Position numbers and translations under genes: made by a program
Notes under the pieces: generated by a model
The model's database searches: none
Seen by the model: the letters and a program-made list of their open reading frames with translations, nothing else
Told to the model about the DNA's origin: nothing
NCBI GenBank assembly: GCA_963791955.1
Contig: CAWBUO010000005.1
Span: forward strand, 72,467-136,466
DNA: 64,000 nt
Source: an uncultured Alphaproteobacteria bacterium
GTDB taxonomy: Bacteria; Pseudomonadota; Alphaproteobacteria; Rhizobiales; Xanthobacteraceae
Direction of reading: 5' to 3'
Shown: positions 1 through 64,000 of the stretch, in pieces
Layout: every line of letters starts with the position of its first letter
How positions within the stretch are numbered: position 1 is the stretch's first letter

Positions 1-1
1 C

Positions 2-115
2 AGTCAGTTCGCCGCTTTGCATCCGAGAGCACCAGGCGGCTGTGTTCGGGCCGGTGGTGAGGATCGTGTGCCAAAGGTTCCATTGTTCGTAGGCCGAGAC
101 ATGCTGCGCCAATAG
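2..115 (+). CDS. 3' end of a conserved hypothetical gene that continues upstream of the window; paralog of 27381..27848
   Basis: In-frame translation ...SQFAALHPRAPGGCVRAGGEDRVPKVPLFVGRDMLRQ* (stop 113-115). It aligns without gaps to the C-terminus of the 27381..27848 product. DNA 1-115 vs 27728-27842: 94/115 identical by hand count. Confidence 0.5.
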   Translation, partial: SQFAALHPRAPGGCVRAGGEDRVPKVPLFVGRDMLRQ

Positions 116-416
116 CATTTGAACGGCTGTCCAACCTGCGGGACGTTGTTCAAAATGCCGAATAGAATCTCGACAACCGGGCGCGTGTTTTGAGGGATAG
201 TTGGAGAGATCATCCGACAGCACGCTTCAGTTCTCCAAAACAGCAAGGGTCGTCCATTCACCCGTCCGAGACCGTTAGCGCGGGCGACTTCGAATTACAA
301 TCCAAACACGTTAGTAGTCGCAATTTGTTCACTAGGGGCGTCGTGTAACCAGGATCACTAACCGGCGGGATACTTGTAAAAGGAAAGAGGCGCATCAGAC
401 AATAGGGACAAATGAC

Positions 417-1328
417 ATGCCGAATTGGTGTTTAAACAGAGTGACGGTCTCGAACCGGAATGTGCGGATTATAAATGGAATCATCAGAGCTTGGTACAGC
501 GGAGATCTCCTGGAAGAATTTGTACATTGCTTAGAAAATGATGCGGTTGCGAATGAAGCGCCAAACGCAACTGCCAACCGTTCTCGGACCTTTCATTTCA
601 CTTCTCATCCAGAGTACTGGCGACGTTGGGGCGTCCAGCACTGGGGAAGAAGTTGGAATCACTTTGTAGAGGACAACCACCTAGAAATTGTTTCACCTAC
701 GAAGGTACGGCTTACCTGCGAGACTCGTTGGTCACCTCCGTTGGATCTGTTTGACCGTTGGGTCGATCTGAAATGTAATGTGCGAGCGTGGTTTAGCGTA
801 TTTGAGACCGGCCTAACAGGTGGTTATCCTGCACAGCCCAGTCACGCGAACCCGGCGAAGTGTTGGAATTGGTTTCGCCCGAACGACCAGCGCCGGGACC
901 GCGGTGAACCTTCGCTCATCGCGGGCATCACACGCCAAGTCATGCACGACTATTCCGTCGATCCACGACGCGTCTACGTTGGGGGATTGTCAGCCGGAGC
1001 GGCTGCGGCCGCCGTGATGGGGGCAACTTACCCGGATCTATATGCCGCAGTCGCAGTGCATTCAGGTCTGGCCTGTGGGGTCGCCGACGATCTTATTTCT
1101 GCATTTGCCGCCATGAGGCAAGGCGATGCACGATACTCTTCCGGGCCCTGGGAAGATACAAACGTTCTTGACGACCAGCAGCCGTTTGTCCCGACCATCG
1201 TTTTCCACGGAGATCGTGACACCATAGTGCACCCCCGAAACGCCGATCATGTCATCACCCGTTCTATGGGAACCACCAACTTGCAGAAGAAAATACGTCG
1301 CGGGCAAGTACCCGGTGGTCATGCCTAG
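417..1328 (+). pseudogene. Chimeric ORF: DUF1281 (Api92-like) domain fused to a 5'- and 3'-truncated PHB-depolymerase-family esterase (LpqC-like)
   Basis: N-terminus MPNWCLNRV...WGRSWN...[14 protein letters not shown] is typical of DUF1281. From about aa 140, [22 protein letters not shown]...[11 protein letters not shown]...[12 protein letters not shown] is the esterase core without its N-terminal third. It ends GGHA* where family members continue. Confidence 0.55.
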
Positions 1329-1677
1329 CCGTCGCCTCGCTCGGCCCGTCTGATATTTCGATGATCATGCTTGTCGTCGTCGCAGCCCAGGAGAGCACGC
1401 CGATCCTTCCGTGTTTCCCGGCAATCCCGTGTCTCAGCGTATTTTCTCGCGGCGACATTGGAGGACGCTTTCGCGCTCCAGAGCCCTGCGCCTTGCGATA
1501 ATTGAGCCTGCTCATTTTTCTATCAAGCGCGACCTTCAACCGACACCCACAGGAACGCCGCCGGAACTGTTCGAACCGCGCGAGCCGGGCTTTACGGCAC
1601 AACGCTTCACTTCAGGGGTAATCGCAGCTAAGAAATACCTGCCCAAGGTCTGCGCCACTGGATGGATTGTTTGCTGC

Positions 1678-2331
1678 ATGGATGGCCCGGTGTCATCAAT
1701 TCGTCGGGACAAGGCGTTTGGTTTGCGTGAGCGCAACAAGCGGGACAAGCTCCGTAGGATCAAGGACGCTGCTACCGAACTATTCTTGGAAAAAGGGTTT
1801 GATGATACGACCACGCGGGCCATTGCCTCGCGTGCCGGCGTCGGATTAGGCACGGTCTTCGTTTATGCTCCCACCAAGCGCGATTTGCTGTTCCTCATCA
1901 TCAATGAAGAACTCCAAACAGAGGTCGACCGATCCACTGCCCTGGTTCAAGAACGGCGATCACTGTTAGATAACTTGATGCGCGTCTTTCGCGCACATTA
2001 TCGCTACTTTGGGCAACGTCCGGCGCTTTCTCAACTCGCGCTCAGAGAAATGATGTTCTATGCCGCTGGCCCCCAGGCTCAAAAGTTTTTGAACACGCGT
2101 GAGCGCCTCATCGCTCTGATCGAGACTGCCGTAACGATTGCCATCGATAAGAAGGAGATCGCTCCACGCGAAGACGCGAAACTGGTCGCGTGGGTGATTT
2201 TTTCGATCTATCAGATTGAGATTCGCCATTGGCTTTCCTCCAATGATCTCGACCTTGCCAAGGGGGCCGACTTTTTAAAGCGGCAGCTAATTCTGTTCGT
2301 GGAAGGTCTGGCGCCCCGACGCGCCTCCTAA
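1678..2331 (+). CDS. TetR/AcrR family transcriptional regulator
   Basis: HTH region LRRIKDAATELFLEKGFDDTTTRAIASRAGVGLGTVFVYAPTKRDL. An internal ATG at 1678 gives the usual ~217 aa; the longer upstream ORF extension lacks similarity. Confidence 0.8.
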   Translation: MDGPVSSIRRDKAFGLRERNKRDKLRRIKDAATELFLEKGFDDTTTRAIASRAGVGLGTVFVYAPTKRDLLFLIINEELQTEVDRSTALVQERRSLLDNLMRVFRAHYRYFGQRPALSQLALREMMFYAAGPQAQKFLNTRERLIALIETAVTIAIDKKEIAPREDAKLVAWVIFSIYQIEIRHWLSSNDLDLAKGADFLKRQLILFVEGLAPRRAS

Positions 2332-2727
2332 ATCCGTCGCGCGGATGTTGGTGCCGCTGCGGACGACGGTCTGGTGGCAGGCGAGCGATCGCTGACATCT
2401 TGACAAAACTGAGCATACTCAATTACGAACACAGTTAATAATGACAATTTTGCCCCGCCCATCCCGGACGGTGCATGCGAGAGGATCAGATGGAATGTCC
2501 TTGCGGGCTACACGGGATGCGTTTGCACAGGTCCCAAAAGTTTCGTCGGATCGGGGGCTAAGCACCAGACTTGGGGGCTAAGCAACTGTCCTTGCCACTA
2601 ACAGCCTCACGGTTTCCCCTTGGTGGGTGTTGCCGCTCTCGGCCTTACTGGCCCGCGGTGACGCGTTCGGCCAGCTAATTGCAAATACGCGACCGCCACA
2701 ATAATGCAGGCGGCATGGGAGGAGAAA

Positions 2728-4062
2728 ATGTCGGACAGCACAACGTCGGGAAAGAAGTCGCAGCGAAGCAAACCCGGGCTTTCGCGCCGTAGTTTTATTG
2801 CAGCCTCAGCCGCCGGCGCGGCCTTGCCGTTCGCAACTGGCGGACGCGTGTGGGCCGCCGACTCTGAAAACGTGATCCGAGTCGGATTTGTCAGTCCCGT
2901 CAGCGGCAACCTCGGAACGTTCGGTGTCGGTGATGGATACCTGACCGCTCAGGTACGTAAGGCGCTCGATAAGGGTCTGCGGGTCGGCGACAAGACCTAC
3001 AAGGTTGTACTGCTCGATCGGGATTCTCAATCTGACCCCGCGCGGGCTGGCCAGCTGGCCAAGGCCCTCATCAGTAGCGATAAGATCGATTTTATGCTCG
3101 TTACCTCGACCCCCGAGGTGGTGAATCCAGTTGCCGACGCCTGCGAAGCGGCGGGCGTGCCTTGCCTTTCGACGGTGATGCCCTGGGAGGCTTGGTATTT
3201 CGGTCGCGGGGGGAAGCCTGGCCAACCGTCGCCTTTCAAGTGGACATACCACTTCGCCTTCGGGGGCGCCCAATTTGCGGGATTGTATCTTTCATTGTGG
3301 AAGCAGGTACCCAACAACAAGAAGGTCGGGGCTATGTTTCCGAACGACGCCGATGGCAACGCCGTCCGTCCGCTCCTCACGGAGGCTTTCAAAAAGGGCG
3401 GATACACCGTGATCGACCCCGGTCCGTTCGAAGACGGGACCAGCGACTACTCCGCGCAGGTCGCGCTGTTTAAGAAAGAGCAAGTTGACCTCTTTGTCGC
3501 GCTTGTCCTTCCGCCTGACTTTGCCACCATTTGGCGTCAGGCAGCGCAGCAGGGTTTCGCGAAGACGACGAAGATTGCCACCCCCACGAAATCGGGAACC
3601 AGTCCGTCCGAAATCGAGGCGCTCGGCGCTCTGGGTTACAACCTCACCACCACCTCGCCCTGGGTCCCGGCAGCGCCCTACAAGTCACCGGTTCTCGGAG
3701 TCACCAGCCAGCAACTCGCGGACGGCTACGAGGCGGCTTCGGGCAAGCAAGTGACGCAGCAGTTGGGAGCCAGCAACGCCGTTTTCGACGCCGGTATTCA
3801 AGCGCTCCAAATCTCCGGCAACCCATTGGACAAGGCTGCCCTGGCCAAGACGCTGAGCACCTTGAAGGTCGAAACTACGGTCGGTCTGATCGACTTCAAC
3901 ACCGGCCCGATGCCGCACGTCATCGCTGTCACGCCGTTGTTCGGCACGCAGTGGCGAAAGGCGCCGAAAGGCAGCAAGTGGAAGGTGGAGCAGGTGGTCG
4001 CCGAGAACGCGGCCGATCCGAACTACAAAGTGACCGACAAGCTGATACCCTACAACGCATAG
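2728..4062 (+). CDS. ABC transporter substrate-binding protein (LivK/Peripla_BP_6 type) with Tat-like signal
   Basis: SRRSFIAASAAGAALPFATGGRVWA signal; GGGAGGAG SD just upstream of ATG 2728; followed by Liv-type ATPase and permease genes. Confidence 0.85.
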   Translation: MSDSTTSGKKSQRSKPGLSRRSFIAASAAGAALPFATGGRVWAADSENVIRVGFVSPVSGNLGTFGVGDGYLTAQVRKALDKGLRVGDKTYKVVLLDRDSQSDPARAGQLAKALISSDKIDFMLVTSTPEVVNPVADACEAAGVPCLSTVMPWEAWYFGRGGKPGQPSPFKWTYHFAFGGAQFAGLYLSLWKQVPNNKKVGAMFPNDADGNAVRPLLTEAFKKGGYTVIDPGPFEDGTSDYSAQVALFKKEQVDLFVALVLPPDFATIWRQAAQQGFAKTTKIATPTKSGTSPSEIEALGALGYNLTTTSPWVPAAPYKSPVLGVTSQQLADGYEAASGKQVTQQLGASNAVFDAGIQALQISGNPLDKAALAKTLSTLKVETTVGLIDFNTGPMPHVIAVTPLFGTQWRKAPKGSKWKVEQVVAENAADPNYKVTDKLIPYNA

Positions 4063-4385
4063 CGGAATAAGGTCTCTTCCGGACGCATAGGAAGCGCGGG
4101 CCGCCGTTACCACGCTTCTTTCGGCCACAAGATTAAGTGGGACCGCGACAGTCCGAAAGCATTTACGCAATGAAGCGTCCTGTGAAGAATCGCGGGACGC
4201 TTCCCTCAGGCCGCACTATTCTAGATGACGCGGCCGATCAAATCGCCTTTAAATCAATCGCGATGCTTCAAAAGGTCTCGCCGTCGAGATTGCAGAGATC
4301 GCCGGGTGAATCGATGCGAACTTCGGGCTCAAAGGCTTCGGCGGCAGCGCCTCACCGTGGTTCAAGTCGAGGGAATTGAAAAACG

Positions 4386-5126
4386 GTGGCTTCCGAGTCG
4401 CAGGTAGCCGTTTTATCGGCGACATCGGTCGACAAGCGTTTCAACGCGCTCGTTGTCTTGAACCAGGTCAACTTCACTGTTGGCGAACGCGAGGCGGTCG
4501 GCATCGTCGGCCCGAACGGTGCCGGCAAGACAACGCTGCTCAATATTCTGGCGGGTGCCTATGAGCCCAGTGCTGGCACGGTGTTGTTTCGCGGTCAGGA
4601 TATTACCAGCCTTCCCATAGAGGATCGCTGCCGCAAAGGGATTGCGAGGTCACATCAAATTCCGCGGCCGTTCGGCGGGATGACTATCTTCGAAAATCTT
4701 TTCGTCGCCGCAGCCAATGGCGGAGGGTTCGGGCGTGACCAGGCTTACGATCGCTGCATCAACTCCTTGAAACTTTGCGGCATGCTGCATGTCGCCAATC
4801 GCCGAGCCGAGACCTTGGGCCTTTTGGATCGCAAGCGTTTGGAACTGGCCCGCGCCGTGGCCACCGATCCGGTCGTGCTGTTGTTGGACGAAATTGGCGG
4901 CGGTCTGACCGATGCCGAGGCCTCGGAATTGGTCGAAACGATCCAAACGTTACGCCAGCGCGAAATCGCGATTGTATGGATCGAGCATATCGTTCACGTC
5001 CTGCTCCAGGTCGCTGAGCGGCTTGTCTGTATGGACGCGGGCGTCATTCTCGCCGATGGCGACCCGCAGAAAGTCATGTCCGATCGTGCCGTGATCGATG
5101 CCTATCTGGGTGGAGGCATCAAATGA
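4386..5126 (+). CDS. Branched-chain amino acid-type ABC transporter ATP-binding protein (LivG-like)
   Basis: Walker A GPNGAGKTT, Walker B VVLLLDE, and a degenerate signature region (LDRKRLELARA). Confidence 0.85.
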   Translation: MASESQVAVLSATSVDKRFNALVVLNQVNFTVGEREAVGIVGPNGAGKTTLLNILAGAYEPSAGTVLFRGQDITSLPIEDRCRKGIARSHQIPRPFGGMTIFENLFVAAANGGGFGRDQAYDRCINSLKLCGMLHVANRRAETLGLLDRKRLELARAVATDPVVLLLDEIGGGLTDAEASELVETIQTLRQREIAIVWIEHIVHVLLQVAERLVCMDAGVILADGDPQKVMSDRAVIDAYLGGGIK

Positions 5127-5851
5127 GTCTGCTTTCGATCAATACTCTCGATATCCGGCATGGACTGCTGCAGGCCGTGCGTGCGGTCAGCTTTCAAGTC
5201 GATCAAGGAGAGACAGTCGCTCTGATAGGCGCCAACGGAGCCGGCAAAACGACCCTTCTCCGGGCGATAGCCGGCGCGCATCGAGCCTCGCGTGGCGAAA
5301 TTCGTCTCGATGGGTCAGACATTACGAGAATGCCGACCTACCAGCGTGTGGCGATGGGGATCGCGCTGGTGCCGGAGGGACGGCGCCTCTTTGCCGCGAT
5401 GACGGTCGAGGAGAATCTGCAAATTGCGCGCGCCAGCGGACGCAAAGGAGAATGGACAGTCGATCGCGTCATGGAAACCTTTCCGATGCTGAAGGCGCGG
5501 CGTAAGGCGCGCTGCGGCACGCTTTCAGGCGGCGAGCAGCAGGCAACTGCCATCGGGCGCGCCCTGATGACCAATCCGCGCCTGCTGCTGCTCGATGAGG
5601 TTTCTCTTGGATTGTCGCCGTTGGCCGTCGACCTTGTTTACAAATCCGTCGAATCTCTCATCGCCTCCGGAGCGACCATCCTGCTTGTCGAGCAGGACCT
5701 CAACCGGGCGCTAAAAGTTGCGAACAGAGTCATGTGCATGCTGGAAGGGCGCATCGTCGTCGAAGGCAATGCCAAAAGTTTAACGCGTGAGCAGATTACC
5801 GACGCATATTTCGGCCACCAGAAGCGCGCTCGATCGGAGACGGCACCATGA
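5123..5851 (+). CDS. ABC transporter ATP-binding protein (LivF-like)
   Basis: GANGAGKTT, LSGGEQQ, LLLLDE; 4-nt overlap with the upstream ATPase gene. Confidence 0.85.
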   Translation: MSLLSINTLDIRHGLLQAVRAVSFQVDQGETVALIGANGAGKTTLLRAIAGAHRASRGEIRLDGSDITRMPTYQRVAMGIALVPEGRRLFAAMTVEENLQIARASGRKGEWTVDRVMETFPMLKARRKARCGTLSGGEQQATAIGRALMTNPRLLLLDEVSLGLSPLAVDLVYKSVESLIASGATILLVEQDLNRALKVANRVMCMLEGRIVVEGNAKSLTREQITDAYFGHQKRARSETAP

Positions 5852-6753
5852 GTTTTGTCGGCGCCGTCATCGATGGAGTTTTACTCGGCGGTTACTACGC
5901 GATAATCGCCTGCGGCCTCTCTTTCATGTTCGGCGTGATGAAAATCATCAACCTCGCCCACGGGAGCCTCGCCATCGTCGCGGGGTTCGCACTTTGGCTC
6001 ATTGCGGACAGGCTGGACTACGATCCTTTCTTGGCATTGATCGTTGTCCTGCCGGCAATGGGTGCTCTGGGATGGCTTCTGCAACGCGGCGTCTTGGAGC
6101 GAAGTGCGCGATCAGGCGAACTGGTGCCGATCCTCAGCACGTTCGGATTGGCGATCGTCGTCGAGAATGCTTTGTTTGAGTACTTTGGAGCCGATACTCG
6201 CTCGCTGGCGCCTTACGTCGGATCCCTTTCCTACGACAGCCTGGGACTCGGAGGCGGATTGTACGTCGGCGAATTGGCCATTCTGACGTTTGCTGTCGCG
6301 ATCCTGTTATTAGGTGGGCTGCAAATATTCCTCACCTATACTTCCCTCGGGCGCCAAATTCGCGCCACGGCAGAGGATCCCGATACCGTCGAGTTCGTCG
6401 GCGTCAATTCCCGGTTTGTCAACGCCGTCGCCGCGTCAATTGCGCTTGTTACCGTCGCGCTCGGAGGTCTGTTTCTCGGCTTGCGAGCAACCTTCGACCC
6501 GTACTCAGGCTCGTTGCAGCTTATTTTCGCGTTTGAAGCGGCAGTCATCGGCGGCACTGGAAGCCTGTGGGGTACATTGCGCGGTGGAATAGTTCTCGGC
6601 GTTGCCCAGACTTTCGGCGCGCATCTTCATCCACAAGGTTTCTTGCTGGCCGGGCACGCGGTGTTCCTTCTGGTTCTTGTCGGACGCCTTTACGTCCCCG
6701 GACAGTTTTTTCGCGTTTTCCTCAAATCAAAATTATTCGGGAAATTTTCGTGA
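5848..6753 (+). CDS. Branched-chain amino acid ABC transporter permease (LivH-like)
   Basis: Multi-pass hydrophobic protein with the LivH-type N-terminus GVLLGGYYAIIACGLSFMFGVMKIINLAHG; ATGA overlap with the upstream gene. Confidence 0.85.
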   Translation: MSFVGAVIDGVLLGGYYAIIACGLSFMFGVMKIINLAHGSLAIVAGFALWLIADRLDYDPFLALIVVLPAMGALGWLLQRGVLERSARSGELVPILSTFGLAIVVENALFEYFGADTRSLAPYVGSLSYDSLGLGGGLYVGELAILTFAVAILLLGGLQIFLTYTSLGRQIRATAEDPDTVEFVGVNSRFVNAVAASIALVTVALGGLFLGLRATFDPYSGSLQLIFAFEAAVIGGTGSLWGTLRGGIVLGVAQTFGAHLHPQGFLLAGHAVFLLVLVGRLYVPGQFFRVFLKSKLFGKFS

Positions 6754-7790
6754 GCGCTTATTCCAATATTTCGATCCAGCGCTGGACCAATCTGTCGATC
6801 GGCGTCGCCGTTATTGTCGGCCTTGCGCTGGCCCTATTGTTGGCCGGTCCGGCTTTCATGCCGGATACGATGCTCGACAAGCTGACGGTGCTGTTCATCT
6901 ACGTTTTGCTCGCGGCGATGTGGAATGCGCTGGCGGGATATGGCGGGATGATTTCAGCCGGGCAACAGGCATTCTTCGGAATCGGCGGATATCTCGCTAT
7001 CCGACTATCCGAATGGGGCGTCGAACCCTATTTGGCGCTGATCATTGCCGCGCTGCTGGCGGGGCTCTCGGCCCTGCCCATCTCCGCGATTGTGCTGCGG
7101 CTTCGCGCCGGCGAATTTGCCATCGGTATGTGGGTGATTGCTGAAGTTGCCCGGCTGCTCGTCAACCTCGACCCGATTATCCAGGGCGACACCGGCCGCT
7201 CGCTGATTGCGTTGTCGAGCTTTGACGCCGCCGAGCGACGCGAAATTACTTACTGGATTACGCTCGCGTCGATGACCATCATGCTCGGCGTGATATTCGT
7301 GCTGCTCCGCAGCCGACTAGGTTCGTCAATTCAGGCCATACGAGATAACGAGGAAGCCGCAGCGTCGGTTGGCGTACGAGTACTCTTCGCAAAACGCATT
7401 ATCTTTGTTATCGCCGGAATAGGTTGCGCGCTGGCGGGGGCTTTGTGGCTAGCGACCTTTACGACTTTTCAGCCGCGCAGCTTTTTCGGCATCCAGTGGA
7501 GCGCCTACATGATATTCATGGTCCTGGTCGGCGGCATTGGGCGCTTCGAAGGACCGATCCTCGGTGCCATAATTTTCTTTATCATCGAGACTTGGTTTTC
7601 GGCGGCGGGCGTCTGGTACCTGATCGTTCTTGGATTCACCGCGCTAGTCTTTTCGCTGTTCCTGCCCAAGGGCATCTGGGGTTACATCGAGGATCGCTTT
7701 CACGTGCTGCTGCTGCCCATTGGCTATCACTTGCGCGTCTCAGCTGACAGTCCAACCGCCAATCAGGGCGAAGCACCGCGGCAGCGGTGA
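6750..7790 (+). CDS. Branched-chain amino acid ABC transporter permease (LivM-like)
   Basis: GTG 6750 overlaps the LivH stop (GTGA). Hydrophobic LivM-like sequence follows (AGQQAFFGIGGYLA). The 61-codon upstream extension in the ORF track is Arg/Ser-rich and overlaps livH. Confidence 0.8.
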   Translation: MSAYSNISIQRWTNLSIGVAVIVGLALALLLAGPAFMPDTMLDKLTVLFIYVLLAAMWNALAGYGGMISAGQQAFFGIGGYLAIRLSEWGVEPYLALIIAALLAGLSALPISAIVLRLRAGEFAIGMWVIAEVARLLVNLDPIIQGDTGRSLIALSSFDAAERREITYWITLASMTIMLGVIFVLLRSRLGSSIQAIRDNEEAAASVGVRVLFAKRIIFVIAGIGCALAGALWLATFTTFQPRSFFGIQWSAYMIFMVLVGGIGRFEGPILGAIIFFIIETWFSAAGVWYLIVLGFTALVFSLFLPKGIWGYIEDRFHVLLLPIGYHLRVSADSPTANQGEAPRQR

Positions 7791-8132
7791 TGGACTTAAG
7801 GCGGGCGTATCTCAGTTATCTAGCTTAAGAATTCGCCCGCAAACCTCGAGGCTGCAACCGTGCATTCGGCAGCTTGGCCGCAAGCTACAAATTCTTCTTT
7901 GATATGGGGATGGCTGCACCCGTTGATCATCGTCGGTGCTCTTGCCGATCACCTTGATAGGTTATCGACTAGACTCTCGGTCGAAAACGAGCGCTTCGAG
8001 ATTGGCCTTTGGGGCAACGACGCCGCACTGGCCCTGTCCGAATTGGGACCCGTAGCCGACATCGGTCATCTCCCACTCCGGAAGTCGGGTGGCGTATTTT
8101 GCTGTGATGCGCAACGTACTTCACGCTGGTAG

Positions 8133-8804
8133 GGTAAGGGGGCCACCTCCACGATTCCAATCGTATTCGGAATTGGTGGCGACCCGGTAAAGCTCGGCCT
8201 CGTACACAGCCTCGCACGCCCCGGCGGAAACATCACCGGCGCTAGTCTGCTGACGCCGGGGCTGGAACGGAAACGGCTCGAAACAATTCATCAATTACTG
8301 CCCAAAGTCACAACGGTTGCCGTGCTGGTGAACTCTAAAAATCCGTTGGCACAGCTTTACACAGACGAGATCCAAGAGGCAGCGCGCGTTCTTCCGGTAC
8401 AGCTTCGTATGTTGAGTGCGGACGATGACCAGGCAATCGAGGCCGCATTTGCGACTATAACCGAAGAACGGATTAAGGCACTTGTCGTCACGGCCGATCC
8501 ATTCTTTTACAGCCGTGGCAAGGAGTTCGCAGAACTAGCAATCAAAACCCAAGTGCCCGCCATCTTTGCGTTCCGAGAATTTGCGCTTGATGGTGGCCTC
8601 ATGAGTTACGGAACAAGCCCGCTATACATCACCCGAATTATAGGCACCTATGCAGGACGAATCCTCAAAGGTGAAAAACCCGCCGACTTACCCGTACAGC
8701 AGGCAACCGAGGTCGAGTTAATTCTGAATTTCAAAACCGCTAAGTCGCTTGGTGTCACATTTCCTGTCACGTTGCTCGGGCGTGCCGACGAAGTGATCGA
8801 ATAG
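8133..8804 (+). pseudogene. 5'-truncated ABC_sub_bind (PF04392-type) solute-binding protein gene
   Basis: The open frame starts right after a stop at 8130-8132 and reads IPIVFGIGGDPVKLGLVHSLARPGGNITG...LILNFKTAKSLGVTFPVTLLGRADEVIE. The signal peptide and first ~90 aa are absent, and there is no ATG before the internal GTG at 8322. Confidence 0.7.
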
Positions 8805-9169
8805 CGGAGGCTTTTGGTGCGATGCACTTAGTCCGGAATTGGCACTAAAGCGAAGTGGAGTTTGTCCGCTTTGACGGTCGCTGTCAGAGGTCAAGCGGAC
8901 TAGCCCCGCTGAGGCCGAAACCAACTCCTGACCCGCAGCCGACATCGGCAGCTGCAGCTACAACCAGTCTGGACCAAATCGGTCCATCCTCCTCGCTGAT
9001 GACAATGGCGCGGGTTCGGTTCTGATAGCGTCGAGGTGAAAAGGAAATGACTTGGGCCCTGTTCCACGCGCGGCGTGGCGCCGGGATCAATCCGGAAATT
9101 AATCCTCCTAAACCTGCCCGGGGCCGCGAACGACCCGACATCGATCCTGCAGTGCCCTTACCCTTGCCG

Positions 9170-9706
9170 CTAATTTTTCTTTTGTGCGCCGATGAGGACG
9201 AAGGCGATTTTCACCGGCTTATCGCTTTTGTTGCGCCAGGCATGCCGGGTTCCATTCTGAATGATGACGTCATGCGGCTTGAGATGAACTTGTTTGCCAT
9301 CATCAAGCTCCGCCCAGACCTCGCCCTCGAGAATAATGCCGTAATCGACTGTTTGCGTCCGGTGCATGCCCGGATTGTCGGGCTCCATGGCTGCCGCCAA
9401 ATCCGGCACGTGTTCGGCAAACTCCTGAAAGCCGGCGACAGGATCGATGGTGGCAAAGACGGAATCGGGGGCGAACGTCACGATCATCAACCGCGTCTCG
9501 CCGGGAGCCAGCGGGACGTAGGTGCTTTTCTCCGAGACGACATCGCTGCCGTCAATCGGAAGCGTCGGCACCCCCGGCGTCGACCAGATCAGCGTCGCCG
9601 ATTGCCCCGGAATATTCTTGAAGGCTTTGCTTCGGCGGGTACCGCCGTCCGACACGATTTTTGATTTGCCGCCGGAAGTTCCGGTGACGACGCGACGCAC
9701 GCTCAT
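9170..9706 (-). CDS. Cupin domain protein
   Basis: C-terminal cupin barrel: HRTQTVDYGIILEGEVWAELDDGKQVHLKPHDVIIQNGTRHAWRN. Same strand as and 63 nt downstream of the luciferase-like gene. Confidence 0.7.
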   Translation of the reverse strand: MSVRRVVTGTSGGKSKIVSDGGTRRSKAFKNIPGQSATLIWSTPGVPTLPIDGSDVVSEKSTYVPLAPGETRLMIVTFAPDSVFATIDPVAGFQEFAEHVPDLAAAMEPDNPGMHRTQTVDYGIILEGEVWAELDDGKQVHLKPHDVIIQNGTRHAWRNKSDKPVKIAFVLIGAQKKN

Positions 9707-9769
9707 AACATCCTCCCTTTTTCTCATTTGCGAAAGCGACGAACGGTATACGGCAAGGCTCGACGGCGA

Positions 9770-10837
9770 TCAGACGTTCGCCATGACGTCGGACCATTGC
9801 TGCATCATCTCCTTCTCATGGCCTGGCACCATGTTGACGCCGATCTGGTTGTAGCCCAGCGCCTTGAGGCCCTTGACCCGCTCGACGAGTTCGGCGCGCG
9901 TGCCGGTGAGTGTCAGGCCGCGAACGACGTTGGCGGTGACGTGCTTTTCCTCCGGCCGCAGAAACATTAGATGGCCGCGATGATTGGTGAGATAGCGTGC
10001 ATCTGGCGGTTCGTAGGTCTCATACACTTTGCGATAGGCTTCGAGTTCGGCTTTGAACGGAAAGCTGTCGCCGACCGGAAACACCGAGCCGAACTGGTCT
10101 TCTTCGACCAGGTTATGAAATGCGATGGCCGCGTAGGGCCCCGCCTGCGCCATGGCGCGTGGACTGTCGGCAGCCTCACCGTCGTTGAGCACGCAGCCGC
10201 CAAATCCGCAGACCGCATAAACATCCTTGACGTCGCGGCCATGCTGCCGCCAGGCGGTGCGGAATTCTTCAAGCTCCGCCTGCTCGCGCTGCGGATAGGT
10301 GGCGCTACCGATCCATCCGGCGCCGAGCTTGGCGGTCAGCGCCCGGGCCTTGGGACCAAACGCGGAGAGGAACGTCGGTATCCGGTCCTTGATGTTGATC
10401 AGGCCGAGATCTGGATTGAGGAAACGGATCTTGTGGGTGCCGCCCTCCTCGGACCATTCGACGGTCTTGCCCTGCAAAAGGCCTTCGACGGCTTGCACGT
10501 ATTTTTCCAGCCGCGCGAGAGTGACCGGCCCGAGCCCCATTGTCCGGCGTCCGGTATAGCCGGTCGACGTGCCAAATACGACACGCCCGGGCGCAAGCGC
10601 ATTGAGCGTCGCAAGCGCATTAGCGGCGACGGCGGCATTGCGATTGGAGGGAATGAAAACACCGGCGCACAGTTTGATGCGCGAGGTTTTCAGCGCGGAA
10701 GCGCCCATGGCCACGAGCACATCCGCGCTCAGCAATTGCGTGTCGTAGAACCAGACGTGGCTGCAGCCCAGCTCTTCCGCGCGCTGCGCGTCTTCCCATG
10801 ATTTGGCTTTGGTTGGCAGGAAAACGCCGAGATCCAT
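9770..10837 (-). CDS. Luciferase-like (LLM class) oxidoreductase, probably F420-dependent
   Basis: TIM-barrel LLM pattern (MDLGVFLP...WFYDTQLL...FGTSTGYTGRRTMG). Lies 27 nt downstream of fbiC on the same strand. F420 dependence is inferred from context only. Confidence 0.75.
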   Translation of the reverse strand: MDLGVFLPTKAKSWEDAQRAEELGCSHVWFYDTQLLSADVLVAMGASALKTSRIKLCAGVFIPSNRNAAVAANALATLNALAPGRVVFGTSTGYTGRRTMGLGPVTLARLEKYVQAVEGLLQGKTVEWSEEGGTHKIRFLNPDLGLINIKDRIPTFLSAFGPKARALTAKLGAGWIGSATYPQREQAELEEFRTAWRQHGRDVKDVYAVCGFGGCVLNDGEAADSPRAMAQAGPYAAIAFHNLVEEDQFGSVFPVGDSFPFKAELEAYRKVYETYEPPDARYLTNHRGHLMFLRPEEKHVTANVVRGLTLTGTRAELVERVKGLKALGYNQIGVNMVPGHEKEMMQQWSDVMANV

Positions 10838-10864
10838 TGTTGACTCCTCCCGATGGCGCCGGAC

Positions 10865-13300
10865 TTAAGCGTCCGCACGCGTTAGATCGGCCGTCTGGCG
10901 GTCGCGTTTTTGTTGAGAGACCGGCGTTACCGGCACCGGCCGCAATGGCGCGGCGCCGAACGAAGCCGCGGTCCGCTTGGCCGGTGCGCCGGCGTACAAA
11001 GTAGTGCGCTGGCGCGGGCGTCTGCCACAGGAGTTGATCGCCTGCTCCATCGCCTCAGGCGACATTTCCTCGCCGTGCAGCGCGCCGGCGGCGCGCGTGA
11101 TGCTCTCATTCATGAGCGTGCCGCCGAGATCGTTGGCTCCCGCATGAAGGCAAGCGGCGACCCCGTCGCCCATCTTGACCCACGAGGTCTGGATGTTGTT
11201 GACGAGCGGATGCAGCGCAAGACGCGCGATTGCATGCATGAGCACGGCTTCGCGGTATGTGGGTCCGAGCCGGCTCAGCCCGTGAAGATGCAACGGCGTC
11301 TCCATCGGCACGAACGGCAGGGGCACAAACTCGGTGATGCCGCCGGTGCGGCTCTGCAGATCGCGCAGCCGCAGCAGGTGGCGCGCCCAATGCCGATAGC
11401 GGTCGACGTGGCCGAACATGATCGTCGCGGTCGATCTGATACCGAGGCGATGCGCGGTCTCGACGATGTCGAGCCATCGCGCCGTCGTCACCTTGTCGGG
11501 GCAGATCACGGCGCGGACTTCGTCATCGAGCACTTCCGCCGCCGTCCCAGGCAACGAGCCAAGCCCTGCCTCTTTCAATGCGGCAAGAAACGTTTCCACG
11601 GAAACGCCGAGCGACGAAGCGCCGTGCCAAATTTCGAGCGGCGAGAAGGCGTGAATATGAATCTGCGGGCAGACTTCTTTTATGGCCCGGCAAATCGCGA
11701 TGTAGGTCGAGCCGTCATAATCGGGATGAATTCCGCCCTGGAGACATACTTCGACCGCGCCCCGGTCCCAGGCTTCCGCTGTGCGCCTTTGAATCTCTTC
11801 AAGGCCGAGGTCATAAGGACGCCCCCGCAAGTGGTCGCTCAACTTGCCTTTGGAGAAGGCGCAGAACTTGCAGCGATAGCTGCAGATATTCGTGTAGTTG
11901 ATGTTGCGCGTGACGACGTATGTTACCTCGTCCCCGCAGGTCGCGGCGCGCAGTGCGTCGGCGGCTTCGCACACCGCATGAAAAGCGCTACCGCGGCTGC
12001 CGAAGAGCGCGACGATATCGTCTTCGGCCAGGGTTTGGCCCGCGACGGCTCGCGCAACGATCCCGTCGTGCGCTGTGTGGCGCAGCGCACGTGCGGGCTC
12101 GACGGCCGGCTTGCTCAACGTTCCCGGCATCCATTGGTCGGCGCGTGCATATCCTTGGCTGTCTGAGGCGCGCGCGACGATGGTGCGCAGCCCCGGATCG
12201 AGCCACTTTTCGGGATGCTCGACGTAGGCCGGATACACCGCAAGACGCTCGACCAAAACCTTGCCGGCTCTGGAGGTCTCTTCCGCGAGCCCCTCGATGT
12301 GGGGCCAGGGCCGTTCGGGATTGACGTGGTCGGGAGTGACCGGCGACACGCCGCCCCAATCGTTGATGCCCGCAGCGATAAGCTGTTGAAGCGCACCGGG
12401 CGACAGATTCGGCGGCGCCTGAACATTCATCTCGGCGCCGAAGACAAGCCGAGCCGCCGCAATGGTCCACAAATGGTCTTCGAGGTTCGGCTCCATGTGG
12501 CCGGCCATTCGGGTGCCGGGCTTGGCGCGGAAGTTCTGAACGATGATTTCCTGGAGGTGTCCGTATCGCTCGTGTAACGCGCGCAGTTCGAGCAAAGCCG
12601 CCAAACGTTCGCGGCGAGACTCACCAATGCCAATCAGGATCCCGGAAGTGAAGGGAATGGCCGCTTCGCCTGCAGCTCTGATGACCTCGAGCCGCACGGC
12701 GGGACGCTTGTCGGGAGAGCCGTGGTGCGGACCACCGCGGGCGCACAGACGCTCGGCCGAACTCTCAAGCATCAGACCTTGCGACACCGAAGTCGACCGC
12801 AAGGCCGAAAGCTCCTCCGCACTCATCACCCCGGCGTTGAGATGCGGGAGCAGGCCCGAGTGTTCAAACACCAGCGAGGCCATCTCACGGAGGTAGGAGA
12901 TTGTCGTGGCGTGGCCGAGCTGCGCCAATTCATCGCGGGCAATGCGATAGCGCTGCTCCGGCTTGTCGCCGAGCGTAAACAGCGCCTCATGACAGCCGGC
13001 CTCCGCGCCGGCGCGGGCGATAGCGAGGACCTCGTTTGCACTCAAATACGCCCGTGTGGTGCGCCGCGGCGGATGTGCGAATGTGCAGTAGCGGCAGCTG
13101 TCACGACACAGCTGGGTGAGCGGGATGAAGACCTTTCGCGAATAAGACACAGTAGCGCCGTGGCCGCGATCCCGCAATTCCGCCGCGGCCTTGATCATAG
13201 CGGGAAGATCGCTGGCATCGTCCAACGAGGCAAACACGTCGGCGTCGGACAGCCGGCGACCGTCCACGGCAAGAGCCAACGCGCGGCCAAAATCGCTCAT
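10865..13300 (-). CDS. fbiC: FO synthase (7,8-didemethyl-8-hydroxy-5-deazariboflavin synthase), fused CofG/CofH
   Basis: 811 aa with two radical-SAM motifs, CRDSCRYCTF and CSYRCKFCAF, one in each half. Confidence 0.9.
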   Translation of the reverse strand: MSDFGRALALAVDGRRLSDADVFASLDDASDLPAMIKAAAELRDRGHGATVSYSRKVFIPLTQLCRDSCRYCTFAHPPRRTTRAYLSANEVLAIARAGAEAGCHEALFTLGDKPEQRYRIARDELAQLGHATTISYLREMASLVFEHSGLLPHLNAGVMSAEELSALRSTSVSQGLMLESSAERLCARGGPHHGSPDKRPAVRLEVIRAAGEAAIPFTSGILIGIGESRRERLAALLELRALHERYGHLQEIIVQNFRAKPGTRMAGHMEPNLEDHLWTIAAARLVFGAEMNVQAPPNLSPGALQQLIAAGINDWGGVSPVTPDHVNPERPWPHIEGLAEETSRAGKVLVERLAVYPAYVEHPEKWLDPGLRTIVARASDSQGYARADQWMPGTLSKPAVEPARALRHTAHDGIVARAVAGQTLAEDDIVALFGSRGSAFHAVCEAADALRAATCGDEVTYVVTRNINYTNICSYRCKFCAFSKGKLSDHLRGRPYDLGLEEIQRRTAEAWDRGAVEVCLQGGIHPDYDGSTYIAICRAIKEVCPQIHIHAFSPLEIWHGASSLGVSVETFLAALKEAGLGSLPGTAAEVLDDEVRAVICPDKVTTARWLDIVETAHRLGIRSTATIMFGHVDRYRHWARHLLRLRDLQSRTGGITEFVPLPFVPMETPLHLHGLSRLGPTYREAVLMHAIARLALHPLVNNIQTSWVKMGDGVAACLHAGANDLGGTLMNESITRAAGALHGEEMSPEAMEQAINSCGRRPRQRTTLYAGAPAKRTAASFGAAPLRPVPVTPVSQQKRDRQTADLTRADA

Positions 13301-13995
13301 TGTGATTCAAGGACCACGAAATTGCGGTCCCACTGGGCACGGCATTCGTCGAGCAGCCGGAAGCTGCGCGTGGCGGAACGCCGTTCCATAAATTTTGTCA
13401 GATCGGAAGGCTCGTCGATATCAAGCGCGATGGCGCCGTTGCGGACGGTCGCCGGCGTGAGGCCGCGGGCGCGCGCCGCCGCAAGGTGCGGAAAATAGCT
13501 GTCAGGGCCAAACCGTAGCGGAACGGCCTCCGCCGGCGAGCAAATAATCGTATTTGAGCCGCGCTCGTCCCACGCCGGAACAATGGTGAAGGCCGGAGCC
13601 GCAGCGTGAGCAGCCAGCACGCCACGGATGTCGGCCGCCGTTACGAGCGGCACGTCACCCGGAATTGTCAGCATCGTTCTTCCGTTCGCGGCCAAACGCC
13701 CAGCCGCCGCCTTGACGGCGCCGGTATGGCCGTCGTGCGCGCCATCGGACCAGATTTCGGCGCCAAAGCGCCGCGCGATCTCGGCAGCGACCCGGTCCAC
13801 CGTGACGAGAGCGACACCCTGCAACTCGGACACGGCGGCGACGGCTGCCAGCACGTCCTCCAACATGGCGAGCGCCAGCGCCTGTCGAAGCCGGGACGGC
13901 ATAGTTTCTGCCAGCCGTTGCTTTGCGACGGCTGTTTCCTTAACGGGAATAACGGCCCAAATGTCGCGCCGCGACGCTGGTCGATCGTTCGCCAT
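13297..13995 (-). CDS. cofC: F420 side-chain precursor guanylyltransferase (CofC/FbiD)
   Basis: IWAVIPVKETAVAKQRL N-terminus typical of CofC; ~230 aa; 4-nt overlap with fbiC. Confidence 0.8.
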   Translation of the reverse strand: MANDRPASRRDIWAVIPVKETAVAKQRLAETMPSRLRQALALAMLEDVLAAVAAVSELQGVALVTVDRVAAEIARRFGAEIWSDGAHDGHTGAVKAAAGRLAANGRTMLTIPGDVPLVTAADIRGVLAAHAAAPAFTIVPAWDERGSNTIICSPAEAVPLRFGPDSYFPHLAAARARGLTPATVRNGAIALDIDEPSDLTKFMERRSATRSFRLLDECRAQWDRNFVVLESQ

Positions 13996-14067
13996 TGAGC
14001 GCTTCCATCAGGACGCGGGAAAGATAATACGCGCGTTTTTTGCCGTGACGCGAGCCGAGCGTCTGTC

Positions 14068-15057
14068 CTATTCCTTTATGACAGCGGCCTCGGCCCAACG
14101 CTGCAAAAGATCGTCGGCCAAGGATAACACGGTTTTCGCCAGTTGTTCGCGGTCGGCTAGCGACACCATCAAGGCATTTGCCGCGACGGTTGGTATGGGC
14201 AATTTGGCGGCGAGCGAAGCGTCCCTTTGATCGACGATATAGCCGTCCAGCAGGTCGCCGTAGCGTCTCGCCACTGTTTCGGCACCGACCTCCAGGCCGA
14301 GTTCACGCATCATTTTCGCCGTCGGCCCCTTCACCGCCTCGCCGCCGATAATCGGAGCGACGCCCACAATTGGCGCGGCGCAGGCACGAAGCGCCTGTCG
14401 TATGCCAGGCAACGCGAGTATCGGCTCGATGCTGATAAACGGATTCGACGGGCAAATCACAACAGCGCGGAGCCGCGGATCTGAGATCGCGGCAACGAAA
14501 TCGGGATGCGGCGCAGCCGCCGCTGCACCGTCATACGAAAAGTCCACGACCTCGGGCCGACATTGCTGTTCAACAAAATAGCGTTGAAAGTCCAACCACC
14601 CTTCGCGCGTGCGGACGCGCGTTCGTACCGGCGCATCGCTCATCGGCACGATAGCGGCGCGAACGTCAAGCCGATCCGCGAAATCGCGCACGATCTCCGA
14701 CAGGGGCTCGCCGGCGCGCAGCCTTCGGGTTCGTTCGACGTGAACGGCAAGATCGGCGTCGCCAAGACGAAACCAGCTTTCCCCTCCCAGCGCCGCCAGC
14801 GCCGTCATGAAGGACCAGGTTTCATCGCGCCGCCCCCAGCCTGTCGCCGGGTTGTCGAGACCGGCCAGCGTATAGAGGAGCGTGTCAATATCCGGCGAAA
14901 CATGCAGACCCAGGTGCTCAAAATCGTCGCCGGTATTGGCCACGACCATGAGCTTGCCGGGAGGCACGACGTTTCTCAAACCGAGCACGAGCTTGGCGCC
15001 GCCGACGCCGCCCGACAGCGCAAGAATCCGTTCGCTCTTCAGGCTTTGCGCGGTCAT
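14068..15057 (-). CDS. cofD: 2-phospho-L-lactate transferase family (CofD/FbiA)
   Basis: ILALSGGVGGAKLVLGL...VANTGDDFEHLGLHVSPDIDTLLYTLAGL; 4-nt overlap with cofE. Confidence 0.9.
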   Translation of the reverse strand: MTAQSLKSERILALSGGVGGAKLVLGLRNVVPPGKLMVVANTGDDFEHLGLHVSPDIDTLLYTLAGLDNPATGWGRRDETWSFMTALAALGGESWFRLGDADLAVHVERTRRLRAGEPLSEIVRDFADRLDVRAAIVPMSDAPVRTRVRTREGWLDFQRYFVEQQCRPEVVDFSYDGAAAAAPHPDFVAAISDPRLRAVVICPSNPFISIEPILALPGIRQALRACAAPIVGVAPIIGGEAVKGPTAKMMRELGLEVGAETVARRYGDLLDGYIVDQRDASLAAKLPIPTVAANALMVSLADREQLAKTVLSLADDLLQRWAEAAVIKE

Positions 15058-15854
15058 CGGAACAGATCTTCAGCGGGATCGCGCAACAAGCACGCCGCCG
15101 GCGACGCCTTTGCGGACCACGTGAGGCCGCGCACGACAATGATCGGCGTTGCTTCATCCGCCTGCCCCATCAGCAGCGAAGCCGCCGCTGCGATTTCGTC
15201 CGCGAAACCCGTTTCGCTGACTTTGAGCGGGCGTCCGTAAAGATCCGTCCGGCCGCGAAGATCGGAGAGCGCCGGCAAGCCGGCGGCCCCCAGTGCCACA
15301 CCCACCGTGCCAAGCCGCCAGGCCCGGCCGAGACTGTCATTAATGATGACGGCAACACTTTTGCCGAGCTGAGAACGAATGCCTTCATGCAATCGCCGCG
15401 CCGATCCATCGGGATCCTCCGGCAATAGCAATACCGGCTTCGCGCCCTGCCGCGGGTCAACGTTCGATTGGTCGACGCCGGCATTGGCGAGCACGAAACC
15501 GAGCTTGTGCTCGACGATCAGGACGCCCGGTCTGTGCCGAAGCACGTCGCGCGATTGCCGCAGAATGACCTCCACGAGCCGCGCGTCCTTTCGCACCTGC
15601 GCCGACAGCGCCAACGCCCGCTTGCCCGGCTCGATGGTGTCGAGATCGACATAGCGTCCCTCTGCTTTCGAGACGATTTTTTGCGCAACGACCAGGACAT
15701 CGCCGTCGCGCAATGCGGGCCCAGCTCTCTCCGTAATGTCGCAAATCAGGCCGAGCAGATTAGTTCCGGGCTCGATGAGCGGCACACCCTGCAAGGGGAG
15801 GAGCCGCAAATCACGGGTTTCGGCGGCGTTGCGCGTGCAGTGTTCCACAGCCAT
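15054..15854 (-). CDS. cofE: Coenzyme F420-0:L-glutamate ligase (CofE), single-domain form
   Basis: DGDVLVVAQKIVSKAEGRYVDL, IINDSLGRAWRLGTVGVALG. At 266 aa it has no FbiB-type C-terminal nitroreductase-like domain. Confidence 0.85.
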   Translation of the reverse strand: MAVEHCTRNAAETRDLRLLPLQGVPLIEPGTNLLGLICDITERAGPALRDGDVLVVAQKIVSKAEGRYVDLDTIEPGKRALALSAQVRKDARLVEVILRQSRDVLRHRPGVLIVEHKLGFVLANAGVDQSNVDPRQGAKPVLLLPEDPDGSARRLHEGIRSQLGKSVAVIINDSLGRAWRLGTVGVALGAAGLPALSDLRGRTDLYGRPLKVSETGFADEIAAAASLLMGQADEATPIIVVRGLTWSAKASPAACLLRDPAEDLFR

Positions 15855-15962
15855 CGAAAGCGATCATCGCCGGGACGCGCGCGGCCAGCAAGGGCACACG
15901 AACGGTATGGCGCACTCAAAATCGGCTGGGCGAGCTGCTGTCGCGGTGGATGACCTGAACGC

Positions 15963-16001
15963 GACGAAAATCAAAGTCCCGGCCGCTGACGGCCGGGACT
16001 T
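15963..16001 (-). terminator. Rho-independent terminator downstream of the 16042..17247 gene
   Basis: Perfect 12-bp stem AAGTCCCGGCCG/CGGCCGGGACTT with a 4-nt loop (15974-16001), followed on the minus strand by TGATTTTCG. Confidence 0.7.
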
Positions 16002-16041
16002 CAACTTCATAAGCATTTGCCGGAATTCCAGGGAGGCTTAG

Positions 16042-17247
16042 TTACGCCCAGCTCGTCTTTACCCGCACGGGCACAAGCTCCGACGTAGGCACGCCGACAG
16101 CGGCAACCGAACGGAAGAAGCCATTCTGCCATTGCCCGACAGTGTAGGCGATGTTCTGCAGCTGAGTCCGCAGGTCGATCTCGCCAATCACGGTCTTGAA
16201 TGTATGGCTTTTCAGATACGCCGTGACGGCCTCTTTATCGACCGTGCCGGCGCCCTCGAATGCCTGCGTGAGAACCTCCCCATTTGCATACAGATAGAAG
16301 CAGGCGTTGTAGTCGGAATCGACGCCGGTGATTTCTTTGTGCAGTTTCAGGAAGGCCCGGGTCTTGTCGTTGTCGGGGACGCCGCCAAACCCGATGACAT
16401 TCTCCGCCGACGCGCCGTACTTGCCGCCGAAGCCCGCGAAAGCGCAGCCGATACCGTTGTAGTAAGCCTTCACATTGAAGTTCTCGATCTTCGCCTGATC
16501 GGTCAAGCCGAAGGTGTCGGGCGGATATGAATAGGCGATGAAGGCGTCCGGATTGCTGGCCTTCGCCGCCTTGATAACCGGCGCATAATCCTGCGTGCCG
16601 AGCGGATAGGATTTGTCGTAGACCAGTTCGAAGCCGGCTGCGGGGAACAGCTTCCTACTGATGTTGGCGGACTCGATGCCGTACTCGTCGGCGACGTTGA
16701 CCATGGCGATCTTGCCGCCCATCTGGCCGCCGTCACGCAGCTTCTTGAGAACATCAACGACCGCGGAGCTGTACTGCGTGGTTGTTCCGTTGGCGAAGAA
16801 CAGTCGCGGATTTTTCCGAACCAGTCCGGCGCCCAGGTCGGTGACGCAGGCGACGGCAAGTTGCGGATAGCCCAGTTTCGCGAAAGTGGGCACGGTGGCC
16901 ACGTTGAAACCGGTGCTATACAAGCCGACGATCCAATCGGCCTTATCGATGCTGGCAAGGCGCTCGATCGCCTTAATGGCTTCCGGCGGCTGTGTGTGAT
17001 CATCGTACTCGATCAGCTCCACCTTGCGCTGGCCATCTTTCAACTTGAGACCGCCGGCCTGGTTCACCTGATGAGCCCAAAGCCGCCACGGCGGGAAAAA
17101 CGTGGCGGCGGCGCCCGGAGCAAGCGGCCCGGTCTTTGCGCCAACTACGCCGATCTTGACAGTCGCGGACTGCGCACCGGCAGTCCGTATGAAAGGAGCC
17201 GCCAGCGCCGTCGCGCCGGCAAATTTCAGCAATTCGCGTCGTCGCAT
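16042..17247 (-). CDS. ABC transporter substrate-binding protein (LivK/Peripla_BP_6 type), orphan
   Basis: Signal MRRRELLKFAGATALAAPFIRTAGA; no adjacent permease or ATPase genes. Confidence 0.85.
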   Translation of the reverse strand: MRRRELLKFAGATALAAPFIRTAGAQSATVKIGVVGAKTGPLAPGAAATFFPPWRLWAHQVNQAGGLKLKDGQRKVELIEYDDHTQPPEAIKAIERLASIDKADWIVGLYSTGFNVATVPTFAKLGYPQLAVACVTDLGAGLVRKNPRLFFANGTTTQYSSAVVDVLKKLRDGGQMGGKIAMVNVADEYGIESANISRKLFPAAGFELVYDKSYPLGTQDYAPVIKAAKASNPDAFIAYSYPPDTFGLTDQAKIENFNVKAYYNGIGCAFAGFGGKYGASAENVIGFGGVPDNDKTRAFLKLHKEITGVDSDYNACFYLYANGEVLTQAFEGAGTVDKEAVTAYLKSHTFKTVIGEIDLRTQLQNIAYTVGQWQNGFFRSVAAVGVPTSELVPVRVKTSWA

Positions 17248-17437
17248 GGAAACCTCCCCGATCGCTTTTTCGCGCTCGCCATATAGCGCGGCGCGGGGAG
17301 GCGGTATGTCGTGAGAACTAATGACAGTGGAGTGGCGAGCTTGTGTGTCCTAAGCATTTGGGACAGACGTCGACGAGGCGGCACGCGAGGATGCCTGCGC
17401 GCTTTGTTCATCAGAACCGACAACCAGGGAGGAAACT

Positions 17438-18376
17438 GTGAATTCGGTCGCCGAAGCCGGGGCGAAGGTCGCGACATTGCGCATCGGCGGCGGTGCCGTG
17501 GGTTTCAACTGGCTGCCGGTGATTGTGGCCGATCGCCAAGGGATGTTCGCGCGGCGCAATCTCGCGATCGAGATCAAGCGCCTTGGCGCCGTCGACAAAG
17601 CAACCGCGGCGGTCAAAAACGGCGAACTCGATCTTGTCATTACACCCCCCGAGGGAGCGATCCGCGATTGCGCCGGCGGCGGCAATCTTCGGATCATCGC
17701 CGGCAATGTCAATCGCCTGCCGCTTTCGCTGATCGCCAATCCGCGCATCCGCACGATCGAGGGCCTTCGAGGCGGCCGCCTTGGCACTTCATCGCTGACC
17801 GAGGGCACCGCGCTTTATACGATGGAGGTGCTGCGCCAGCACGGCCTGCATTACCCGGGCGACTACGAGTTTGCCGTTGTCGGCGTCCACCCGGCACGCT
17901 GGAAAGCGCTGCAGGAAGGGACCATCGACGCGGCCGTCCAGCTTATTCCATTGAACTTCGTGGCCGAGGACGCCGGCTTCAATAATCTCGGCGAGGTGAC
18001 TGATTACATACCGGAAATCGTTTTCAGCAGCTTGATTGTCGATCGCCTGACGGCTGAAGACCGCCGCAAACAAATTGTCGGTTTTCTTCTGGGCATCATG
18101 GAGGGAACGCGGTGGCTTTACGATCCCGCCAATGACGAAGCGCTTCTTGCCCTGACGAAAGAATTGACCCAGGCCGAGGGAAAATACGGGCGGCAAGCCC
18201 TCGAATACATGCGCGAGAAGCGGGTATTTTCGCCTGACCTTTCCATCCCCGATGCGGCGTTCGCGAAATCGATCGAGTTGATGCAGAAGGCCGGCTTGGC
18301 GGATGAGCATCTGGCGGCGCGCGCAAAAAGCGTTCTCGACGACAGCTTCCGGCTCGCTGCGCTGAAGCCCGTCTGA
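17438..18376 (+). CDS. NMT1/THI5-like (SsuA/TauA-type) binding protein without an obvious signal peptide
   Basis: GTG start preceded by GGGAGG; ...LRIGGGAVGFNWLPVIVADRQGMF...; periplasmic-binding-protein type 2 fold pattern. Confidence 0.65.
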   Translation: MNSVAEAGAKVATLRIGGGAVGFNWLPVIVADRQGMFARRNLAIEIKRLGAVDKATAAVKNGELDLVITPPEGAIRDCAGGGNLRIIAGNVNRLPLSLIANPRIRTIEGLRGGRLGTSSLTEGTALYTMEVLRQHGLHYPGDYEFAVVGVHPARWKALQEGTIDAAVQLIPLNFVAEDAGFNNLGEVTDYIPEIVFSSLIVDRLTAEDRRKQIVGFLLGIMEGTRWLYDPANDEALLALTKELTQAEGKYGRQALEYMREKRVFSPDLSIPDAAFAKSIELMQKAGLADEHLAARAKSVLDDSFRLAALKPV

Positions 18377-18393
18377 CTTATCAAATTTGCCCA

Positions 18394-18768
18394 ATGGCCG
18401 TTCCGCCTTTCGACATGATCCCCGACGCTAGAACTGCAGTCCGCGTCGTGTGCGGAGTGTTTTTTCTGCCGCACACGATCGCAAAATTGCGCAACATCGA
18501 TCGGGCATCGATCCTGTTCGATAAAGTCGGCTTTCGGCCGCCGCATCCGTTTGTTCTGCTCACGACCAGTATGGAACTGGTCGCCGCCTTCGGCTTGATT
18601 TCGGGGTTGTATCCCCGGACAGGCGCGATCGTCGCGGCAATCGTGCTGATCGGCGCGGCTTACGCCATCGGCCGCAACCATGGCTTGATGTGGCGATGGC
18701 AACACCCGGGTATCGAGTACATGCTGTTTTGGGCGATTGTCTGCCTCTGCGTCAGCTTTCTTCCGTGA
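18394..18768 (+). CDS. DoxX family membrane protein
   Basis: 124 aa with four hydrophobic segments; RVVCGVFFLPHTIAKL is typical of DoxX. Confidence 0.65.
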   Translation: MAVPPFDMIPDARTAVRVVCGVFFLPHTIAKLRNIDRASILFDKVGFRPPHPFVLLTTSMELVAAFGLISGLYPRTGAIVAAIVLIGAAYAIGRNHGLMWRWQHPGIEYMLFWAIVCLCVSFLP

Positions 18769-18914
18769 ACGCTCAAGGCAGGAGATGATTACTTGACGGC
18801 TCCTGATACGGAGTGGCCCCGCCAGGCGACGGCGCAATGTGCTATCCTGGTTGCCAGTTTGCGTAGTCGAGAAGCCACCAAAGTGGCCGGAAAACAGTGG
18901 GGAGGAGAGCGCCA

Positions 18915-19730
18915 ATGATCGTCCTGTCTCCGGCGCGTTCGGACGAACGGTTAAACCTCAGCACGCACGATGTGTGCGCGGTTGCCAATTCAACCGGGAC
19001 CGCATCGTACGGCGACGTCTGCTTCGCGATGCTCGAAAGGGCGCTGAATGTCGAGCACTGGGCGCTGTTTCGCTTCCGCTCGGGCAATCCTCTCAAATGC
19101 GTTGCCACGGCAAGCAAGCGGGATAAAGCCGCAGCCAAAGAAAACTGCGACCGCTTCGTCGGCCGATGTTACAGCGTCGACCCGTCCGTGAAGGCCGCCA
19201 GCGCCAGACTTTCGGCGCCCACTCTGACGAAGATGGCCATCGACGACATCGAAGACCCGCAATATCGGCACTGCTTCGAACTGACCCACGTGCAGGAGCG
19301 GGTGAGCCTGTTTTCGTGGATCGGGCTCGATCTGTACCAACTCAGCATCTTCCGCGGTCCGCGCAAGGCGTCCTTTTCCGCTCCCGAAATGAATCATTTC
19401 GCGGCGCTCGCCAAACTGCTTCTGGCCACCGCACAGAAGCATGAGATGTTGATCGATCGCCAGCCGGGCTTTCCGCGGCATCTGAACGTCGAGGGCATCG
19501 AGCGCCTTCTCAAGCTGCACTCGCCCCAACTCAGCACGCGTGAGTGCGCGGTCTGCGCGCGAGCGGTCGCCGGCAAGACCATCGAGGGGACATCGCTTGA
19601 TCTTGACATCAAGCCAACCAGCGTCATCACCTATCGGCAGCGGGCCTATCTAAAACTCGGCATTTCCCGCATCAATGAGCTCGTCGCGCTTTTGAGCAAT
19701 CTGCACGCCGAGCGAGCGCTCGCTTCCTGA
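18915..19730 (+). CDS. LuxR/GerE-type helix-turn-helix transcriptional regulator
   Basis: C-terminal LSTRECAVCARAVAGKTIEGTSLDLDIKPTSVITYRQRAYLKLGI. ATG 18915 is preceded by GGAGGAG. Confidence 0.75.
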   Translation: MIVLSPARSDERLNLSTHDVCAVANSTGTASYGDVCFAMLERALNVEHWALFRFRSGNPLKCVATASKRDKAAAKENCDRFVGRCYSVDPSVKAASARLSAPTLTKMAIDDIEDPQYRHCFELTHVQERVSLFSWIGLDLYQLSIFRGPRKASFSAPEMNHFAALAKLLLATAQKHEMLIDRQPGFPRHLNVEGIERLLKLHSPQLSTRECAVCARAVAGKTIEGTSLDLDIKPTSVITYRQRAYLKLGISRINELVALLSNLHAERALAS

Positions 19731-19859
19731 TCGTGATGGAGTAATTCCGAACGCGGAGTCCCGGCGCTGCCAGCCGACGTCCAAAATTATGGGGACAGAC
19801 GACTGAGCGGCTTCGCACGTTCATCTGCGGGCAAATACGAGAGAATGTGGAGGCTTACA

Positions 19860-20288
19860 ATGTCCGCCGAACGCGATCGCCTCCATTTCGTCGGAAGCAT
19901 TCCATTGCCGAGCGCCGAGGACGTATTTCGCGACTTGAGCCGCGAGGTCGGCCCCTTCTTAAAACGCATGCCGGATGGCGAGACCGGAGAACGCACACTC
20001 TGGATCAGGTTTCAGCAAAAAATGCTGGCCGAGCATCCAGCCATCGAGCCCGATCCGACCCAGCCGCCGCTTCCAGTGACGCAATCCGACGGAACAGTGC
20101 TGCGTCACATTCAGCTCGCCCGGCTGAAACTGGATGCGGCGTGGGAGCCGAATGCGGGTTTGGCCGCACCGACCCCGAGCGCGTGCCGCTCATTCTTGCC
20201 GGGCATCGCGCAGCCGCCGAGATGCTGGCGTGAGGCAGCATTCCTCGGACCGCCTGTGAGCCATAGTGATTTTGCCGGCTTGATTTAA
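19860..20288 (+). pseudogene. Probable truncated conserved hypothetical gene (only the N-terminal ~90 aa look native)
   Basis: MSAERDRLHFVGSIPLPSAEDVFRDLSREVGPFLKRMPDGETGERTLWIRFQ looks protein-like. The tail (AAWEPNAGLAAPTPSACRSFLPGIAQPPRCW) looks like out-of-frame or degenerate sequence. Family assignment is from memory only. Confidence 0.3.
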
Positions 20289-20335
20289 TCTGCGCCCGCT
20301 GACGCCACCAACCGGGCCTATTGAGGACGCGACGC

Positions 20336-21016
20336 ATGGCAGCCCAATCTCCAACAATCGCTGTGATCGGTGGCACCGGCGCCGAGGGAAGTGCCATCGC
20401 GTTGCGTCTCGGCCAGGCCGGCTATCGCGTGACTATCGGCACGCGGGATTCGGCGAAGGGCACGCGGGTAACCGCCGAGCTCAATGACCTCCTCGGAAGC
20501 GAGGCGATCAGCTTTGCCTGCAACGCTATAGCAGCGACATCGGCCGAGATCGTGATTCTGACGGTGCCTTACGCTGCTCAAGAAGCAACCGTGGAGAATA
20601 TACGTGCCGCCCTCGACGGCAAGATTCTGATTGACGCCACCGCGCCACTCATGCCGCCTAAGGTCAGCAACGTTCAGCTTCCCCCAGGGGGCTCAGCCGT
20701 CGCTCACATTCAGCGCGTGCTGGGCGACAAGGTCAGGGTGGTGTCGGCATTTCAGAACGTCGCGGCGCACAAGCTTCGCGAGCTCGAGGCCGACGTCCAC
20801 TGCGACGTCCTCGTCTGTGGCGACGATGCCGACGCGCGAAGCACGACGCGTGAACTGATCACGCGGATGGGATTGCGCGCTCTCGACGCCGGTCCGGTCT
20901 GCAATTCGGCGGCGGCCGAAGCGTTGACGTCGCTTCTCATGTTTCTCAATCGCAAATACAAGGTTTCCGGCGCCGGCATCAGAATAACCGGGCTGGAAAG
21001 CGGCGGCAGCGGATGA
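20336..21016 (+). CDS. npdG: NADPH-dependent F420 reductase (Fno/NpdG family)
   Basis: IAVIGGTGAEGSAIALRLGQAGYRVTIGTRDSAKG Rossmann N-terminus and ~225 aa length, typical of NpdG. Confidence 0.8.
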   Translation: MAAQSPTIAVIGGTGAEGSAIALRLGQAGYRVTIGTRDSAKGTRVTAELNDLLGSEAISFACNAIAATSAEIVILTVPYAAQEATVENIRAALDGKILIDATAPLMPPKVSNVQLPPGGSAVAHIQRVLGDKVRVVSAFQNVAAHKLRELEADVHCDVLVCGDDADARSTTRELITRMGLRALDAGPVCNSAAAEALTSLLMFLNRKYKVSGAGIRITGLESGGSG

Positions 21017-21149
21017 CCACATGGGCCTCGCCAAGCCGCAGCCGGCTATTCGGCGCGCCAGTGTCCTTAGCCTTCAGGACAGACTCGCGGGGCGGCCCTG
21101 GAAAATACTGCCCGTCTGCATCGCTTTGGGAAATTGAGGTAGTCGCACC

Positions 21150-22310
21150 GTGAATCCGCTTCAGCAAGCCTCGCCCTCAGGTCCGCAAACGCAGCCGCGA
21201 ACGTCGAAACGCACGAAACCGCCGTTTCGGGCCGATCACGTCGGCAGCCTGCTTCGTCCCGGGCACTTGCTTGAAGCCCGCAGCAATTTTGACAAAGGGG
21301 AAATCTCCGCTGTCCAACTGCGAAAGATCGAGGACGACGCCGTTCGGCACGCCGTCAAGCGGCAGGAGGACGTCGGCCTCAAATCGATCACGGACGGCGA
21401 ATTCCGACGCCGCTCCTGGCACATGGACTTCATCTGCCGCATCGGCGGCGTGACATCGGCGGGAACGCAACTGCGCCCATTTCAGAACGAAACCGGGGCG
21501 GTGAAGAATGAAATTGACCTGCCGAAGGTCATTGGGAAACTCTCGCTAAAAGAGCCGATCTTCGCGGACGATTTCAAGTTCCTGCAATCGCTGACCAAGG
21601 CCACGCCCAAGCTGTCCATCCCGTCGCCGAGCATGCTGCATGGACTGGGCGCCATCGAAGACAAGAGCATCTACAAGAGGCCAGAGGACTTTTGGCAGGA
21701 TCTCGTCGGGGTCTATACCGAGCAATTGCGGGCCCTGAGCCGCATCGGCTGCACTTACCTGCAGATCGATGACACGATGTTCGCGACGCTGAGCGATCCG
21801 TCCTTTCAGAAAAAGCTCAACCCCTCGGCGGGATCGCAAGACCAGCTTTACAAAACCTACATTCGCCTGGTGAATGAGTCGGTCGCCCAAAAGCCGCCGG
21901 GAATGACGCTTTGCGTCCACACCTGCCGCGGCAATCATCGCTCTGCCTGGGTCGCCACCGGCGGCTACGATCCAGTGGCCGAGGCGGTGTTCAATGAACT
22001 CAGGGTCGACGGCTTCTTTCTTGAATACGACGACGAACGCTCCGGTACGTTCGAGCCGCTTCGTTTCATCCCGAAGGACAAAATGGTGGTGCTGGGACTG
22101 CTCACCAGCAAGAAGGGTGCCCTGGAAAAGAAGGACGATATCAAACGCCGTATCGATGCGGCCGCCAAATATATCGATCTGGATCAGCTTGCGCTCTCTC
22201 CGCAGTGCGGATTTGCCTCGACCGTGCTCGGCAACCTGCTAACGGAAGACCAGCAGTTCGCGAAACTTGCCCTCGTGGTTGAGGTTGCAACGGAAGTTTG
22301 GGGCGAATGA
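21150..22310 (+). CDS. Cobalamin-independent methionine synthase II (MetE C-terminal domain-like) family protein
   Basis: PFRADHVGSLLRP...ITDGEFRRRSWHMDF, VHTCRGN and LSPQCGFAS Zn-ligand regions; GTG start. Confidence 0.8.
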   Translation: MNPLQQASPSGPQTQPRTSKRTKPPFRADHVGSLLRPGHLLEARSNFDKGEISAVQLRKIEDDAVRHAVKRQEDVGLKSITDGEFRRRSWHMDFICRIGGVTSAGTQLRPFQNETGAVKNEIDLPKVIGKLSLKEPIFADDFKFLQSLTKATPKLSIPSPSMLHGLGAIEDKSIYKRPEDFWQDLVGVYTEQLRALSRIGCTYLQIDDTMFATLSDPSFQKKLNPSAGSQDQLYKTYIRLVNESVAQKPPGMTLCVHTCRGNHRSAWVATGGYDPVAEAVFNELRVDGFFLEYDDERSGTFEPLRFIPKDKMVVLGLLTSKKGALEKKDDIKRRIDAAAKYIDLDQLALSPQCGFASTVLGNLLTEDQQFAKLALVVEVATEVWGE

Positions 22311-22383
22311 TCGTTGCTTACAACCCTAGCAGCGATCAATTGCCACGTGAAGGCGGTGTGAATCACACGGCAATGCAAAAAGA

Positions 22384-22428
22384 TAGCGCGCCCGAAGAGA
22401 CTTGAACTCCTGATCCTCAGGTTCGTAG
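22384..22428 (-). other. 3' fragment of a tRNA-Arg(ACG)-like gene (anticodon loop to acceptor end); not functional
   Basis: The minus strand reads CTACGAA-CCTGA-GGATC-AGGAG-TTCAAGT-CTCTT-CGGGCGC-G-CTA. These are, in order: anticodon loop, 3' anticodon stem, variable loop, T arm and acceptor 3' strand. The 5' half is absent and the terminus is CTA rather than CCA. Confidence 0.45.
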
Positions 22429-22580
22429 TTTTGGTGCGTGCTGGTCAAGATGAGGCTCTTAAGTGACTTTGCGGTGGCTCACGAGCCAGCTGTCACGTTG
22501 GTGTTATGCTGTACCATCGACCTGTACCGCCAATTAGAATTCAATAGCAAAAAGTCTTTAAAATCAGTAGTATGTGTAAA

Positions 22581-22637
22581 TGGTGGGCGCTGTAGGGATT
22601 GAACCTACGACCTCTCCCGTGTGAAGGGAACGCTCTG
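22581..22637 (-). other. 3' fragment (~55 nt) of tRNA-Val(CAC); att-site remnant, not a functional tRNA
   Basis: The minus strand reads GAGCG-TTCCC-TTCACAC-GGGAG-AGGTC-GTAGG-TTCAATC-CCTAC-AGCGCCC-ACCA. The anticodon arm, T arm and acceptor 3' strand are intact. The matching 5' acceptor GGGCGCT and the D-arm are missing. Confidence 0.75.
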
Positions 22638-22729
22638 CTAAAAAGTCCAATTAAAATAGGCTCTTCCCATTTTGATTTTCGCTGTTTGTCCGCGTTTGTT
22701 CACGGGTTTCTTGGGCATTTCATGGGCGC

Positions 22730-23150
22730 TCAACGGCGTGAGAACGCAGCAACAGCACGCCGGAAATGATCCTCTGCATGATGGCCATAAGTCCGGCGGA
22801 TGACGTCCTCGCTAGTGCCCAGCACACCTGCGACGTCATAAACCGACACGCCGCGCTGAAGTAACATCGTCGCACAAGTATGGCGCAAAACATGCGGCGT
22901 CACCTCGGACCCCAATCCCGCCAGCTCTCGGGCTGTACGCCACGCCCGGCGTTCCTGCGATGCAATTGGCCTCCCCGCGTATTCGATCACGAATTGCGCT
23001 GTGAGCCGCCGCCAGCGGCGCAGGTGCGGTAATAACCGAGGAGGTATCGGCAGAGGAGGGCGGCGTTTTGTCGTTTCCACGGCGTCGGCGCCGCGCCGGT
23101 ACAGCACTTCAGACGAAAGATCGAGCAGGCTGCGGAAAAAGTCGCCATCG
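22730..23150 (-). pseudogene. Tyrosine recombinase (phage-type integrase), C-terminal catalytic fragment
   Basis: ...KRRPPLPIPPRLLPHLRRW...VTPHVLRHTCATMLLQRGVSVYDVAGVLGTSEDVIRRTYGHH (HxxR box and catalytic Tyr). The upstream part of the ORF runs into the IS5-type element. Confidence 0.75.
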
Positions 23151-23262
23151 AGACGATTTGAACTTTTGTTGGGTGCCGGATTGGAAGGCGATTTCGCGGT
23201 TGATGGGGCCGATCGCAACGGTTCGCCAGTCGCGCTGGCGCGGGCGGTCGCCGTGCGGCGGC

Positions 23263-24387
23263 TCATGTGCCGCCCAGCAGCTTGGGTATTCGCACCAGAT
23301 CGTAGGCGATGATAGCGAACAAGAAGACGGCCCGCACTTTGTCGAGGCCGCGAACCTTGACCTGAGCCACGCCGCCCGTGGTCTTGATCCAGCCGAACAC
23401 TTCTTCGATGCGTTTGCGGCAACGCTGACTGATGGCATAGCCGGGATGGCGTAGCGTGCGTTGATCGATGGCGGTCTTGCGCCGCTTTCCGGTCTTGGTC
23501 AGATGGCCGTCGATGGCGATGTGAGGCGTGACTTTGCGCTCACGCAAGGCCTGCACGAAGCTCTCGACATCGAAGCCCTTGTCGCCGCCGACAGTGATCC
23601 GCCGGTTGCCAGACCGGCGGCCGTCGATCAGGTCGAGGGCGGTGGCGCGTTCCGCGGTGCCGGTCGCCTGCGTGACATCGCCGGTGACGGCGAGCCCGTT
23701 GCGGTTCTCCATCAGAACGTGGCCCATGTAGCACAATCGGCTCTCCTGTCCGTCGCCCTTGCGATAGAGCTTGGCATCGGGATCGGTGGTGCTGCGATGG
23801 GTCTCGTTTGAGCGCGTCTCCTTGTGGAAGTTGCGTTCGGCGTTGCGCCCGCCTTCGGGTGGCGAGCCCGAACCGTCTTTGGGGCGGAAGCTCTTCATCG
23901 ATGCCCAAGCATCCAGCAGCGTTCCGTCCACCGAGAAGTGATCGCTCGACAGCAGTTGCATCACCTTCGGCAGCGCCAACAGGCTTGCCAGAAACTCGCG
24001 CGCCACGTCCGCCTCAAGCAGCCGGTCGCGGTTCTTCGTGAACACCGTCGGGTCCCAGACCACATCGTCCATCGAAAGTCCGACGAACCAGCGAAACAAA
24101 AGATTATAGTCGATCTGCTCCATCAACTGGCGTTCCGAGCGTACCGTGAAGAACGCCTGCAACAGCGTCGCCCGCAGCAGATACTCGGGTGGGATCGACG
24201 GCCGTCCGATCTGCGAGTAAAGCGCGTCGAACCGCTTCGACAGCCCCGCAAGCGCCTCGTTCACCAGCGCCCGGATCGCCCGCAGCGGATGATCCTTGGC
24301 GATCCGATCCTCCAACCGCAGATACGAAAAAAGCCCTTCCGACCCTCGTTCCTCGCCGCGCATGGCAAATCGCCTCCGTCGCCTCAA
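23263..24387 (-). mobile_element. IS5/IS1182-type transposase (DUF772 N-terminal domain plus DDE domain) inserted in the integrase gene
   Basis: LEDRIAKDHPLRAIRALV...LLFRWFVGLSMDDVVWDPTVFTKNRDRLL...HRSTTDPDAKLYRKG...GDKGFD. I could not define terminal inverted repeats by eye. Confidence 0.85.
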
Positions 24388-24746
24388 AACGACGGAATCA
24401 CGATCATACCTTGCTGTCGAGACAGTTTTTCAGCAGCCTGTTCTCATGTTCGCTTTCAAGGGGCGGCGCGCAGTTTTTCACTCCGCCGCCGCGGACTGCG
24501 CCGATCGTTGGTGCACACAGCGGGAGACAGGACCCGAAGACGCCGGTTGAACAAGCTCTCATGCGCGGGTTGGGTACCGCATGACCGTGGTTCCGTCTCG
24601 GGGCTGCCTCGCTCTAGGGTCGAGCATCGGTCCGGGGACCGGCTCATAACAGGCACGAGGGTTCCCCACCGTGGTCCTGCCTCCAGCAATGTGCACCTCG
24701 GATTTTAGCCGACCTCCTTTTCGTTGGTTCAGTTTCGGCGGCCTGG

Positions 24747-25856
24747 TCAGATGAGCTCAGGCTGTGCAACGCAGGCGATCGCCCAGATGAAGCCGACCAT
24801 CTCGCGGGCGATCGCGGTGGTGACCACGACCTTCGGCTTGCCGGCTGCAGCGAGGCGCCGATATCGCGCGCACAACCGGACCTGCGCTTTCCAGGCAATG
24901 TCCCTGATGGCCGCGGATAGTGGCTCGAGGCGATCGTGAAGTTTCCAACTCACGCGCGCCGACATGCGATAGGTCCAGGCGCCCTCGATCAGTACGCGAC
25001 GCGCAAGCGCATTGCCTGCCTTGGTAATCCCAGCGCGCCGGACGGTGCTTCCGGACGAGTGTTCGCTCGGCACCAAGCCGAGATAGGCCATCAGCTGGCG
25101 AGCATTGGTGAAGCGTCGAAAGTCGCCGACTTCGGCCACCACCGTGACCGCGACGACGAGAGCAACCCCGCGCATCGCTTGGAGCGCCGCGGCGACAGGC
25201 GCCATCGACCAGAGCGGCATCAGCTCTTCGATCTGCCGTGTCAGCCGGTCGCGTCTGAATTCGGCATCCTCGACAGCATGGATATAGTCCTGCAGCACGA
25301 TCTGCTGCGCCGGATGATCAAAGCGCACCGTGGTGAGCCAGCGTCGATATGCCAGGGTCCAGGCGCGAACTCCGTGGTAAATCCGGTCGTGGCGCAGCAG
25401 AAAGCCTTGCAGATGTTGCCGCGCCTTCGACAGCGCTCTCACCGCTGTCGCCCGAGCACGCACCAGATCGCGCATCGCTTCATGAGCAGCATCGGGTATC
25501 CAGACCGGCGTCAATTCGCCGGCACGATGCAGCTTCGCCAACATCAAAGCGTCACGGCGATCGGTCTTGACCCGGTCGCCCGCCTTCATCGGAATCAACG
25601 ATGGTGCCACCACGACGCAGTCGTGCCCCAAACCGGTCAGCAAACGGTGAAGTCCATATCCGCAAGGACCGGCTTCGTAGCAGAAGCTGAGACGACGCTG
25701 ATGCTTGCCAAGCCGAGTCACCATCTTGCGCAGGACGTCGGGGCGGTTCTCGAATACGCCAACCCCTCGTACCTCCCCACCGCGGCCGCTCTCGGCAATC
25801 GCCACGCAAACCCTCTGCTTGTGCACATCCAGTCCGACGTATGTGATATCGTTCAT
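24747..25856 (-). mobile_element. IS110 family transposase
   Basis: MNDITYVGLDVHKQRVCVA N-terminus, DRRDALMLAKL, and C-terminal LMAYLGLVPSEHSSGSTVRRAGITKAGN. Confidence 0.9.
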
Positions 25857-25954
25857 CAGGCCCGCCCTCCATGCTTGAGGCTCTGTGCCGGCAATCCAGC
25901 ACAACCCTCGACATTATGCATGCCGAGGACAGGCCGCCGATCACTCAGCGAACA

Positions 25955-26102
25955 TCGGGTCTAGAGCTTTTTCAGCTGCGCCGATATCATTTTCGCGCGC
26001 TCCCGTGCCGAACTCGGCTCCGCTGTCAAGGATGACCCACTGCGTCGGTCTTCCGGGGCGCCTTCTGAGGTACAATCTCGCGCTCTTACTGCGACGCGGC
26101 AT
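25955..26102 (-). pseudogene. Tyrosine integrase, N-terminal fragment (first ~47 codons)
   Basis: MPRRSKSARLYLRRRPGRPTQWVILDSGAEFGTGARENDIGAAEKAL is the usual N-terminus of this integrase type in Rhizobiales (from memory). Similarity ends at the IS110-type junction. Confidence 0.55.
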
Positions 26103-26314
26103 AACGCCCTCATCCGTTCGATATTCGCTAGGGTGGTATAATCTTTTCCTGCGATGCGCTCGACAACAAGGCGACCTCGGGCACACTCACGACGCAGGCC
26201 CGACGCCGTCATCGAGCCGTCCGGAAAGCCAATCGCCGCCGCAACGCCGAGGCGAAGCGGTGTGTCCGACGTGATCTGCTCACGCGGTGGGAGTCTGGCC
26301 AGTGCCATTGTCAC
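25961..26314 (-). CDS. Small putative DNA-binding/excisionase-like protein preceding the integrase
   Basis: ...FPDGSMTASGLRRECARGRLVVERIAGKDYTTLANIERMRALCRV. I recall this motif from small genes just upstream of such integrases. The C-terminus may be altered by the IS junction. Confidence 0.4.
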   Translation of the reverse strand: MTMALARLPPREQITSDTPLRLGVAAAIGFPDGSMTASGLRRECARGRLVVERIAGKDYTTLANIERMRALCRVAVRARDCTSEGAPEDRRSGSSLTAEPSSARERAKMISAQLKKL

Positions 26315-26420
26315 CCGGCCCCCACTTGTCGCGACGAGTCGTGCCGCGTCACGCTGCGAAGTAACACCGCCCTCGCGACTACTCGGCGGGCGCTAATATG
26401 AAAATATCGCAGAAGCAGGC

Positions 26421-26465
26421 ACATCTGATTGGTTCTCGTCGCAGTCGAGTTGACCAATCAGATGT
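26421..26465. repeat. Perfect 13-bp inverted repeat with a 19-nt spacer
   Basis: ACATCTGATTGGT (26421-26433) and ACCAATCAGATGT (26453-26465). Confidence 0.9.
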
Positions 26466-26533
26466 CAGGGAAAGGCGGGATTGTCCTTTGAGTTAATCAG
26501 AGAGCGTCAGAGCGAAACTAGGGTCCAGACTCA

Positions 26534-26830
26534 TTAGAGCCACCAGACGAGGGCGGCTGCAAGGCAGACGGAGGCGAGGTAATTTCGGGCGAGCTTGTCG
26601 TATCGGGTGGCGACGCGCCTGAAGTCCTTCAATCTGTTGAACGCATTCTCGATACGCCAGCGCAGCTTGTAGAGGCGCTTGCTGAAGCTGAACGGCTTCT
26701 TCCTGTTGCGGCGGTTGGGAATGACCGGCTTGGTCCCGCGCTCGTCCAACTCCTCGCGCAGTTCGGCGCTGTCATACGCCCTGTCGGCAAGCAACCGATC
26801 TGGTGCCCTAACTCGACGGATCAAGCGCTC
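26534..26830 (-). mobile_element. IS5-family (IS427-like) transposase, C-terminal fragment only
   Basis: ...LLADRAYDSAELREELDERGTKPVIPNRRNRKKPFSFSKRLYKLRWRIENAFNRLKDFRRVATRYDKLARNYLASVCLAAALVWWL*. The N-terminal DDE part is absent. Confidence 0.7.
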
Positions 26831-27140
26831 CGCGACTGGACAGACGCAACAATTCTCCGATGAACCAACGACGAAACAGGCGGGCACAGATCGGGCAGTA
26901 GGGCTTGCCGCACACGTGGTCACCGGCTCGGCACTCCTGCAAATACTCGGCGAATATCTTCTTGCCTGTCTTGAACGATCTGAGCAGCCGCTCGCTGCGA
27001 TCGCTCTCGCGCCGGGCGTCTACTAACGTCTCGAATCTTTGGCTTCTAGGAAGATCTGCAGGACGCAGAAGTGCGATATCGTAACGAGGATGCGGTGTGC
27101 CGCGTCGCCAAATTGGTGGTCGTTGACGAGTCTTTGCCAT
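26831..27140 (-). pseudogene. 3'-truncated hypothetical gene (Cys-rich motif) cut by the IS5-type fragment
   Basis: ...FKTGKKIFAEYLQECRAGDHVCGKPYCPICARLFRRWFIGELLRL, after which the frame runs into the IS fragment. Confidence 0.3.
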
Positions 27141-27380
27141 CGGCGCTATTCGGCCTATCGCTCGGCGTCCAGCGTGTCCAGGTTGCAGTTGCGCATTTTG
27201 CTTCACTGTATTCCTTGCCAACCAAAATTAGTTCGAGTCCTGACCCACGCCAAGCGTTCAGTCTTGTTCAGGTCAATGTCGCGAGGACAATTTCGCTAAT
27301 TGAACGTGTCAAGACAGATCGGATTTACCGCGAGGTCCGCAACGTCTAAAGAGAGGAAACGAGAATTGGCGTCAGACCGG

Positions 27381-27848
27381 ATGCTTCGCCAGCGAATTTC
27401 CGGTCTCAAAAAGCTCGAAGCGGGGTGTTTCTCGTCGAGGAAACGGTTCGAATTTTATCGCTATTTGGCAGCCGTTTATCCGCTATATGCGGAGTTGAAG
27501 CGGGCCAATGAAATCCAAGATTCAGTTCAACGCATCGCCGAATGGTTCAACCTTGACAGCCGGCAGCGCATTCATCCAATCCGCCTGATCATCGACGCCA
27601 GCTCGCAAGCGAACGACAAATCCAAAAGCCGCTGGACGCGGGCGTTGCGGTTTGCCTGGTGCCAACGCCGATGCTGGCGCGATCTAGGAGCTTTCTTACG
27701 AAGCAACGGCGGACCAGCGGGGTGCGCCAGCCAGTTCGCGGCCTTGCATGCGAGAGCACCTCGCGGCTGTATGAGGGTTGGTGGGGAGGGTCGCGTCCCA
27801 AAGGTCCCATTGTTCGTCGGCCGAGACATGCTGCATCAAAGGTGTTGA
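27381..27848 (+). CDS. Conserved hypothetical protein (paralog of the gene ending at 115)
   Basis: ...HPIRLIIDASSQANDKSKSRWTRALRFAW...GCASQFAALHARAPRGCMRVGGEGRVPKVPLFVGRDMLHQRC*. Confidence 0.5.
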   Translation: MLRQRISGLKKLEAGCFSSRKRFEFYRYLAAVYPLYAELKRANEIQDSVQRIAEWFNLDSRQRIHPIRLIIDASSQANDKSKSRWTRALRFAWCQRRCWRDLGAFLRSNGGPAGCASQFAALHARAPRGCMRVGGEGRVPKVPLFVGRDMLHQRC

Positions 27849-27943
27849 GGTCTCGTCGAAGTTGTAAGGTCATTGTTTAAAGGCGCTGTCATGGCGGCGT
27901 GTTCGAGATGATCAATGATTGACTGACGAGTGGGAGCCGATCT

Positions 27944-28110
27944 GTGTCCGAGCCTGATCTCATTCGCTTCATTGATGCTCAAGCCAAGGTCTATAGTCAG
28001 GTCATCGCGGACTTGTCCGACGGACGTAAGCGGAGCCACTGGATCTGGTTCATCTTTCCGCAACTCGCCGGCCTGGGGTCCAGCGCCAGACGCCGACTAC
28101 AAAGGCCGAG
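27944..28110 (+). pseudogene. DUF1810 family gene, N-terminal fragment
   Basis: LIRFIDAQAKVYSQVIADLSDGRKRSHWIWFIFPQLAGLG matches the DUF1810 N-terminus. The rest of the ORF is dissimilar and overlaps the opposite-strand Ddn-like gene. Confidence 0.55.
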
Positions 28111-28184
28111 TCTTCTGACCGGCGAACGTTCCATAGACTTTTCACGCGCCTATTCGATCACCTCGTGCTTTGCCAATCTGGAGA

Positions 28185-28616
28185 TTATGGCTCGGCGACA
28201 AAGACCGGAATTTGACGCTTCGTGCGCGCCTGATATTCCGCGTATGGCGGGTATGCCGCCACGGCCAATGTCCACACACGAGCCCTTTCCGCCGCGTCCT
28301 TGACCTCCCGCACGCGCATCGGACGTACGATGGTCTCATCGCGAAGCTCGATATGCGGATCGGCGCGCAGATTATGTACCCACGCCGGATCTTTCGGCGC
28401 TCCTCCCTGCGACCCGATGAGCATATAGTTATCGCCTTCCTTGACGCGCATCAAAGGCGTCTTCCGAATTGCACCCGTCTTATGGCCCCGGTGAGTCACG
28501 ATGACGACAGGTAAGCCGGTGTCGCGCAGAGTGGTGCCCTTGGTGCCGCCGCTGCTTTCATAGAGCTGGACCTGCTCACCCACCCAGTCTCGAGGGCTTG
28601 GAACATACTTAGCCAT
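28185..28616 (-). CDS. Deazaflavin (F420H2)-dependent nitroreductase/quinone reductase family protein (Ddn-like, PF04075)
   Basis: WVGEQVQLYESSGGTKGTTLRDTGLPVVIVTHRGHKTGAIRKTPLMRVKEGDNYMLIGSQGGAPKDPAWVHNLRADP. Confidence 0.8.
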   Translation of the reverse strand: MAKYVPSPRDWVGEQVQLYESSGGTKGTTLRDTGLPVVIVTHRGHKTGAIRKTPLMRVKEGDNYMLIGSQGGAPKDPAWVHNLRADPHIELRDETIVRPMRVREVKDAAERARVWTLAVAAYPPYAEYQARTKRQIPVFVAEP

Positions 28617-28879
28617 GAGTCTCCTCCCTCCGATGTCGGCGATCTGCATTACCCCTTGCGTAGTCTAAATACAGAGCGGCGAACGGCCATCCCGCCGCCG
28701 CCGAGCAGCGTGATGAACTGTCGTCGCCTCATGCGCACCCGTCCGTCAGGTTAGGGCCGTATGTTATCAAATGGTGGAACGAAATTCGCTGCGGTGCAGC
28801 GCAACAAACTGAACACGGAGTGGCGGCGACGGATCAACAGCGTCGCAACAGCGATGTCCGCGTCATGTCCAGCTACCGT

Positions 28880-29080
28880 TCATCTTCTTGAGCACGTCAA
28901 GCGGCCCGGGTTGGCCCGGATTTCTGCAAGCGCCACCTTGCCCTTACGGGTAGCTTCAGACATTGTTTCAAAATATTCAGATTGCCGCACCGGCTTGCTC
29001 CGACCGGCCTCGTAAATTTCCCATCGCCACGCTTTGGGTGGATGCCCTTTGTTTTTGATAGGGAGCTTATAGTCAGGCAT
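28880..29080 (-). CDS. Small hypothetical protein (66 aa)
   Basis: MPDYKLPIKNKGHPPKAWRWEIYEAGRSKPVRQSEYFETMSEATRKGKVALAEI resembles small conserved Rhizobiales proteins (from memory). Confidence 0.35.
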   Translation of the reverse strand: MPDYKLPIKNKGHPPKAWRWEIYEAGRSKPVRQSEYFETMSEATRKGKVALAEIRANPGRLTCSRR

Positions 29081-29340
29081 CGTAGAATTGTTGATGTGGG
29101 TGTCTGCATCACATTCTGGAGGTATCAATTCTGGATGCGATGCCGCAATGTCACGACAGGCCTGCCGAAAGGTTCGCAGAGGCCTCAGTAAATACGGGCT
29201 GCAAGGAACCATCAAGCCTTTCCCCTCCCGGCACATTCGAAGTGGGCGACCAAGACTTTCGTTCCCATCGTTGCATATTGCTCGCGTTGATCTAAATCAA
29301 ACGGGCAATGCTTCGCAGAGACGTCTATCGACGAAATCCG

Positions 29341-29373
29341 GAGACCGGACCTGGATTAATCAGTTCCGGTCTC
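29341..29373 (-). terminator. Candidate terminator hairpin downstream of hsp20
   Basis: 9-bp stem GAGACCGGA/TCCGGTCTC with a 15-nt loop, ~30 nt after the hsp20 stop, followed on the minus strand by GGATTTCG. Confidence 0.4.
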
Positions 29374-29402
29374 TGATCTTTCTTGCAACGCATCGTTCAG
29401 GA

Positions 29403-29906
29403 TTAAGCGGCCTTCCTCGGTGCCGTGCCCGTCTGGGGCGCAGCCCCTGTCTTGATATTGATTGTCTTAGTGGTCTTTATGGCCTTACCGGGCTTCTTGA
29501 TCGTGAGATACAGGACGCCCTTGTCGAAATGAGCATCGACGGCTCCGTCTTCCGGCTCGAAAGGCAGGGAGATTGACCGGTAGAATGAGCCGTAACTCCG
29601 CTCCTCGACATGCCAGTCCTTTTCTTCTTTCGTGCTCTCTGCCTTTTTTTCACCGGAAATGACCAGCTGGTTTTCATCCAGGCTGACGTTGATGTCTTTT
29701 TCGTCAACACCGGGGAGTTCGGCCGTCACTTCGTAGGCATCCTTAGTCTCCGCCACACTGATCGCCGGCGCGCCAGCCCCAATGTCGGCAGAGGGCGAAT
29801 TCTGACCGAAAGCACGGAGCGCATTTTCCATCTCAAGCCGCATGGCACGGAATGGATCAGCTGTCAGGTCTTGGCTCGTGGTCCACAATCTCGGAATAAG
29901 GTTCAT
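29403..29906 (-). CDS. Hsp20/alpha-crystallin family small heat-shock protein
   Basis: YEVTAELPGVDEKDINVSLDENQLVISGEKK...ERSYGSFYRSISLPF...GVLYLTIKK. Confidence 0.9.
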   Translation of the reverse strand: MNLIPRLWTTSQDLTADPFRAMRLEMENALRAFGQNSPSADIGAGAPAISVAETKDAYEVTAELPGVDEKDINVSLDENQLVISGEKKAESTKEEKDWHVEERSYGSFYRSISLPFEPEDGAVDAHFDKGVLYLTIKKPGKAIKTTKTINIKTGAAPQTGTAPRKAA

Positions 29907-30547
29907 CTGTTCACTCCATCGTTTGAGAAAAATATCAAAGGGCTTTCTTGCCCCTATTTACGTGCGTGGTCGGTCTGCGGGTGCAGACGACATCCGCGAT
30001 GCAAGCAGTATCAACTGGTTCGATTAGAAATTGTGCCTGCCGATGGGCACTGGCGCTGCTAGTTATGATAGCGGAGACTTCGGTACGTCGCCGTTTTTTG
30101 AGCAGCTCAAAGGCAAGCCGCGGCCTGCCTGTATTGTGCATCTGTGGTACCGATACCAAAGCACAAGGGCACGTCGATAATTTAATTCGCGACCGGGGTT
30201 GGCGTGTCTGCAACGGACGAGTTACGATATGATACGCTACCCCCTCAAGAGGCGGCCTTCCCAAGATACTGAAGCCCCGGCATTGCCGTCCCCAAGGCTA
30301 TCCCCGCCGAGGCTTTTTCTTTTGTGCAGATAGGTGCAGTTCGCTGGAACGCTCCCGGCGTTTCCGCCATAATAATAGGGGTCATGCCATCGTGAGCTCC
30401 AATGCGCCGATAACGCTCGTCAGGTAGGGAATGAAAAAACACTCATTGCGGTCACTTGAATTTGTGAGATTTTGTGTGATGCGGGGTGACTGCGATTACG
30501 CTAATATCTGATGGGGCTGAAGGGGCTTCCAACAAGGGAGTTCTGGA

Positions 30548-30961
30548 ATGTGTGACTTTAGCCTTCAAAGCGTGCGTTCGCGGCCCGCGAAGGTCGGCGA
30601 CAAGCTCGTGACGCGTGACTTCGGCACCGGAACACGTGGCTTTGCCGCCGCGGATGAGCTTGGACTAGCGGTGTGTGTGATGCCTGGAACGGAACTGGCC
30701 TTCGCCGGCGAAGTCGCGTGCCTGCCTACTGGCCTGTTCGGGTGGAAGACCAAGACAATCAACCACCGGACGGCAATCTTTCGACAAGTCAACAAAGACA
30801 AGTCCGCCGCACATCACGATGCGCTCGAATTTCCGGATGGGCGGACCGTATTGCTGACGCGCCTGTGCGAAGGTCAGGCGGCAGCAGTTCTTCAGCTACC
30901 TGCGCAGCCAGCGACAATGGTCGAGGCGGATGCCCAGAAGCGCGTTAATTACGTCGGCTGA
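30548..30961 (+). CDS. Conserved hypothetical protein (MCDxSL... family)
   Basis: MCDFSLQSVRSRPAKVGDKLVTRDFGTGTRGFA is an N-terminus I recognise from a widespread Rhizobiales hypothetical family. A terminator follows. Confidence 0.6.
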   Translation: MCDFSLQSVRSRPAKVGDKLVTRDFGTGTRGFAAADELGLAVCVMPGTELAFAGEVACLPTGLFGWKTKTINHRTAIFRQVNKDKSAAHHDALEFPDGRTVLLTRLCEGQAAAVLQLPAQPATMVEADAQKRVNYVG

Positions 30962-30979
30962 CTGTTGAAGATCCATCTT

Positions 30980-31010
30980 GTAGGCCGCCCGAGGAAGCGG
31001 CCTACTTGTT
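30980..31010 (+). terminator. Rho-independent terminator
   Basis: 9-bp stem GTAGGCCGC/GCGGCCTAC with an 8-nt loop, followed by TTGTT; 19 nt after the stop at 30961. Confidence 0.6.
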
Positions 31011-31119
31011 CAGGCAAGTCCGCGTGTAGCGGCTCAGGAAATAAAAATTCGCGCTTGAGAAATAAGCGCGAACTCCGACGCATGCACTGCTCAGGGCTTG
31101 GCCCATTTAAAGCCCAAAA

Positions 31120-31640
31120 TCAGGCTATGCCAGGCTTGTCGAATACCATCACCTTGGACACGAAGGCCTTGACGTCTCGGATGTGCGTCAGACCGCACCC
31201 TGTAGCGAGTAGGCTAAAGTCCTCGACGGTGTAGCTTTTATAGTAGGGCTCGTGATAATTTTGCGGAAACAGTTCTAAAAGTCCTTCATAATCAGGCTGA
31301 TCACCGCGTTGTAGCGAGTCGACGAGGACTAGACGCCCGCCAGGCTTCAGGACCCGAGCACATTCGCGAAAAACGATGCGACGTACCTTCGGCGGTAATT
31401 CGTGGAACAAAAAAATACTCGTCACCGCGTCCTGGCTTTTATCGGGTATGACCCCGCATTTCCGACCATGAGGTTCATTCGCGACCAGCGTTTGAGGTGA
31501 CGCTTGGCGTATCTGACATATGGCTTAGACATGTCGAGTCCGAGGGCTGGAAGCCGCGGCCAGGCCTGTTTGAGAAAATCGAGAAAGCGCCCGGTGCACG
31601 CGCTTTCCAAACGGTCGGCAACAACTAGTGACCTACTCAC
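31120..31640 (-). pseudogene. Class I SAM-dependent methyltransferase, frameshifted and 5'-truncated
   Basis: Two adjacent ORFs. The upstream one ends ...NLMVGNAGSYPIKARTR*. A shift of one nt near 31455-31465 restores ...VIPDKSQDAVTSIFLFHELPPKVRRIVFRECARVLKPGGRLVLVDS. The SAM-motif region reads LESACTGRFL. Confidence 0.65.
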
Positions 31641-31704
31641 GCGTTCAGGTTTTCTAACATGGAAACCGGCTTCTTTCAGCGCCCCGTGACAGCGCGCTAT
31701 CCCG

Positions 31705-32952
31705 TTACGACCTATTCAGCCGAAGTGGCAAAGCTTTGCAGCCTCTCATGACTAATGTATTGGTCCATTCCACCGGTTGGTCGGTAAGCGCCATATTGGG
31801 ATAGCGTCGGATCATTTCGGCCAGGGCTAATTCGAGCTCCAGCCGGGCCAACGGAGCACCGAGGCAAAAGTGCAAGCCGCCGCCGAATGTCACGTGCGGA
31901 TTAGGCGTTCGACCGATATCGAACGTGTCGGGATCCTTGAAAACACTACCGTCCCGATTAGCGGCGCCGATCATTAGGAAGACCCTATCGCCTTTTTTCA
32001 GTTGCTTTCCACGTATTTCATGGTCGACGGTGACCACGCGGCCAACAGTTCCCACTGGACCCTCAAAGCGCAGACATTCTTCAACTGCAGTGGGTAACAA
32101 CGAAAGATCGTTGCGCAATCTTTCCAGCTGGGTGGGGTTGCGCAGCAGCGTGCGAACACTGTTACCAATCGACAGCGCAGTAGTTTCGTGGCCTGCTACG
32201 ATCAATAGAATACAAGTTGCTAGTACCTCGTCGTCCGTCAACGGTCCACGCCCTTGATCGGCGGTCGCAAGAGCACTCAATAGGTCTCGCCGCGGGCTAG
32301 TTCGGCGATTTGTTACGATAGGCAGAAGCTGTTCCTTCATGCGGCGCGTCGCCTCCTGCGCCCGCTCATACTTGTCCGGGGCGTTTTGCGAAGAGCCTAT
32401 GAATAATGCAATGTCATTGGACCAGCGCCCGACTTCGTCGAGATGAGGCGTGGGGACGCCGAGTACGTCCATAATCACAGTCAAAGGAAGCCGGAAGCCA
32501 AAGTCGCGTATCAGTTCCGGACTAGGTTGTTGCTCCAAGCGGTCCAGCAGGTTGTTGATGATAGCTGTGATCCTAGCCGTCCAATCTTCGACCATCTTCG
32601 GCGGGAAGGCGGTATTCAGGATGCCGCGAACGCGGGTATGGTCAGGCGGGTCACGGAAAGAAGCCCACAAAGGCAGGTAACGGATCAGATCTGCCATCTT
32701 GTTACGCTTCTCTTGCGGGAGCTGTTCGAAGAATGGCTGCAGCCGACTAGCCGACATTTCCGGCGCCTTCAGTGCCTTTCGCACGTCGGTATAACTCGTC
32801 AAGATCCAGGCAGAGAGTTTTGTACTCCAATGAACCGGATCGCGTTCCCGGAACGTCTTCAAGGTCGGAAACGGGTTCGGCGACATCGCAATGAAGCGCG
32901 GTTCAAAAACCAATGCGTCTTGTTCGACTTTGTTTGGACTGTCATTGAGCAT
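31705..32952 (-). CDS. Cytochrome P450
   Basis: Heme loop FGGGLHFCLGAPLA, I-helix LIVAGHETT, and EECLRFEGP (ExxR). Confidence 0.9.
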   Translation of the reverse strand: MLNDSPNKVEQDALVFEPRFIAMSPNPFPTLKTFRERDPVHWSTKLSAWILTSYTDVRKALKAPEMSASRLQPFFEQLPQEKRNKMADLIRYLPLWASFRDPPDHTRVRGILNTAFPPKMVEDWTARITAIINNLLDRLEQQPSPELIRDFGFRLPLTVIMDVLGVPTPHLDEVGRWSNDIALFIGSSQNAPDKYERAQEATRRMKEQLLPIVTNRRTSPRRDLLSALATADQGRGPLTDDEVLATCILLIVAGHETTALSIGNSVRTLLRNPTQLERLRNDLSLLPTAVEECLRFEGPVGTVGRVVTVDHEIRGKQLKKGDRVFLMIGAANRDGSVFKDPDTFDIGRTPNPHVTFGGGLHFCLGAPLARLELELALAEMIRRYPNMALTDQPVEWTNTLVMRGCKALPLRLNRS

Positions 32953-32987
32953 GATGGTTTGATCAATGCCGTCTGATGAACCCGTCG

Positions 32988-34034
32988 TCAGGCGGCGGCG
33001 GCGTGTGTCTCGCTCGCGATCATATCGTCGATGATCTTGCGTGCGCGCGTCGAACCGGCATCGATGTTAATGTTGCGTAGCGGTGCGTCCGGACGCTCGT
33101 TGATGGCGATCTGCTGTGCCTCGACCACGACCTGATCCTCGACGAAAATATTCGCGTTCGCCTCGCGCAGTTGCGTGGTGAGCGACTGATCGCGAAGCTT
33201 ATAATTGCGCATCAGCGACCAGAAATACATACAAGTCGAAGCGGTTTCCGGCGTGATCGTGTTCAGCACCCGGCCGTTGACGCCCTTGGAGCGGTCGCCC
33301 TGCGGCGCCCCGGTGCCCGCCGGCGCAACGCCGACATCGAGCACGATAGTGCACGGGGCCTCGAACTGGATGATCTGCCAGCGATCGACATTGCCCGGCT
33401 TGCCTAGCTGCGCGCGCCAGAACGGCGGCGCGTCGATGTCGAGCATCCACCGCGTCGATGTCACCACGCGTCCGCTATGGGTCGTCGTCATCGGCGCTTC
33501 GGCAACGTGCTTGCTGCCTATACTGGTGGTATGCACGAAAGACTCGTGAGTGAGGTCCATCAGATTGTCGACGAACAGGCGGTAGTCGCACTTGGCGAAC
33601 ATCGTCTTGCCGTCGCCCGCCCATTCCGGATCATCATTCCAGTGCATGTCGGGCACGAGCGCCGGATCGGCCAGCGCCGGATCGCCCGGCCAGACCCAGA
33701 CGAAGCGGTAGAGTTCGACGACTGGATAGGAATACACCTTTGCGGCCGGGTTCAATTTTTCCTGCGAGGGCATACGCGTGCACTGGCCTTTACCGTCGTA
33801 GGCGAGGCCGTGATAGCGGCAGACGACATCATCGCCCTCGAGCCAGCCCATCGACAGCGGAAGCAGCCGGTGCCAGCAGGCATCTTCCAGCGCGGCGATC
33901 GAGCCGTCCGACTTCCGCCACAGCACGACCCGCTTGTTGCAGACTGTACGGGCTAACGGCGTGCGCTGCCCGACCTCGTAACTCCAAGCCGCGACATACC
34001 AGGCATTGAGTGGGAAAGTTCGAAGCGTTTCCAT
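32988..34034 (-). CDS. Rieske [2Fe-2S] non-heme iron oxygenase, VanA-like (oxygenase component)
   Basis: Rieske CWHRLLPLSMGWLEGDDVVCRYHG; mononuclear iron DNLMDLTHESFVH. Start METLRTF chosen because NAWYVAAW follows it. Confidence 0.85.
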   Translation of the reverse strand: METLRTFPLNAWYVAAWSYEVGQRTPLARTVCNKRVVLWRKSDGSIAALEDACWHRLLPLSMGWLEGDDVVCRYHGLAYDGKGQCTRMPSQEKLNPAAKVYSYPVVELYRFVWVWPGDPALADPALVPDMHWNDDPEWAGDGKTMFAKCDYRLFVDNLMDLTHESFVHTTSIGSKHVAEAPMTTTHSGRVVTSTRWMLDIDAPPFWRAQLGKPGNVDRWQIIQFEAPCTIVLDVGVAPAGTGAPQGDRSKGVNGRVLNTITPETASTCMYFWSLMRNYKLRDQSLTTQLREANANIFVEDQVVVEAQQIAINERPDAPLRNINIDAGSTRARKIIDDMIASETHAAAA

Positions 34035-34219
34035 GGATCGACCCTTGATAGATGTTTTTGGTTGGCAGACGGACCTGACTGCTTTTCCGTAACCGTGCAA
34101 AAAAAATAGGCTAGCGCAATTGGGCCCGGGTGTCCGCTTCACCCCCTTGAAAACAGACATTAGGCCTTTCGAAGTTTTACAATGAAAGAGGCTGCCGACT
34201 TGAGGCGGCCTTTGATCGA

Positions 34220-34384
34220 TTAGGACCTGTTCTTAATGTCTTTGTGGCTGGCTTGTCTTACCATTTCGTCAGTCAAGAGCCTCTGTAATAGCTCTCGCTT
34301 GGCTGTATCGGTTTCTGTCAACAATAGAGTGGTGAAGCGTGTTATGTTTTGGCACTCGACGAACTCGTCCATCGAAATAACCAT
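34220..34384 (-). CDS. Small hypothetical protein (54 aa)
   Basis: MVISMDEFVECQNITRFTTLLLTETDTAKRELLQRLLTDE resembles a common small alphaproteobacterial protein family (from memory). Confidence 0.4.
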   Translation of the reverse strand: MVISMDEFVECQNITRFTTLLLTETDTAKRELLQRLLTDEMVRQASHKDIKNRS

Positions 34385-34783
34385 GCAAGCCTCCGTCCGC
34401 TCGAAACCACATGAAAATAAGACCCCAGCGAGAGTGAGCGCGACTGGCATCTTACTACGCACAACAAACTCGGGCGCAGAAGCAACGGAAGCCAAAAAAT
34501 GCGTCCGATATTGAACATTGAGCCGAACGCTTTTCTAAAACTGTATAGTATAGCTCACTCCGAACCGGCGGTGGACAAGTGGACTAACTCCCTCGGATTT
34601 TGCTGCCCACTTCCGCTCTGGGCAACAGCCACGATTCGCTGGACAAGCGCGCCGGCGGAACATGTATCTGGCTAAGCTGGCGCCACATCTCCCCCGGGCA
34701 CGATATCTGGTATTCCGCCCTCGCCAAGTCCTCCCAGCCCTCGCTGTATTGACTCTAGTTCGCGATCTGTTCTCAATGCAGCC

Positions 34784-35017
34784 ATGAGCGTACTATTCGA
34801 GATAAACCGGGATTTTCCGTACCAGGTCGCGCTGTCGTTCGATGAAGCGGCAATGGACGTTTTGGATTGGCTCGAAGAGTGCGACTTCGAATGGGACATG
34901 TATGTCGATCTGTCGGAGAACACGGTCCGGTACTGCTTTCGCACCCTGGGCGACGCGGCGGCATTCAAGCGGCGGTTCGGACGTGCGGCGCAAAGGCGCG
35001 CTGTCGCCGGCGATTAA
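34784..35017 (+). CDS. Small hypothetical protein (77 aa)
   Basis: ...NRDFPYQVALSFDE...VRYCFRTLGDAAAFKRRFG resembles small Rhizobiales proteins ending ...CFxDxxxAxxFxxxF (from memory). Confidence 0.45.
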   Translation: MSVLFEINRDFPYQVALSFDEAAMDVLDWLEECDFEWDMYVDLSENTVRYCFRTLGDAAAFKRRFGRAAQRRAVAGD

Positions 35018-35231
35018 AAACGCCATCAACACGGTTAGGCGTGATGCGGCGCAAGCGTCGGCGAGTCAGGCAGAACCGGTCTTCCAATATCTTCTTGTGG
35101 ATAGCCCGAAACGTTTCCGCCACGAGCTAAATGTTTGCTGATCATGAGAACTGGACAAAAGTAGCTTGATCCCCTTCGGGGCATCACACAAACTGGAGCA
35201 GTCGAAAAGCCGCCACCGCTGAGGATAAGCG

Positions 35232-35454
35232 TTGCGTGTTTTCAATGTTGAGGAAGACGCACGCAAAGCCTTCGACGCATTGAGGGCCGGCGGCATCGCC
35301 ATAGTGCCAAATGACGTCGGCTATTCCATCTTGGGCGGCTCGGGTTCCGCGCTACAGCGTATTTTCCAGACAAAGGGTCGCGCGCCCTCCAAGCTCAACG
35401 CGATGGTCGGCAATCTGCAAATCCACCGCGAGCTGCACATCTGCAGTAAAAGGG
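35232..35454 (+). pseudogene. YrdC/Sua5-domain gene, N-terminal fragment truncated by IS21-type insertion
   Basis: ...LRAGGIAIVPNDVGYSILGGSGSALQRIFQTKGRAPSKLNAMVG. The frame then runs into the IS21-type terminus at ~35455. Confidence 0.5.
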
Positions 35455-36075
35455 TGTCATTCGGCGTGCAATTTTGACCCCCTGAGCCGGGGGATCGGCG
35501 TCCAAAATTGACCCCCTAAATATTGACCTGTTGCGCTGCTCGCTTTGATTCCAAGCGAGCGGTGGGGGAATGCTGACAGTGGAGACGATCGGCCGGATTC
35601 GGCGCGAGCACTTCATCAAGGGCAAGACGATCAAGGAGATTGCGCGGGATCTGAAGGTGTCCCGGAATACGGTCCGTAGGGTGCTACGGTCAGGCGCGAC
35701 ATCCTTCGAGTACGAACGTGACGTGCAACCTCGACCCAAGCTCGGGCGATGGACTGAAGAACTTGACGCGCTCCTGGTCGGCAACGCGGCCAAGCCTGCC
35801 CGCGAGCAGCTGACGCTGATCCGGATCTTCGAAGAGCTCCGCGGACGCGGTTATGACGGCGGTTACGACGCCGTGCGCCGTTATGCCAGGCGATGGTCCA
35901 AGCAACATGGAGAAGCGACGGCTGCAGCCTATGTCCCGCTGAGCTTTGCTCCTGGAGAAGCCTACCAGTTCGACTGGAGCCACGAAGTCGTCCTGCTGAG
36001 CGGCGTGACAGTGATCGTGAAGGTCGTTCATGTCCGGCTTTGTCATAGCCGTATGCTGTTCGTGCGCGCCTACAC
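35455..36075 (+). mobile_element. IS21-family element remnant (left end plus the first ~168 codons of istA)
   Basis: Terminus TGTCATTCGG... with multiple direct repeats AATTTTGACCCCC (35470), AAAATTGACCCCC (35504) and ATATTGACC (35520). IstA N-terminus MLTVETIGRIRREHFIKGKTIKEIARDLKVSRNTVRRVL...VHVRLCHSRMLFVRAY, after which similarity is lost. Confidence 0.75.
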
Positions 36076-36221
36076 GGGTGCAGGATATCGACATTGCCAC
36101 CGAAATAGCTGGATGCCCTGGCAATGGTGTTAGCAAAGACGGCTGTTTGTTAATAGACTACGTTTCTGAAGCTAGGCGCGTGGCACGTAAACGGCTGCAG
36201 CCTTGCAAATCATCAAGCTGA

Positions 36222-36250
36222 AGCCCCGAGCGTTCGGGGCTTTTGCATTT
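36222..36250 (+). terminator. Hairpin plus T-tract (orphan rho-independent terminator)
   Basis: AAGCCCCGA-GCG-TTCGGGGCTT followed by TTTGCATTT. No intact gene lies upstream on the plus strand. Confidence 0.5.
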
Positions 36251-36262
36251 GGTCGGACGATC

Positions 36263-36720
36263 CTACGCCCCGACGATTGAGGCGTCGTCGTTCTCCGGCT
36301 TGTTGACCTTGGTCGAGATCGGCCACATCCGCATTGGCTCTGGCAGAAAAGACCGCGTCAGGGACTAGTGGAGTAGTCAGAATGCCGAGGCGACGTAGAA
36401 CCGCCGTGGCCGTGACGTAGCTCCGGTCGGGCAGAACGTAATCCTGTGATCTTTATCACTGCAGATATATAGCGGAAGGCGTACAGGTGACTTGGCAGCC
36501 TCGGCGGAGATAACATAACGCATCCCCGCCGAGGCCCGTAACCAAGGCGCCTTTACGGCTTGGGAGCTTGGGGCATGCCTTGGCCACAACCGGCGCAGCT
36601 GCGTTGCCTAACGCGGCTGCCCTAATTTGTTTGTGCTGATTTTCGCCATAACGCTCCCCACGGCTTAAGTGTTTGCGTTGATCATGGCAGCGAATAGGCA
36701 ACATTCCGACGCAATCTGGG
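36263..36720 (-). pseudogene. Degraded SOS-response-associated peptidase (SRAP/YedK, DUF159) gene
   Basis: The best-preserved piece (36263-36328) reads MWPISTKVNKPENDDASIVGA*, the typical SRAP C-terminus. Upstream there are only scattered similarities across three frames (DKDHRI, VLPDRSY, AMINANT). Confidence 0.45.
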
Positions 36721-37470
36721 CGGTGTAAAACTCATTCGAGATTTGCTGGACCGCGGAAAGCGGACGATGGAAAAGCCTCTAGCAATAGCGTGCGCCACAC
36801 AAGACAGAATATTGCCGGGGTGCTTGGCGCGCCGAAATTGATGTCAGCTTCTGGAGTATTGCGGACGTGCCGTGCGCTCGTCGTCGGTAGGGAGATCATA
36901 GGGTTCCTGCGACAAAAGCGGGAAAAGTCGTCCCTGCCGGGACGGTGGCGGTGGTGAGATCGTCCGATTTTTTGCGAGCGTTCGAACAAAGCGACCGCGC
37001 CTTCAACAGTGATCCGCCAACGTCATCTTACGCCATCATGCGGAGGGCACGCCCCTACCGCGGAGAGAACAATGGGCCCGGCAAGGATGATCGTGAAGAG
37101 CTTGACATCCAGACCCGGAATTAGAGAACAAAATCGGCCCCATTTCGCCGTTCGCGGCGGCGCAACATCATGTCTGAAGTTGAGGGATTAGCGGACTCAT
37201 AACGGACATCACAATTCCGCAGCGATTGACCCTGGTTGTGTGAAAACGTACTCGGTTAGGACCTGCTCGCTGTTGCTCTTTCGGCTTACCTATCCGAGCC
37301 AAGACGGTAGACTACGAATTGTCCCCAATGTCCGCCGTCGATCTAGAGTGAGCAATTTTATACAGATATCGAAAATCTCTTGGCTCAAGCTAGCAAGTGC
37401 CGGGCGCTTCACTCCCCCCAGCCCCCGAAGCGTCCGAGCCTGTGTGTGTATGCGTGCGCGTGTAAGAAAT

Positions 37471-37498
37471 CCCCAAGCCCGTGGCCACGGGCTTGGGG
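37471..37498. repeat. 28-bp perfect palindrome (strong hairpin)
   Basis: CCCCAAGCCCGTGG/CCACGGGCTTGGGG. On the minus strand it is followed by ATTTCTT. Confidence 0.9.
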
Positions 37499-37791
37499 TT
37501 CATCTACACGACTACTCGCCGTAAAAGCTCCGGCAGCTAATTGGGATCGCTCGTTTGGTTGGTCGTCCTCACCTTCGTGCAACAGGGGACAATGCATTTT
37601 GCAAATCAGGGCTTTCAGTAATGGAACTAAGAACAACTCTCGAGTAAAGTGTTTTACGTTCCTACCTTCTCGCCCATGATGCGCCGGGCCGCACGAACCG
37701 AGCGGAACGACGGTTTCAGGTGTGCACTTTTTCCTTAACGCAGCTTCGCAAGCTCGTCGAGCTACCACGGGCATTTGCACCGGATGCTCTT

Positions 37792-37816
37792 GGAACAATA
37801 CCTCGATGAGGCCGTT
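37792..37816 (+). promoter_or_regulatory. EcfG-type (general stress response sigma factor) promoter upstream of csbD
   Basis: GGAAC (37792-37796), a 16-nt spacer, then CGTT (37813-37816). This exactly matches the alphaproteobacterial GGAAC-N16/17-CGTT consensus, 41 nt upstream of the csbD ATG. Confidence 0.6.
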
Positions 37817-37856
37817 ACCAAAGACACCCCAACAAATAAATATGGAAGATATGGCA

Positions 37857-38030
37857 ATGGACAAAGATCGAGTTAAAGGCTCGGCCGAGCAGGCCAACGG
37901 AGCAGTGAAAGAAGCTGCCGGGAAGCTCTTTGGCGACAAGAAGCTGGAAACTGAGGGCAAGACCGACAAGGCCGCCGGCAAATTGCAAAACGCAATCGGC
38001 GGATTGAAAGATGCGGTGCGTGGCAAGTGA
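37857..38030 (+). CDS. csbD: CsbD family stress protein
   Basis: MDKDRVKGSAEQANGAVKEAAGKLFGDKKLETEGKTDKAAGKLQNAIGGLKDAVRGK. The upstream part of the tracked ORF is not protein-like. Confidence 0.85.
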   Translation: MDKDRVKGSAEQANGAVKEAAGKLFGDKKLETEGKTDKAAGKLQNAIGGLKDAVRGK

Positions 38031-38058
38031 GGCCCGGCACCATCAAAGGAGATTTCCC

Positions 38059-38145
38059 GTGGAATTGATCCTGATCGTCGTCGTGTTAGTGCTGCTGTTT
38101 GGAGGCGGAGGCGGCTACTGGGGTCGCAGGCGAGGTATTTGGTGA
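38059..38145 (+). CDS. Unlisted 28-aa small membrane protein
   Basis: AAGGAG (38046-38051) lies 7 nt before GTG 38059. VELILIVVVLVLLFGGGGGYWGRRRGIW* is one TM helix followed by a Gly-rich basic tail. It lies 28 nt after csbD and is below the ORF-track length cut-off. Confidence 0.5.
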   Translation: MELILIVVVLVLLFGGGGGYWGRRRGIW

Positions 38146-38499
38146 TGCACGTCAGGTCGGAGCTGTGCGCTCTTTACCGGATGGGTGCATTCTAGTTTTG
38201 CTGTAACGGGTTGTTGCGCGCGCCGCAAAGCACAACAGCCACTGCTGACTCAGTACAGCGCAAGACGAGGAGACAATCGTCTCGTTTTCTTGGCGGCGGA
38301 TCGATCAAGTTTCTGCATCCATTCGGATAAGTGAGTTGGGCGGCAGCGCAAAGTAACTATGTGAACATAACGGCCAACCGCGATCGTGTCTAAAGAACTC
38401 TCGTTGGCCGCTATCCTAGAGGCATCCGACAGCACATAGGGCGTCTGGTCGGGAAGTACCACAATCGGAACGCCCTAAATCCAAAGGACGAGTGACATC

Positions 38500-38943
38500 A
38501 TGGCTACGACCACCCGTACTGCAACTTCGAAGCCCACCAGGTCCCCAATGACCGACGCTCCGGAGGCTTTGCGTGCAATTACTGAAACCGGCACCGCGCA
38601 AGCCAAAGAGGTCTATGGCAAGGTAAGCGCCGTAACGGCGAAAGCGACCGACCTCATCAGAACAAGCTGTTCGACCGCTGTAGAGGGCGCCCAAGCCTAC
38701 AACGACAAGCTCCTTGCATTTGCTCAAGCCAATTCCAAAGTGGCCTTCGACTTTGCCCACAAGCTTCTAGGCGTGACGTCGCCTTCCGAGTTCATGCAGC
38801 TGTCAAGCGAACATGCACGCAAGCAATTCGAGATTCTGACTGACCAGACCAAAGAACTGGCGGCGCTCGCTCAGCAGGTCACCCTCGTGACCACGGAGCC
38901 GCTCAAAACAGGCGTCACCAAGGCCTTTACTCGCGCCGCCTGA
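38500..38943 (+). CDS. Phasin family protein
   Basis: ...AQAYNDKLLAFAQANSKVAFDFAHKLLGVTSPSEFMQLSSEHARKQFEILTDQTKELAALAQ is a Phasin_2-type helical pattern. Confidence 0.8.
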   Translation: MATTTRTATSKPTRSPMTDAPEALRAITETGTAQAKEVYGKVSAVTAKATDLIRTSCSTAVEGAQAYNDKLLAFAQANSKVAFDFAHKLLGVTSPSEFMQLSSEHARKQFEILTDQTKELAALAQQVTLVTTEPLKTGVTKAFTRAA

Positions 38944-39539
38944 AGTTGTTGCCAATGATTTGTCGGGGAAGTGTTGCATGAAGGCGATGGGCTAGACGCC
39001 CTTTGGCGAGGCAAACCTTTGCAGCTATGGGTTACTGACAATCCTGCCGGCGCTGGCGCAACGCTCGTTACTGTGCGCGTAACGGGGACCGACGTCTATT
39101 CTGTTCCATCAGGGATCGGGAGGTCTCGTATGCAGGCATCTGAGGGCTGAAGGATCTTTTCCACGCGCACTTCTCGCGATTGTGGCGGGGTTGGTCGCGT
39201 CGATTTGCAGACGCCGATAGTGCTTCGGTTGGCTTCGTGGATAGTCGGAAACGTGGGCGACGGCTACAAGCGTTGATTGCGTACCCCAGCGCTTCGACGA
39301 TACCCGGATTTATAGGCGGTATGAATTTTTGGTCGGTTGTAGTCCGCCCAATTCGCGAAAAATCGGCTTAATGGTGACGTTATTGCATTCCTTGGGACGA
39401 CAGCCCACTCCACTAATTTGCTCAGCCGACACAATCTTCGGGTTATGATTGTCTTTGGCCCCATGCATGGTTGAGACTACCAAGTCATAGGCCGACAGGT
39501 GGTTCGGACCAGATACAAGAAAGAACGGCGAGGCAACAG

Positions 39540-40931
39540 ATGGCAACAACGGTAATTCGTGCTTCTGCAATCTGGACAGGGGGGGCACACCCTAAAACAA
39601 TTTACGACCACGATCTGGTGATCGAGAACGGCGTGGTAGCCGGAGTGGTGCAAGATCACAAAGGTTCATACGACCATGAAGTGGACGCTTCAGGCTGCGT
39701 TGTAGTTCCAGGTCTGATCAATTGCCATACCCATGCTGGCTGTACACCCCACGCACGCGGGATTTCCGAAGATCTCACCATACATGAGGAAGGGGCATTT
39801 TATCACAGTCTAATTCCCTTGCTGGGGCTCGGATACACCGAACTCACTCACGAGGAATTCGCTGCGATCATGGAGTGGGACACACTCGCGATGTTAATGG
39901 GCGGCGCCACTACGGTTGTAGAAGAAAACTTTGGCGGTGCCGATATCTGGATGAATCTGGTCGAGAGGCTTGGCTTTCGATCGAACCTCGGTTTGACCTA
40001 TCCAGGCAACGTGGGTTCCATTGGCTACGTGAAGGAAGGAAGGATCGTCATCGACGAGCCGGGGAACGTCGAAGCCGGTTTAAAAGCTGGTCTTAAGCTT
40101 CACGACGAGCACCATGGCAAATTTGGCGACCGCTTGCGCATTCACCTGTCGCCACATGCGCCGGATACCGTTCCGGAAGACCTGTTGCGCGAGACCAAGA
40201 AACAGATCCAGCAACGCGGCATCACGGCCCATTTGCACCTTGCGCAACATCTGTCCGAAAATCGCACCATCGCTGAACGCCATGGCAATAAAACCTCAGT
40301 TGAGTATCTGGAGGACATTGGCTTTCTCGGCCCAGATATCCTTGCGACACACGTGTCTTACGTCACTGAGAGTGACATGGATATTATCGCACGTACGAAG
40401 ACCAATGTGATCCACGCATCATACCGCAAGGCGAAAGAAGGCCTGAATAGCCCATACTGGCAGTTCGTTGAGCGGGGCGCCAACGTAGCGCTAGCCACCG
40501 ACTCATTTTCTCATGATCTCATCGAAGATCTTCGTCTGGGGGCGCTTCTTGGAAAGATCAGTCAATCCAAAGTTGGTACGCCGAATGCCCAGCATCTTCT
40601 GACGAGTGCTACCCACGGCGCCGCGAAAGCCTTGGGCCGACCGGATCTTGGCAATCTGAACCCCGGTTCGCGAGGTGATGCGATTGCAATCGATATTTCC
40701 AATCCTTTCAATGCGCCGGTGTTCGATCCATTGCGCGCTCTCGTCTACTACTCAAACGGCCACGACGTCCGCCATTCGGTTGTCGACGGAACGCCGATCA
40801 TGATTGACCGCAAGATCCTTAACTCCGATGTTGCTGAAGTTGGAAAGGCGGCAGGAGTGGCCGCGCGACGCATTTGGCAAATGGGTGCCGAAAAGGGTGC
40901 GCTTCCTGAAGGTGTCCACTATCACCGCTAA
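39540..40931 (+). CDS. Amidohydrolase superfamily, ATZ/TRZ / aminohydrolase-chlorohydrolase type (copy 1)
   Basis: VVPGLINCHTHAG (HxH), HLHLAQH, ATHVSY and ALATDS metal-ligand regions. ATG 39540 gives the N-terminus MATTVIRASAIWTGG. Confidence 0.8.
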   Translation: MATTVIRASAIWTGGAHPKTIYDHDLVIENGVVAGVVQDHKGSYDHEVDASGCVVVPGLINCHTHAGCTPHARGISEDLTIHEEGAFYHSLIPLLGLGYTELTHEEFAAIMEWDTLAMLMGGATTVVEENFGGADIWMNLVERLGFRSNLGLTYPGNVGSIGYVKEGRIVIDEPGNVEAGLKAGLKLHDEHHGKFGDRLRIHLSPHAPDTVPEDLLRETKKQIQQRGITAHLHLAQHLSENRTIAERHGNKTSVEYLEDIGFLGPDILATHVSYVTESDMDIIARTKTNVIHASYRKAKEGLNSPYWQFVERGANVALATDSFSHDLIEDLRLGALLGKISQSKVGTPNAQHLLTSATHGAAKALGRPDLGNLNPGSRGDAIAIDISNPFNAPVFDPLRALVYYSNGHDVRHSVVDGTPIMIDRKILNSDVAEVGKAAGVAARRIWQMGAEKGALPEGVHYHR

Positions 40932-40977
40932 CAGAATGTTCTTCCAGTGTTGTTCTTCCGGCGCATTGGGGCCTTGA

Positions 40978-41955
40978 ATGCAAGGTGGAGTTGACCACAG
41001 TAGATTCGGCCTCGGACAGTTCGTTGAGCGATATGCTCTTATCGGCGTTTGGTTGATATTGATTGCAGTTTTCTCTTTTTTGCTGCCGGATACTTTTTTT
41101 ACCGGCCGCAATTTCAGGATAATCTTTGGATCTCAGACGATCCTACTGGTACTGACGCTAGGCTTGGTGATCGCTCTGGCTGTCTCTGAATACGATTTAT
41201 CGGTCGGAGCTGTTTTGTCGTTTGCCTTTCAAACGACAGTCATCCTCAACGTTGTGGTCGGCTTGCCGGTTGGTTGGGCGGTCCTGATCGTTGTGCTAGC
41301 GGCGGTTCTGGTCGGCGCCTTGAATGCGCTGATAATTGTCTTTTTTGGTGTACACTCCATCATCGCGACGTTGGCGAGTGCGACCTTGCTGACCGGTATT
41401 GTTCAGCTTATTAGCGACAATAAGATCATTACCGGCGTCTCGGGAAACCTATTGGCTGTAACCAACACCCGTCTACTCGGTCTGCCGCTTCTCTCGTATT
41501 ACGGCTTGGGTTTCTGTTTTTTCATCTGGTACGTCCTGCAGCATACCCCCGTTGGTCGTTATCTTTATTTTGTCGGTCAGGGAACGGAAGTGGCCAGGCT
41601 GGCGGGCGTGAATGTGAAAGCAGTGCGCGCCGGTGCCCTTATCGCCGCCGCCGTCGTGGCAGCGGTTGCCGGCATCCTGCTTGCCGGTGTCCGGGGCTCT
41701 TCAACGCCGGAGAATGGTGCAGCATGGTTGTTGCCAGCCTATGCCGCTGCTTTTCTGGGGGCTACCGCCATCGTGCCCGGCCGTTTTAATGCATGGGGTG
41801 CGTTCGTGGCTGTCTATTTTCTAGTGACGGGCTTCACCGGACTGCAACTGGCGGGATTATCAAGCTGGGTTCAGGATGTTTTTTACGGCGGTTCGCTTCT
41901 CATCGCCGTTACGTTGGCGCGCCTACCGAGGAGGCGTCGCCAACAATCCTCATGA
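40978..41955 (+). CDS. Sugar-type ABC transporter permease (RbsC/AraH family)
   Basis: Multi-pass hydrophobic protein with the BPD_transp_2 pattern ...GTEVARLAGVNVKAVR... Confidence 0.85.
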   Translation: MQGGVDHSRFGLGQFVERYALIGVWLILIAVFSFLLPDTFFTGRNFRIIFGSQTILLVLTLGLVIALAVSEYDLSVGAVLSFAFQTTVILNVVVGLPVGWAVLIVVLAAVLVGALNALIIVFFGVHSIIATLASATLLTGIVQLISDNKIITGVSGNLLAVTNTRLLGLPLLSYYGLGFCFFIWYVLQHTPVGRYLYFVGQGTEVARLAGVNVKAVRAGALIAAAVVAAVAGILLAGVRGSSTPENGAAWLLPAYAAAFLGATAIVPGRFNAWGAFVAVYFLVTGFTGLQLAGLSSWVQDVFYGGSLLIAVTLARLPRRRRQQSS

Positions 41956-41978
41956 GAGCAATAAGGGGAGTGTAAGAA

Positions 41979-43058
41979 ATGCTTGTTCGTAGTTCTTTCG
42001 GCGTTGCCGCGGCCGTGCTCTGCGGCACAATGATCGTGGCCGCACAGCCCGCGTCCGCGGATGTCTCGGAGGCTAAAAAGATTGTAGCGGAGGCGATGAA
42101 ACCCCCAGCGAGTTTCGTCGCACCCGGGCCGGCCTTCGATGCAAACAAAGTAGCCGGAAAGACCCTTTGGTACATTAGCTTTTCTGAACAGTCGCCAGTG
42201 ATGGCGACGTGGTCTGGCACGATGCAGCGCCTCGTCCTGAGTTACGGCGCCAAGGTCAATATCGTTGACGGCAAGAGCAATTTCTCCGAGTTTGGGCGCC
42301 TGATTGAGCAGGCGGTCGCAAATCGTGCGGACGCCATCGTCCTGATGGGAATTCCACCGCAAGCATTCGGCGTTCAGGTGCAGCAAGCTAAAGACGCCAA
42401 AATTCCGGTGATTGTTGGCTCAAATGGTGTAGCTGCGATTCCCGATATGAACGGTGTTGTCGCAGCAGTGACCATCGACCACGTTCAGGTTGGTAAGCTG
42501 CTTGGTGCTTGGGTCGTCGCCGATACCAATGGCAAGGGCCAAACTGCTGTCGTGACCCATGATGAGGTCATGGGGACAAAGACGATTGTTGATTCGATTA
42601 GCGGGGAGGTCGCGAGACTTTGTGGGTCTTCGTGCAGTGTGAAAGCCGAAAATCTGCCGTTTGCCAAAATCCAGACCGAGGGAGAAGTTACACAGTCTCT
42701 CGCTGCGAGGAATCCCGATCTTAAGTACATCATACCTGTCTATGACTTCGAGACGCTCACAATGGCACCGGCCCTACAGGCCGCCGGCGCTGCAGACCGC
42801 GTTTCATTGGCGTCTTTCAACGCCATTCCGGCGGTCATGCAGAAGGTTAAGAAGGGTGAGGTTGCGGCGGATGTCGGTGCGCCAAATGGCTGGTTCGGGT
42901 TTGCCATGGCGGACCAGGTGATGCGTGTGATGAGCGGCGCATCGCCCGTTCCAGACATTAAAGTGCCGCTGGGGCTTTTCACGCGGGAAAACATAGAAAG
43001 CATCGACCTTGGCGCAGGCGAAGAGTCTCTGGTACGGCAAAGTCGACTTCCCGGCTGA
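41979..43058 (+). CDS. Sugar-type ABC transporter substrate-binding protein (RbsB/Peripla_BP_4-like)
   Basis: Signal MLVRSSFGVAAAVLCGTMIVAAQPASA; ...ADAIVLMGIPPQAF...KIPVIVGSNG. Confidence 0.85.
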   Translation: MLVRSSFGVAAAVLCGTMIVAAQPASADVSEAKKIVAEAMKPPASFVAPGPAFDANKVAGKTLWYISFSEQSPVMATWSGTMQRLVLSYGAKVNIVDGKSNFSEFGRLIEQAVANRADAIVLMGIPPQAFGVQVQQAKDAKIPVIVGSNGVAAIPDMNGVVAAVTIDHVQVGKLLGAWVVADTNGKGQTAVVTHDEVMGTKTIVDSISGEVARLCGSSCSVKAENLPFAKIQTEGEVTQSLAARNPDLKYIIPVYDFETLTMAPALQAAGAADRVSLASFNAIPAVMQKVKKGEVAADVGAPNGWFGFAMADQVMRVMSGASPVPDIKVPLGLFTRENIESIDLGAGEESLVRQSRLPG

Positions 43059-43098
43059 GTATCGCAAACTTTGGGGCTCTCCTAAATCCTGAACAGAC

Positions 43099-44652
43099 GT
43101 GACCAATGATGTGACCAAGGCGGCGCTGTCGTTGCGCCGCCTCTCAAAATCGTTTGGCGGCGAACGAGCGCTGAAAGACACCGATTTCGCCGTCGGCATC
43201 GGCGAAATTCATGGCTTGGTCGGCCGGAATGGTTCGGGGAAATCAACGCTGATAAAAATTCTTTCGGGGTTCCACACTCCCGATCCCGGCGCCGAATGTC
43301 GGATTGACGGGCACGTAGTTACCCTTCCCCTGGATCCCGCCAGCGCACGCGCTTTGGGTCTAGTCTTCGTGCATCAGGATCTGGCTCTCGCGCCGGGGTG
43401 CACCGTTCTTGAGAACATGCGGATAGGGCGGTATTCGGCGCGCGGGCTTGGTAGAATTAACTGGCAGCGCGAACGCGAACGCGTTTCGCAAAGACTGCAA
43501 ACTGTCGGCCTTGATATCCATCCTGAAACTCCGGTCGAGCAACTGCGTCCGGTGGAGAGGGCGCAAGTTGCCATCGCGCGGGCGCTCGATGAGGTGGCAC
43601 ACCGTGAGCGGGGCATCCTCGTTCTCGATGAGCCCACGACGTTTTTGCCGCGAGACGATGTCGAAACCCTTTTCGACGCGGTTCGCCGGGTCGTGTCGCG
43701 CGGCTTCAGTGCAATCTTCGTCAGCCATCGGGTGGAAGAGATCAAGCAGTTGACTGACAGCGTAAGCGTCCTGCGTGACGGAGAGCGCGTCGCGACGCGA
43801 CGGACATCCGACATCTCTGAAAACGAATTGATCGAACTGATTCTTGGGCAGCCGCTTAGCGAGTTGTATCCGGCACGCTTGACCGTCGGGACCAACCAGG
43901 TGTTCTCCGTTGATAATTTGACTGGCGGCGGCATCCACAATCTTTCGTTGTCGATGCGTCAAGGCGAGATTGCCGGAGTTACCGGCATTGCGGGAATGGG
44001 ACACGACAGCCTTCCCTACCTGTTATTCGGGGCCGAACCAGCCTCAGGAGGGGAGTTGCAACAAGCTAACATGGCCCCGGAGGATCTGAGGTTTATGACG
44101 CCCAAAAAAGCCATTGCGCGCGGCATCGGTATGGTTCCGTCGGATCGGTTGCGCCGGGGCGGCATTCCTGCCTTCACCGTGCGTGAAAATGTCTCCCTGC
44201 CAGACATCTGGAGGTACTTCGCGACCGGTGTTCTACGCCAATCTCGCGAACGGCTGGATATCAATCGTTTGCTTCGCACTTTTTTGGTTCGACCGCCTGA
44301 AACGGAAATCCCTCTGGGCACACTGAGCGGCGGTAATCAACAAAAGGCACTTCTGGCAAAATGGCTTCAAATGAAACCGAAAGTGCTTCTGCTGCACGAT
44401 CCAACCCAAGGGATTGATGTCGGAGCCAAGAAAGAGATCTTTGTTCAGATCGAGAACGCCGCCGCCCGAGGGGCGGCTGTGCTGATAAGCAGCACCGAGT
44501 ACGAGGATCTTGCTCACCTCTGTCACCGCGTTCTGGTCTTCCGCGATGGCCAGGTATCAGCCGAACTACAGGGCACAACCCTTTCGGAAGAGTCGATCGC
44601 GGAAGCTTGTTACCGGCAGAGCTATGCAGCTCCGATTGGGTGCCGATCATAA
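43099..44652 (+). CDS. Sugar-type ABC transporter ATP-binding protein with two ABC domains (RbsA/MglA-like)
   Basis: GRNGSGKST, ILVLDEPT and a second-domain LSGGNQQK...LLLHDPTQGID; 517 aa. Confidence 0.9.
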   Translation: MTNDVTKAALSLRRLSKSFGGERALKDTDFAVGIGEIHGLVGRNGSGKSTLIKILSGFHTPDPGAECRIDGHVVTLPLDPASARALGLVFVHQDLALAPGCTVLENMRIGRYSARGLGRINWQRERERVSQRLQTVGLDIHPETPVEQLRPVERAQVAIARALDEVAHRERGILVLDEPTTFLPRDDVETLFDAVRRVVSRGFSAIFVSHRVEEIKQLTDSVSVLRDGERVATRRTSDISENELIELILGQPLSELYPARLTVGTNQVFSVDNLTGGGIHNLSLSMRQGEIAGVTGIAGMGHDSLPYLLFGAEPASGGELQQANMAPEDLRFMTPKKAIARGIGMVPSDRLRRGGIPAFTVRENVSLPDIWRYFATGVLRQSRERLDINRLLRTFLVRPPETEIPLGTLSGGNQQKALLAKWLQMKPKVLLLHDPTQGIDVGAKKEIFVQIENAAARGAAVLISSTEYEDLAHLCHRVLVFRDGQVSAELQGTTLSEESIAEACYRQSYAAPIGCRS

Positions 44653-46022
44653 AGGGGATTGGCTTCCTCGTACGCACGTGCGGCCCGCAGGACGAGGTCG
44701 TCGCGGTACATGGCGCCGACAATTTGAAGCCCGATTGGTCGTCCGTCGGCGGTGAAGCCGCAGGGAACACTAACGGCCGGCTGAAGCGTGAGGTTGAACG
44801 GATAAGAAAACGGAGTCCAGGCCGCAAAGTCGTCTTCTTCGACCTCGGGTGGCGCACGTCGGTTGGCCGGAAACGCCGGAACCGCGGTTGTGGGGAGCAA
44901 TAGAAGATCCCAACGCTCGTGAAAGAGTTGCATGGTTTGGCCCAAGGTAACACGCTTGTTCTGCGCGGTAAGGTAATCCATTAGCGATATGGAGCGCCCT
45001 TTGCGAACAAAATCGCCAAGCCCGGGATCGAGTAGTGCGAGTTTGTCGTCGGGCAAACCGCCAAGCGCATTCGCGACACCGACAAACCAGTGGGTGTTGA
45101 AAATTGGTGTCGTGTCGCCGATCCCAGGATCGGCAAGTTCAACATGGGCACCGAGAGTTTCAAAGATTTTAGCGGCCACATCAACCGCGTGTGCTACCTC
45201 CAGATTCAGCTTGGCAAATCCAAGATCTGGACAGTACGCGATCCTGAGTCCATTGACTGGTTCCTCGATTGCCGTGTGATAGTTGAAAGTGTTTGCGGGC
45301 AATGAAAGCCAATCGCGGGGATCGGGTTTGGTTATGACATTCATCATCAAAGCAAGATCGCTGACCCGCCGTGCTAAAGGCCCGGTAGTAGCGAGCGTTC
45401 CGATCGGGTTGGGTGGATAGGCCGGTACCCTGCCGAAAGTCGGCTTCAATCCGCAGAGGTTGGTGAAAGAAGCGGGATTGCGGATCGAACCACCGCCATC
45501 GGTGCAAAGCGCCAGTGTTCCCATGCCGGAAGCCAAGGCTGCAGCGGCGCCTCCGCTCGATCCGCCGGGTGTCAGTTCCGGGTTCCAGGGATTGCGCGTA
45601 ATGCCGGCAAGCGGACTGTCAGTCGCTCCCTTCCAGCCGAATTCGGCGGTGTTTGTCTTTCCGATGAGGACTGCGCCGGCCTCCCGCAGCCGTGCAACGC
45701 CCGGCGAATCCTCATTCCACGGTTGGTTGGGGTTGATAAGGCGGGAACCGCGTAAAGTTGGCCAACCCTTGGTTAGGAGCAAATCCTTGATTGACGTGGG
45801 CACCCCGTCGATCGGGCTTAGTGGCTTGCCGGCCCGCCACCGTTGTTCTGAGGCACGGGCATCCTCCCGAGCTGCATCGGCATCGACAAGACGGAAGGCA
45901 TTGAGCACTGCGTCATGTGCTTCGATCGCTCGCAGCGCCCCTTCGGTAGCTTCGACCGGCGAGAAAGTGCCAACGGCAAATCCCTGCGTGAGTTCAGCAA
46001 CAGATAGAAATTCGATGTTCAC
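44622..46022 (-). CDS. Amidase (amidase-signature family)
   Basis: GGSSGGAAAALASGMGTLALCTDGGGSIRNPASF. Confidence 0.9.
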   Translation of the reverse strand: MNIEFLSVAELTQGFAVGTFSPVEATEGALRAIEAHDAVLNAFRLVDADAAREDARASEQRWRAGKPLSPIDGVPTSIKDLLLTKGWPTLRGSRLINPNQPWNEDSPGVARLREAGAVLIGKTNTAEFGWKGATDSPLAGITRNPWNPELTPGGSSGGAAAALASGMGTLALCTDGGGSIRNPASFTNLCGLKPTFGRVPAYPPNPIGTLATTGPLARRVSDLALMMNVITKPDPRDWLSLPANTFNYHTAIEEPVNGLRIAYCPDLGFAKLNLEVAHAVDVAAKIFETLGAHVELADPGIGDTTPIFNTHWFVGVANALGGLPDDKLALLDPGLGDFVRKGRSISLMDYLTAQNKRVTLGQTMQLFHERWDLLLLPTTAVPAFPANRRAPPEVEEDDFAAWTPFSYPFNLTLQPAVSVPCGFTADGRPIGLQIVGAMYRDDLVLRAARAYEEANPLYDRHPIGAA

Positions 46023-46490
46023 AACTTTATCCTTGCGCCTGCTCTCTGCTGTTGCGCACAGTCTGCTGGTGTTTCAACTTGGTAAGAAGTTGATCTTACT
46101 AAGCGAATACTAGTCCTGTCCGCCCGCGGGTCGGACGTGCGAGACTGCCGCGGCCGGTATTGACTGATCTTTTGTATATCTGCCTTTGTCGTAGCGGCTA
46201 CGATCTGCCGGATGAGTAGTTAAGAGTCTTCAAAAGGTTTTGGACCGAAGACATCGTTTCGGACCACGGCCGGACGTGACAGTGAGCTAATTCGGGCGGA
46301 GCGAACTGTAAACTGCGTTCGTACGTCGTGATTGACTGTGTTGCGGCTGCTCCGAACATTGACCCCTTTCGGCGTCCAACCGTGACAACAGTCGGAGTCA
46401 CATCTCCGACGACGGTTCAGATGCTCGAGGACGTGAGGAGGTCAAACTTGTGCGCCGATTGGGGGGCAAACGGCGCGCCGATTTACACCA

Positions 46491-47570
46491 TCAGCGCGGC
46501 TCGCGGGCAACGATCATTTTTGGATCAACAAGCTTGCCCTTTTCAATCACGACCTGATTGTCGAGCGTGACTGAACAATCACGGAGCGGCACATCGTAAT
46601 GTCCGCGCGTCGATCGCTTGCCGCCACCTTGCGTGTTCGGTCCGGTCGAGAATAAAAAATTCCCCGGAAAGACGCGCGCTGCAGCCCGATTCCGCTCTGG
46701 GTCATCGCCGTTGAGAGCCATCCCGTACCACCGGGCCTGAGGATTTATTCCCCACCCCAAGTGGGAGATGGCGTAAGGGTCCTGATCGCCGTCGCTGTTT
46801 TTTCCGTCTTCGAGCCAATCGCGCATGAGCTTGGCGTCGAGGCCGCCATCGATATTGACGATATGGCCCTCACGCACTTCAAGCGTCACGCGGTCGGTCA
46901 CATAACGGCAGTAGGGGAGAATGATGATATCCCCGGGAGCAAACACGACCCTGCCATTGGCGCTGCCTTCATTAGGGAAGGTGTGGATGTGGCCGGCGCC
47001 CCAGTGATCGAAATGCCCCTTTTCGTCCGCAAAACCCCATTGGGTCATCACTGGATATTCGCCACACTCATAGCTGAGGTCGGTGCCGGCTTCGCTTGTC
47101 ACTCGAACTTTTCGCGTTCGCCCATAAATACCCTCGGCATACTTCATCGCGTCCTTAAGTCCTTTTGGCGATAGAAGCTGGTCGAGATCATCCGGAGCGT
47201 CGATGATCATAAGTACGCGTGTGCCGCCATCCATCACTTCCTTGAGCCATTTGGTGAACAGCGGTACGTGGAAAATGACAATCAGGTCTGCTTCCTTTAC
47301 GGCTGCAAGCGTGCCTTTGCACTGGCCGATCGTAGGAACTCCGACCTTAGTCCATCCAGGAATGGAGTTTACGCACATTTCATAGATGTCGGCTCCAAGC
47401 TCGTCGGCCGCACCGAACGCGGACTGAATGTACTCCCGCCGCGTGCCGAGGTCGCTCACGATTGCGATAGTCTCGCCGCGTTGCACCTTCGACATTTCGA
47501 ATTGCTTCCGATAGAGCGAGGTAAGGCGTCCCGGATTGAGCTCCTGAACCCGTATCGATGAGTGCTGCAT
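46491..47570 (-). CDS. nicX: NicX-like 2,5-dihydroxypyridine 5,6-dioxygenase (M29 aminopeptidase-fold), paralog 1
   Basis: PYAISHLGWGI and GNFLFSTGPNTQGGGKRSTRGHYDVPLRDC. As I recall it, P. putida NicX has GISHIGWGL and GNFLFSTGPNTEVGGKRKTPCHLDIPLRNC. Confidence 0.75.
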   Translation of the reverse strand: MQHSSIRVQELNPGRLTSLYRKQFEMSKVQRGETIAIVSDLGTRREYIQSAFGAADELGADIYEMCVNSIPGWTKVGVPTIGQCKGTLAAVKEADLIVIFHVPLFTKWLKEVMDGGTRVLMIIDAPDDLDQLLSPKGLKDAMKYAEGIYGRTRKVRVTSEAGTDLSYECGEYPVMTQWGFADEKGHFDHWGAGHIHTFPNEGSANGRVVFAPGDIIILPYCRYVTDRVTLEVREGHIVNIDGGLDAKLMRDWLEDGKNSDGDQDPYAISHLGWGINPQARWYGMALNGDDPERNRAAARVFPGNFLFSTGPNTQGGGKRSTRGHYDVPLRDCSVTLDNQVVIEKGKLVDPKMIVAREPR

Positions 47571-47706
47571 GACCCTAGGCTCTCAGCGGTTTGAGTGATA
47601 TGCCAATAATGAATAAGGCTCGGGTTTGAAAGTCAAGAGTTCTCGTTGCGACCAAAACTTGAGCGGCGCCGGTCTTGTGCGACCGCCATAATTGACAGGT
47701 TTCGTC

Positions 47707-48510
47707 ATGTTTCCCGAAGACTATCCGCTGCAAGAGCCCTTCTCGGATCAAGCTCGGCTATATCACGCCGAGGTCATGCGGCGCGGTGCTTCGATTATTG
47801 GTGAGGAACTGCGGTATGGATCCGACCCCTACCAAAGCATGTGCGTTTTTCGTGCGGCCCAGCCAAATGGCGGGGTGTTGGCATTCTTTCACGGGGGCGG
47901 TTGGACCAACGGCTATAAAGAGTGGATGGCGTTCATTGCGCCGTGTTTGACCAACGCTGGAATTACCTTTGCGACGGTTGGTTATCGTCTTGCTCCCGGT
48001 CATCTCTTTCCATCGGGCTTTGACGATGCTTGCGCAGGTGTGGGTCGGCTCGCCGACAGCGCGGCGCAGCTCGCCGGCGGTCAACACCGTCTGTTTGTCG
48101 GGGGCCACTCAGCCGGCGGTCATTATGCGGCGCTCATGGCGCTGACTCAGCCAACTTTGAATATTCGAGGATGTCTTCCGATATCCGGTGTCTACGATTT
48201 CGGGCCGCAATCCGGGCTGTCTACCCGCCCGCGCTTCCTTGGCGCGCCGGAACTCAAGCACGAGGTTGCTGCTAGTCCGATTGAGCATGTTGGTGAAAAT
48301 CCTTGTCCGTTCCTGATCGCCTACGGCAGCGAGGATTTTCCACACCTTATGCGGCAAGCGGAGCGTTTCGCTGACAAACTTGCGGCCGCCGGCGGTGATG
48401 TCCAACGTCTCGTCCTTAATGGCTGTAACCACTTCACCGCCAGCTACGCGGCGGGCGACCCGGACGGTCCGTGGGCATCAAAGGCGATCGAGTGGATCAA
48501 GCAGCATTAA
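47707..48510 (+). CDS. Alpha/beta hydrolase (Abhydrolase_3 / arylformamidase-esterase type)
   Basis: FFHGGGWTNG oxyanion motif and nucleophile elbow GHSAGGH. ATG 47707 is preferred over TTG 47692. Confidence 0.75.
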   Translation: MFPEDYPLQEPFSDQARLYHAEVMRRGASIIGEELRYGSDPYQSMCVFRAAQPNGGVLAFFHGGGWTNGYKEWMAFIAPCLTNAGITFATVGYRLAPGHLFPSGFDDACAGVGRLADSAAQLAGGQHRLFVGGHSAGGHYAALMALTQPTLNIRGCLPISGVYDFGPQSGLSTRPRFLGAPELKHEVAASPIEHVGENPCPFLIAYGSEDFPHLMRQAERFADKLAAAGGDVQRLVLNGCNHFTASYAAGDPDGPWASKAIEWIKQH

Positions 48511-48546
48511 AACTACCGACGATGTGGACACCACGCTAACTGAGGT

Positions 48547-49275
48547 TTAGCAGCTCGGACCCAGCTCGCGCGTGCCGGGATAATATGTTCTTGCGAAGGC
48601 CGGCCGTTGTTGCAAGCGCGCGAACCAATCGATGACATGAGGCAAATCGGCCCAGAGATGGGTTAGATCGAGATCCTGCATCCTCACCACACTCGGCATG
48701 ATGCTTATGTCGGCGAGCGTGAACATGTCGTTGGCAAGCCACTGTGTTTGGCTAAGCGATCGCTCCATTCTCTCAAGCGTTTGTCGCAGCCGATCTAGCG
48801 CCGCGTCGATCTCGTCTTTTGAAAACCCGGTTCGCCCCATCTTCAGATAGAAGTGCTTTCGTAAGGGAAGCCGCTCCACGTAAGCGCGGAATTGCTCGTC
48901 TGTCATACCGGACCAGATAGGTACGAAGAACGAATTGAAAGACGGGTACCGGATCGATGTTGTCGGTACCTCGTCAATGTACTGGCGCCATGCCCGCATG
49001 TGCGCGAGTTCGACTGGATTGATCGGACGCAGCGGATGCTCTGGGAAAACATCGTCTATGTATTCGTTGATCACCGACGAATCGCCGATCACGTTGCCGT
49101 TGTGAACTAACGTGGGCACGACACCGTTCGGATTGAGTTTGAGGTACCAATCGGAGAGATGATCGTTTCGGGCGAAGAAGATAATGCGGTCCGTCCAGGG
49201 TAGGTCTTTTTCGATCAGCGCCATACGCACTTTTTGACTGCACGTTGAAACCGGTGAGTTATAAAGTTCGATCAT
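48547..49275 (-). CDS. Glutathione S-transferase family protein
   Basis: MIELYNSPVSTCSQKVRMAL...NPNGVVPTLVHNGNVIGDSSVINEYI (thioredoxin-like GSH site); last gene of the hydroxylase operon. Confidence 0.8.
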   Translation of the reverse strand: MIELYNSPVSTCSQKVRMALIEKDLPWTDRIIFFARNDHLSDWYLKLNPNGVVPTLVHNGNVIGDSSVINEYIDDVFPEHPLRPINPVELAHMRAWRQYIDEVPTTSIRYPSFNSFFVPIWSGMTDEQFRAYVERLPLRKHFYLKMGRTGFSKDEIDAALDRLRQTLERMERSLSQTQWLANDMFTLADISIMPSVVRMQDLDLTHLWADLPHVIDWFARLQQRPAFARTYYPGTRELGPSC

Positions 49276-49337
49276 GGCCTGCGCTGTAACGGGTGTTGAG
49301 TGCAAACGCGCGTTTAGATTACGCGTGTCGCCTACAT

Positions 49338-51656
49338 TCAGCTCATAGGAGCCTTCGGCTGGCCGGTTTCCAGCATCGCGGTAAGGATCCGCTCAGGTGT
49401 CAGCGGCAGCCGGCGCAATCTGATTCCGGTGGCAGCGGTAACGCCGTTAGCGATAGCGGGAGCAACCGAGCAGATTGGGATCTCACCAATTCCCTTGGCA
49501 CCGAACGGACCGTCCGGTTCCGGATCTTCTATCAATAGCGGATGGATCTGATGCGGAACGTCGAGGGTCGTCGCGATCTTGTAGTCCATCAGGCTAGGAT
49601 TGGCGATCCGGGGGCCGTCCCACACCATTTCTTCAAACAACGCGAATCCCAATCCTTGGACAAAGCCGCCCTGAATTTGACCTTCGACCGACATCGGATT
49701 AATGGCCTTGCCGACATCACAAGCCGACCATGCTTCCAGCACCGTGGTCTTGCCGGTTGCTTCGTCGATTTCCACGTCGCAAACAACCGTATTGAATGAG
49801 AAAACGCCGATCTGCGGGAACGGTAGGCCGCTGGCAATCGTACGTTTCGGATCGATTGTCGGCTTGTTGTAGATGAGGCTTTCCGCGCCGATGATCGGCC
49901 CGCCGGCGGCCCAGTGTGCGCGGAGGGAAACATCCTGAAACGTGAGTTCCTTTTGCGGTATGCCGACTATACCGACGCGCCCGCCTTGGCGTAATTCCAG
50001 ATCAGCAACGCCACATTCCAGCATATCGGCAGCATGTTCTTTGATTTTGTGCGCGACCTCGTTGGCCGCGCCGACAACCGCACGCCCGGTCATGTAGGTG
50101 ACGCGACTTGCGGTCGTGCCCCAGTTGAACGGTGAGCCATCGGTGTCAGGGCTTGCGAGCGCAACATTGGCGACCGGAATTTGGAGCGCCTCGGCGCAAA
50201 TCTGCGGCAGCACCGTATCCGAGCCCTGACCGATATCAACGGCACCGGTATTGAGCACGACCGTGCCGTCCTCCAGCAGGCGGATGATTGCGCCAGTCGC
50301 GAGTAGTCCGCAGATATGCGCCGTTGAGGCAACGCCAAGCGCGCGCCGTCGACCCGGAGCGACCGTCAGGCTTTGGCGTTCATCCCAACGTGAGGCGCGA
50401 CGGGCGCTGTGCAGGGATTTGATGAATCCGTCGGAATGGATCGCGCCGCCGCCGACCCATTGGTCGCCAGCGCGCACGGCGTTTTTCTCCCGGAGGTCAA
50501 TTGGATCAATGCCAAGCCTTGCCGCGATCTCGTCGATTTGGACCTCGGTCGCAAAGGTCACCTGCGGATTGCCGAAACCGCGGAAAGCGCCGAAGCGAAG
50601 CTTGTTGGTGTAAAAAAGCCGTCCCAATGACCGGAAATTGGCGATACGGTACGGTCCGCGCGCCATCCATAGGGAAAAGCCCATAACGCCGGGGCTATCG
50701 TCCCCGTATGCACCGCAATCGATGACCGCCTCAACCTCGCGGGCAACTAGCGTGCCGTCCCTGAGCGCACCGGTCTTGGCGCGAATTTTATAGGGGTGTC
50801 TCAGGCGTACGAGCTCGAAGTCCTCTTCGCGGCTAAGCACCATTTTAACTGGTTTGCCGGTCGCGAGGGCGAGCGCTGCGGCCATGCCTTGAACGTGCAT
50901 TTCCATCTTGTTGCCGAAGCCGCCGCCAACCCGCGGCGTGACGCAACGCACCCTAGACATCGGCAAGCCGAGCGCGTCACAAACATTTGCCTGAACCCGA
51001 AACACCGACTGGTTTGCCGACCAGATCGTAACCCGACCGGCAGCATCGATCTCTGCCAAAGCCCCACACGGCTCGATGGCTACATGGGCTTGCGCCTGGG
51101 TCTCAAATTCGTTTTCCACGATGACGTCACAGGTTGCCCAAGCGGCATCCACGTCTCCCTCAGAAAATCGGCATTCCCACGCCAGGTTGCCGCCACACTC
51201 GGTTTCAAAAATGCGGAAGTTCTTAGTGTTGTCGTCGTGGACTAGGGGCGCGCCGGGAGCCATCGCTTCCTCTGGGCTGAGTACGGCGGAGAGCTCCTCG
51301 TAGGTCACATCTATGAGCTGCGCGGCACGCCGCGCCGTCGCTTCATCTTCAGCCGCCACTAGACATACGGCTTCGCCAACGAAACGCACCTTCTGTTTGG
51401 CGAGAACGCATTCGTCCTTGATGAAGGGGCCAAATTTCCCATTTGCGACATCGTTTCCTGTGAGAACGCAGGCGACGCCTGGAACCGCAAGTGCAGCCGA
51501 GATGTCGTATGACAAGATCCGGGCGTGCGCATAGGGGCTTTTGAGGATGGCTCCGTGCAGCATTCCAGGTCGGTAAATGTCGGCGATGTAAGTCGCACGC
51601 CCGCTGGTTTTCTCAGCGGCGTCAAGACGCGGGAGATTTCGCCCGACCTCTTTCAT
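49338..51656 (-). CDS. Xanthine dehydrogenase-family molybdopterin-binding large subunit
   Basis: 772 aa with the GAFRGFGNPQ motif (XDH type). The CODH-type AYRCSFR and AYRGAGR motifs are absent. Confidence 0.9.
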   Translation of the reverse strand: MKEVGRNLPRLDAAEKTSGRATYIADIYRPGMLHGAILKSPYAHARILSYDISAALAVPGVACVLTGNDVANGKFGPFIKDECVLAKQKVRFVGEAVCLVAAEDEATARRAAQLIDVTYEELSAVLSPEEAMAPGAPLVHDDNTKNFRIFETECGGNLAWECRFSEGDVDAAWATCDVIVENEFETQAQAHVAIEPCGALAEIDAAGRVTIWSANQSVFRVQANVCDALGLPMSRVRCVTPRVGGGFGNKMEMHVQGMAAALALATGKPVKMVLSREEDFELVRLRHPYKIRAKTGALRDGTLVAREVEAVIDCGAYGDDSPGVMGFSLWMARGPYRIANFRSLGRLFYTNKLRFGAFRGFGNPQVTFATEVQIDEIAARLGIDPIDLREKNAVRAGDQWVGGGAIHSDGFIKSLHSARRASRWDERQSLTVAPGRRRALGVASTAHICGLLATGAIIRLLEDGTVVLNTGAVDIGQGSDTVLPQICAEALQIPVANVALASPDTDGSPFNWGTTASRVTYMTGRAVVGAANEVAHKIKEHAADMLECGVADLELRQGGRVGIVGIPQKELTFQDVSLRAHWAAGGPIIGAESLIYNKPTIDPKRTIASGLPFPQIGVFSFNTVVCDVEIDEATGKTTVLEAWSACDVGKAINPMSVEGQIQGGFVQGLGFALFEEMVWDGPRIANPSLMDYKIATTLDVPHQIHPLLIEDPEPDGPFGAKGIGEIPICSVAPAIANGVTAATGIRLRRLPLTPERILTAMLETGQPKAPMS

Positions 51657-52129
51657 TGGGCGACCTCACCGCCAGCGCGACAGACTGCTTCAACAATTTT
51701 GATGTAGCCTGAGCAGCGGCACAGGTTTCCGGATAGAGCTGCCCTTGCCTCATCGGCACTCGGATGCGGATTTTGGCGCAGTAGCGAGTGTGCGGAAACA
51801 AGTACTCCCGAGGTGCAAAAGCCACACTGCACTGCGCCATTCTCGGTCAGAGCCTGCTGCAGGGGAGCGAGTTCGCGGGTCTGAGCCAAACCTTCAACCG
51901 TCGTGATCGGCCGATCCACCAGGTTCACCGCTAGCGACAGGCAGCTGCGGACAGGCTGGTCGGCCACAAGAACTGTACACGCCCCGCAAACGCCCTGGTT
52001 GCAGCCCCGCTTCGCGCCGGTTAAGGCAAGCTCATCACGTAAAACGGTGAGTAGTGTCGTGGTTGGCATCGCACGGACACTGCGTCGGCGGCCATTGATG
52101 GTGAGATTCACAAGTTGTTCGCCGTTCAC
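51653..52129 (-). CDS. (2Fe-2S)-binding small subunit of the molybdenum hydroxylase
   Basis: CNQGVCGACTV and CGFCTSG...CRCSGY clusters; 4-nt overlaps on both sides. Confidence 0.9.
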   Translation of the reverse strand: MNGEQLVNLTINGRRRSVRAMPTTTLLTVLRDELALTGAKRGCNQGVCGACTVLVADQPVRSCLSLAVNLVDRPITTVEGLAQTRELAPLQQALTENGAVQCGFCTSGVLVSAHSLLRQNPHPSADEARAALSGNLCRCSGYIKIVEAVCRAGGEVAQ

Positions 52130-52983
52130 GGCTCGTCTCCGATAGCGGCCCGAGCGCGCCGGATGGTCTTTGCAAGCAGCCGGGGAATGACTCGCCGCCG
52201 GTAGTCGGCGCTGGCACGAACATCATCGACTGGATCGCATGCCGCCGCCAGGATGTCGCCAGCCGCTTCGATTGCCGCATCTTCGAGACGACTGCCTTCA
52301 AGTAATTTTTCGGCTTCGCTCCGCCGCACCGGACCCGGGGCACATGCCCCAATCGCCACGCGCGCGACACGGCATACGTCATGTTCCATCGCCAAAATCA
52401 CCGCGACCGAAACGACAGCGAAATCGCCTGCTGTGCGTTCGAGTTTTTCAAACACACCGACGGTTCCTTCGGGCGCAGGAGGAACCACGACACGGATAAT
52501 AATATCAGCAGGAGCCAGCACGGTCGTGTACCAGTCGACGATCAGCTCGTTGATCGGCACAGTTCGGGGACCGCTTGCTGAAGCCACCTCGATTGCCGCA
52601 TCGATCGCCGCCAGAGCCGGCAAATAATCCGCTGCTGGATCGGCGAAGGCGAGAGAGCCGCCGATTGTTCCCATATTGCGGACCGGTACATTGGCGATCT
52701 TTACCGCGGCCGCGGGCAACACTCTTTGGCCGCTGCGAAAGACTCTCGAGCGCGATGTTTCAACATGACGGGTCATTGCGCCGATCTGCACGGATCCATC
52801 AGGCGAAACCGTTATTCCGGTAAGGTCGTGGAGGTCAGCGAGACTGACCAGGCCAGACGGCTCTACTAAGCCCGCGTTCATCATAGCAACAAGTGTCGCG
52901 CCACCCGCTAGGCAGCGCGCGCCATCATGTTGAGTGAGAAACGACACGGCTTCGGCAACACTTGTTGGTCGGTAAAAATCCAT
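52126..52983 (-). CDS. FAD-binding medium subunit of the molybdenum hydroxylase (CoxM-like)
   Basis: MDFYRPTSVAEAVSFL...RCLAGGATLVAMMNAGL (FAD_binding_5 pattern). Confidence 0.85.
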   Translation of the reverse strand: MDFYRPTSVAEAVSFLTQHDGARCLAGGATLVAMMNAGLVEPSGLVSLADLHDLTGITVSPDGSVQIGAMTRHVETSRSRVFRSGQRVLPAAAVKIANVPVRNMGTIGGSLAFADPAADYLPALAAIDAAIEVASASGPRTVPINELIVDWYTTVLAPADIIIRVVVPPAPEGTVGVFEKLERTAGDFAVVSVAVILAMEHDVCRVARVAIGACAPGPVRRSEAEKLLEGSRLEDAAIEAAGDILAAACDPVDDVRASADYRRRVIPRLLAKTIRRARAAIGDEP

Positions 52984-52989
52984 CGGCGT

Positions 52990-53451
52990 TCACGTTACGG
53001 GGGAAGGAGCTTCGACGCGCGCCTTGAATGCCGCGGCGAAATCGCGACCCAGACTTTCAGCCTTTTTCTTCATCACGCCGAGGCCAAATTTCCCGAGCCG
53101 ACCGACGACCGAAACCTCGGAAGCATAACTGACTTCTGTTTCGTTCGGACTTCGCTCTACGAGGCGCAAGATATTCTCGGCCGAGATCGAGCTGGCACGG
53201 CTGCCTTCTTCCCCACGCGTGCGCGACCGCAATTCTTCGGGTGGCTTCTGCGCAGTCAGTTCTACGTCGACGTTAAAGTCCGCTTTGATGACCCCCAATT
53301 GCACCCGGACCTTGGCCTTGTAAAGCGTCGGGCTCGATACTGTGACGCCCTGGCATCCCGGGACACAAGGCGCGACAACGGCTGGATCGATTATTGCAGC
53401 CCAGACTCGCTCGCGCGGCGCGGCGACGATGAATCGGTCCTCAATGCGCAT
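52990..53451 (-). CDS. CoxG-like SRPBCC protein (putative fourth hydroxylase component)
   Basis: MRIEDRFIVAAPRERVWAAIIDPAVVAPCVPGCQGV...VVGRLGKFGLGVMKKKAESL. Confidence 0.8.
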   Translation of the reverse strand: MRIEDRFIVAAPRERVWAAIIDPAVVAPCVPGCQGVTVSSPTLYKAKVRVQLGVIKADFNVDVELTAQKPPEELRSRTRGEEGSRASSISAENILRLVERSPNETEVSYASEVSVVGRLGKFGLGVMKKKAESLGRDFAAAFKARVEAPSPVT

Positions 53452-53461
53452 GGTTAGGCCC

Positions 53462-54544
53462 TTACCGAGCCTGGCGCGGGACTATCATCGCGGGATCCGT
53501 TAGGCGGCCCGCTGCGATGATCGTTTTGCCGTCAAGTTCGACGGTACAGCCGCGCATCGGTACGTCATAATGGCCACGAGTCGAACGATTGCCGCCTCCT
53601 TGAGTGTTCGGACCAGTGGAAAAAAGGAAGTTGCCCGGGAATACCCGGGCCGCGGCCCGATTGCGCTCAGGCTGGTCGCCATGCAAACCCATCCAATACC
53701 AGCGAGCCTGAGGATTCATGCCCCAGCCGAGATGAGACAGCGCGTACGGATCGCGGTCATCTTCGCTGGCTTTTCCATCTTCGAGCCACTCGCGCATCAG
53801 ATTGGCATCGAGACCGCCATCGAGATCGACAATGTGCCCGTCGCGAATTTTGAGTCGGATCGGATCGGTAACGTAGCGGCAATAGGGGAGAATGATCATG
53901 TCCCCGGGGGAGATCGTGACTGTCCCCTGTGCCGAGCCTTCATTCGGGAAAGTGTGAATGTGACCGGCACCCCAAAGGTCGAAATGGCCAGGTTCGTCTG
54001 CGTAGCCCCACTGCGTCATAACTGGATATTCGCCGCACTCATACGCCAAATCCGTGCCGTCAGAACGAGTGACACGCACGCGGCGTGTTTTGCGATAAAG
54101 CGACTCAGCGTACTTCATAGCCTCCTTCAAGCCGGGCGGCGACATCAGTTCCTCAAGATCATCGGGCGCATCATGGACCATCAGCACACGCGTGCCGCTC
54201 TCCATCACCTTCTTCAGCCACGATGTGAAAAGCGGAATGTGGAAGATCAGCACCATGTCGGCCGCACAGAGTGCTTCAAGCGTTCCTTTGCAGCGGCCAA
54301 TTGTCGGAACACCCACCTTCGTCCAGGAGGGGGTCGTGCTCACTGTCATTTCATAAATATCCGCGCCAAGTTCGTTTGCCGCGACGAAGGCTGCTTCAAC
54401 GTATTCCTGCCTCGTTGCGAGATCGCTTACGACCGCGATCGTCTCACCCTTCGTCACTCGGCAGAGCTCGAGTTGTTGTCGAAACAATCCTGGCAACTGA
54501 GCAGGATTAAGTTCTTGGGGCCGCCGTGCCGCTTCGACGCGCAT
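53462..54544 (-). CDS. nicX: NicX-like 2,5-dihydroxypyridine 5,6-dioxygenase, paralog 2 (first gene of the hydroxylase operon)
   Basis: PYALSHLGWGM and GNFLFSTGPNTQGGGNRSTRGHYDVPMRGC. Long identical runs with paralog 1 (GADIYEM, TKVGVPTIG, ECGEYPVMTQWG, WGAGHIHTFPNEGSA). Start MRVEAARRPQELNP aligns with the paralog 1 N-terminus. Confidence 0.75.
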   Translation of the reverse strand: MRVEAARRPQELNPAQLPGLFRQQLELCRVTKGETIAVVSDLATRQEYVEAAFVAANELGADIYEMTVSTTPSWTKVGVPTIGRCKGTLEALCAADMVLIFHIPLFTSWLKKVMESGTRVLMVHDAPDDLEELMSPPGLKEAMKYAESLYRKTRRVRVTRSDGTDLAYECGEYPVMTQWGYADEPGHFDLWGAGHIHTFPNEGSAQGTVTISPGDMIILPYCRYVTDPIRLKIRDGHIVDLDGGLDANLMREWLEDGKASEDDRDPYALSHLGWGMNPQARWYWMGLHGDQPERNRAAARVFPGNFLFSTGPNTQGGGNRSTRGHYDVPMRGCTVELDGKTIIAAGRLTDPAMIVPRQAR

Positions 54545-54599
54545 AGCCGAAATCCTTTCCACGCAAGATACTTCAATGTACAAATCGCTCGGAACGGGT

Positions 54600-54631
54600 G
54601 TCAATAGCGAGGGTCACTCTCTTTTTGATTT
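54600..54631 (+). promoter_or_regulatory. Operator-like motif, copy 1 (nicX2 / tetR divergent intergenic region)
   Basis: GTCAATAGCGAGGGTCACTCTCTTTTTGATTT is 30/32 identical to 60738-60769. It contains the imperfect dyad TCAA..GAGGGT-N-ACTCTC..TTGA. Confidence 0.45.
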
Positions 54632-54642
54632 GGCGGAAAGGA

Positions 54643-55269
54643 ATGGGAGGCGTGGTACAGGTCAAGAAAGCTGAGGTCCGAGACGCTATTCTCAAAAGCG
54701 CGTTTCGGCTGTTCAAGCGCAAAGGTTACATCAATACGACGACCGCGCAGATCGCCGCGGGCGCGAAGGTTTCCGAGTTTAACCTTTACATTTATTTTGG
54801 CTCAAAGTTCGAGATTTTGTTCGCGATTTGCGATCCGTGGATGCGCCAGCGTGTTCAACGTCTTGAGGATCGGCTGGGGGCAGAGACCGACCCCAGGCGG
54901 CGGTTGCAAATCATTCTCGCCACGCTGTGGCGAGAAATGCCGACCGATGACAATGGTTTTCCCAACAGCCTCATGCAAGCGCTCGCGACTACGGCCCGCC
55001 GCGAGGGCTACCGACCTGACTTGCTGCGTTGGATCGAAGAACGTGTCGAAGCCTTGATTTTGGAGTCTCTGCCCGTGTCGAGACGACGGCAGCTCGCTCG
55101 GGGGGGGCTCGCCCATCTTCTGATGATGGCGCAGGACGGCTTCGTTCTTAACCACCATCTGAATCCGGATAGCATCTGCCCGGACGCCACAGTCGACCTT
55201 GTCTGCGACCTTCTGCTCGGCAATCACGTGCAGGGGCAACTGAGTCCCAAAAGCGCTTCCATGGTTTGA
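54643..55269 (+). CDS. TetR/AcrR family transcriptional regulator (divergent from the nicX2 operon)
   Basis: RDAILKSAFRLFKRKGYINTTTAQIAAGAKVSEFNLYIYFGSKFEIL. Confidence 0.8.
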   Translation: MGGVVQVKKAEVRDAILKSAFRLFKRKGYINTTTAQIAAGAKVSEFNLYIYFGSKFEILFAICDPWMRQRVQRLEDRLGAETDPRRRLQIILATLWREMPTDDNGFPNSLMQALATTARREGYRPDLLRWIEERVEALILESLPVSRRRQLARGGLAHLLMMAQDGFVLNHHLNPDSICPDATVDLVCDLLLGNHVQGQLSPKSASMV

Positions 55270-55303
55270 CAGCAATCAGTTGCCGTCACGCTAAGCTCTT
55301 TGA

Positions 55304-56047
55304 TCAAGGCGCGGATCGAAAGGTTGCGGCCAGTTCTTTCTCCAAGCCCTTAGGATCTTCCCGCAGACGCCGTTCCAGTTCGTACGAATAGTCATGGAGC
55401 CAGATATCTTCTTCGCCGGCGACGACCGCGTCCAGGGCGCGTTCCGCTACCTCGGTTGGCGACGTCTTCACTCCCTGGAATGGTCCACTCATTACGGTGT
55501 CGACGGCCCAGGGCAGCACTAGAGCCACTTTTGTGCCCTGCGCCATCAATTCCGCGCGCACACCCTCCGATAGTCGCAGCAGTGCGGCCTTGCTGGCGCA
55601 ATACGAGCCAAGGTTCGGCAATGTCACTTTGCCGAGAATTGAAGCGACATTGATGATGGCGCTTCCGCCGAATTGCCGATGCGCCGCGAGTATCGGGGCG
55701 AACGCGCGGCACATGGCGAGCGTACCAAGATAATTCGTTTCAATCTCGCGACGAGCTGATGCCATTGAAGGCGCGGCTATAAAAGGGGCCCGGAGATTCA
55801 CGCCCGCATTGTTGATAAGGAGTTGAACATCAGAGGCGGATTTCGCTGCCCCCGCGGTCGATGCCTCGTCAGTAATGTCAAGATCCACAGGAACGATGCG
55901 CGAATCTGCGACCGCGTCATCATTTCTTCCTGGCAGATCCGCCGCATAAACGCGGCGAGCGCCACGTTTTATTAGAGCGGCGACAAAGCATCTCCCGATG
56001 CCGCCGTGCGCGCCAGTAACGAAGGCGGTTGTCCCTGCGATGTCCAT
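55304..56047 (-). CDS. SDR family oxidoreductase
   Basis: TGAHGGIG, NNAG and YCASK. The internal start MDIAGTTAFVTG was chosen because the long upstream extension overlaps the ATPase gene. Confidence 0.85.
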   Translation of the reverse strand: MDIAGTTAFVTGAHGGIGRCFVAALIKRGARRVYAADLPGRNDDAVADSRIVPVDLDITDEASTAGAAKSASDVQLLINNAGVNLRAPFIAAPSMASARREIETNYLGTLAMCRAFAPILAAHRQFGGSAIINVASILGKVTLPNLGSYCASKAALLRLSEGVRAELMAQGTKVALVLPWAVDTVMSGPFQGVKTSPTEVAERALDAVVAGEEDIWLHDYSYELERRLREDPKGLEKELAATFRSAP

Positions 56048-56060
56048 CTTTCTTGGCCCC

Positions 56061-56780
56061 TCAAATTCCCATATAGGCGGAACGCACCCTCGGATCCTGT
56101 GATAGTGCGTCAGCGGCGTCAGAAAGAACAATGCGACCGTTTTCCATGACATGTCCTGTTGCAGCGAGCGCCAGCGCCTGCGGGACATTTTGCTCGGCCA
56201 TAAGAATGGTGAACCCACGTGCGGCTAAGTCCGCGACGGTGCGATAAATGGTCGAGCACATCGCTGGCGCCAGACCCAGTGTCGGTTCGTCGAGCAGCAG
56301 CAATTCCGGCCGCGACATCAGCCCGCGTGCAATTGCCAACATTTGCTGCTCACCACCGGACAAAGTACCAGCCGACTGTCGAGAACGCTCCGCGAGTCGC
56401 GGGAACAGTGCATACATTTCCTCCAGACGCTCCGATAAGCCGCTCCGCCCACGCCGCGTGATGCCGCCGAGGCGCAAATTTTCCGCTACGTTCAATCCGG
56501 GAAATACCAGCCGTCCTTCGGGCACAAGTGCGATGCCGCGTTCGACCCGTTCGTTTGGAGCGAGCCTTGTTATGTCGGTTCCCGCCACCACGATGCGTCC
56601 GGCAATCGGCGGCAAAAGGCCGGCGATGCTGCGCATCAGAGTTGTCTTTCCGGCGCCGTTAGCGCCCAGAAGCGCGGTGATACGACCTTTCGGGGCATCC
56701 AGCGAAACACCGTGTAGAATGCGGACGTGTCCGTATCCTGCTTCAAGGTTACTGATTTCAAGCATCGCCATGACTGCCAA
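56061..56780 (-). CDS. ABC transporter ATP-binding protein (LivF-like)
   Basis: GANGAGKTT, LSGGEQQ, LLLLDEPT. The exact start is uncertain (three Met codons within the first 6 codons). Confidence 0.85.
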   Translation of the reverse strand: MAVMAMLEISNLEAGYGHVRILHGVSLDAPKGRITALLGANGAGKTTLMRSIAGLLPPIAGRIVVAGTDITRLAPNERVERGIALVPEGRLVFPGLNVAENLRLGGITRRGRSGLSERLEEMYALFPRLAERSRQSAGTLSGGEQQMLAIARGLMSRPELLLLDEPTLGLAPAMCSTIYRTVADLAARGFTILMAEQNVPQALALAATGHVMENGRIVLSDAADALSQDPRVRSAYMGI

Positions 56781-57486
56781 AATAGACGCGCGATACCTCC
56801 GCCTCCTCGGCGATGATCTGGGGCGGGCCCTCTGCTATTCTTTGCCCGAGATGCAGCACTACAATTCGATCAGAAAGTGCCATCAAGGCGCGCATCACAT
56901 GTTCGATAACGATCAGCGTTAGCCCAAGATCACTCCGGAGCATGCGCACGATTTCAACCATTTCGACGACTTCGAGCGGCGTGAGCCCGGCCATCACCTC
57001 GTCGAGCATTACGAGTTTGGCGCCGGTCGCTATAGCGCGGGCAATCTCTAATCGTTTCTGTCCTGAAAGCGTAAGCTCGCTTGCCAAATCACCGGCACGA
57101 TCGAGCAAATTGACAATTCTCAGCGCATCGCGCGCGGCCGCATCGACCTGACGCGCTGCGCTGAGCGAGCGTGCGCCGAAGCGTGCGGCGGTAGCGGCGT
57201 TCTCCAAGACGGTAAGGCCTAGGAAAGGTCGGACGACCTGAAAGGTCCTGGCAATCCCGCGGCGCGCGATTTGATCGGGGCGCAGGCCGAGCAATGACTC
57301 CCCCTGCCAAAAGATCTCGCCGGCATTGGGACGCGTGTTGCCTGCGATCACGGCGAATAGGGTGGTCTTACCAGCGCCGTTTGCGCCCATCAGCCCGACG
57401 ATTTCGGCAGGTCTAACTTGGAAGCTCACGTCTTCGAGCGCAGTGACGCCGCCGAACCGCTTCGAAATGTTGCGCAGTTCCAACAT
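56758..57486 (-). CDS. ABC transporter ATP-binding protein (LivG-like)
   Basis: GANGAGKTT, LSGQKRLEIARA, LVMLDE. Confidence 0.85.
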   Translation of the reverse strand: MLELRNISKRFGGVTALEDVSFQVRPAEIVGLMGANGAGKTTLFAVIAGNTRPNAGEIFWQGESLLGLRPDQIARRGIARTFQVVRPFLGLTVLENAATAARFGARSLSAARQVDAAARDALRIVNLLDRAGDLASELTLSGQKRLEIARAIATGAKLVMLDEVMAGLTPLEVVEMVEIVRMLRSDLGLTLIVIEHVMRALMALSDRIVVLHLGQRIAEGPPQIIAEEAEVSRVYFGSHGDA

Positions 57487-57489
57487 CGG

Positions 57490-58386
57490 TCAGCGTGCTC
57501 GCCTGATTAGGCCGCTTAGACCTTCGGGAAGGAAACGAACGAAGATTAACAATAGAATGCCGAGGATCAGCATGTAACCTTGTGGTGCGACATCCCAGAG
57601 TAGTTCGGACAATCCGGTGAGGAGAGCCGCTCCGAGCACTGGCCCGCGGAGGTCGTCCGAGCCACCGATGATGGTCATCGCTATCATCGAAAACGAAATC
57701 ATGGGGTCGAAAGCGGTGCTTGGTTCGAAATAAGTGGCTCGGAGCGCCATGACGCCGCCAACCGATCCCGGGATGGCAGCCGAGATTACGAATGCGGTGA
57801 GCTTATAGCGGGCGGCGGGAACGCCGAGGGTTTCCGCGGCTTCCTCGTCTTCCCGCAGTGCGCGTAACCCATGCCCGAGCCTGTTCGACCGCACGGCGGC
57901 GCCAACGAGTGTGGCGATCAAGGCTAAGCCCAGCAGGACATAGAAGATTACGATCGGGTCGGGCGCGCCAAGGATTAGCCGGCTAGCGTGTCCGAGCGCG
58001 GCTTCGATTGCGATTAACGTGTATTTGACCAACTCCGCGATACCGAATGTCAGAATGACAAAATATGGCCCGCGAACTCGTAACACCGGCAGGCCGATCA
58101 CGAATGCAAAAGCAGCGGCGAGGAGTGCGGCCAGCATTAACGCGAGCGGCAGAGGAACTACGTTCCAGGTTATTACTACCAAATACGCGCCGAGCCCGTA
58201 GAACACCACGTGGCCAAGCGAAATGTATCCGGAGAGCGCAGACAGAACTGCCCAGCTTTGCGCCAGTGCGATCGCCGCCATCAACGATATGCTGAACCCG
58301 ATCCAGTAATCGGTGGTAAAGGCCCCAGTCACTGCAACTGCGGCAAGGCCAGCCAGGATGAGGCCGAGGTCGAGCGACAGCCTCAT
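57490..58386 (-). CDS. Branched-chain amino acid-type ABC permease (LivM-like)
   Basis: Hydrophobic; LSGYISLGHVVFYGLGAY; 4-nt overlap with the upstream permease gene. Confidence 0.85.
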   Translation of the reverse strand: MRLSLDLGLILAGLAAVAVTGAFTTDYWIGFSISLMAAIALAQSWAVLSALSGYISLGHVVFYGLGAYLVVITWNVVPLPLALMLAALLAAAFAFVIGLPVLRVRGPYFVILTFGIAELVKYTLIAIEAALGHASRLILGAPDPIVIFYVLLGLALIATLVGAAVRSNRLGHGLRALREDEEAAETLGVPAARYKLTAFVISAAIPGSVGGVMALRATYFEPSTAFDPMISFSMIAMTIIGGSDDLRGPVLGAALLTGLSELLWDVAPQGYMLILGILLLIFVRFLPEGLSGLIRRAR

Positions 58387-59276
58387 CGGGCGATCTTGCC
58401 ACGTCCAAAAAATCCTTGAGGGCGAAACAGCAGAACGCCCACGAATACGCCGTAGAGCAGGATGGAGTGCCAGGTCGACGACGTCAGTGCAACGCCGTAG
58501 GTTTCAATCAGACCGAGGACTATCGCAGCAACGATGCCTCCGCCAAAACTGCCTAGGCCGCCCATAATCACCACGACAAAGGCTGCAATGGTGAAGGGAA
58601 ATCCCATGAACGGGGTGACCTGATCGCTCATTGAGATGAGCGTTCCGGCAACGGCAGCGGACCCAAAGCCGACGACAAAGCTCGCAGTCTGCACCATGTC
58701 GATATCAACACCCACTATGGCGGCGGCCTCACGATCCTCGATTAAACCGCGAATGGCGAGGCCCCACGGGTGCCAGCGTAGGAACAGGAACACTGTGGTG
58801 ATCAGCGCAAGCGCGATCACCGCAGCTGCGAGCCGGTTTTCGGTTAGGGACACGTTGCCGACGCTGATCACTCGGTCGAGGTACTGATAGCCACGCGGCG
58901 TCGACGTAAACAGAAGGGCGACCCCGTTCTGCAAAATGATCGACAAGCCAAAGAACATCAACAACGAGTTTGATTCCAGCTGAGCGGTTCGCCGTCGCTC
59001 GAGCAGCATTCGGCGGAACAGACCCCTGTAGGCGGCTATGCCCAAGAAACTCGCCACCGCTGCGGTGAGAAAAAGTGACAGCAGCGGCGACAGACCCCAC
59101 AGCGTGAAGAGCCAGTAACCCCCGTAGCCACCGAGCATGACAAGATCGCCATGCGCGACGTTCAGCAAGCGCATGGTGCCGTAAACGAGGTTCAAGCCCA
59201 GCGCGACCAGCGCAAAGTTCGCAGCCGCTATTAACGCCGCAGCGGCAAGTTGGCCCGACAGCAGCGTGTTAATCAC
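58383..59276 (-). CDS. Branched-chain amino acid-type ABC permease (LivH-like)
   Basis: GTG 59276 gives VINTLLSGQLAAAALIAAANFALVALGLNLVYGTMRLLNVAHG. The 39-codon upstream extension is not protein-like. Confidence 0.8.
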   Translation of the reverse strand: MINTLLSGQLAAAALIAAANFALVALGLNLVYGTMRLLNVAHGDLVMLGGYGGYWLFTLWGLSPLLSLFLTAAVASFLGIAAYRGLFRRMLLERRRTAQLESNSLLMFFGLSIILQNGVALLFTSTPRGYQYLDRVISVGNVSLTENRLAAAVIALALITTVFLFLRWHPWGLAIRGLIEDREAAAIVGVDIDMVQTASFVVGFGSAAVAGTLISMSDQVTPFMGFPFTIAAFVVVIMGGLGSFGGGIVAAIVLGLIETYGVALTSSTWHSILLYGVFVGVLLFRPQGFFGRGKIAR

Positions 59277-59451
59277 GCGCGGATGGCCTCCATGCCGGGC
59301 GTTGCGGTGTGGTACAACATGCAAGCGGTCCAATTTGAAACCCCATGCTCGGATCAGCATGAGATGCAAAGTGTTCAACGAGCCGCACGACAAACGCGGC
59401 CTAACAGCTCGCGTACGTTAAAGTAGTAACTCTACCGAGAGGAGGTGTAGG

Positions 59452-60636
59452 TCAGTATCCTTTTTTAGGCTGCCACTGGGCAACGGCATCGTTCGGAGGC
59501 CAAATCTGTTGAGGCACACCGTTTTGGACCTGCAAAAAGCCAGCCGGTGTTACCAAGTTTTCGACGCCGGTAAACTGGATCGGACCGATAATGGTATCGA
59601 ACCGACCGTGAGCGATGGTATCGCGCAGCTTCTCTCGATCAAGACCGGCTACCTTTACAGCATCGGCCAGTATTTGGAGAGAGTTGTATGCCTCGATGCT
59701 GTCGAGATAGTCCGGCAGCTCCTTAACCTTCGCGATATAAGCGTCGTTGAAGGCTTGTGCCGCTGCATTGCGCTTTGGCGACCATTGCCCCATGGTGACG
59801 ATACCATCCGCGGCGGTGCCGAGCACCTTGTGGAAGAAGTCTGCGCCGGGACCGACTAGGCAGAACTGGAATGGCGAGGGGATGCCAAGCTCCTTTGCCG
59901 TGTGCACATAGGCTACAGAGTCTGGCGGATAGGCCAGCGCGATAACGCCGTCCGGCGCCGCCTGTTTCACCTTGCTCAATAGTGCTGTCATATCAGTTAG
60001 GCTTGGCGGATACTCCTCGTTAACCCGCACTTCGATTCCCTGTTCCTTCAACGTCGGTTCGAGATAGCCCTTCACCTCTTTGGTGAAGTCCAGCACATTC
60101 GAGATCAGAGCGATGGATTTAATGTTGCTTGCCTTGAGCAGCAACGGCAGTTGTTTGCCAACGTGGTCGGGGAAGTCCGCCGTGACAAACCAAATGTATC
60201 CAGGTTTTAGCTTGCGCAGCTCCGCGGACGCGGCGGAATTGCCGATCAATGGGAACTTGAAACGCTCGACCACAGGCGCGATTCCGATGTGCATCGAGGT
60301 GCCCCACGGGGCGAGTAGCAAATCTACTTTATCGTCAGTAATAAGTTTCTCGTAAATTTTGGCCGCCTGACCCGGGTTACCTTGATCGTCATACGACACG
60401 AACTCGATCGGCCGCTTTTGTCCAGCAACATTCAGGCCGCCGGCGCCGTTCACCTGGTCTTTCCAGAAATTATAGGTATCGACCTGCGACTGAGCCGCGG
60501 CGGCAAACATGCCGGTTTTAGCGATGGAAAAACCAAGCCGTACTGGCTTATCGGCGGAATAAAGAAGACTCGTACCTGTCACAGAGGCGGCGCTGGCTGC
60601 GGCGACGGTTGTCAGGAATTCACGACGGGTCGTCAT
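59452..60636 (-). CDS. ABC transporter substrate-binding protein (LivK/Peripla_BP_6 type) with Tat-like signal
   Basis: MTTRREFLTTVAAASAASVTGTSLLYSA; first gene of a six-gene minus-strand run. Confidence 0.85.
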   Translation of the reverse strand: MTTRREFLTTVAAASAASVTGTSLLYSADKPVRLGFSIAKTGMFAAAAQSQVDTYNFWKDQVNGAGGLNVAGQKRPIEFVSYDDQGNPGQAAKIYEKLITDDKVDLLLAPWGTSMHIGIAPVVERFKFPLIGNSAASAELRKLKPGYIWFVTADFPDHVGKQLPLLLKASNIKSIALISNVLDFTKEVKGYLEPTLKEQGIEVRVNEEYPPSLTDMTALLSKVKQAAPDGVIALAYPPDSVAYVHTAKELGIPSPFQFCLVGPGADFFHKVLGTAADGIVTMGQWSPKRNAAAQAFNDAYIAKVKELPDYLDSIEAYNSLQILADAVKVAGLDREKLRDTIAHGRFDTIIGPIQFTGVENLVTPAGFLQVQNGVPQQIWPPNDAVAQWQPKKGY

Positions 60637-60737
60637 CGGTAAGCTCCTCCTCGGTTGACTATTCACTCTTCCGGTGCCTTAGTTCTGCTCAGCGCGTGAG
60701 TGGCCTCTAATAACTCTACTAATCGCATTTGTTCAAT

Positions 60738-60769
60738 GTCAATAGAGAGGGTTACTCTCTTTTTGATTT
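60738..60769 (+). promoter_or_regulatory. Operator-like motif, copy 2 (between the transporter operon and amidohydrolase 2)
   Basis: GTCAATAGAGAGGGTTACTCTCTTTTTGATTT. It lies ~100 nt upstream of the SBP gene start (minus strand) and ~370 nt upstream of 61143 (plus strand). Confidence 0.45.
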
Positions 60770-61142
60770 TTTGTAATGGTGTTAGACGTAGCTCTCCTCC
60801 GACGTTCAAGTGCGCCGGCGCGTAGATTCTTCTAGAGCACTTCGACCGACCTCGTGCCCGTAAAGCTGGAGATCAAACGTATTGTCCAGGTTGAACTTTC
60901 GCTTGGAAAGTTGAGCAATGTGTCAATGGGAGATCAACGGTCGTCCGCTTTGGTACCAGACTAGGGCGATGGATCGGGGCTGAAGGCCGTGACAATAATC
61001 ACAGCAGAGAACGTGCCCTAACAATTTCCCCTCAGAAATACAGTCTCGCACAGCTAGAAGCGCGCTACGGATTTGCAATAAACTCGTCCGGCGAGTTTGC
61101 GGGCAGTCTATCAATGCACTAGCGCGCGACAGGGGATACAGA

Positions 61143-62657
61143 ATGCAACCGTCCAAAACTCTATTGCTAAAGGGCGGACGAGTATTTGATATTTCCACCC
61201 ATCCGCACGACGCGCCGGTCGCGGATATCCTAATCAGAGACGGAAGGGTGGTCGAAGTTGGAGCAGCGCTACGCTTCGACGAGCGGGCCGATACGCCGGC
61301 AATAATCGACGTTAGCGGCAAGCTCGTCGTCCCGGGATTTATTAACGCACATTATCATTCGCACGATACCTTTCTCAAAGGCTGCTTTGATCCATCGGTG
61401 CTTGAATTTTGGGCGCTCAATGCTCTGCCGCGCGCTTATCCGCCGCGCAGCAGCCAGGAGATCCGGCTGCGAACATTGCTCGGCGCTGTCGAATGCATTC
61501 GTGGCGGGATCACCACTGTGCAAGATATGCTCACGCTCTATCCGCTCACGGCCGAGCAAGTCGACGAGGTTCGCCGCGCCTACGATGATTCCGGCTTGAG
61601 GGTGATCCTTGGGCTCCAGGTCAGCGATGTGTCGCCACTCGATACGGTTCCTTACTGGCGCGACGTCATACCAGCCGAGTTGCAATCCACCTTAATGGGC
61701 GACCCGCCCGCGGCGGCAACCGATCCGATCGCGGTTATGGAAACAATTTTCGATAAGCCCGATCCAGACTCGCTTGTTCGGTGGGCGGTCTCGCCGTCCA
61801 GCCCAGAGCGCTGTAGCCGATCACTCATTGAGCGATTGTCGGATTTAGCCAAGCGATTCGATCTTCCGGTCTACTCGCATATCTACATCTCGCGCGCGGA
61901 GGCGCTTAACGCGCGCCTGAACTTCAAGGAGTTCGGCGGGTCGATGATCGAGTACCTACAAAGGGTGGGATTGCTTGGTCCAAAACTTACGCTTGCGCAC
62001 GGCGTTTGGCTCGATGAATCGGAAATCGAGAAGATCGCGGCGGCGAAGGCGAGCGTGGTTCTGAACCCGCTCAGCAATCTCAAAAACAAGAACGGCGTGG
62101 CGCCGATTCGTACGATGATTGCGGCGGGCGTCAACCTTGCGCTGGGCTGCGACAATTGCAGTTGCTCCGACGCCCAGAACATCTTTGAGGCCATGAAGCT
62201 GTTCACTTACCTCGCAGCGGTCAGCAATCCGGAAGAAGGTCCGCCGAACGCGATCGACGCTCTCCACGCCGCCACCATTGGTGGAGCGCACACGGCTGGC
62301 TTGGCGCAGGAGATGGGCGAAATCCGTCCGGGAATGCTGGCGGATATCGTAGTTCTCGATGCCAATGATCCGACCTATGTGCCGTTCAACAGCGCGGCGC
62401 GGCAGATCGTTTACGGCGAGAGCGGACGCGGCGTCGAGACCGTGATCGTCGCCGGGCGTGTCGTCATGCGTGATCGAGTTATCCAAACGGTGAATGAGCC
62501 AGCGCTACGTGCTGAGCTTGGCCAAGTCCTGCCGCAGTTCCGAAAGGATGCCGAGGTGGTGAATACTCGTACCGCTCGGCTCCGTCCGTACATCTTGGAA
62601 AGCGACCGAAAAATGTGGTCGCAGAATGTCGGTATGGATCGTTACGTTAGCCGTTGA
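61143..62657 (+). CDS. Amidohydrolase superfamily, ATZ/TRZ / aminohydrolase-chlorohydrolase type (copy 2)
   Basis: VVPGFINAHYHSHDTF (HxH), VYSHIYIS, LAHGVWL, LALGCDN. Confidence 0.8.
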   Translation: MQPSKTLLLKGGRVFDISTHPHDAPVADILIRDGRVVEVGAALRFDERADTPAIIDVSGKLVVPGFINAHYHSHDTFLKGCFDPSVLEFWALNALPRAYPPRSSQEIRLRTLLGAVECIRGGITTVQDMLTLYPLTAEQVDEVRRAYDDSGLRVILGLQVSDVSPLDTVPYWRDVIPAELQSTLMGDPPAAATDPIAVMETIFDKPDPDSLVRWAVSPSSPERCSRSLIERLSDLAKRFDLPVYSHIYISRAEALNARLNFKEFGGSMIEYLQRVGLLGPKLTLAHGVWLDESEIEKIAAAKASVVLNPLSNLKNKNGVAPIRTMIAAGVNLALGCDNCSCSDAQNIFEAMKLFTYLAAVSNPEEGPPNAIDALHAATIGGAHTAGLAQEMGEIRPGMLADIVVLDANDPTYVPFNSAARQIVYGESGRGVETVIVAGRVVMRDRVIQTVNEPALRAELGQVLPQFRKDAEVVNTRTARLRPYILESDRKMWSQNVGMDRYVSR

Positions 62658-62664
62658 AACGGAA

Positions 62665-63381
62665 TCAAACGCCGAGATACCGGTGGCGCATGTCAGCGTC
62701 GGAGCGCAAGGCTTCCGGAGCTGTGTCCAAGGCTATGCGGCCCTTATCCATAAGATAAATTCGCTGTGCAATCGCCAGCGCAAAGCCGAGCCGTTGTTCT
62801 GCGATCAGAAGACTAACGCCTTCATTGTGCAACGTGCGCAGCAGGTCCTGCAGCTCTTTGACCATTATCGGCGAAAGCCCCTCGGTCGGCTCGTCGAGCA
62901 GGATCATACTCGGGTTGCTGACTAACGCGCGAGCCGTGACCAGCATTTGTTGTTCACCGCCCGACAAGGTCTCGGAGCGTTGATCACGACGTTCGGCGAG
63001 CCGCGGAAACAATCGGTAGGCGCGATCGATGGACCAAACTTGTCCGAGTGTGCCGACGGATTTTGGGCGTGCGGCGACTTTGAGTGTCTCGTTGACAGTC
63101 AGTGAGCGGAAGATTCGACGGCCTTGCGGTACCAGCGCCATGCCGGCCTGGATGATGCGTTCGGGTGAGTGGCCGGAAATGTTCTTGCCGCAAAAGGAAA
63201 CTCGTCCGCGGGTGGGTGGGGTAAACGCAACAATGGAACGTATCAGCGTTGTTTTGCCGACGCCGTTCCTCCCGAGAACTGCGACGGTTTCGCCCGCTCG
63301 CACAGTCAGCGACACGCCCTGAAGGACGTAGCTGGCGCCGTAATAGGTGTGAATGTCTTCGACCTGCAATATCGAAGTCAT
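62665..63381 (-). CDS. ABC transporter ATP-binding protein (LivF-like)
   Basis: GRNGVGKTT, LSGGEQQ, MILLDEPT. Confidence 0.85.
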   Translation of the reverse strand: MTSILQVEDIHTYYGASYVLQGVSLTVRAGETVAVLGRNGVGKTTLIRSIVAFTPPTRGRVSFCGKNISGHSPERIIQAGMALVPQGRRIFRSLTVNETLKVAARPKSVGTLGQVWSIDRAYRLFPRLAERRDQRSETLSGGEQQMLVTARALVSNPSMILLDEPTEGLSPIMVKELQDLLRTLHNEGVSLLIAEQRLGFALAIAQRIYLMDKGRIALDTAPEALRSDADMRHRYLGV

Positions 63382-64000
63382 TCGCTAACTTCACCTAAAT
63401 AGATTGCTTGGATTTCCGGCTCGGAATGAATTGCAGCAGCATCACCCTCGGCGATGACTCTACCGCGGTTCATCACGGTGAAAGTTTCGCCGATCTCGAA
63501 GGCCACCCTCATGTCGTGCTCGATCATTATGATGGTTACGTCGCGGCCAAGCGTCTTGATCAGCGCGACGAGACTGGCGGTCTCGCTCGTGGACAGCCCC
63601 GCGGTCGGCTCGTCGAGAAGCAATACGCGTGGCCGATGAACCAATGCCATCGCAATCTCGAGTTTGCGCTGTGTGCCGTATGACAGGTCTCCGACTAGGG
63701 CTCGCCGGTCGCTGTCAAGTTGCCACTGGGCAAGCACAGCTTCGACATGGTCTTTAGCTTCGGCAAAAGTTTCTGCGTTGCGCAAGAGATTATAGCGGTG
63801 CGGCAGAATTCCCTGAACTGCGAGATAGATATTTTCCTCAACTGATTGGTTGTAGAATAGAGAAGTAATTTGAAATGTCCGCGCCAATCCTGCGCGAGCC
63901 CGCCGGTATGGCGGCCACATGGTCACGTCCTGATCAAAGAAGCTGATCTGACCCTCTCGGGGCAGCAATTGCCCGCCAATCATGTTGAATAGGGTCGTTT
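63378..64000 (-). CDS. ABC transporter ATP-binding protein (LivG-like), 5' end beyond the window
   Basis: The frame stays open to the window edge and reads ...TTLFNMIGGQLLP (end of Walker A). LSYGTQRKLEIAMAL, VLLLDEPT. Confidence 0.85.
   Translation of the reverse strand, partial: TTLFNMIGGQLLPREGQISFFDQDVTMWPPYRRARAGLARTFQITSLFYNQSVEENIYLAVQGILPHRYNLLRNAETFAEAKDHVEAVLAQWQLDSDRRALVGDLSYGTQRKLEIAMALVHRPRVLLLDEPTAGLSTSETASLVALIKTLGRDVTIIMIEHDMRVAFEIGETFTVMNRGRVIAEGDAAAIHSEPEIQAIYLGEVSE

Follow-up and report, generated by a model that had tools for sequence, protein, structure and literature searches.

In the classical TetR/tetO and QacR/IR1 systems, the regulator gene is divergent from its target, and a palindromic operator lies in the common spacer. 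TetR-family regulators of N-heterocycle catabolism have also been described. NicR2 of Pseudomonas putida S16 is a TetR-family repressor of nicotine/pyridine-ring catabolism acting at the promoters Phsp and Pspm, where it binds similar inverted repeats—CTATATGTACAGCCATATAA and TTATACCGTCGTACATATAA—that overlap the -35 and -10 boxes, with two dimers bound per operator and a pathway intermediate serving as effector (PMC6550519). In Sphingomonas melonis TY, the ndp nicotine operons are repressed by the TetR-family protein NdpR, the footprinted site of which, TTTATACAAGCGGATAATTGATTG, spans positions -3 to -26 (PMC13599538). With respect to enzymes, the 3hpd cluster of Ensifer adhaerens HP1 encodes HpdA, a four-component 3-hydroxypyridine dehydrogenase (bioRxiv 10.1101/2020.01.08.898148).

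The 64-kb stretch of DNA analysed here, referred to below as the window, carries a comparable arrangement, in which one regulator gene adjoins two minus-strand operons that are its predicted targets:

54652..55269, + strand: tetR, TetR/AcrR-family regulator gene with a conserved start at GTG 54652 and an alternative start at ATG 54643 (TetR_N helix-turn-helix, PF00440, E 5.5e-12, residues 16-62; ortholog N-termini)
48547..54544, - strand: target operon 1, comprising nicX2, coxG (SRPBCC), the FAD, 2Fe-2S and Mo subunits of a molybdenum hydroxylase, and a GST-like gene (NicX homology to PDB 7CN3, E 1.4e-65; synteny)
55304..60636, - strand: target operon 2, comprising a periplasmic binding protein (SBP), LivH/LivM permeases, LivG/LivF ATPases and an SDR oxidoreductase (Pfam and NCBIfam; synteny)

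As in TetR/tetO and QacR/IR1, tetR is divergent from a target operon with a palindrome in the spacer, and a C-terminal ligand domain is presumed to mediate induction; unlike in those systems, the predicted targets serve catabolism and uptake instead of encoding an efflux pump, and a further putative operator is found at a distance of 6 kb. At 23-28 bp, the conserved element is about as long as QacR-type sites, which are bound by two dimers. In common with the NicR2 system, the window has one TetR-family regulator, similar inverted repeats at two separate promoters, and a cluster funnelling into 2,5-dihydroxypyridine, and its module may be regarded as analogous to NicR2 with Phsp and Pspm. The likeness to NdpR lies in an alphaproteobacterial TetR and a motif common to several promoters of an N-heterocycle catabolic cluster, although the AraC-family partner of NdpR, NdpR2, is absent here. 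The likeness to the 3hpd cluster is one of enzyme architecture: SRPBCC/CoxG, FAD, 2Fe-2S and Mo components are encoded as separate subunits, and 2,5-dihydroxypyridine (maleamate) pathway genes as well as an ABC transporter accompany them. The 3hpd regulator, however, is of the GntR family and not a TetR.

The putative operators lie within two copies of a 33-nt motif, TGTCAATAG[C/A]GAGGGT[C/T]ACTCTCTTTTTGATTT, which are 31/33 identical:

54599..54631, + strand: motif copy 1, 33 nt, between the divergent genes nicX2 and tetR (14 fetched loci have it upstream of tetR)
60737..60769, + strand: motif copy 2, 33 nt, upstream of the SBP-LivHMGF-SDR operon (counterpart second copy in L003, L091, L092, L094 and L095)
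54603..54625, unstranded: dyad copy 1, AATAGCGAG-GGTCA-CTCTCTTTT, centre 54614, putative TetR operator core (symmetry centre at motif position 16 and invariant columns)
60741..60763, unstranded: dyad copy 2, AATAGAGAG-GGTTA-CTCTCTTTT, centre 60752 (conservation and symmetry test)

An earlier note on this DNA had described the copies as plus-strand intergenic 32-mers identical at 30 of 32 positions, and both the count and the placement were correct, the only mismatches being at 54608 (C/A) and 54615 (C/T); an additional T common to both at the left end extends them to 33-mers. With up to three mismatches allowed, no other match was found in the whole window, and 100 dinucleotide shuffles gave none (expectation 0). 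Copy 1 is flanked by nicX2 (start ATG 54544, minus strand) and tetR, and copy 2 is upstream of both the SBP start (60636, minus strand; 101 nt) and an amidohydrolase start (61143; 374 nt). The note had placed copy 2 upstream of both of these neighbors; the SBP-LivHMGF-SDR operon stands as a conserved predicted target, whereas the amidohydrolase does not, the genes to the right of copy 2, amidohydrolase included, not being conserved among syntenic loci. A third, weak site suggested at 47671-47697 (minus strand) was rejected, scoring -26 bits with the full motif matrix, versus 52-53 bits for the true copies, and -35 bits with the dyad only. It falls outside the motif family because it has in common with the motif only TGTCAAT, a TTGACA box.

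Motif nt 5-27 form an imperfect 9+5+9 palindrome, conserved as AATAGNGAG-N5-CTCNCTTTT, the size of which is within the ~15-30 bp expected for a TetR-family operator. Imperfect dyad symmetry had thus been rightly recognized, though in the register GAGGGT-N-ACTCTC (centre at position 17), which has a symmetry score of 6.96 versus 8.52 at the best centre, position 16; most orthologs have TTAA in place of the outer TTGA and differ from one another at positions 14-17, and the register was replaced. In a set of 18 sites from 12 non-redundant loci, complementarity holds at every or almost every site for seven of the eight specified pairs. The variable columns 10 and 22 are symmetric partners in the dyad and show no consistent covariation. 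Column permutation matched the best score in 45 of 5000 trials, a symmetry statistic that is moderate (p about 0.01) and aided by the purine/pyrimidine asymmetry of the two arms.

Read on the minus strand, the first six motif nucleotides give TTGACA, the consensus -35 box of a predicted promoter in which 18 nt separate it from a TAnnnT -10 box:

54599..54604, - strand: -35 hexamer TTGACA of the predicted nicX2-operon promoter (promoter scan, 10/12 matches, 18-nt spacer)
54575..54587, - strand: -10 hexamer TACATT (54580..54575) of the same predicted promoter, with the conserved adjoining spacer block CGATTTG (54587..54581) (promoter scan and conservation)
60713..60742, - strand: predicted transporter-operon promoter, with -35 TTGACA (60742..60737), an 18-nt spacer and -10 TAGAGT (60718..60713) (promoter scan, 10/12 matches, and conservation)

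The promoter scan returned exactly one sigma-70-like promoter per region, on the minus strand and with its -35 box within the motif; transcription is predicted to start near 54568 for the nicX2 operon and near 60706 for the transporter operon. By these predictions, the left dyad arm overlaps the -35 box by 2 nt in both copies, so that the putative operator overlaps the core promoter, while most of the dyad lies upstream, with its centre about 46 bp upstream of the predicted start. The -35 hexamer is invariant at 17 of the 18 sites (the exception being TTGACT in copy 2 of L091), and in the -10 hexamer T1, A2 and T6 never vary among the 18, nor does the spacing to the motif. Overlap with sigma-70 promoter elements, including a TTGACA -35 box, is predicted here and shared with NicR2; however, the repeats bound by NicR2 extend over the -35 box and the -10 box alike, unlike the dyad described here. 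Furthermore, the operator sequences of NicR2 and the NdpR site are unrelated to the window dyad, no register or half-site being common to it and the published sites.

The tetR gene is the sole regulator gene conserved in all syntenic loci, and ortholog N-termini align at M/V-V-Q-V-K-K. Its product gave several weak matches to TetR equivalogs, none above cut-off, and its best PDB relatives are generic TetR proteins (E 5e-8); no PDB sequence match is named NicR2. For tetR itself, no sigma-70-like candidate on the plus strand reached the promoter-scan threshold, and a hand-found TTTCCA-17-TACAAA (54556-54584), which matches at 8/12 positions and has no T at position 6, is not claimed. The putative operator ends 20 nt before the conserved GTG. 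Autoregulation of tetR through the same operator is plausible but uncertain, because no tetR promoter was found and the distance from motif to tetR start varies among loci (17-38 nt).

Comparison across loci shows the motif to be a phylogenetic footprint. Over the 18 sites, positions 1-28 average 1.76 bits, the -10 block 1.40 and the flanks 0.31-0.48, and 22 of the 28 motif columns are invariant or nearly so at both locations in taxa with 73-97% TetR identity. Each of the six long syntenic contigs—namely, the window and the five contigs listed above for copy 2, which have TetR proteins 73-81% identical to that of the window (73-100% with the window included)—has two copies and no more, with both positions and the orientation preserved, and the site is thus conserved together with the regulator across orthologous loci. 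In 14 fetched loci the motif directly precedes tetR, and two contig edges bear partial copies. Relatives with 57-62% TetR identity retain GAG-N5-CTC, some with perfect arms (AGCGAG-GACCG-CTCGCT in L015 and GCGAG-TGCCG-CTCGC in L018). In more distant TetR clades, where the recognition helix differs, the palindrome at this place differs too (TCAATACCGA-N7-TCGGTATTGA, for example); shared descent confounds this association of operator type with TetR clade. The canonical motif is absent beside tetR in three rearranged loci with 70-71% TetR identity, L012, L013 and L093, the first two being near-identical. Among the distant TetR clades (L016-L075), only L016 has a second operator copy, and the two-operator layout therefore belongs to the clade of the window. 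The gene nicX directly follows the module at one location or the other according to the genome: the intact gene comes after copy 1 in the window and after copy 2 in a Stellaceae MAG, with a 5′ remnant of nicX behind copy 2 in L003; the two modules are thus related by duplication.

The repeat is therefore real, specific to this type of locus, conserved in position, spacing and orientation, dyad-symmetric, and overlapping with a predicted promoter, and the operator hypothesis is supported in every prediction open to computation. The 33-mers are probably operators of a TetR repressor that overlap the -35 boxes of both minus-strand operons, each 33-mer constituting a promoter-operator module for one operon. 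From the sequence, we infer that this TetR is the binding protein, that it acts as a repressor, and what kind of ligand it senses. The adjacent TetR-family protein, as one dimer or two, would most likely occupy the palindrome without inducer and exclude RNA polymerase from two promoters, those of the nicX2-coxG-Mo-hydroxylase-GST operon and the SBP-LivHMGF-SDR uptake operon, since the left arm extends over part of the -35 box and the A/T-rich sequence upstream. Release might be brought about by a pathway substrate or intermediate, such as a hydroxylated pyridine or a pyridine carboxylate. The joining of the hydroxylase and transporter operons into one regulon, as the earlier note had suggested, is supported by the conserved copies at both promoters. 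Such a single switch over the enzyme and transporter operons of a pyridine-ring breakdown cluster is ordinary bacterial regulation.

A real site working in another mode is unlikely: the TetR-family protein, or another dimeric factor encoded elsewhere, could activate from about -46, or the A/T tracts could form an UP element for the alpha subunit of RNA polymerase. A dyad centre about -46 is a position also used by activators, the -35 overlap is only 2 nt, a T5 tract is conserved at -54 to -58, and imperfect -10 hexamers such as TACATT and TAGAGT are common at activator-dependent promoters. However, the -35 box is a perfect TTGACA, which such promoters usually lack, the T tract is accounted for by symmetry with AATAG, and no further regulator is conserved in the loci; moreover, TetR-family proteins are overwhelmingly repressors. 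Quite improbable, too, is a portable promoter-operator cassette on which TetR would act from the unusual upstream position (about -46) in a positive manner, or in a dual one that would also block its own divergent transcript, and which may also have been a repeated landing or recombination site moving nicX between the two operons. The exchange of nicX between locations, with its remnant in L003, might alternatively mean that the similarity is a relic of a duplicated promoter—a -35 box with hitchhiking sequence, without operator function—but the flanks have decayed to background while most motif columns are invariant or nearly so, and the -35 box alone explains only 6 nt, making this reading extremely unlikely.

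The possibility of an RNA-level element, in which a hairpin AGNGAG-loop-CUCUCU followed by a U run would be a plus-strand intrinsic terminator or attenuator in the tetR leader or an insulator between divergent units, is very small. A terminator-like scan flags both copies, and in comparison with shuffles the copy 2 hairpin is the better fold (z = -2.8), but that of copy 1 is not (z = -0.26), stem position 10/22 is mismatched at most sites without consistent compensation, and neither copy has a co-oriented gene upstream; a Rho-independent terminator was rejected on these grounds. In addition, no Rfam 15 match at E <= 1 was found over 54000-61500, the sequence to the right of copy 2 lacks conserved genes, and the spacing is invariant to the minus-strand -10 box and variable to tetR. 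Finally, a dispersed REP/MITE-type genomic repeat lying in two spacers by accident, the refutation that the earlier note had itself proposed, is almost certainly not the explanation. The motif is short and intergenic and has hairpin potential, yet the 64 kb contain just two copies, as does each syntenic contig, and a degenerate scan of 596 Gb of genomes (chance expectation, ~4 matches) showed it not to be dispersed, returning as its only linked matches the two copies in one syntenic Stellaceae MAG contig; the 4 other matches are unrelated singletons. Cluster genes are absent near the singletons, save for a distant (27%) ABC-ATPase match in L085. Matches in the viral contigs L096-L098, that in L096 lying inside a small ORF of a phage, are unrelated, are accompanied by neither TetR nor cluster genes, and were treated as chance. 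A plasmid origin was rejected, a megablast search of PLSDB with 53400-61200 having found nothing.

With the preferred reading, that of a TetR operator-promoter module, a precise predicted regulon becomes available for an uncharacterised TetR clade whose members come almost exclusively from soil and peat metagenomes and Stellaceae-like MAGs: two promoters are delimited, along with an operator core of 23 bp, and the TetR protein is a candidate sensor of a hydroxypyridine-type compound. The regulon could help to assign a substrate to the cluster with the HpdA-like four-subunit molybdenum hydroxylase, and the regulator/operator pair may be of use in biosensor design, whereas the general understanding of TetR-family regulation is unchanged. 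The exact TetR protein of the window also occurs on a short Logan metagenome contig (ERR11594405).

The 32-nt repeat in the catabolic cluster is a genuine, well-conserved promoter–operator module common to two operons, and is most likely the operator of the adjacent TetR repressor. The two 32-mers of the earlier note were confirmed in position, in orientation (both plus strand), and in identity, with two positions differing; a repeat finder extended them by one base to 33-nt copies matching at 31/33 positions. The columns holding these two differences are variable in the orthologs too. At ≤3 mismatches, the 64-kb window contains just these two copies, and 100 dinucleotide-preserving shuffles of it gave none. 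The features concerned are as follows.

54599-54631, plus strand: motif copy 1 (repeat finder, 33 nt)
60737-60769, plus strand: motif copy 2 (repeat finder, 33 nt)
53462-54544, minus strand: nicX2, 2,5-dihydroxypyridine dioxygenase homologue (PDB 7CN3, E 1.4e-65)
nicX2 down to 48547, minus strand: tightly packed nicX2-headed operon with coxG/SRPBCC, FAD, 2Fe-2S, and Mo hydroxylase subunits and a GST-like gene
60636 to 55304, minus strand: transporter operon encoding a periplasmic binding protein, LivH/M/G/F-type ABC components, and an SDR
54604..54599 and 54580..54575, minus strand: predicted copy 1 promoter, -35 TTGACA and -10 TACATT (18-nt spacer, 10/12 matches)
60742..60737 and 60718..60713, minus strand: predicted copy 2 promoter, -35 TTGACA and -10 TAGAGT (18-nt spacer, 10/12 matches)

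Copy 1 lies within the nicX2/tetR spacer, which measures 98 bp to the ATG at 54643 and 107 bp to the GTG at 54652; the 205-aa tetR product carries PF00440. Ortholog TetR N-termini align on the GTG, the ATG being an alternative peculiar to the window: a locus at 97% identity (L001) lacks it, and orthologs begin at the equivalent of the GTG. The true start codon is nevertheless uncertain, because a GGAGG sequence stands just 1 nt upstream of the GTG in the window. Copy 2 is located 101 nt upstream of the transporter operon. The earlier note placed it upstream of both this operon and the amidohydrolase gene, which starts 374 nt to its right; the right-hand neighbor is not conserved, being an integrase, transposase, LysR regulator, or kinase in relatives, so that the minus-strand transporter operon is the sole supported target.

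The paralogous genes nicX1 (46491-47570) and nicX2, reported to be 74% identical over 300 nt, differ in that the motif precedes nicX2 alone. A weak third site proposed at 47671-47697 did not qualify as a motif member by matrix scoring, and no copy was found among the nicX1-amidase and hydrolase genes (44.6-48.5 kb). Since the divergent nicX1/hydrolase spacer (47571-47706) lacks the motif, these lower pathway genes appear to be controlled separately. The genes surrounding the cluster at 31705-34160, 39471-44652, and 62665-63983—a P450, a VanA-like Rieske oxygenase, a second amidohydrolase with a further ABC transporter set, and an extra LivG/LivF-like ATPase pair—are also without the motif.

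A promoter scan returned a single sigma-70-like promoter per region, on the minus strand, with the reverse complement of motif nt 1-6 forming the -35 box in both copies. Transcription is predicted to start near 54568 and 60706, which gives sensible leaders, including the nicX2 ribosome-binding site GGAAAGGA. Across 18 sites aligned on the motif, the -10 hexamer shows no variation at T1, A2, or T6, and its distance from the motif is constant; mean information is 1.76 bits per position over motif positions 1-28, 1.40 bits over the block at -24..-12, and 0.31-0.48 bits in the other flanks. A 7-nt spacer block just upstream of the -10 box on the minus strand, CGATTTG (54581-54587) or CGATTAG (60719-60725), is about as conserved as that box, lies outside the dyad, and could serve as an extended -10-like contact or as a second-factor site.

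The dyad itself is an imperfect palindrome, AATAGNGAG-N5-CTCNCTTTT, spanning motif positions 5-27 with its center at 16, where the symmetry score was the best of all registers (8.52); the register given in the earlier note scored lower (6.96). Column permutation equalled the dyad score in 45/5000 trials. Columns 10 and 22, the two that vary, mirror each other across the dyad, GAG-N5-CTC is retained in relatives at 57-62% TetR identity, and some relatives have perfect arms (AGCGAG-GACCG-CTCGCT in locus L015 and GCGAG-TGCCG-CTCGC in L018). Two nucleotides of the left arm fall within the -35 box, and the dyad center is at about -46.

A terminator or RNA hairpin is disfavored as an explanation of the repeat: copy 2 does fold better than its shuffles (z = -2.8), but copy 1 does not (z = -0.26), no co-oriented gene lies upstream of the copies, consistent stem compensation is absent among relatives, and Rfam returned no match. 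Nor can bare duplication of a promoter explain the repeat, since 22 columns outside the -35 box are also conserved. Operation of the dyad in activator or UP-element mode is a less likely alternative, raised by its position at about -46.

Relatives were gathered by exact-protein look-ups and a metagenome scan using a TetR alignment, and nearly all TetR homologues came from metagenomes. Of the loci in the window's clade that have sufficient upstream DNA, 14 carry the motif directly upstream of tetR, and partial copies stand at the edges of two further contigs; the exceptions are three rearranged loci (the near-identical L012 and L013, and L093). Furthermore, exactly two matrix matches were found in 6/6 long syntenic contigs (the window, L003, L091, L092, L094, and L095; TetR 73-81% identical to that of the window), one beside tetR and the other upstream of the transporter operon, in constant orientation. 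The tetR-proximal copy of one organism (L003 9941-9970; L004 1593-1622) shows a 1-nt right-arm deletion, ACT-TCTTTTT, in two independent assemblies, with the transporter-proximal copy canonical. In locus L016 (61% TetR identity), variant copies at 1465-1494 (minus) and 7959-7990 lie one in the nicX/tetR spacer and the other facing a different Liv-type ABC transporter operon; thus, the coupling of catabolism to uptake recurs at greater evolutionary distance.

The motif is not a dispersed repeat: the degenerate pattern TCAATAGNGAGGNNNNCTCNCTTTT, run against 596 Gb of GTDB species-representative genomes with ~4 chance matches expected, matched six stretches. Two of these share one 19.7-kb Stellaceae MAG contig syntenic with the window. 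The other four, each a lone match in a Nitrospiraceae or Bacteroidia MAG, have no cluster genes within 8 kb barring a distant (27%) ABC-ATPase match in one (L085). Three viral-contig matches were set aside as unrelated. The related phage contigs L096 (2255-2279) and L097 (1276-1300) contain the motif-like TTTGTCAATAGCGAGGTATACTCGCTTTTGC, a perfect AGCGAG/CTCGCT palindrome, which in L096 sits inside a small ORF with no TetR gene nearby; it is treated as a chance resemblance.

TetR is the sole regulator conserved across the compared loci. Its recognition helix reads VSESN/VSEFN in the window's clade and VSTAN, TSRAN, VSPGN, ITTSN, or VAPAT in distant clades, which carry other palindromes at the same place, such as TCAATACCGA-N7-TCGGTATTGA, with a matched AACGA/TCGTT variant in L064. 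Upstream of the tetR homologues in loci L022-L084, each clade at 45-60% identity has a palindrome of its own, which begins TGTCAATA (a further example being TCAATAATGCATATCATTCTCTATTGA) and is paired with a distinct helix sequence. This pairing fits protein–operator co-evolution, with shared descent as a confounder, and provides a ready-made data set for a protein–DNA specificity code. Autoregulation of tetR via copy 1 is plausible but unproven, because the distance between the motif and the tetR start ranges from 17 to 38 nt among loci and the promoter scan of the copy 1 region detected no plus-strand promoter.

The regulatory architecture is of a familiar, unsurprising type. In P. putida S16, two promoters of a pyridine-ring pathway carry similar 20-bp inverted repeats bound by NicR2, which overlaps their -35 and -10 boxes, binds as two dimers, and is responsive to an intermediate (PMC6550519). 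The window arrangement, with its predicted binding, would work alike, and it also resembles that of NdpR of S. melonis (PMC13599538), although the operators of NicR2 and NdpR are unrelated in sequence to that of the window, and the window's TetR lacks a close relative of known structure (best E 5e-8). The hydroxylase genes (48547-54544), which adjoin nicX, encode separate SRPBCC/CoxG, FAD, 2Fe-2S, and Mo subunits as in HpdA, the 3-hydroxypyridine dehydrogenase of Ensifer adhaerens HP1. This match makes 3-hydroxypyridine, or a compound related to it, a candidate for both substrate and inducer. The HpdA cluster has a GntR regulator (bioRxiv 10.1101/2020.01.08.898148), in contrast to the TetR of the window. 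For this uncultured lineage, the module is useful as a defined regulon.

The position of nicX, directly behind one module or the other, depends on the genome: the gene is first in the hydroxylase operon in the window (53462-54544), L092, L094, and L095, and first in the transporter operon in the Stellaceae MAG (L091 11231-12310). In L003 (15354-15536), only a 60-aa 5′ remnant of nicX, with 57% identity to the N-terminus of nicX2 (E 2.6e-12), lies behind copy 2. A duplicated nicX promoter region, with nicX copies then lost differentially, is thus the suggested origin of the two modules.
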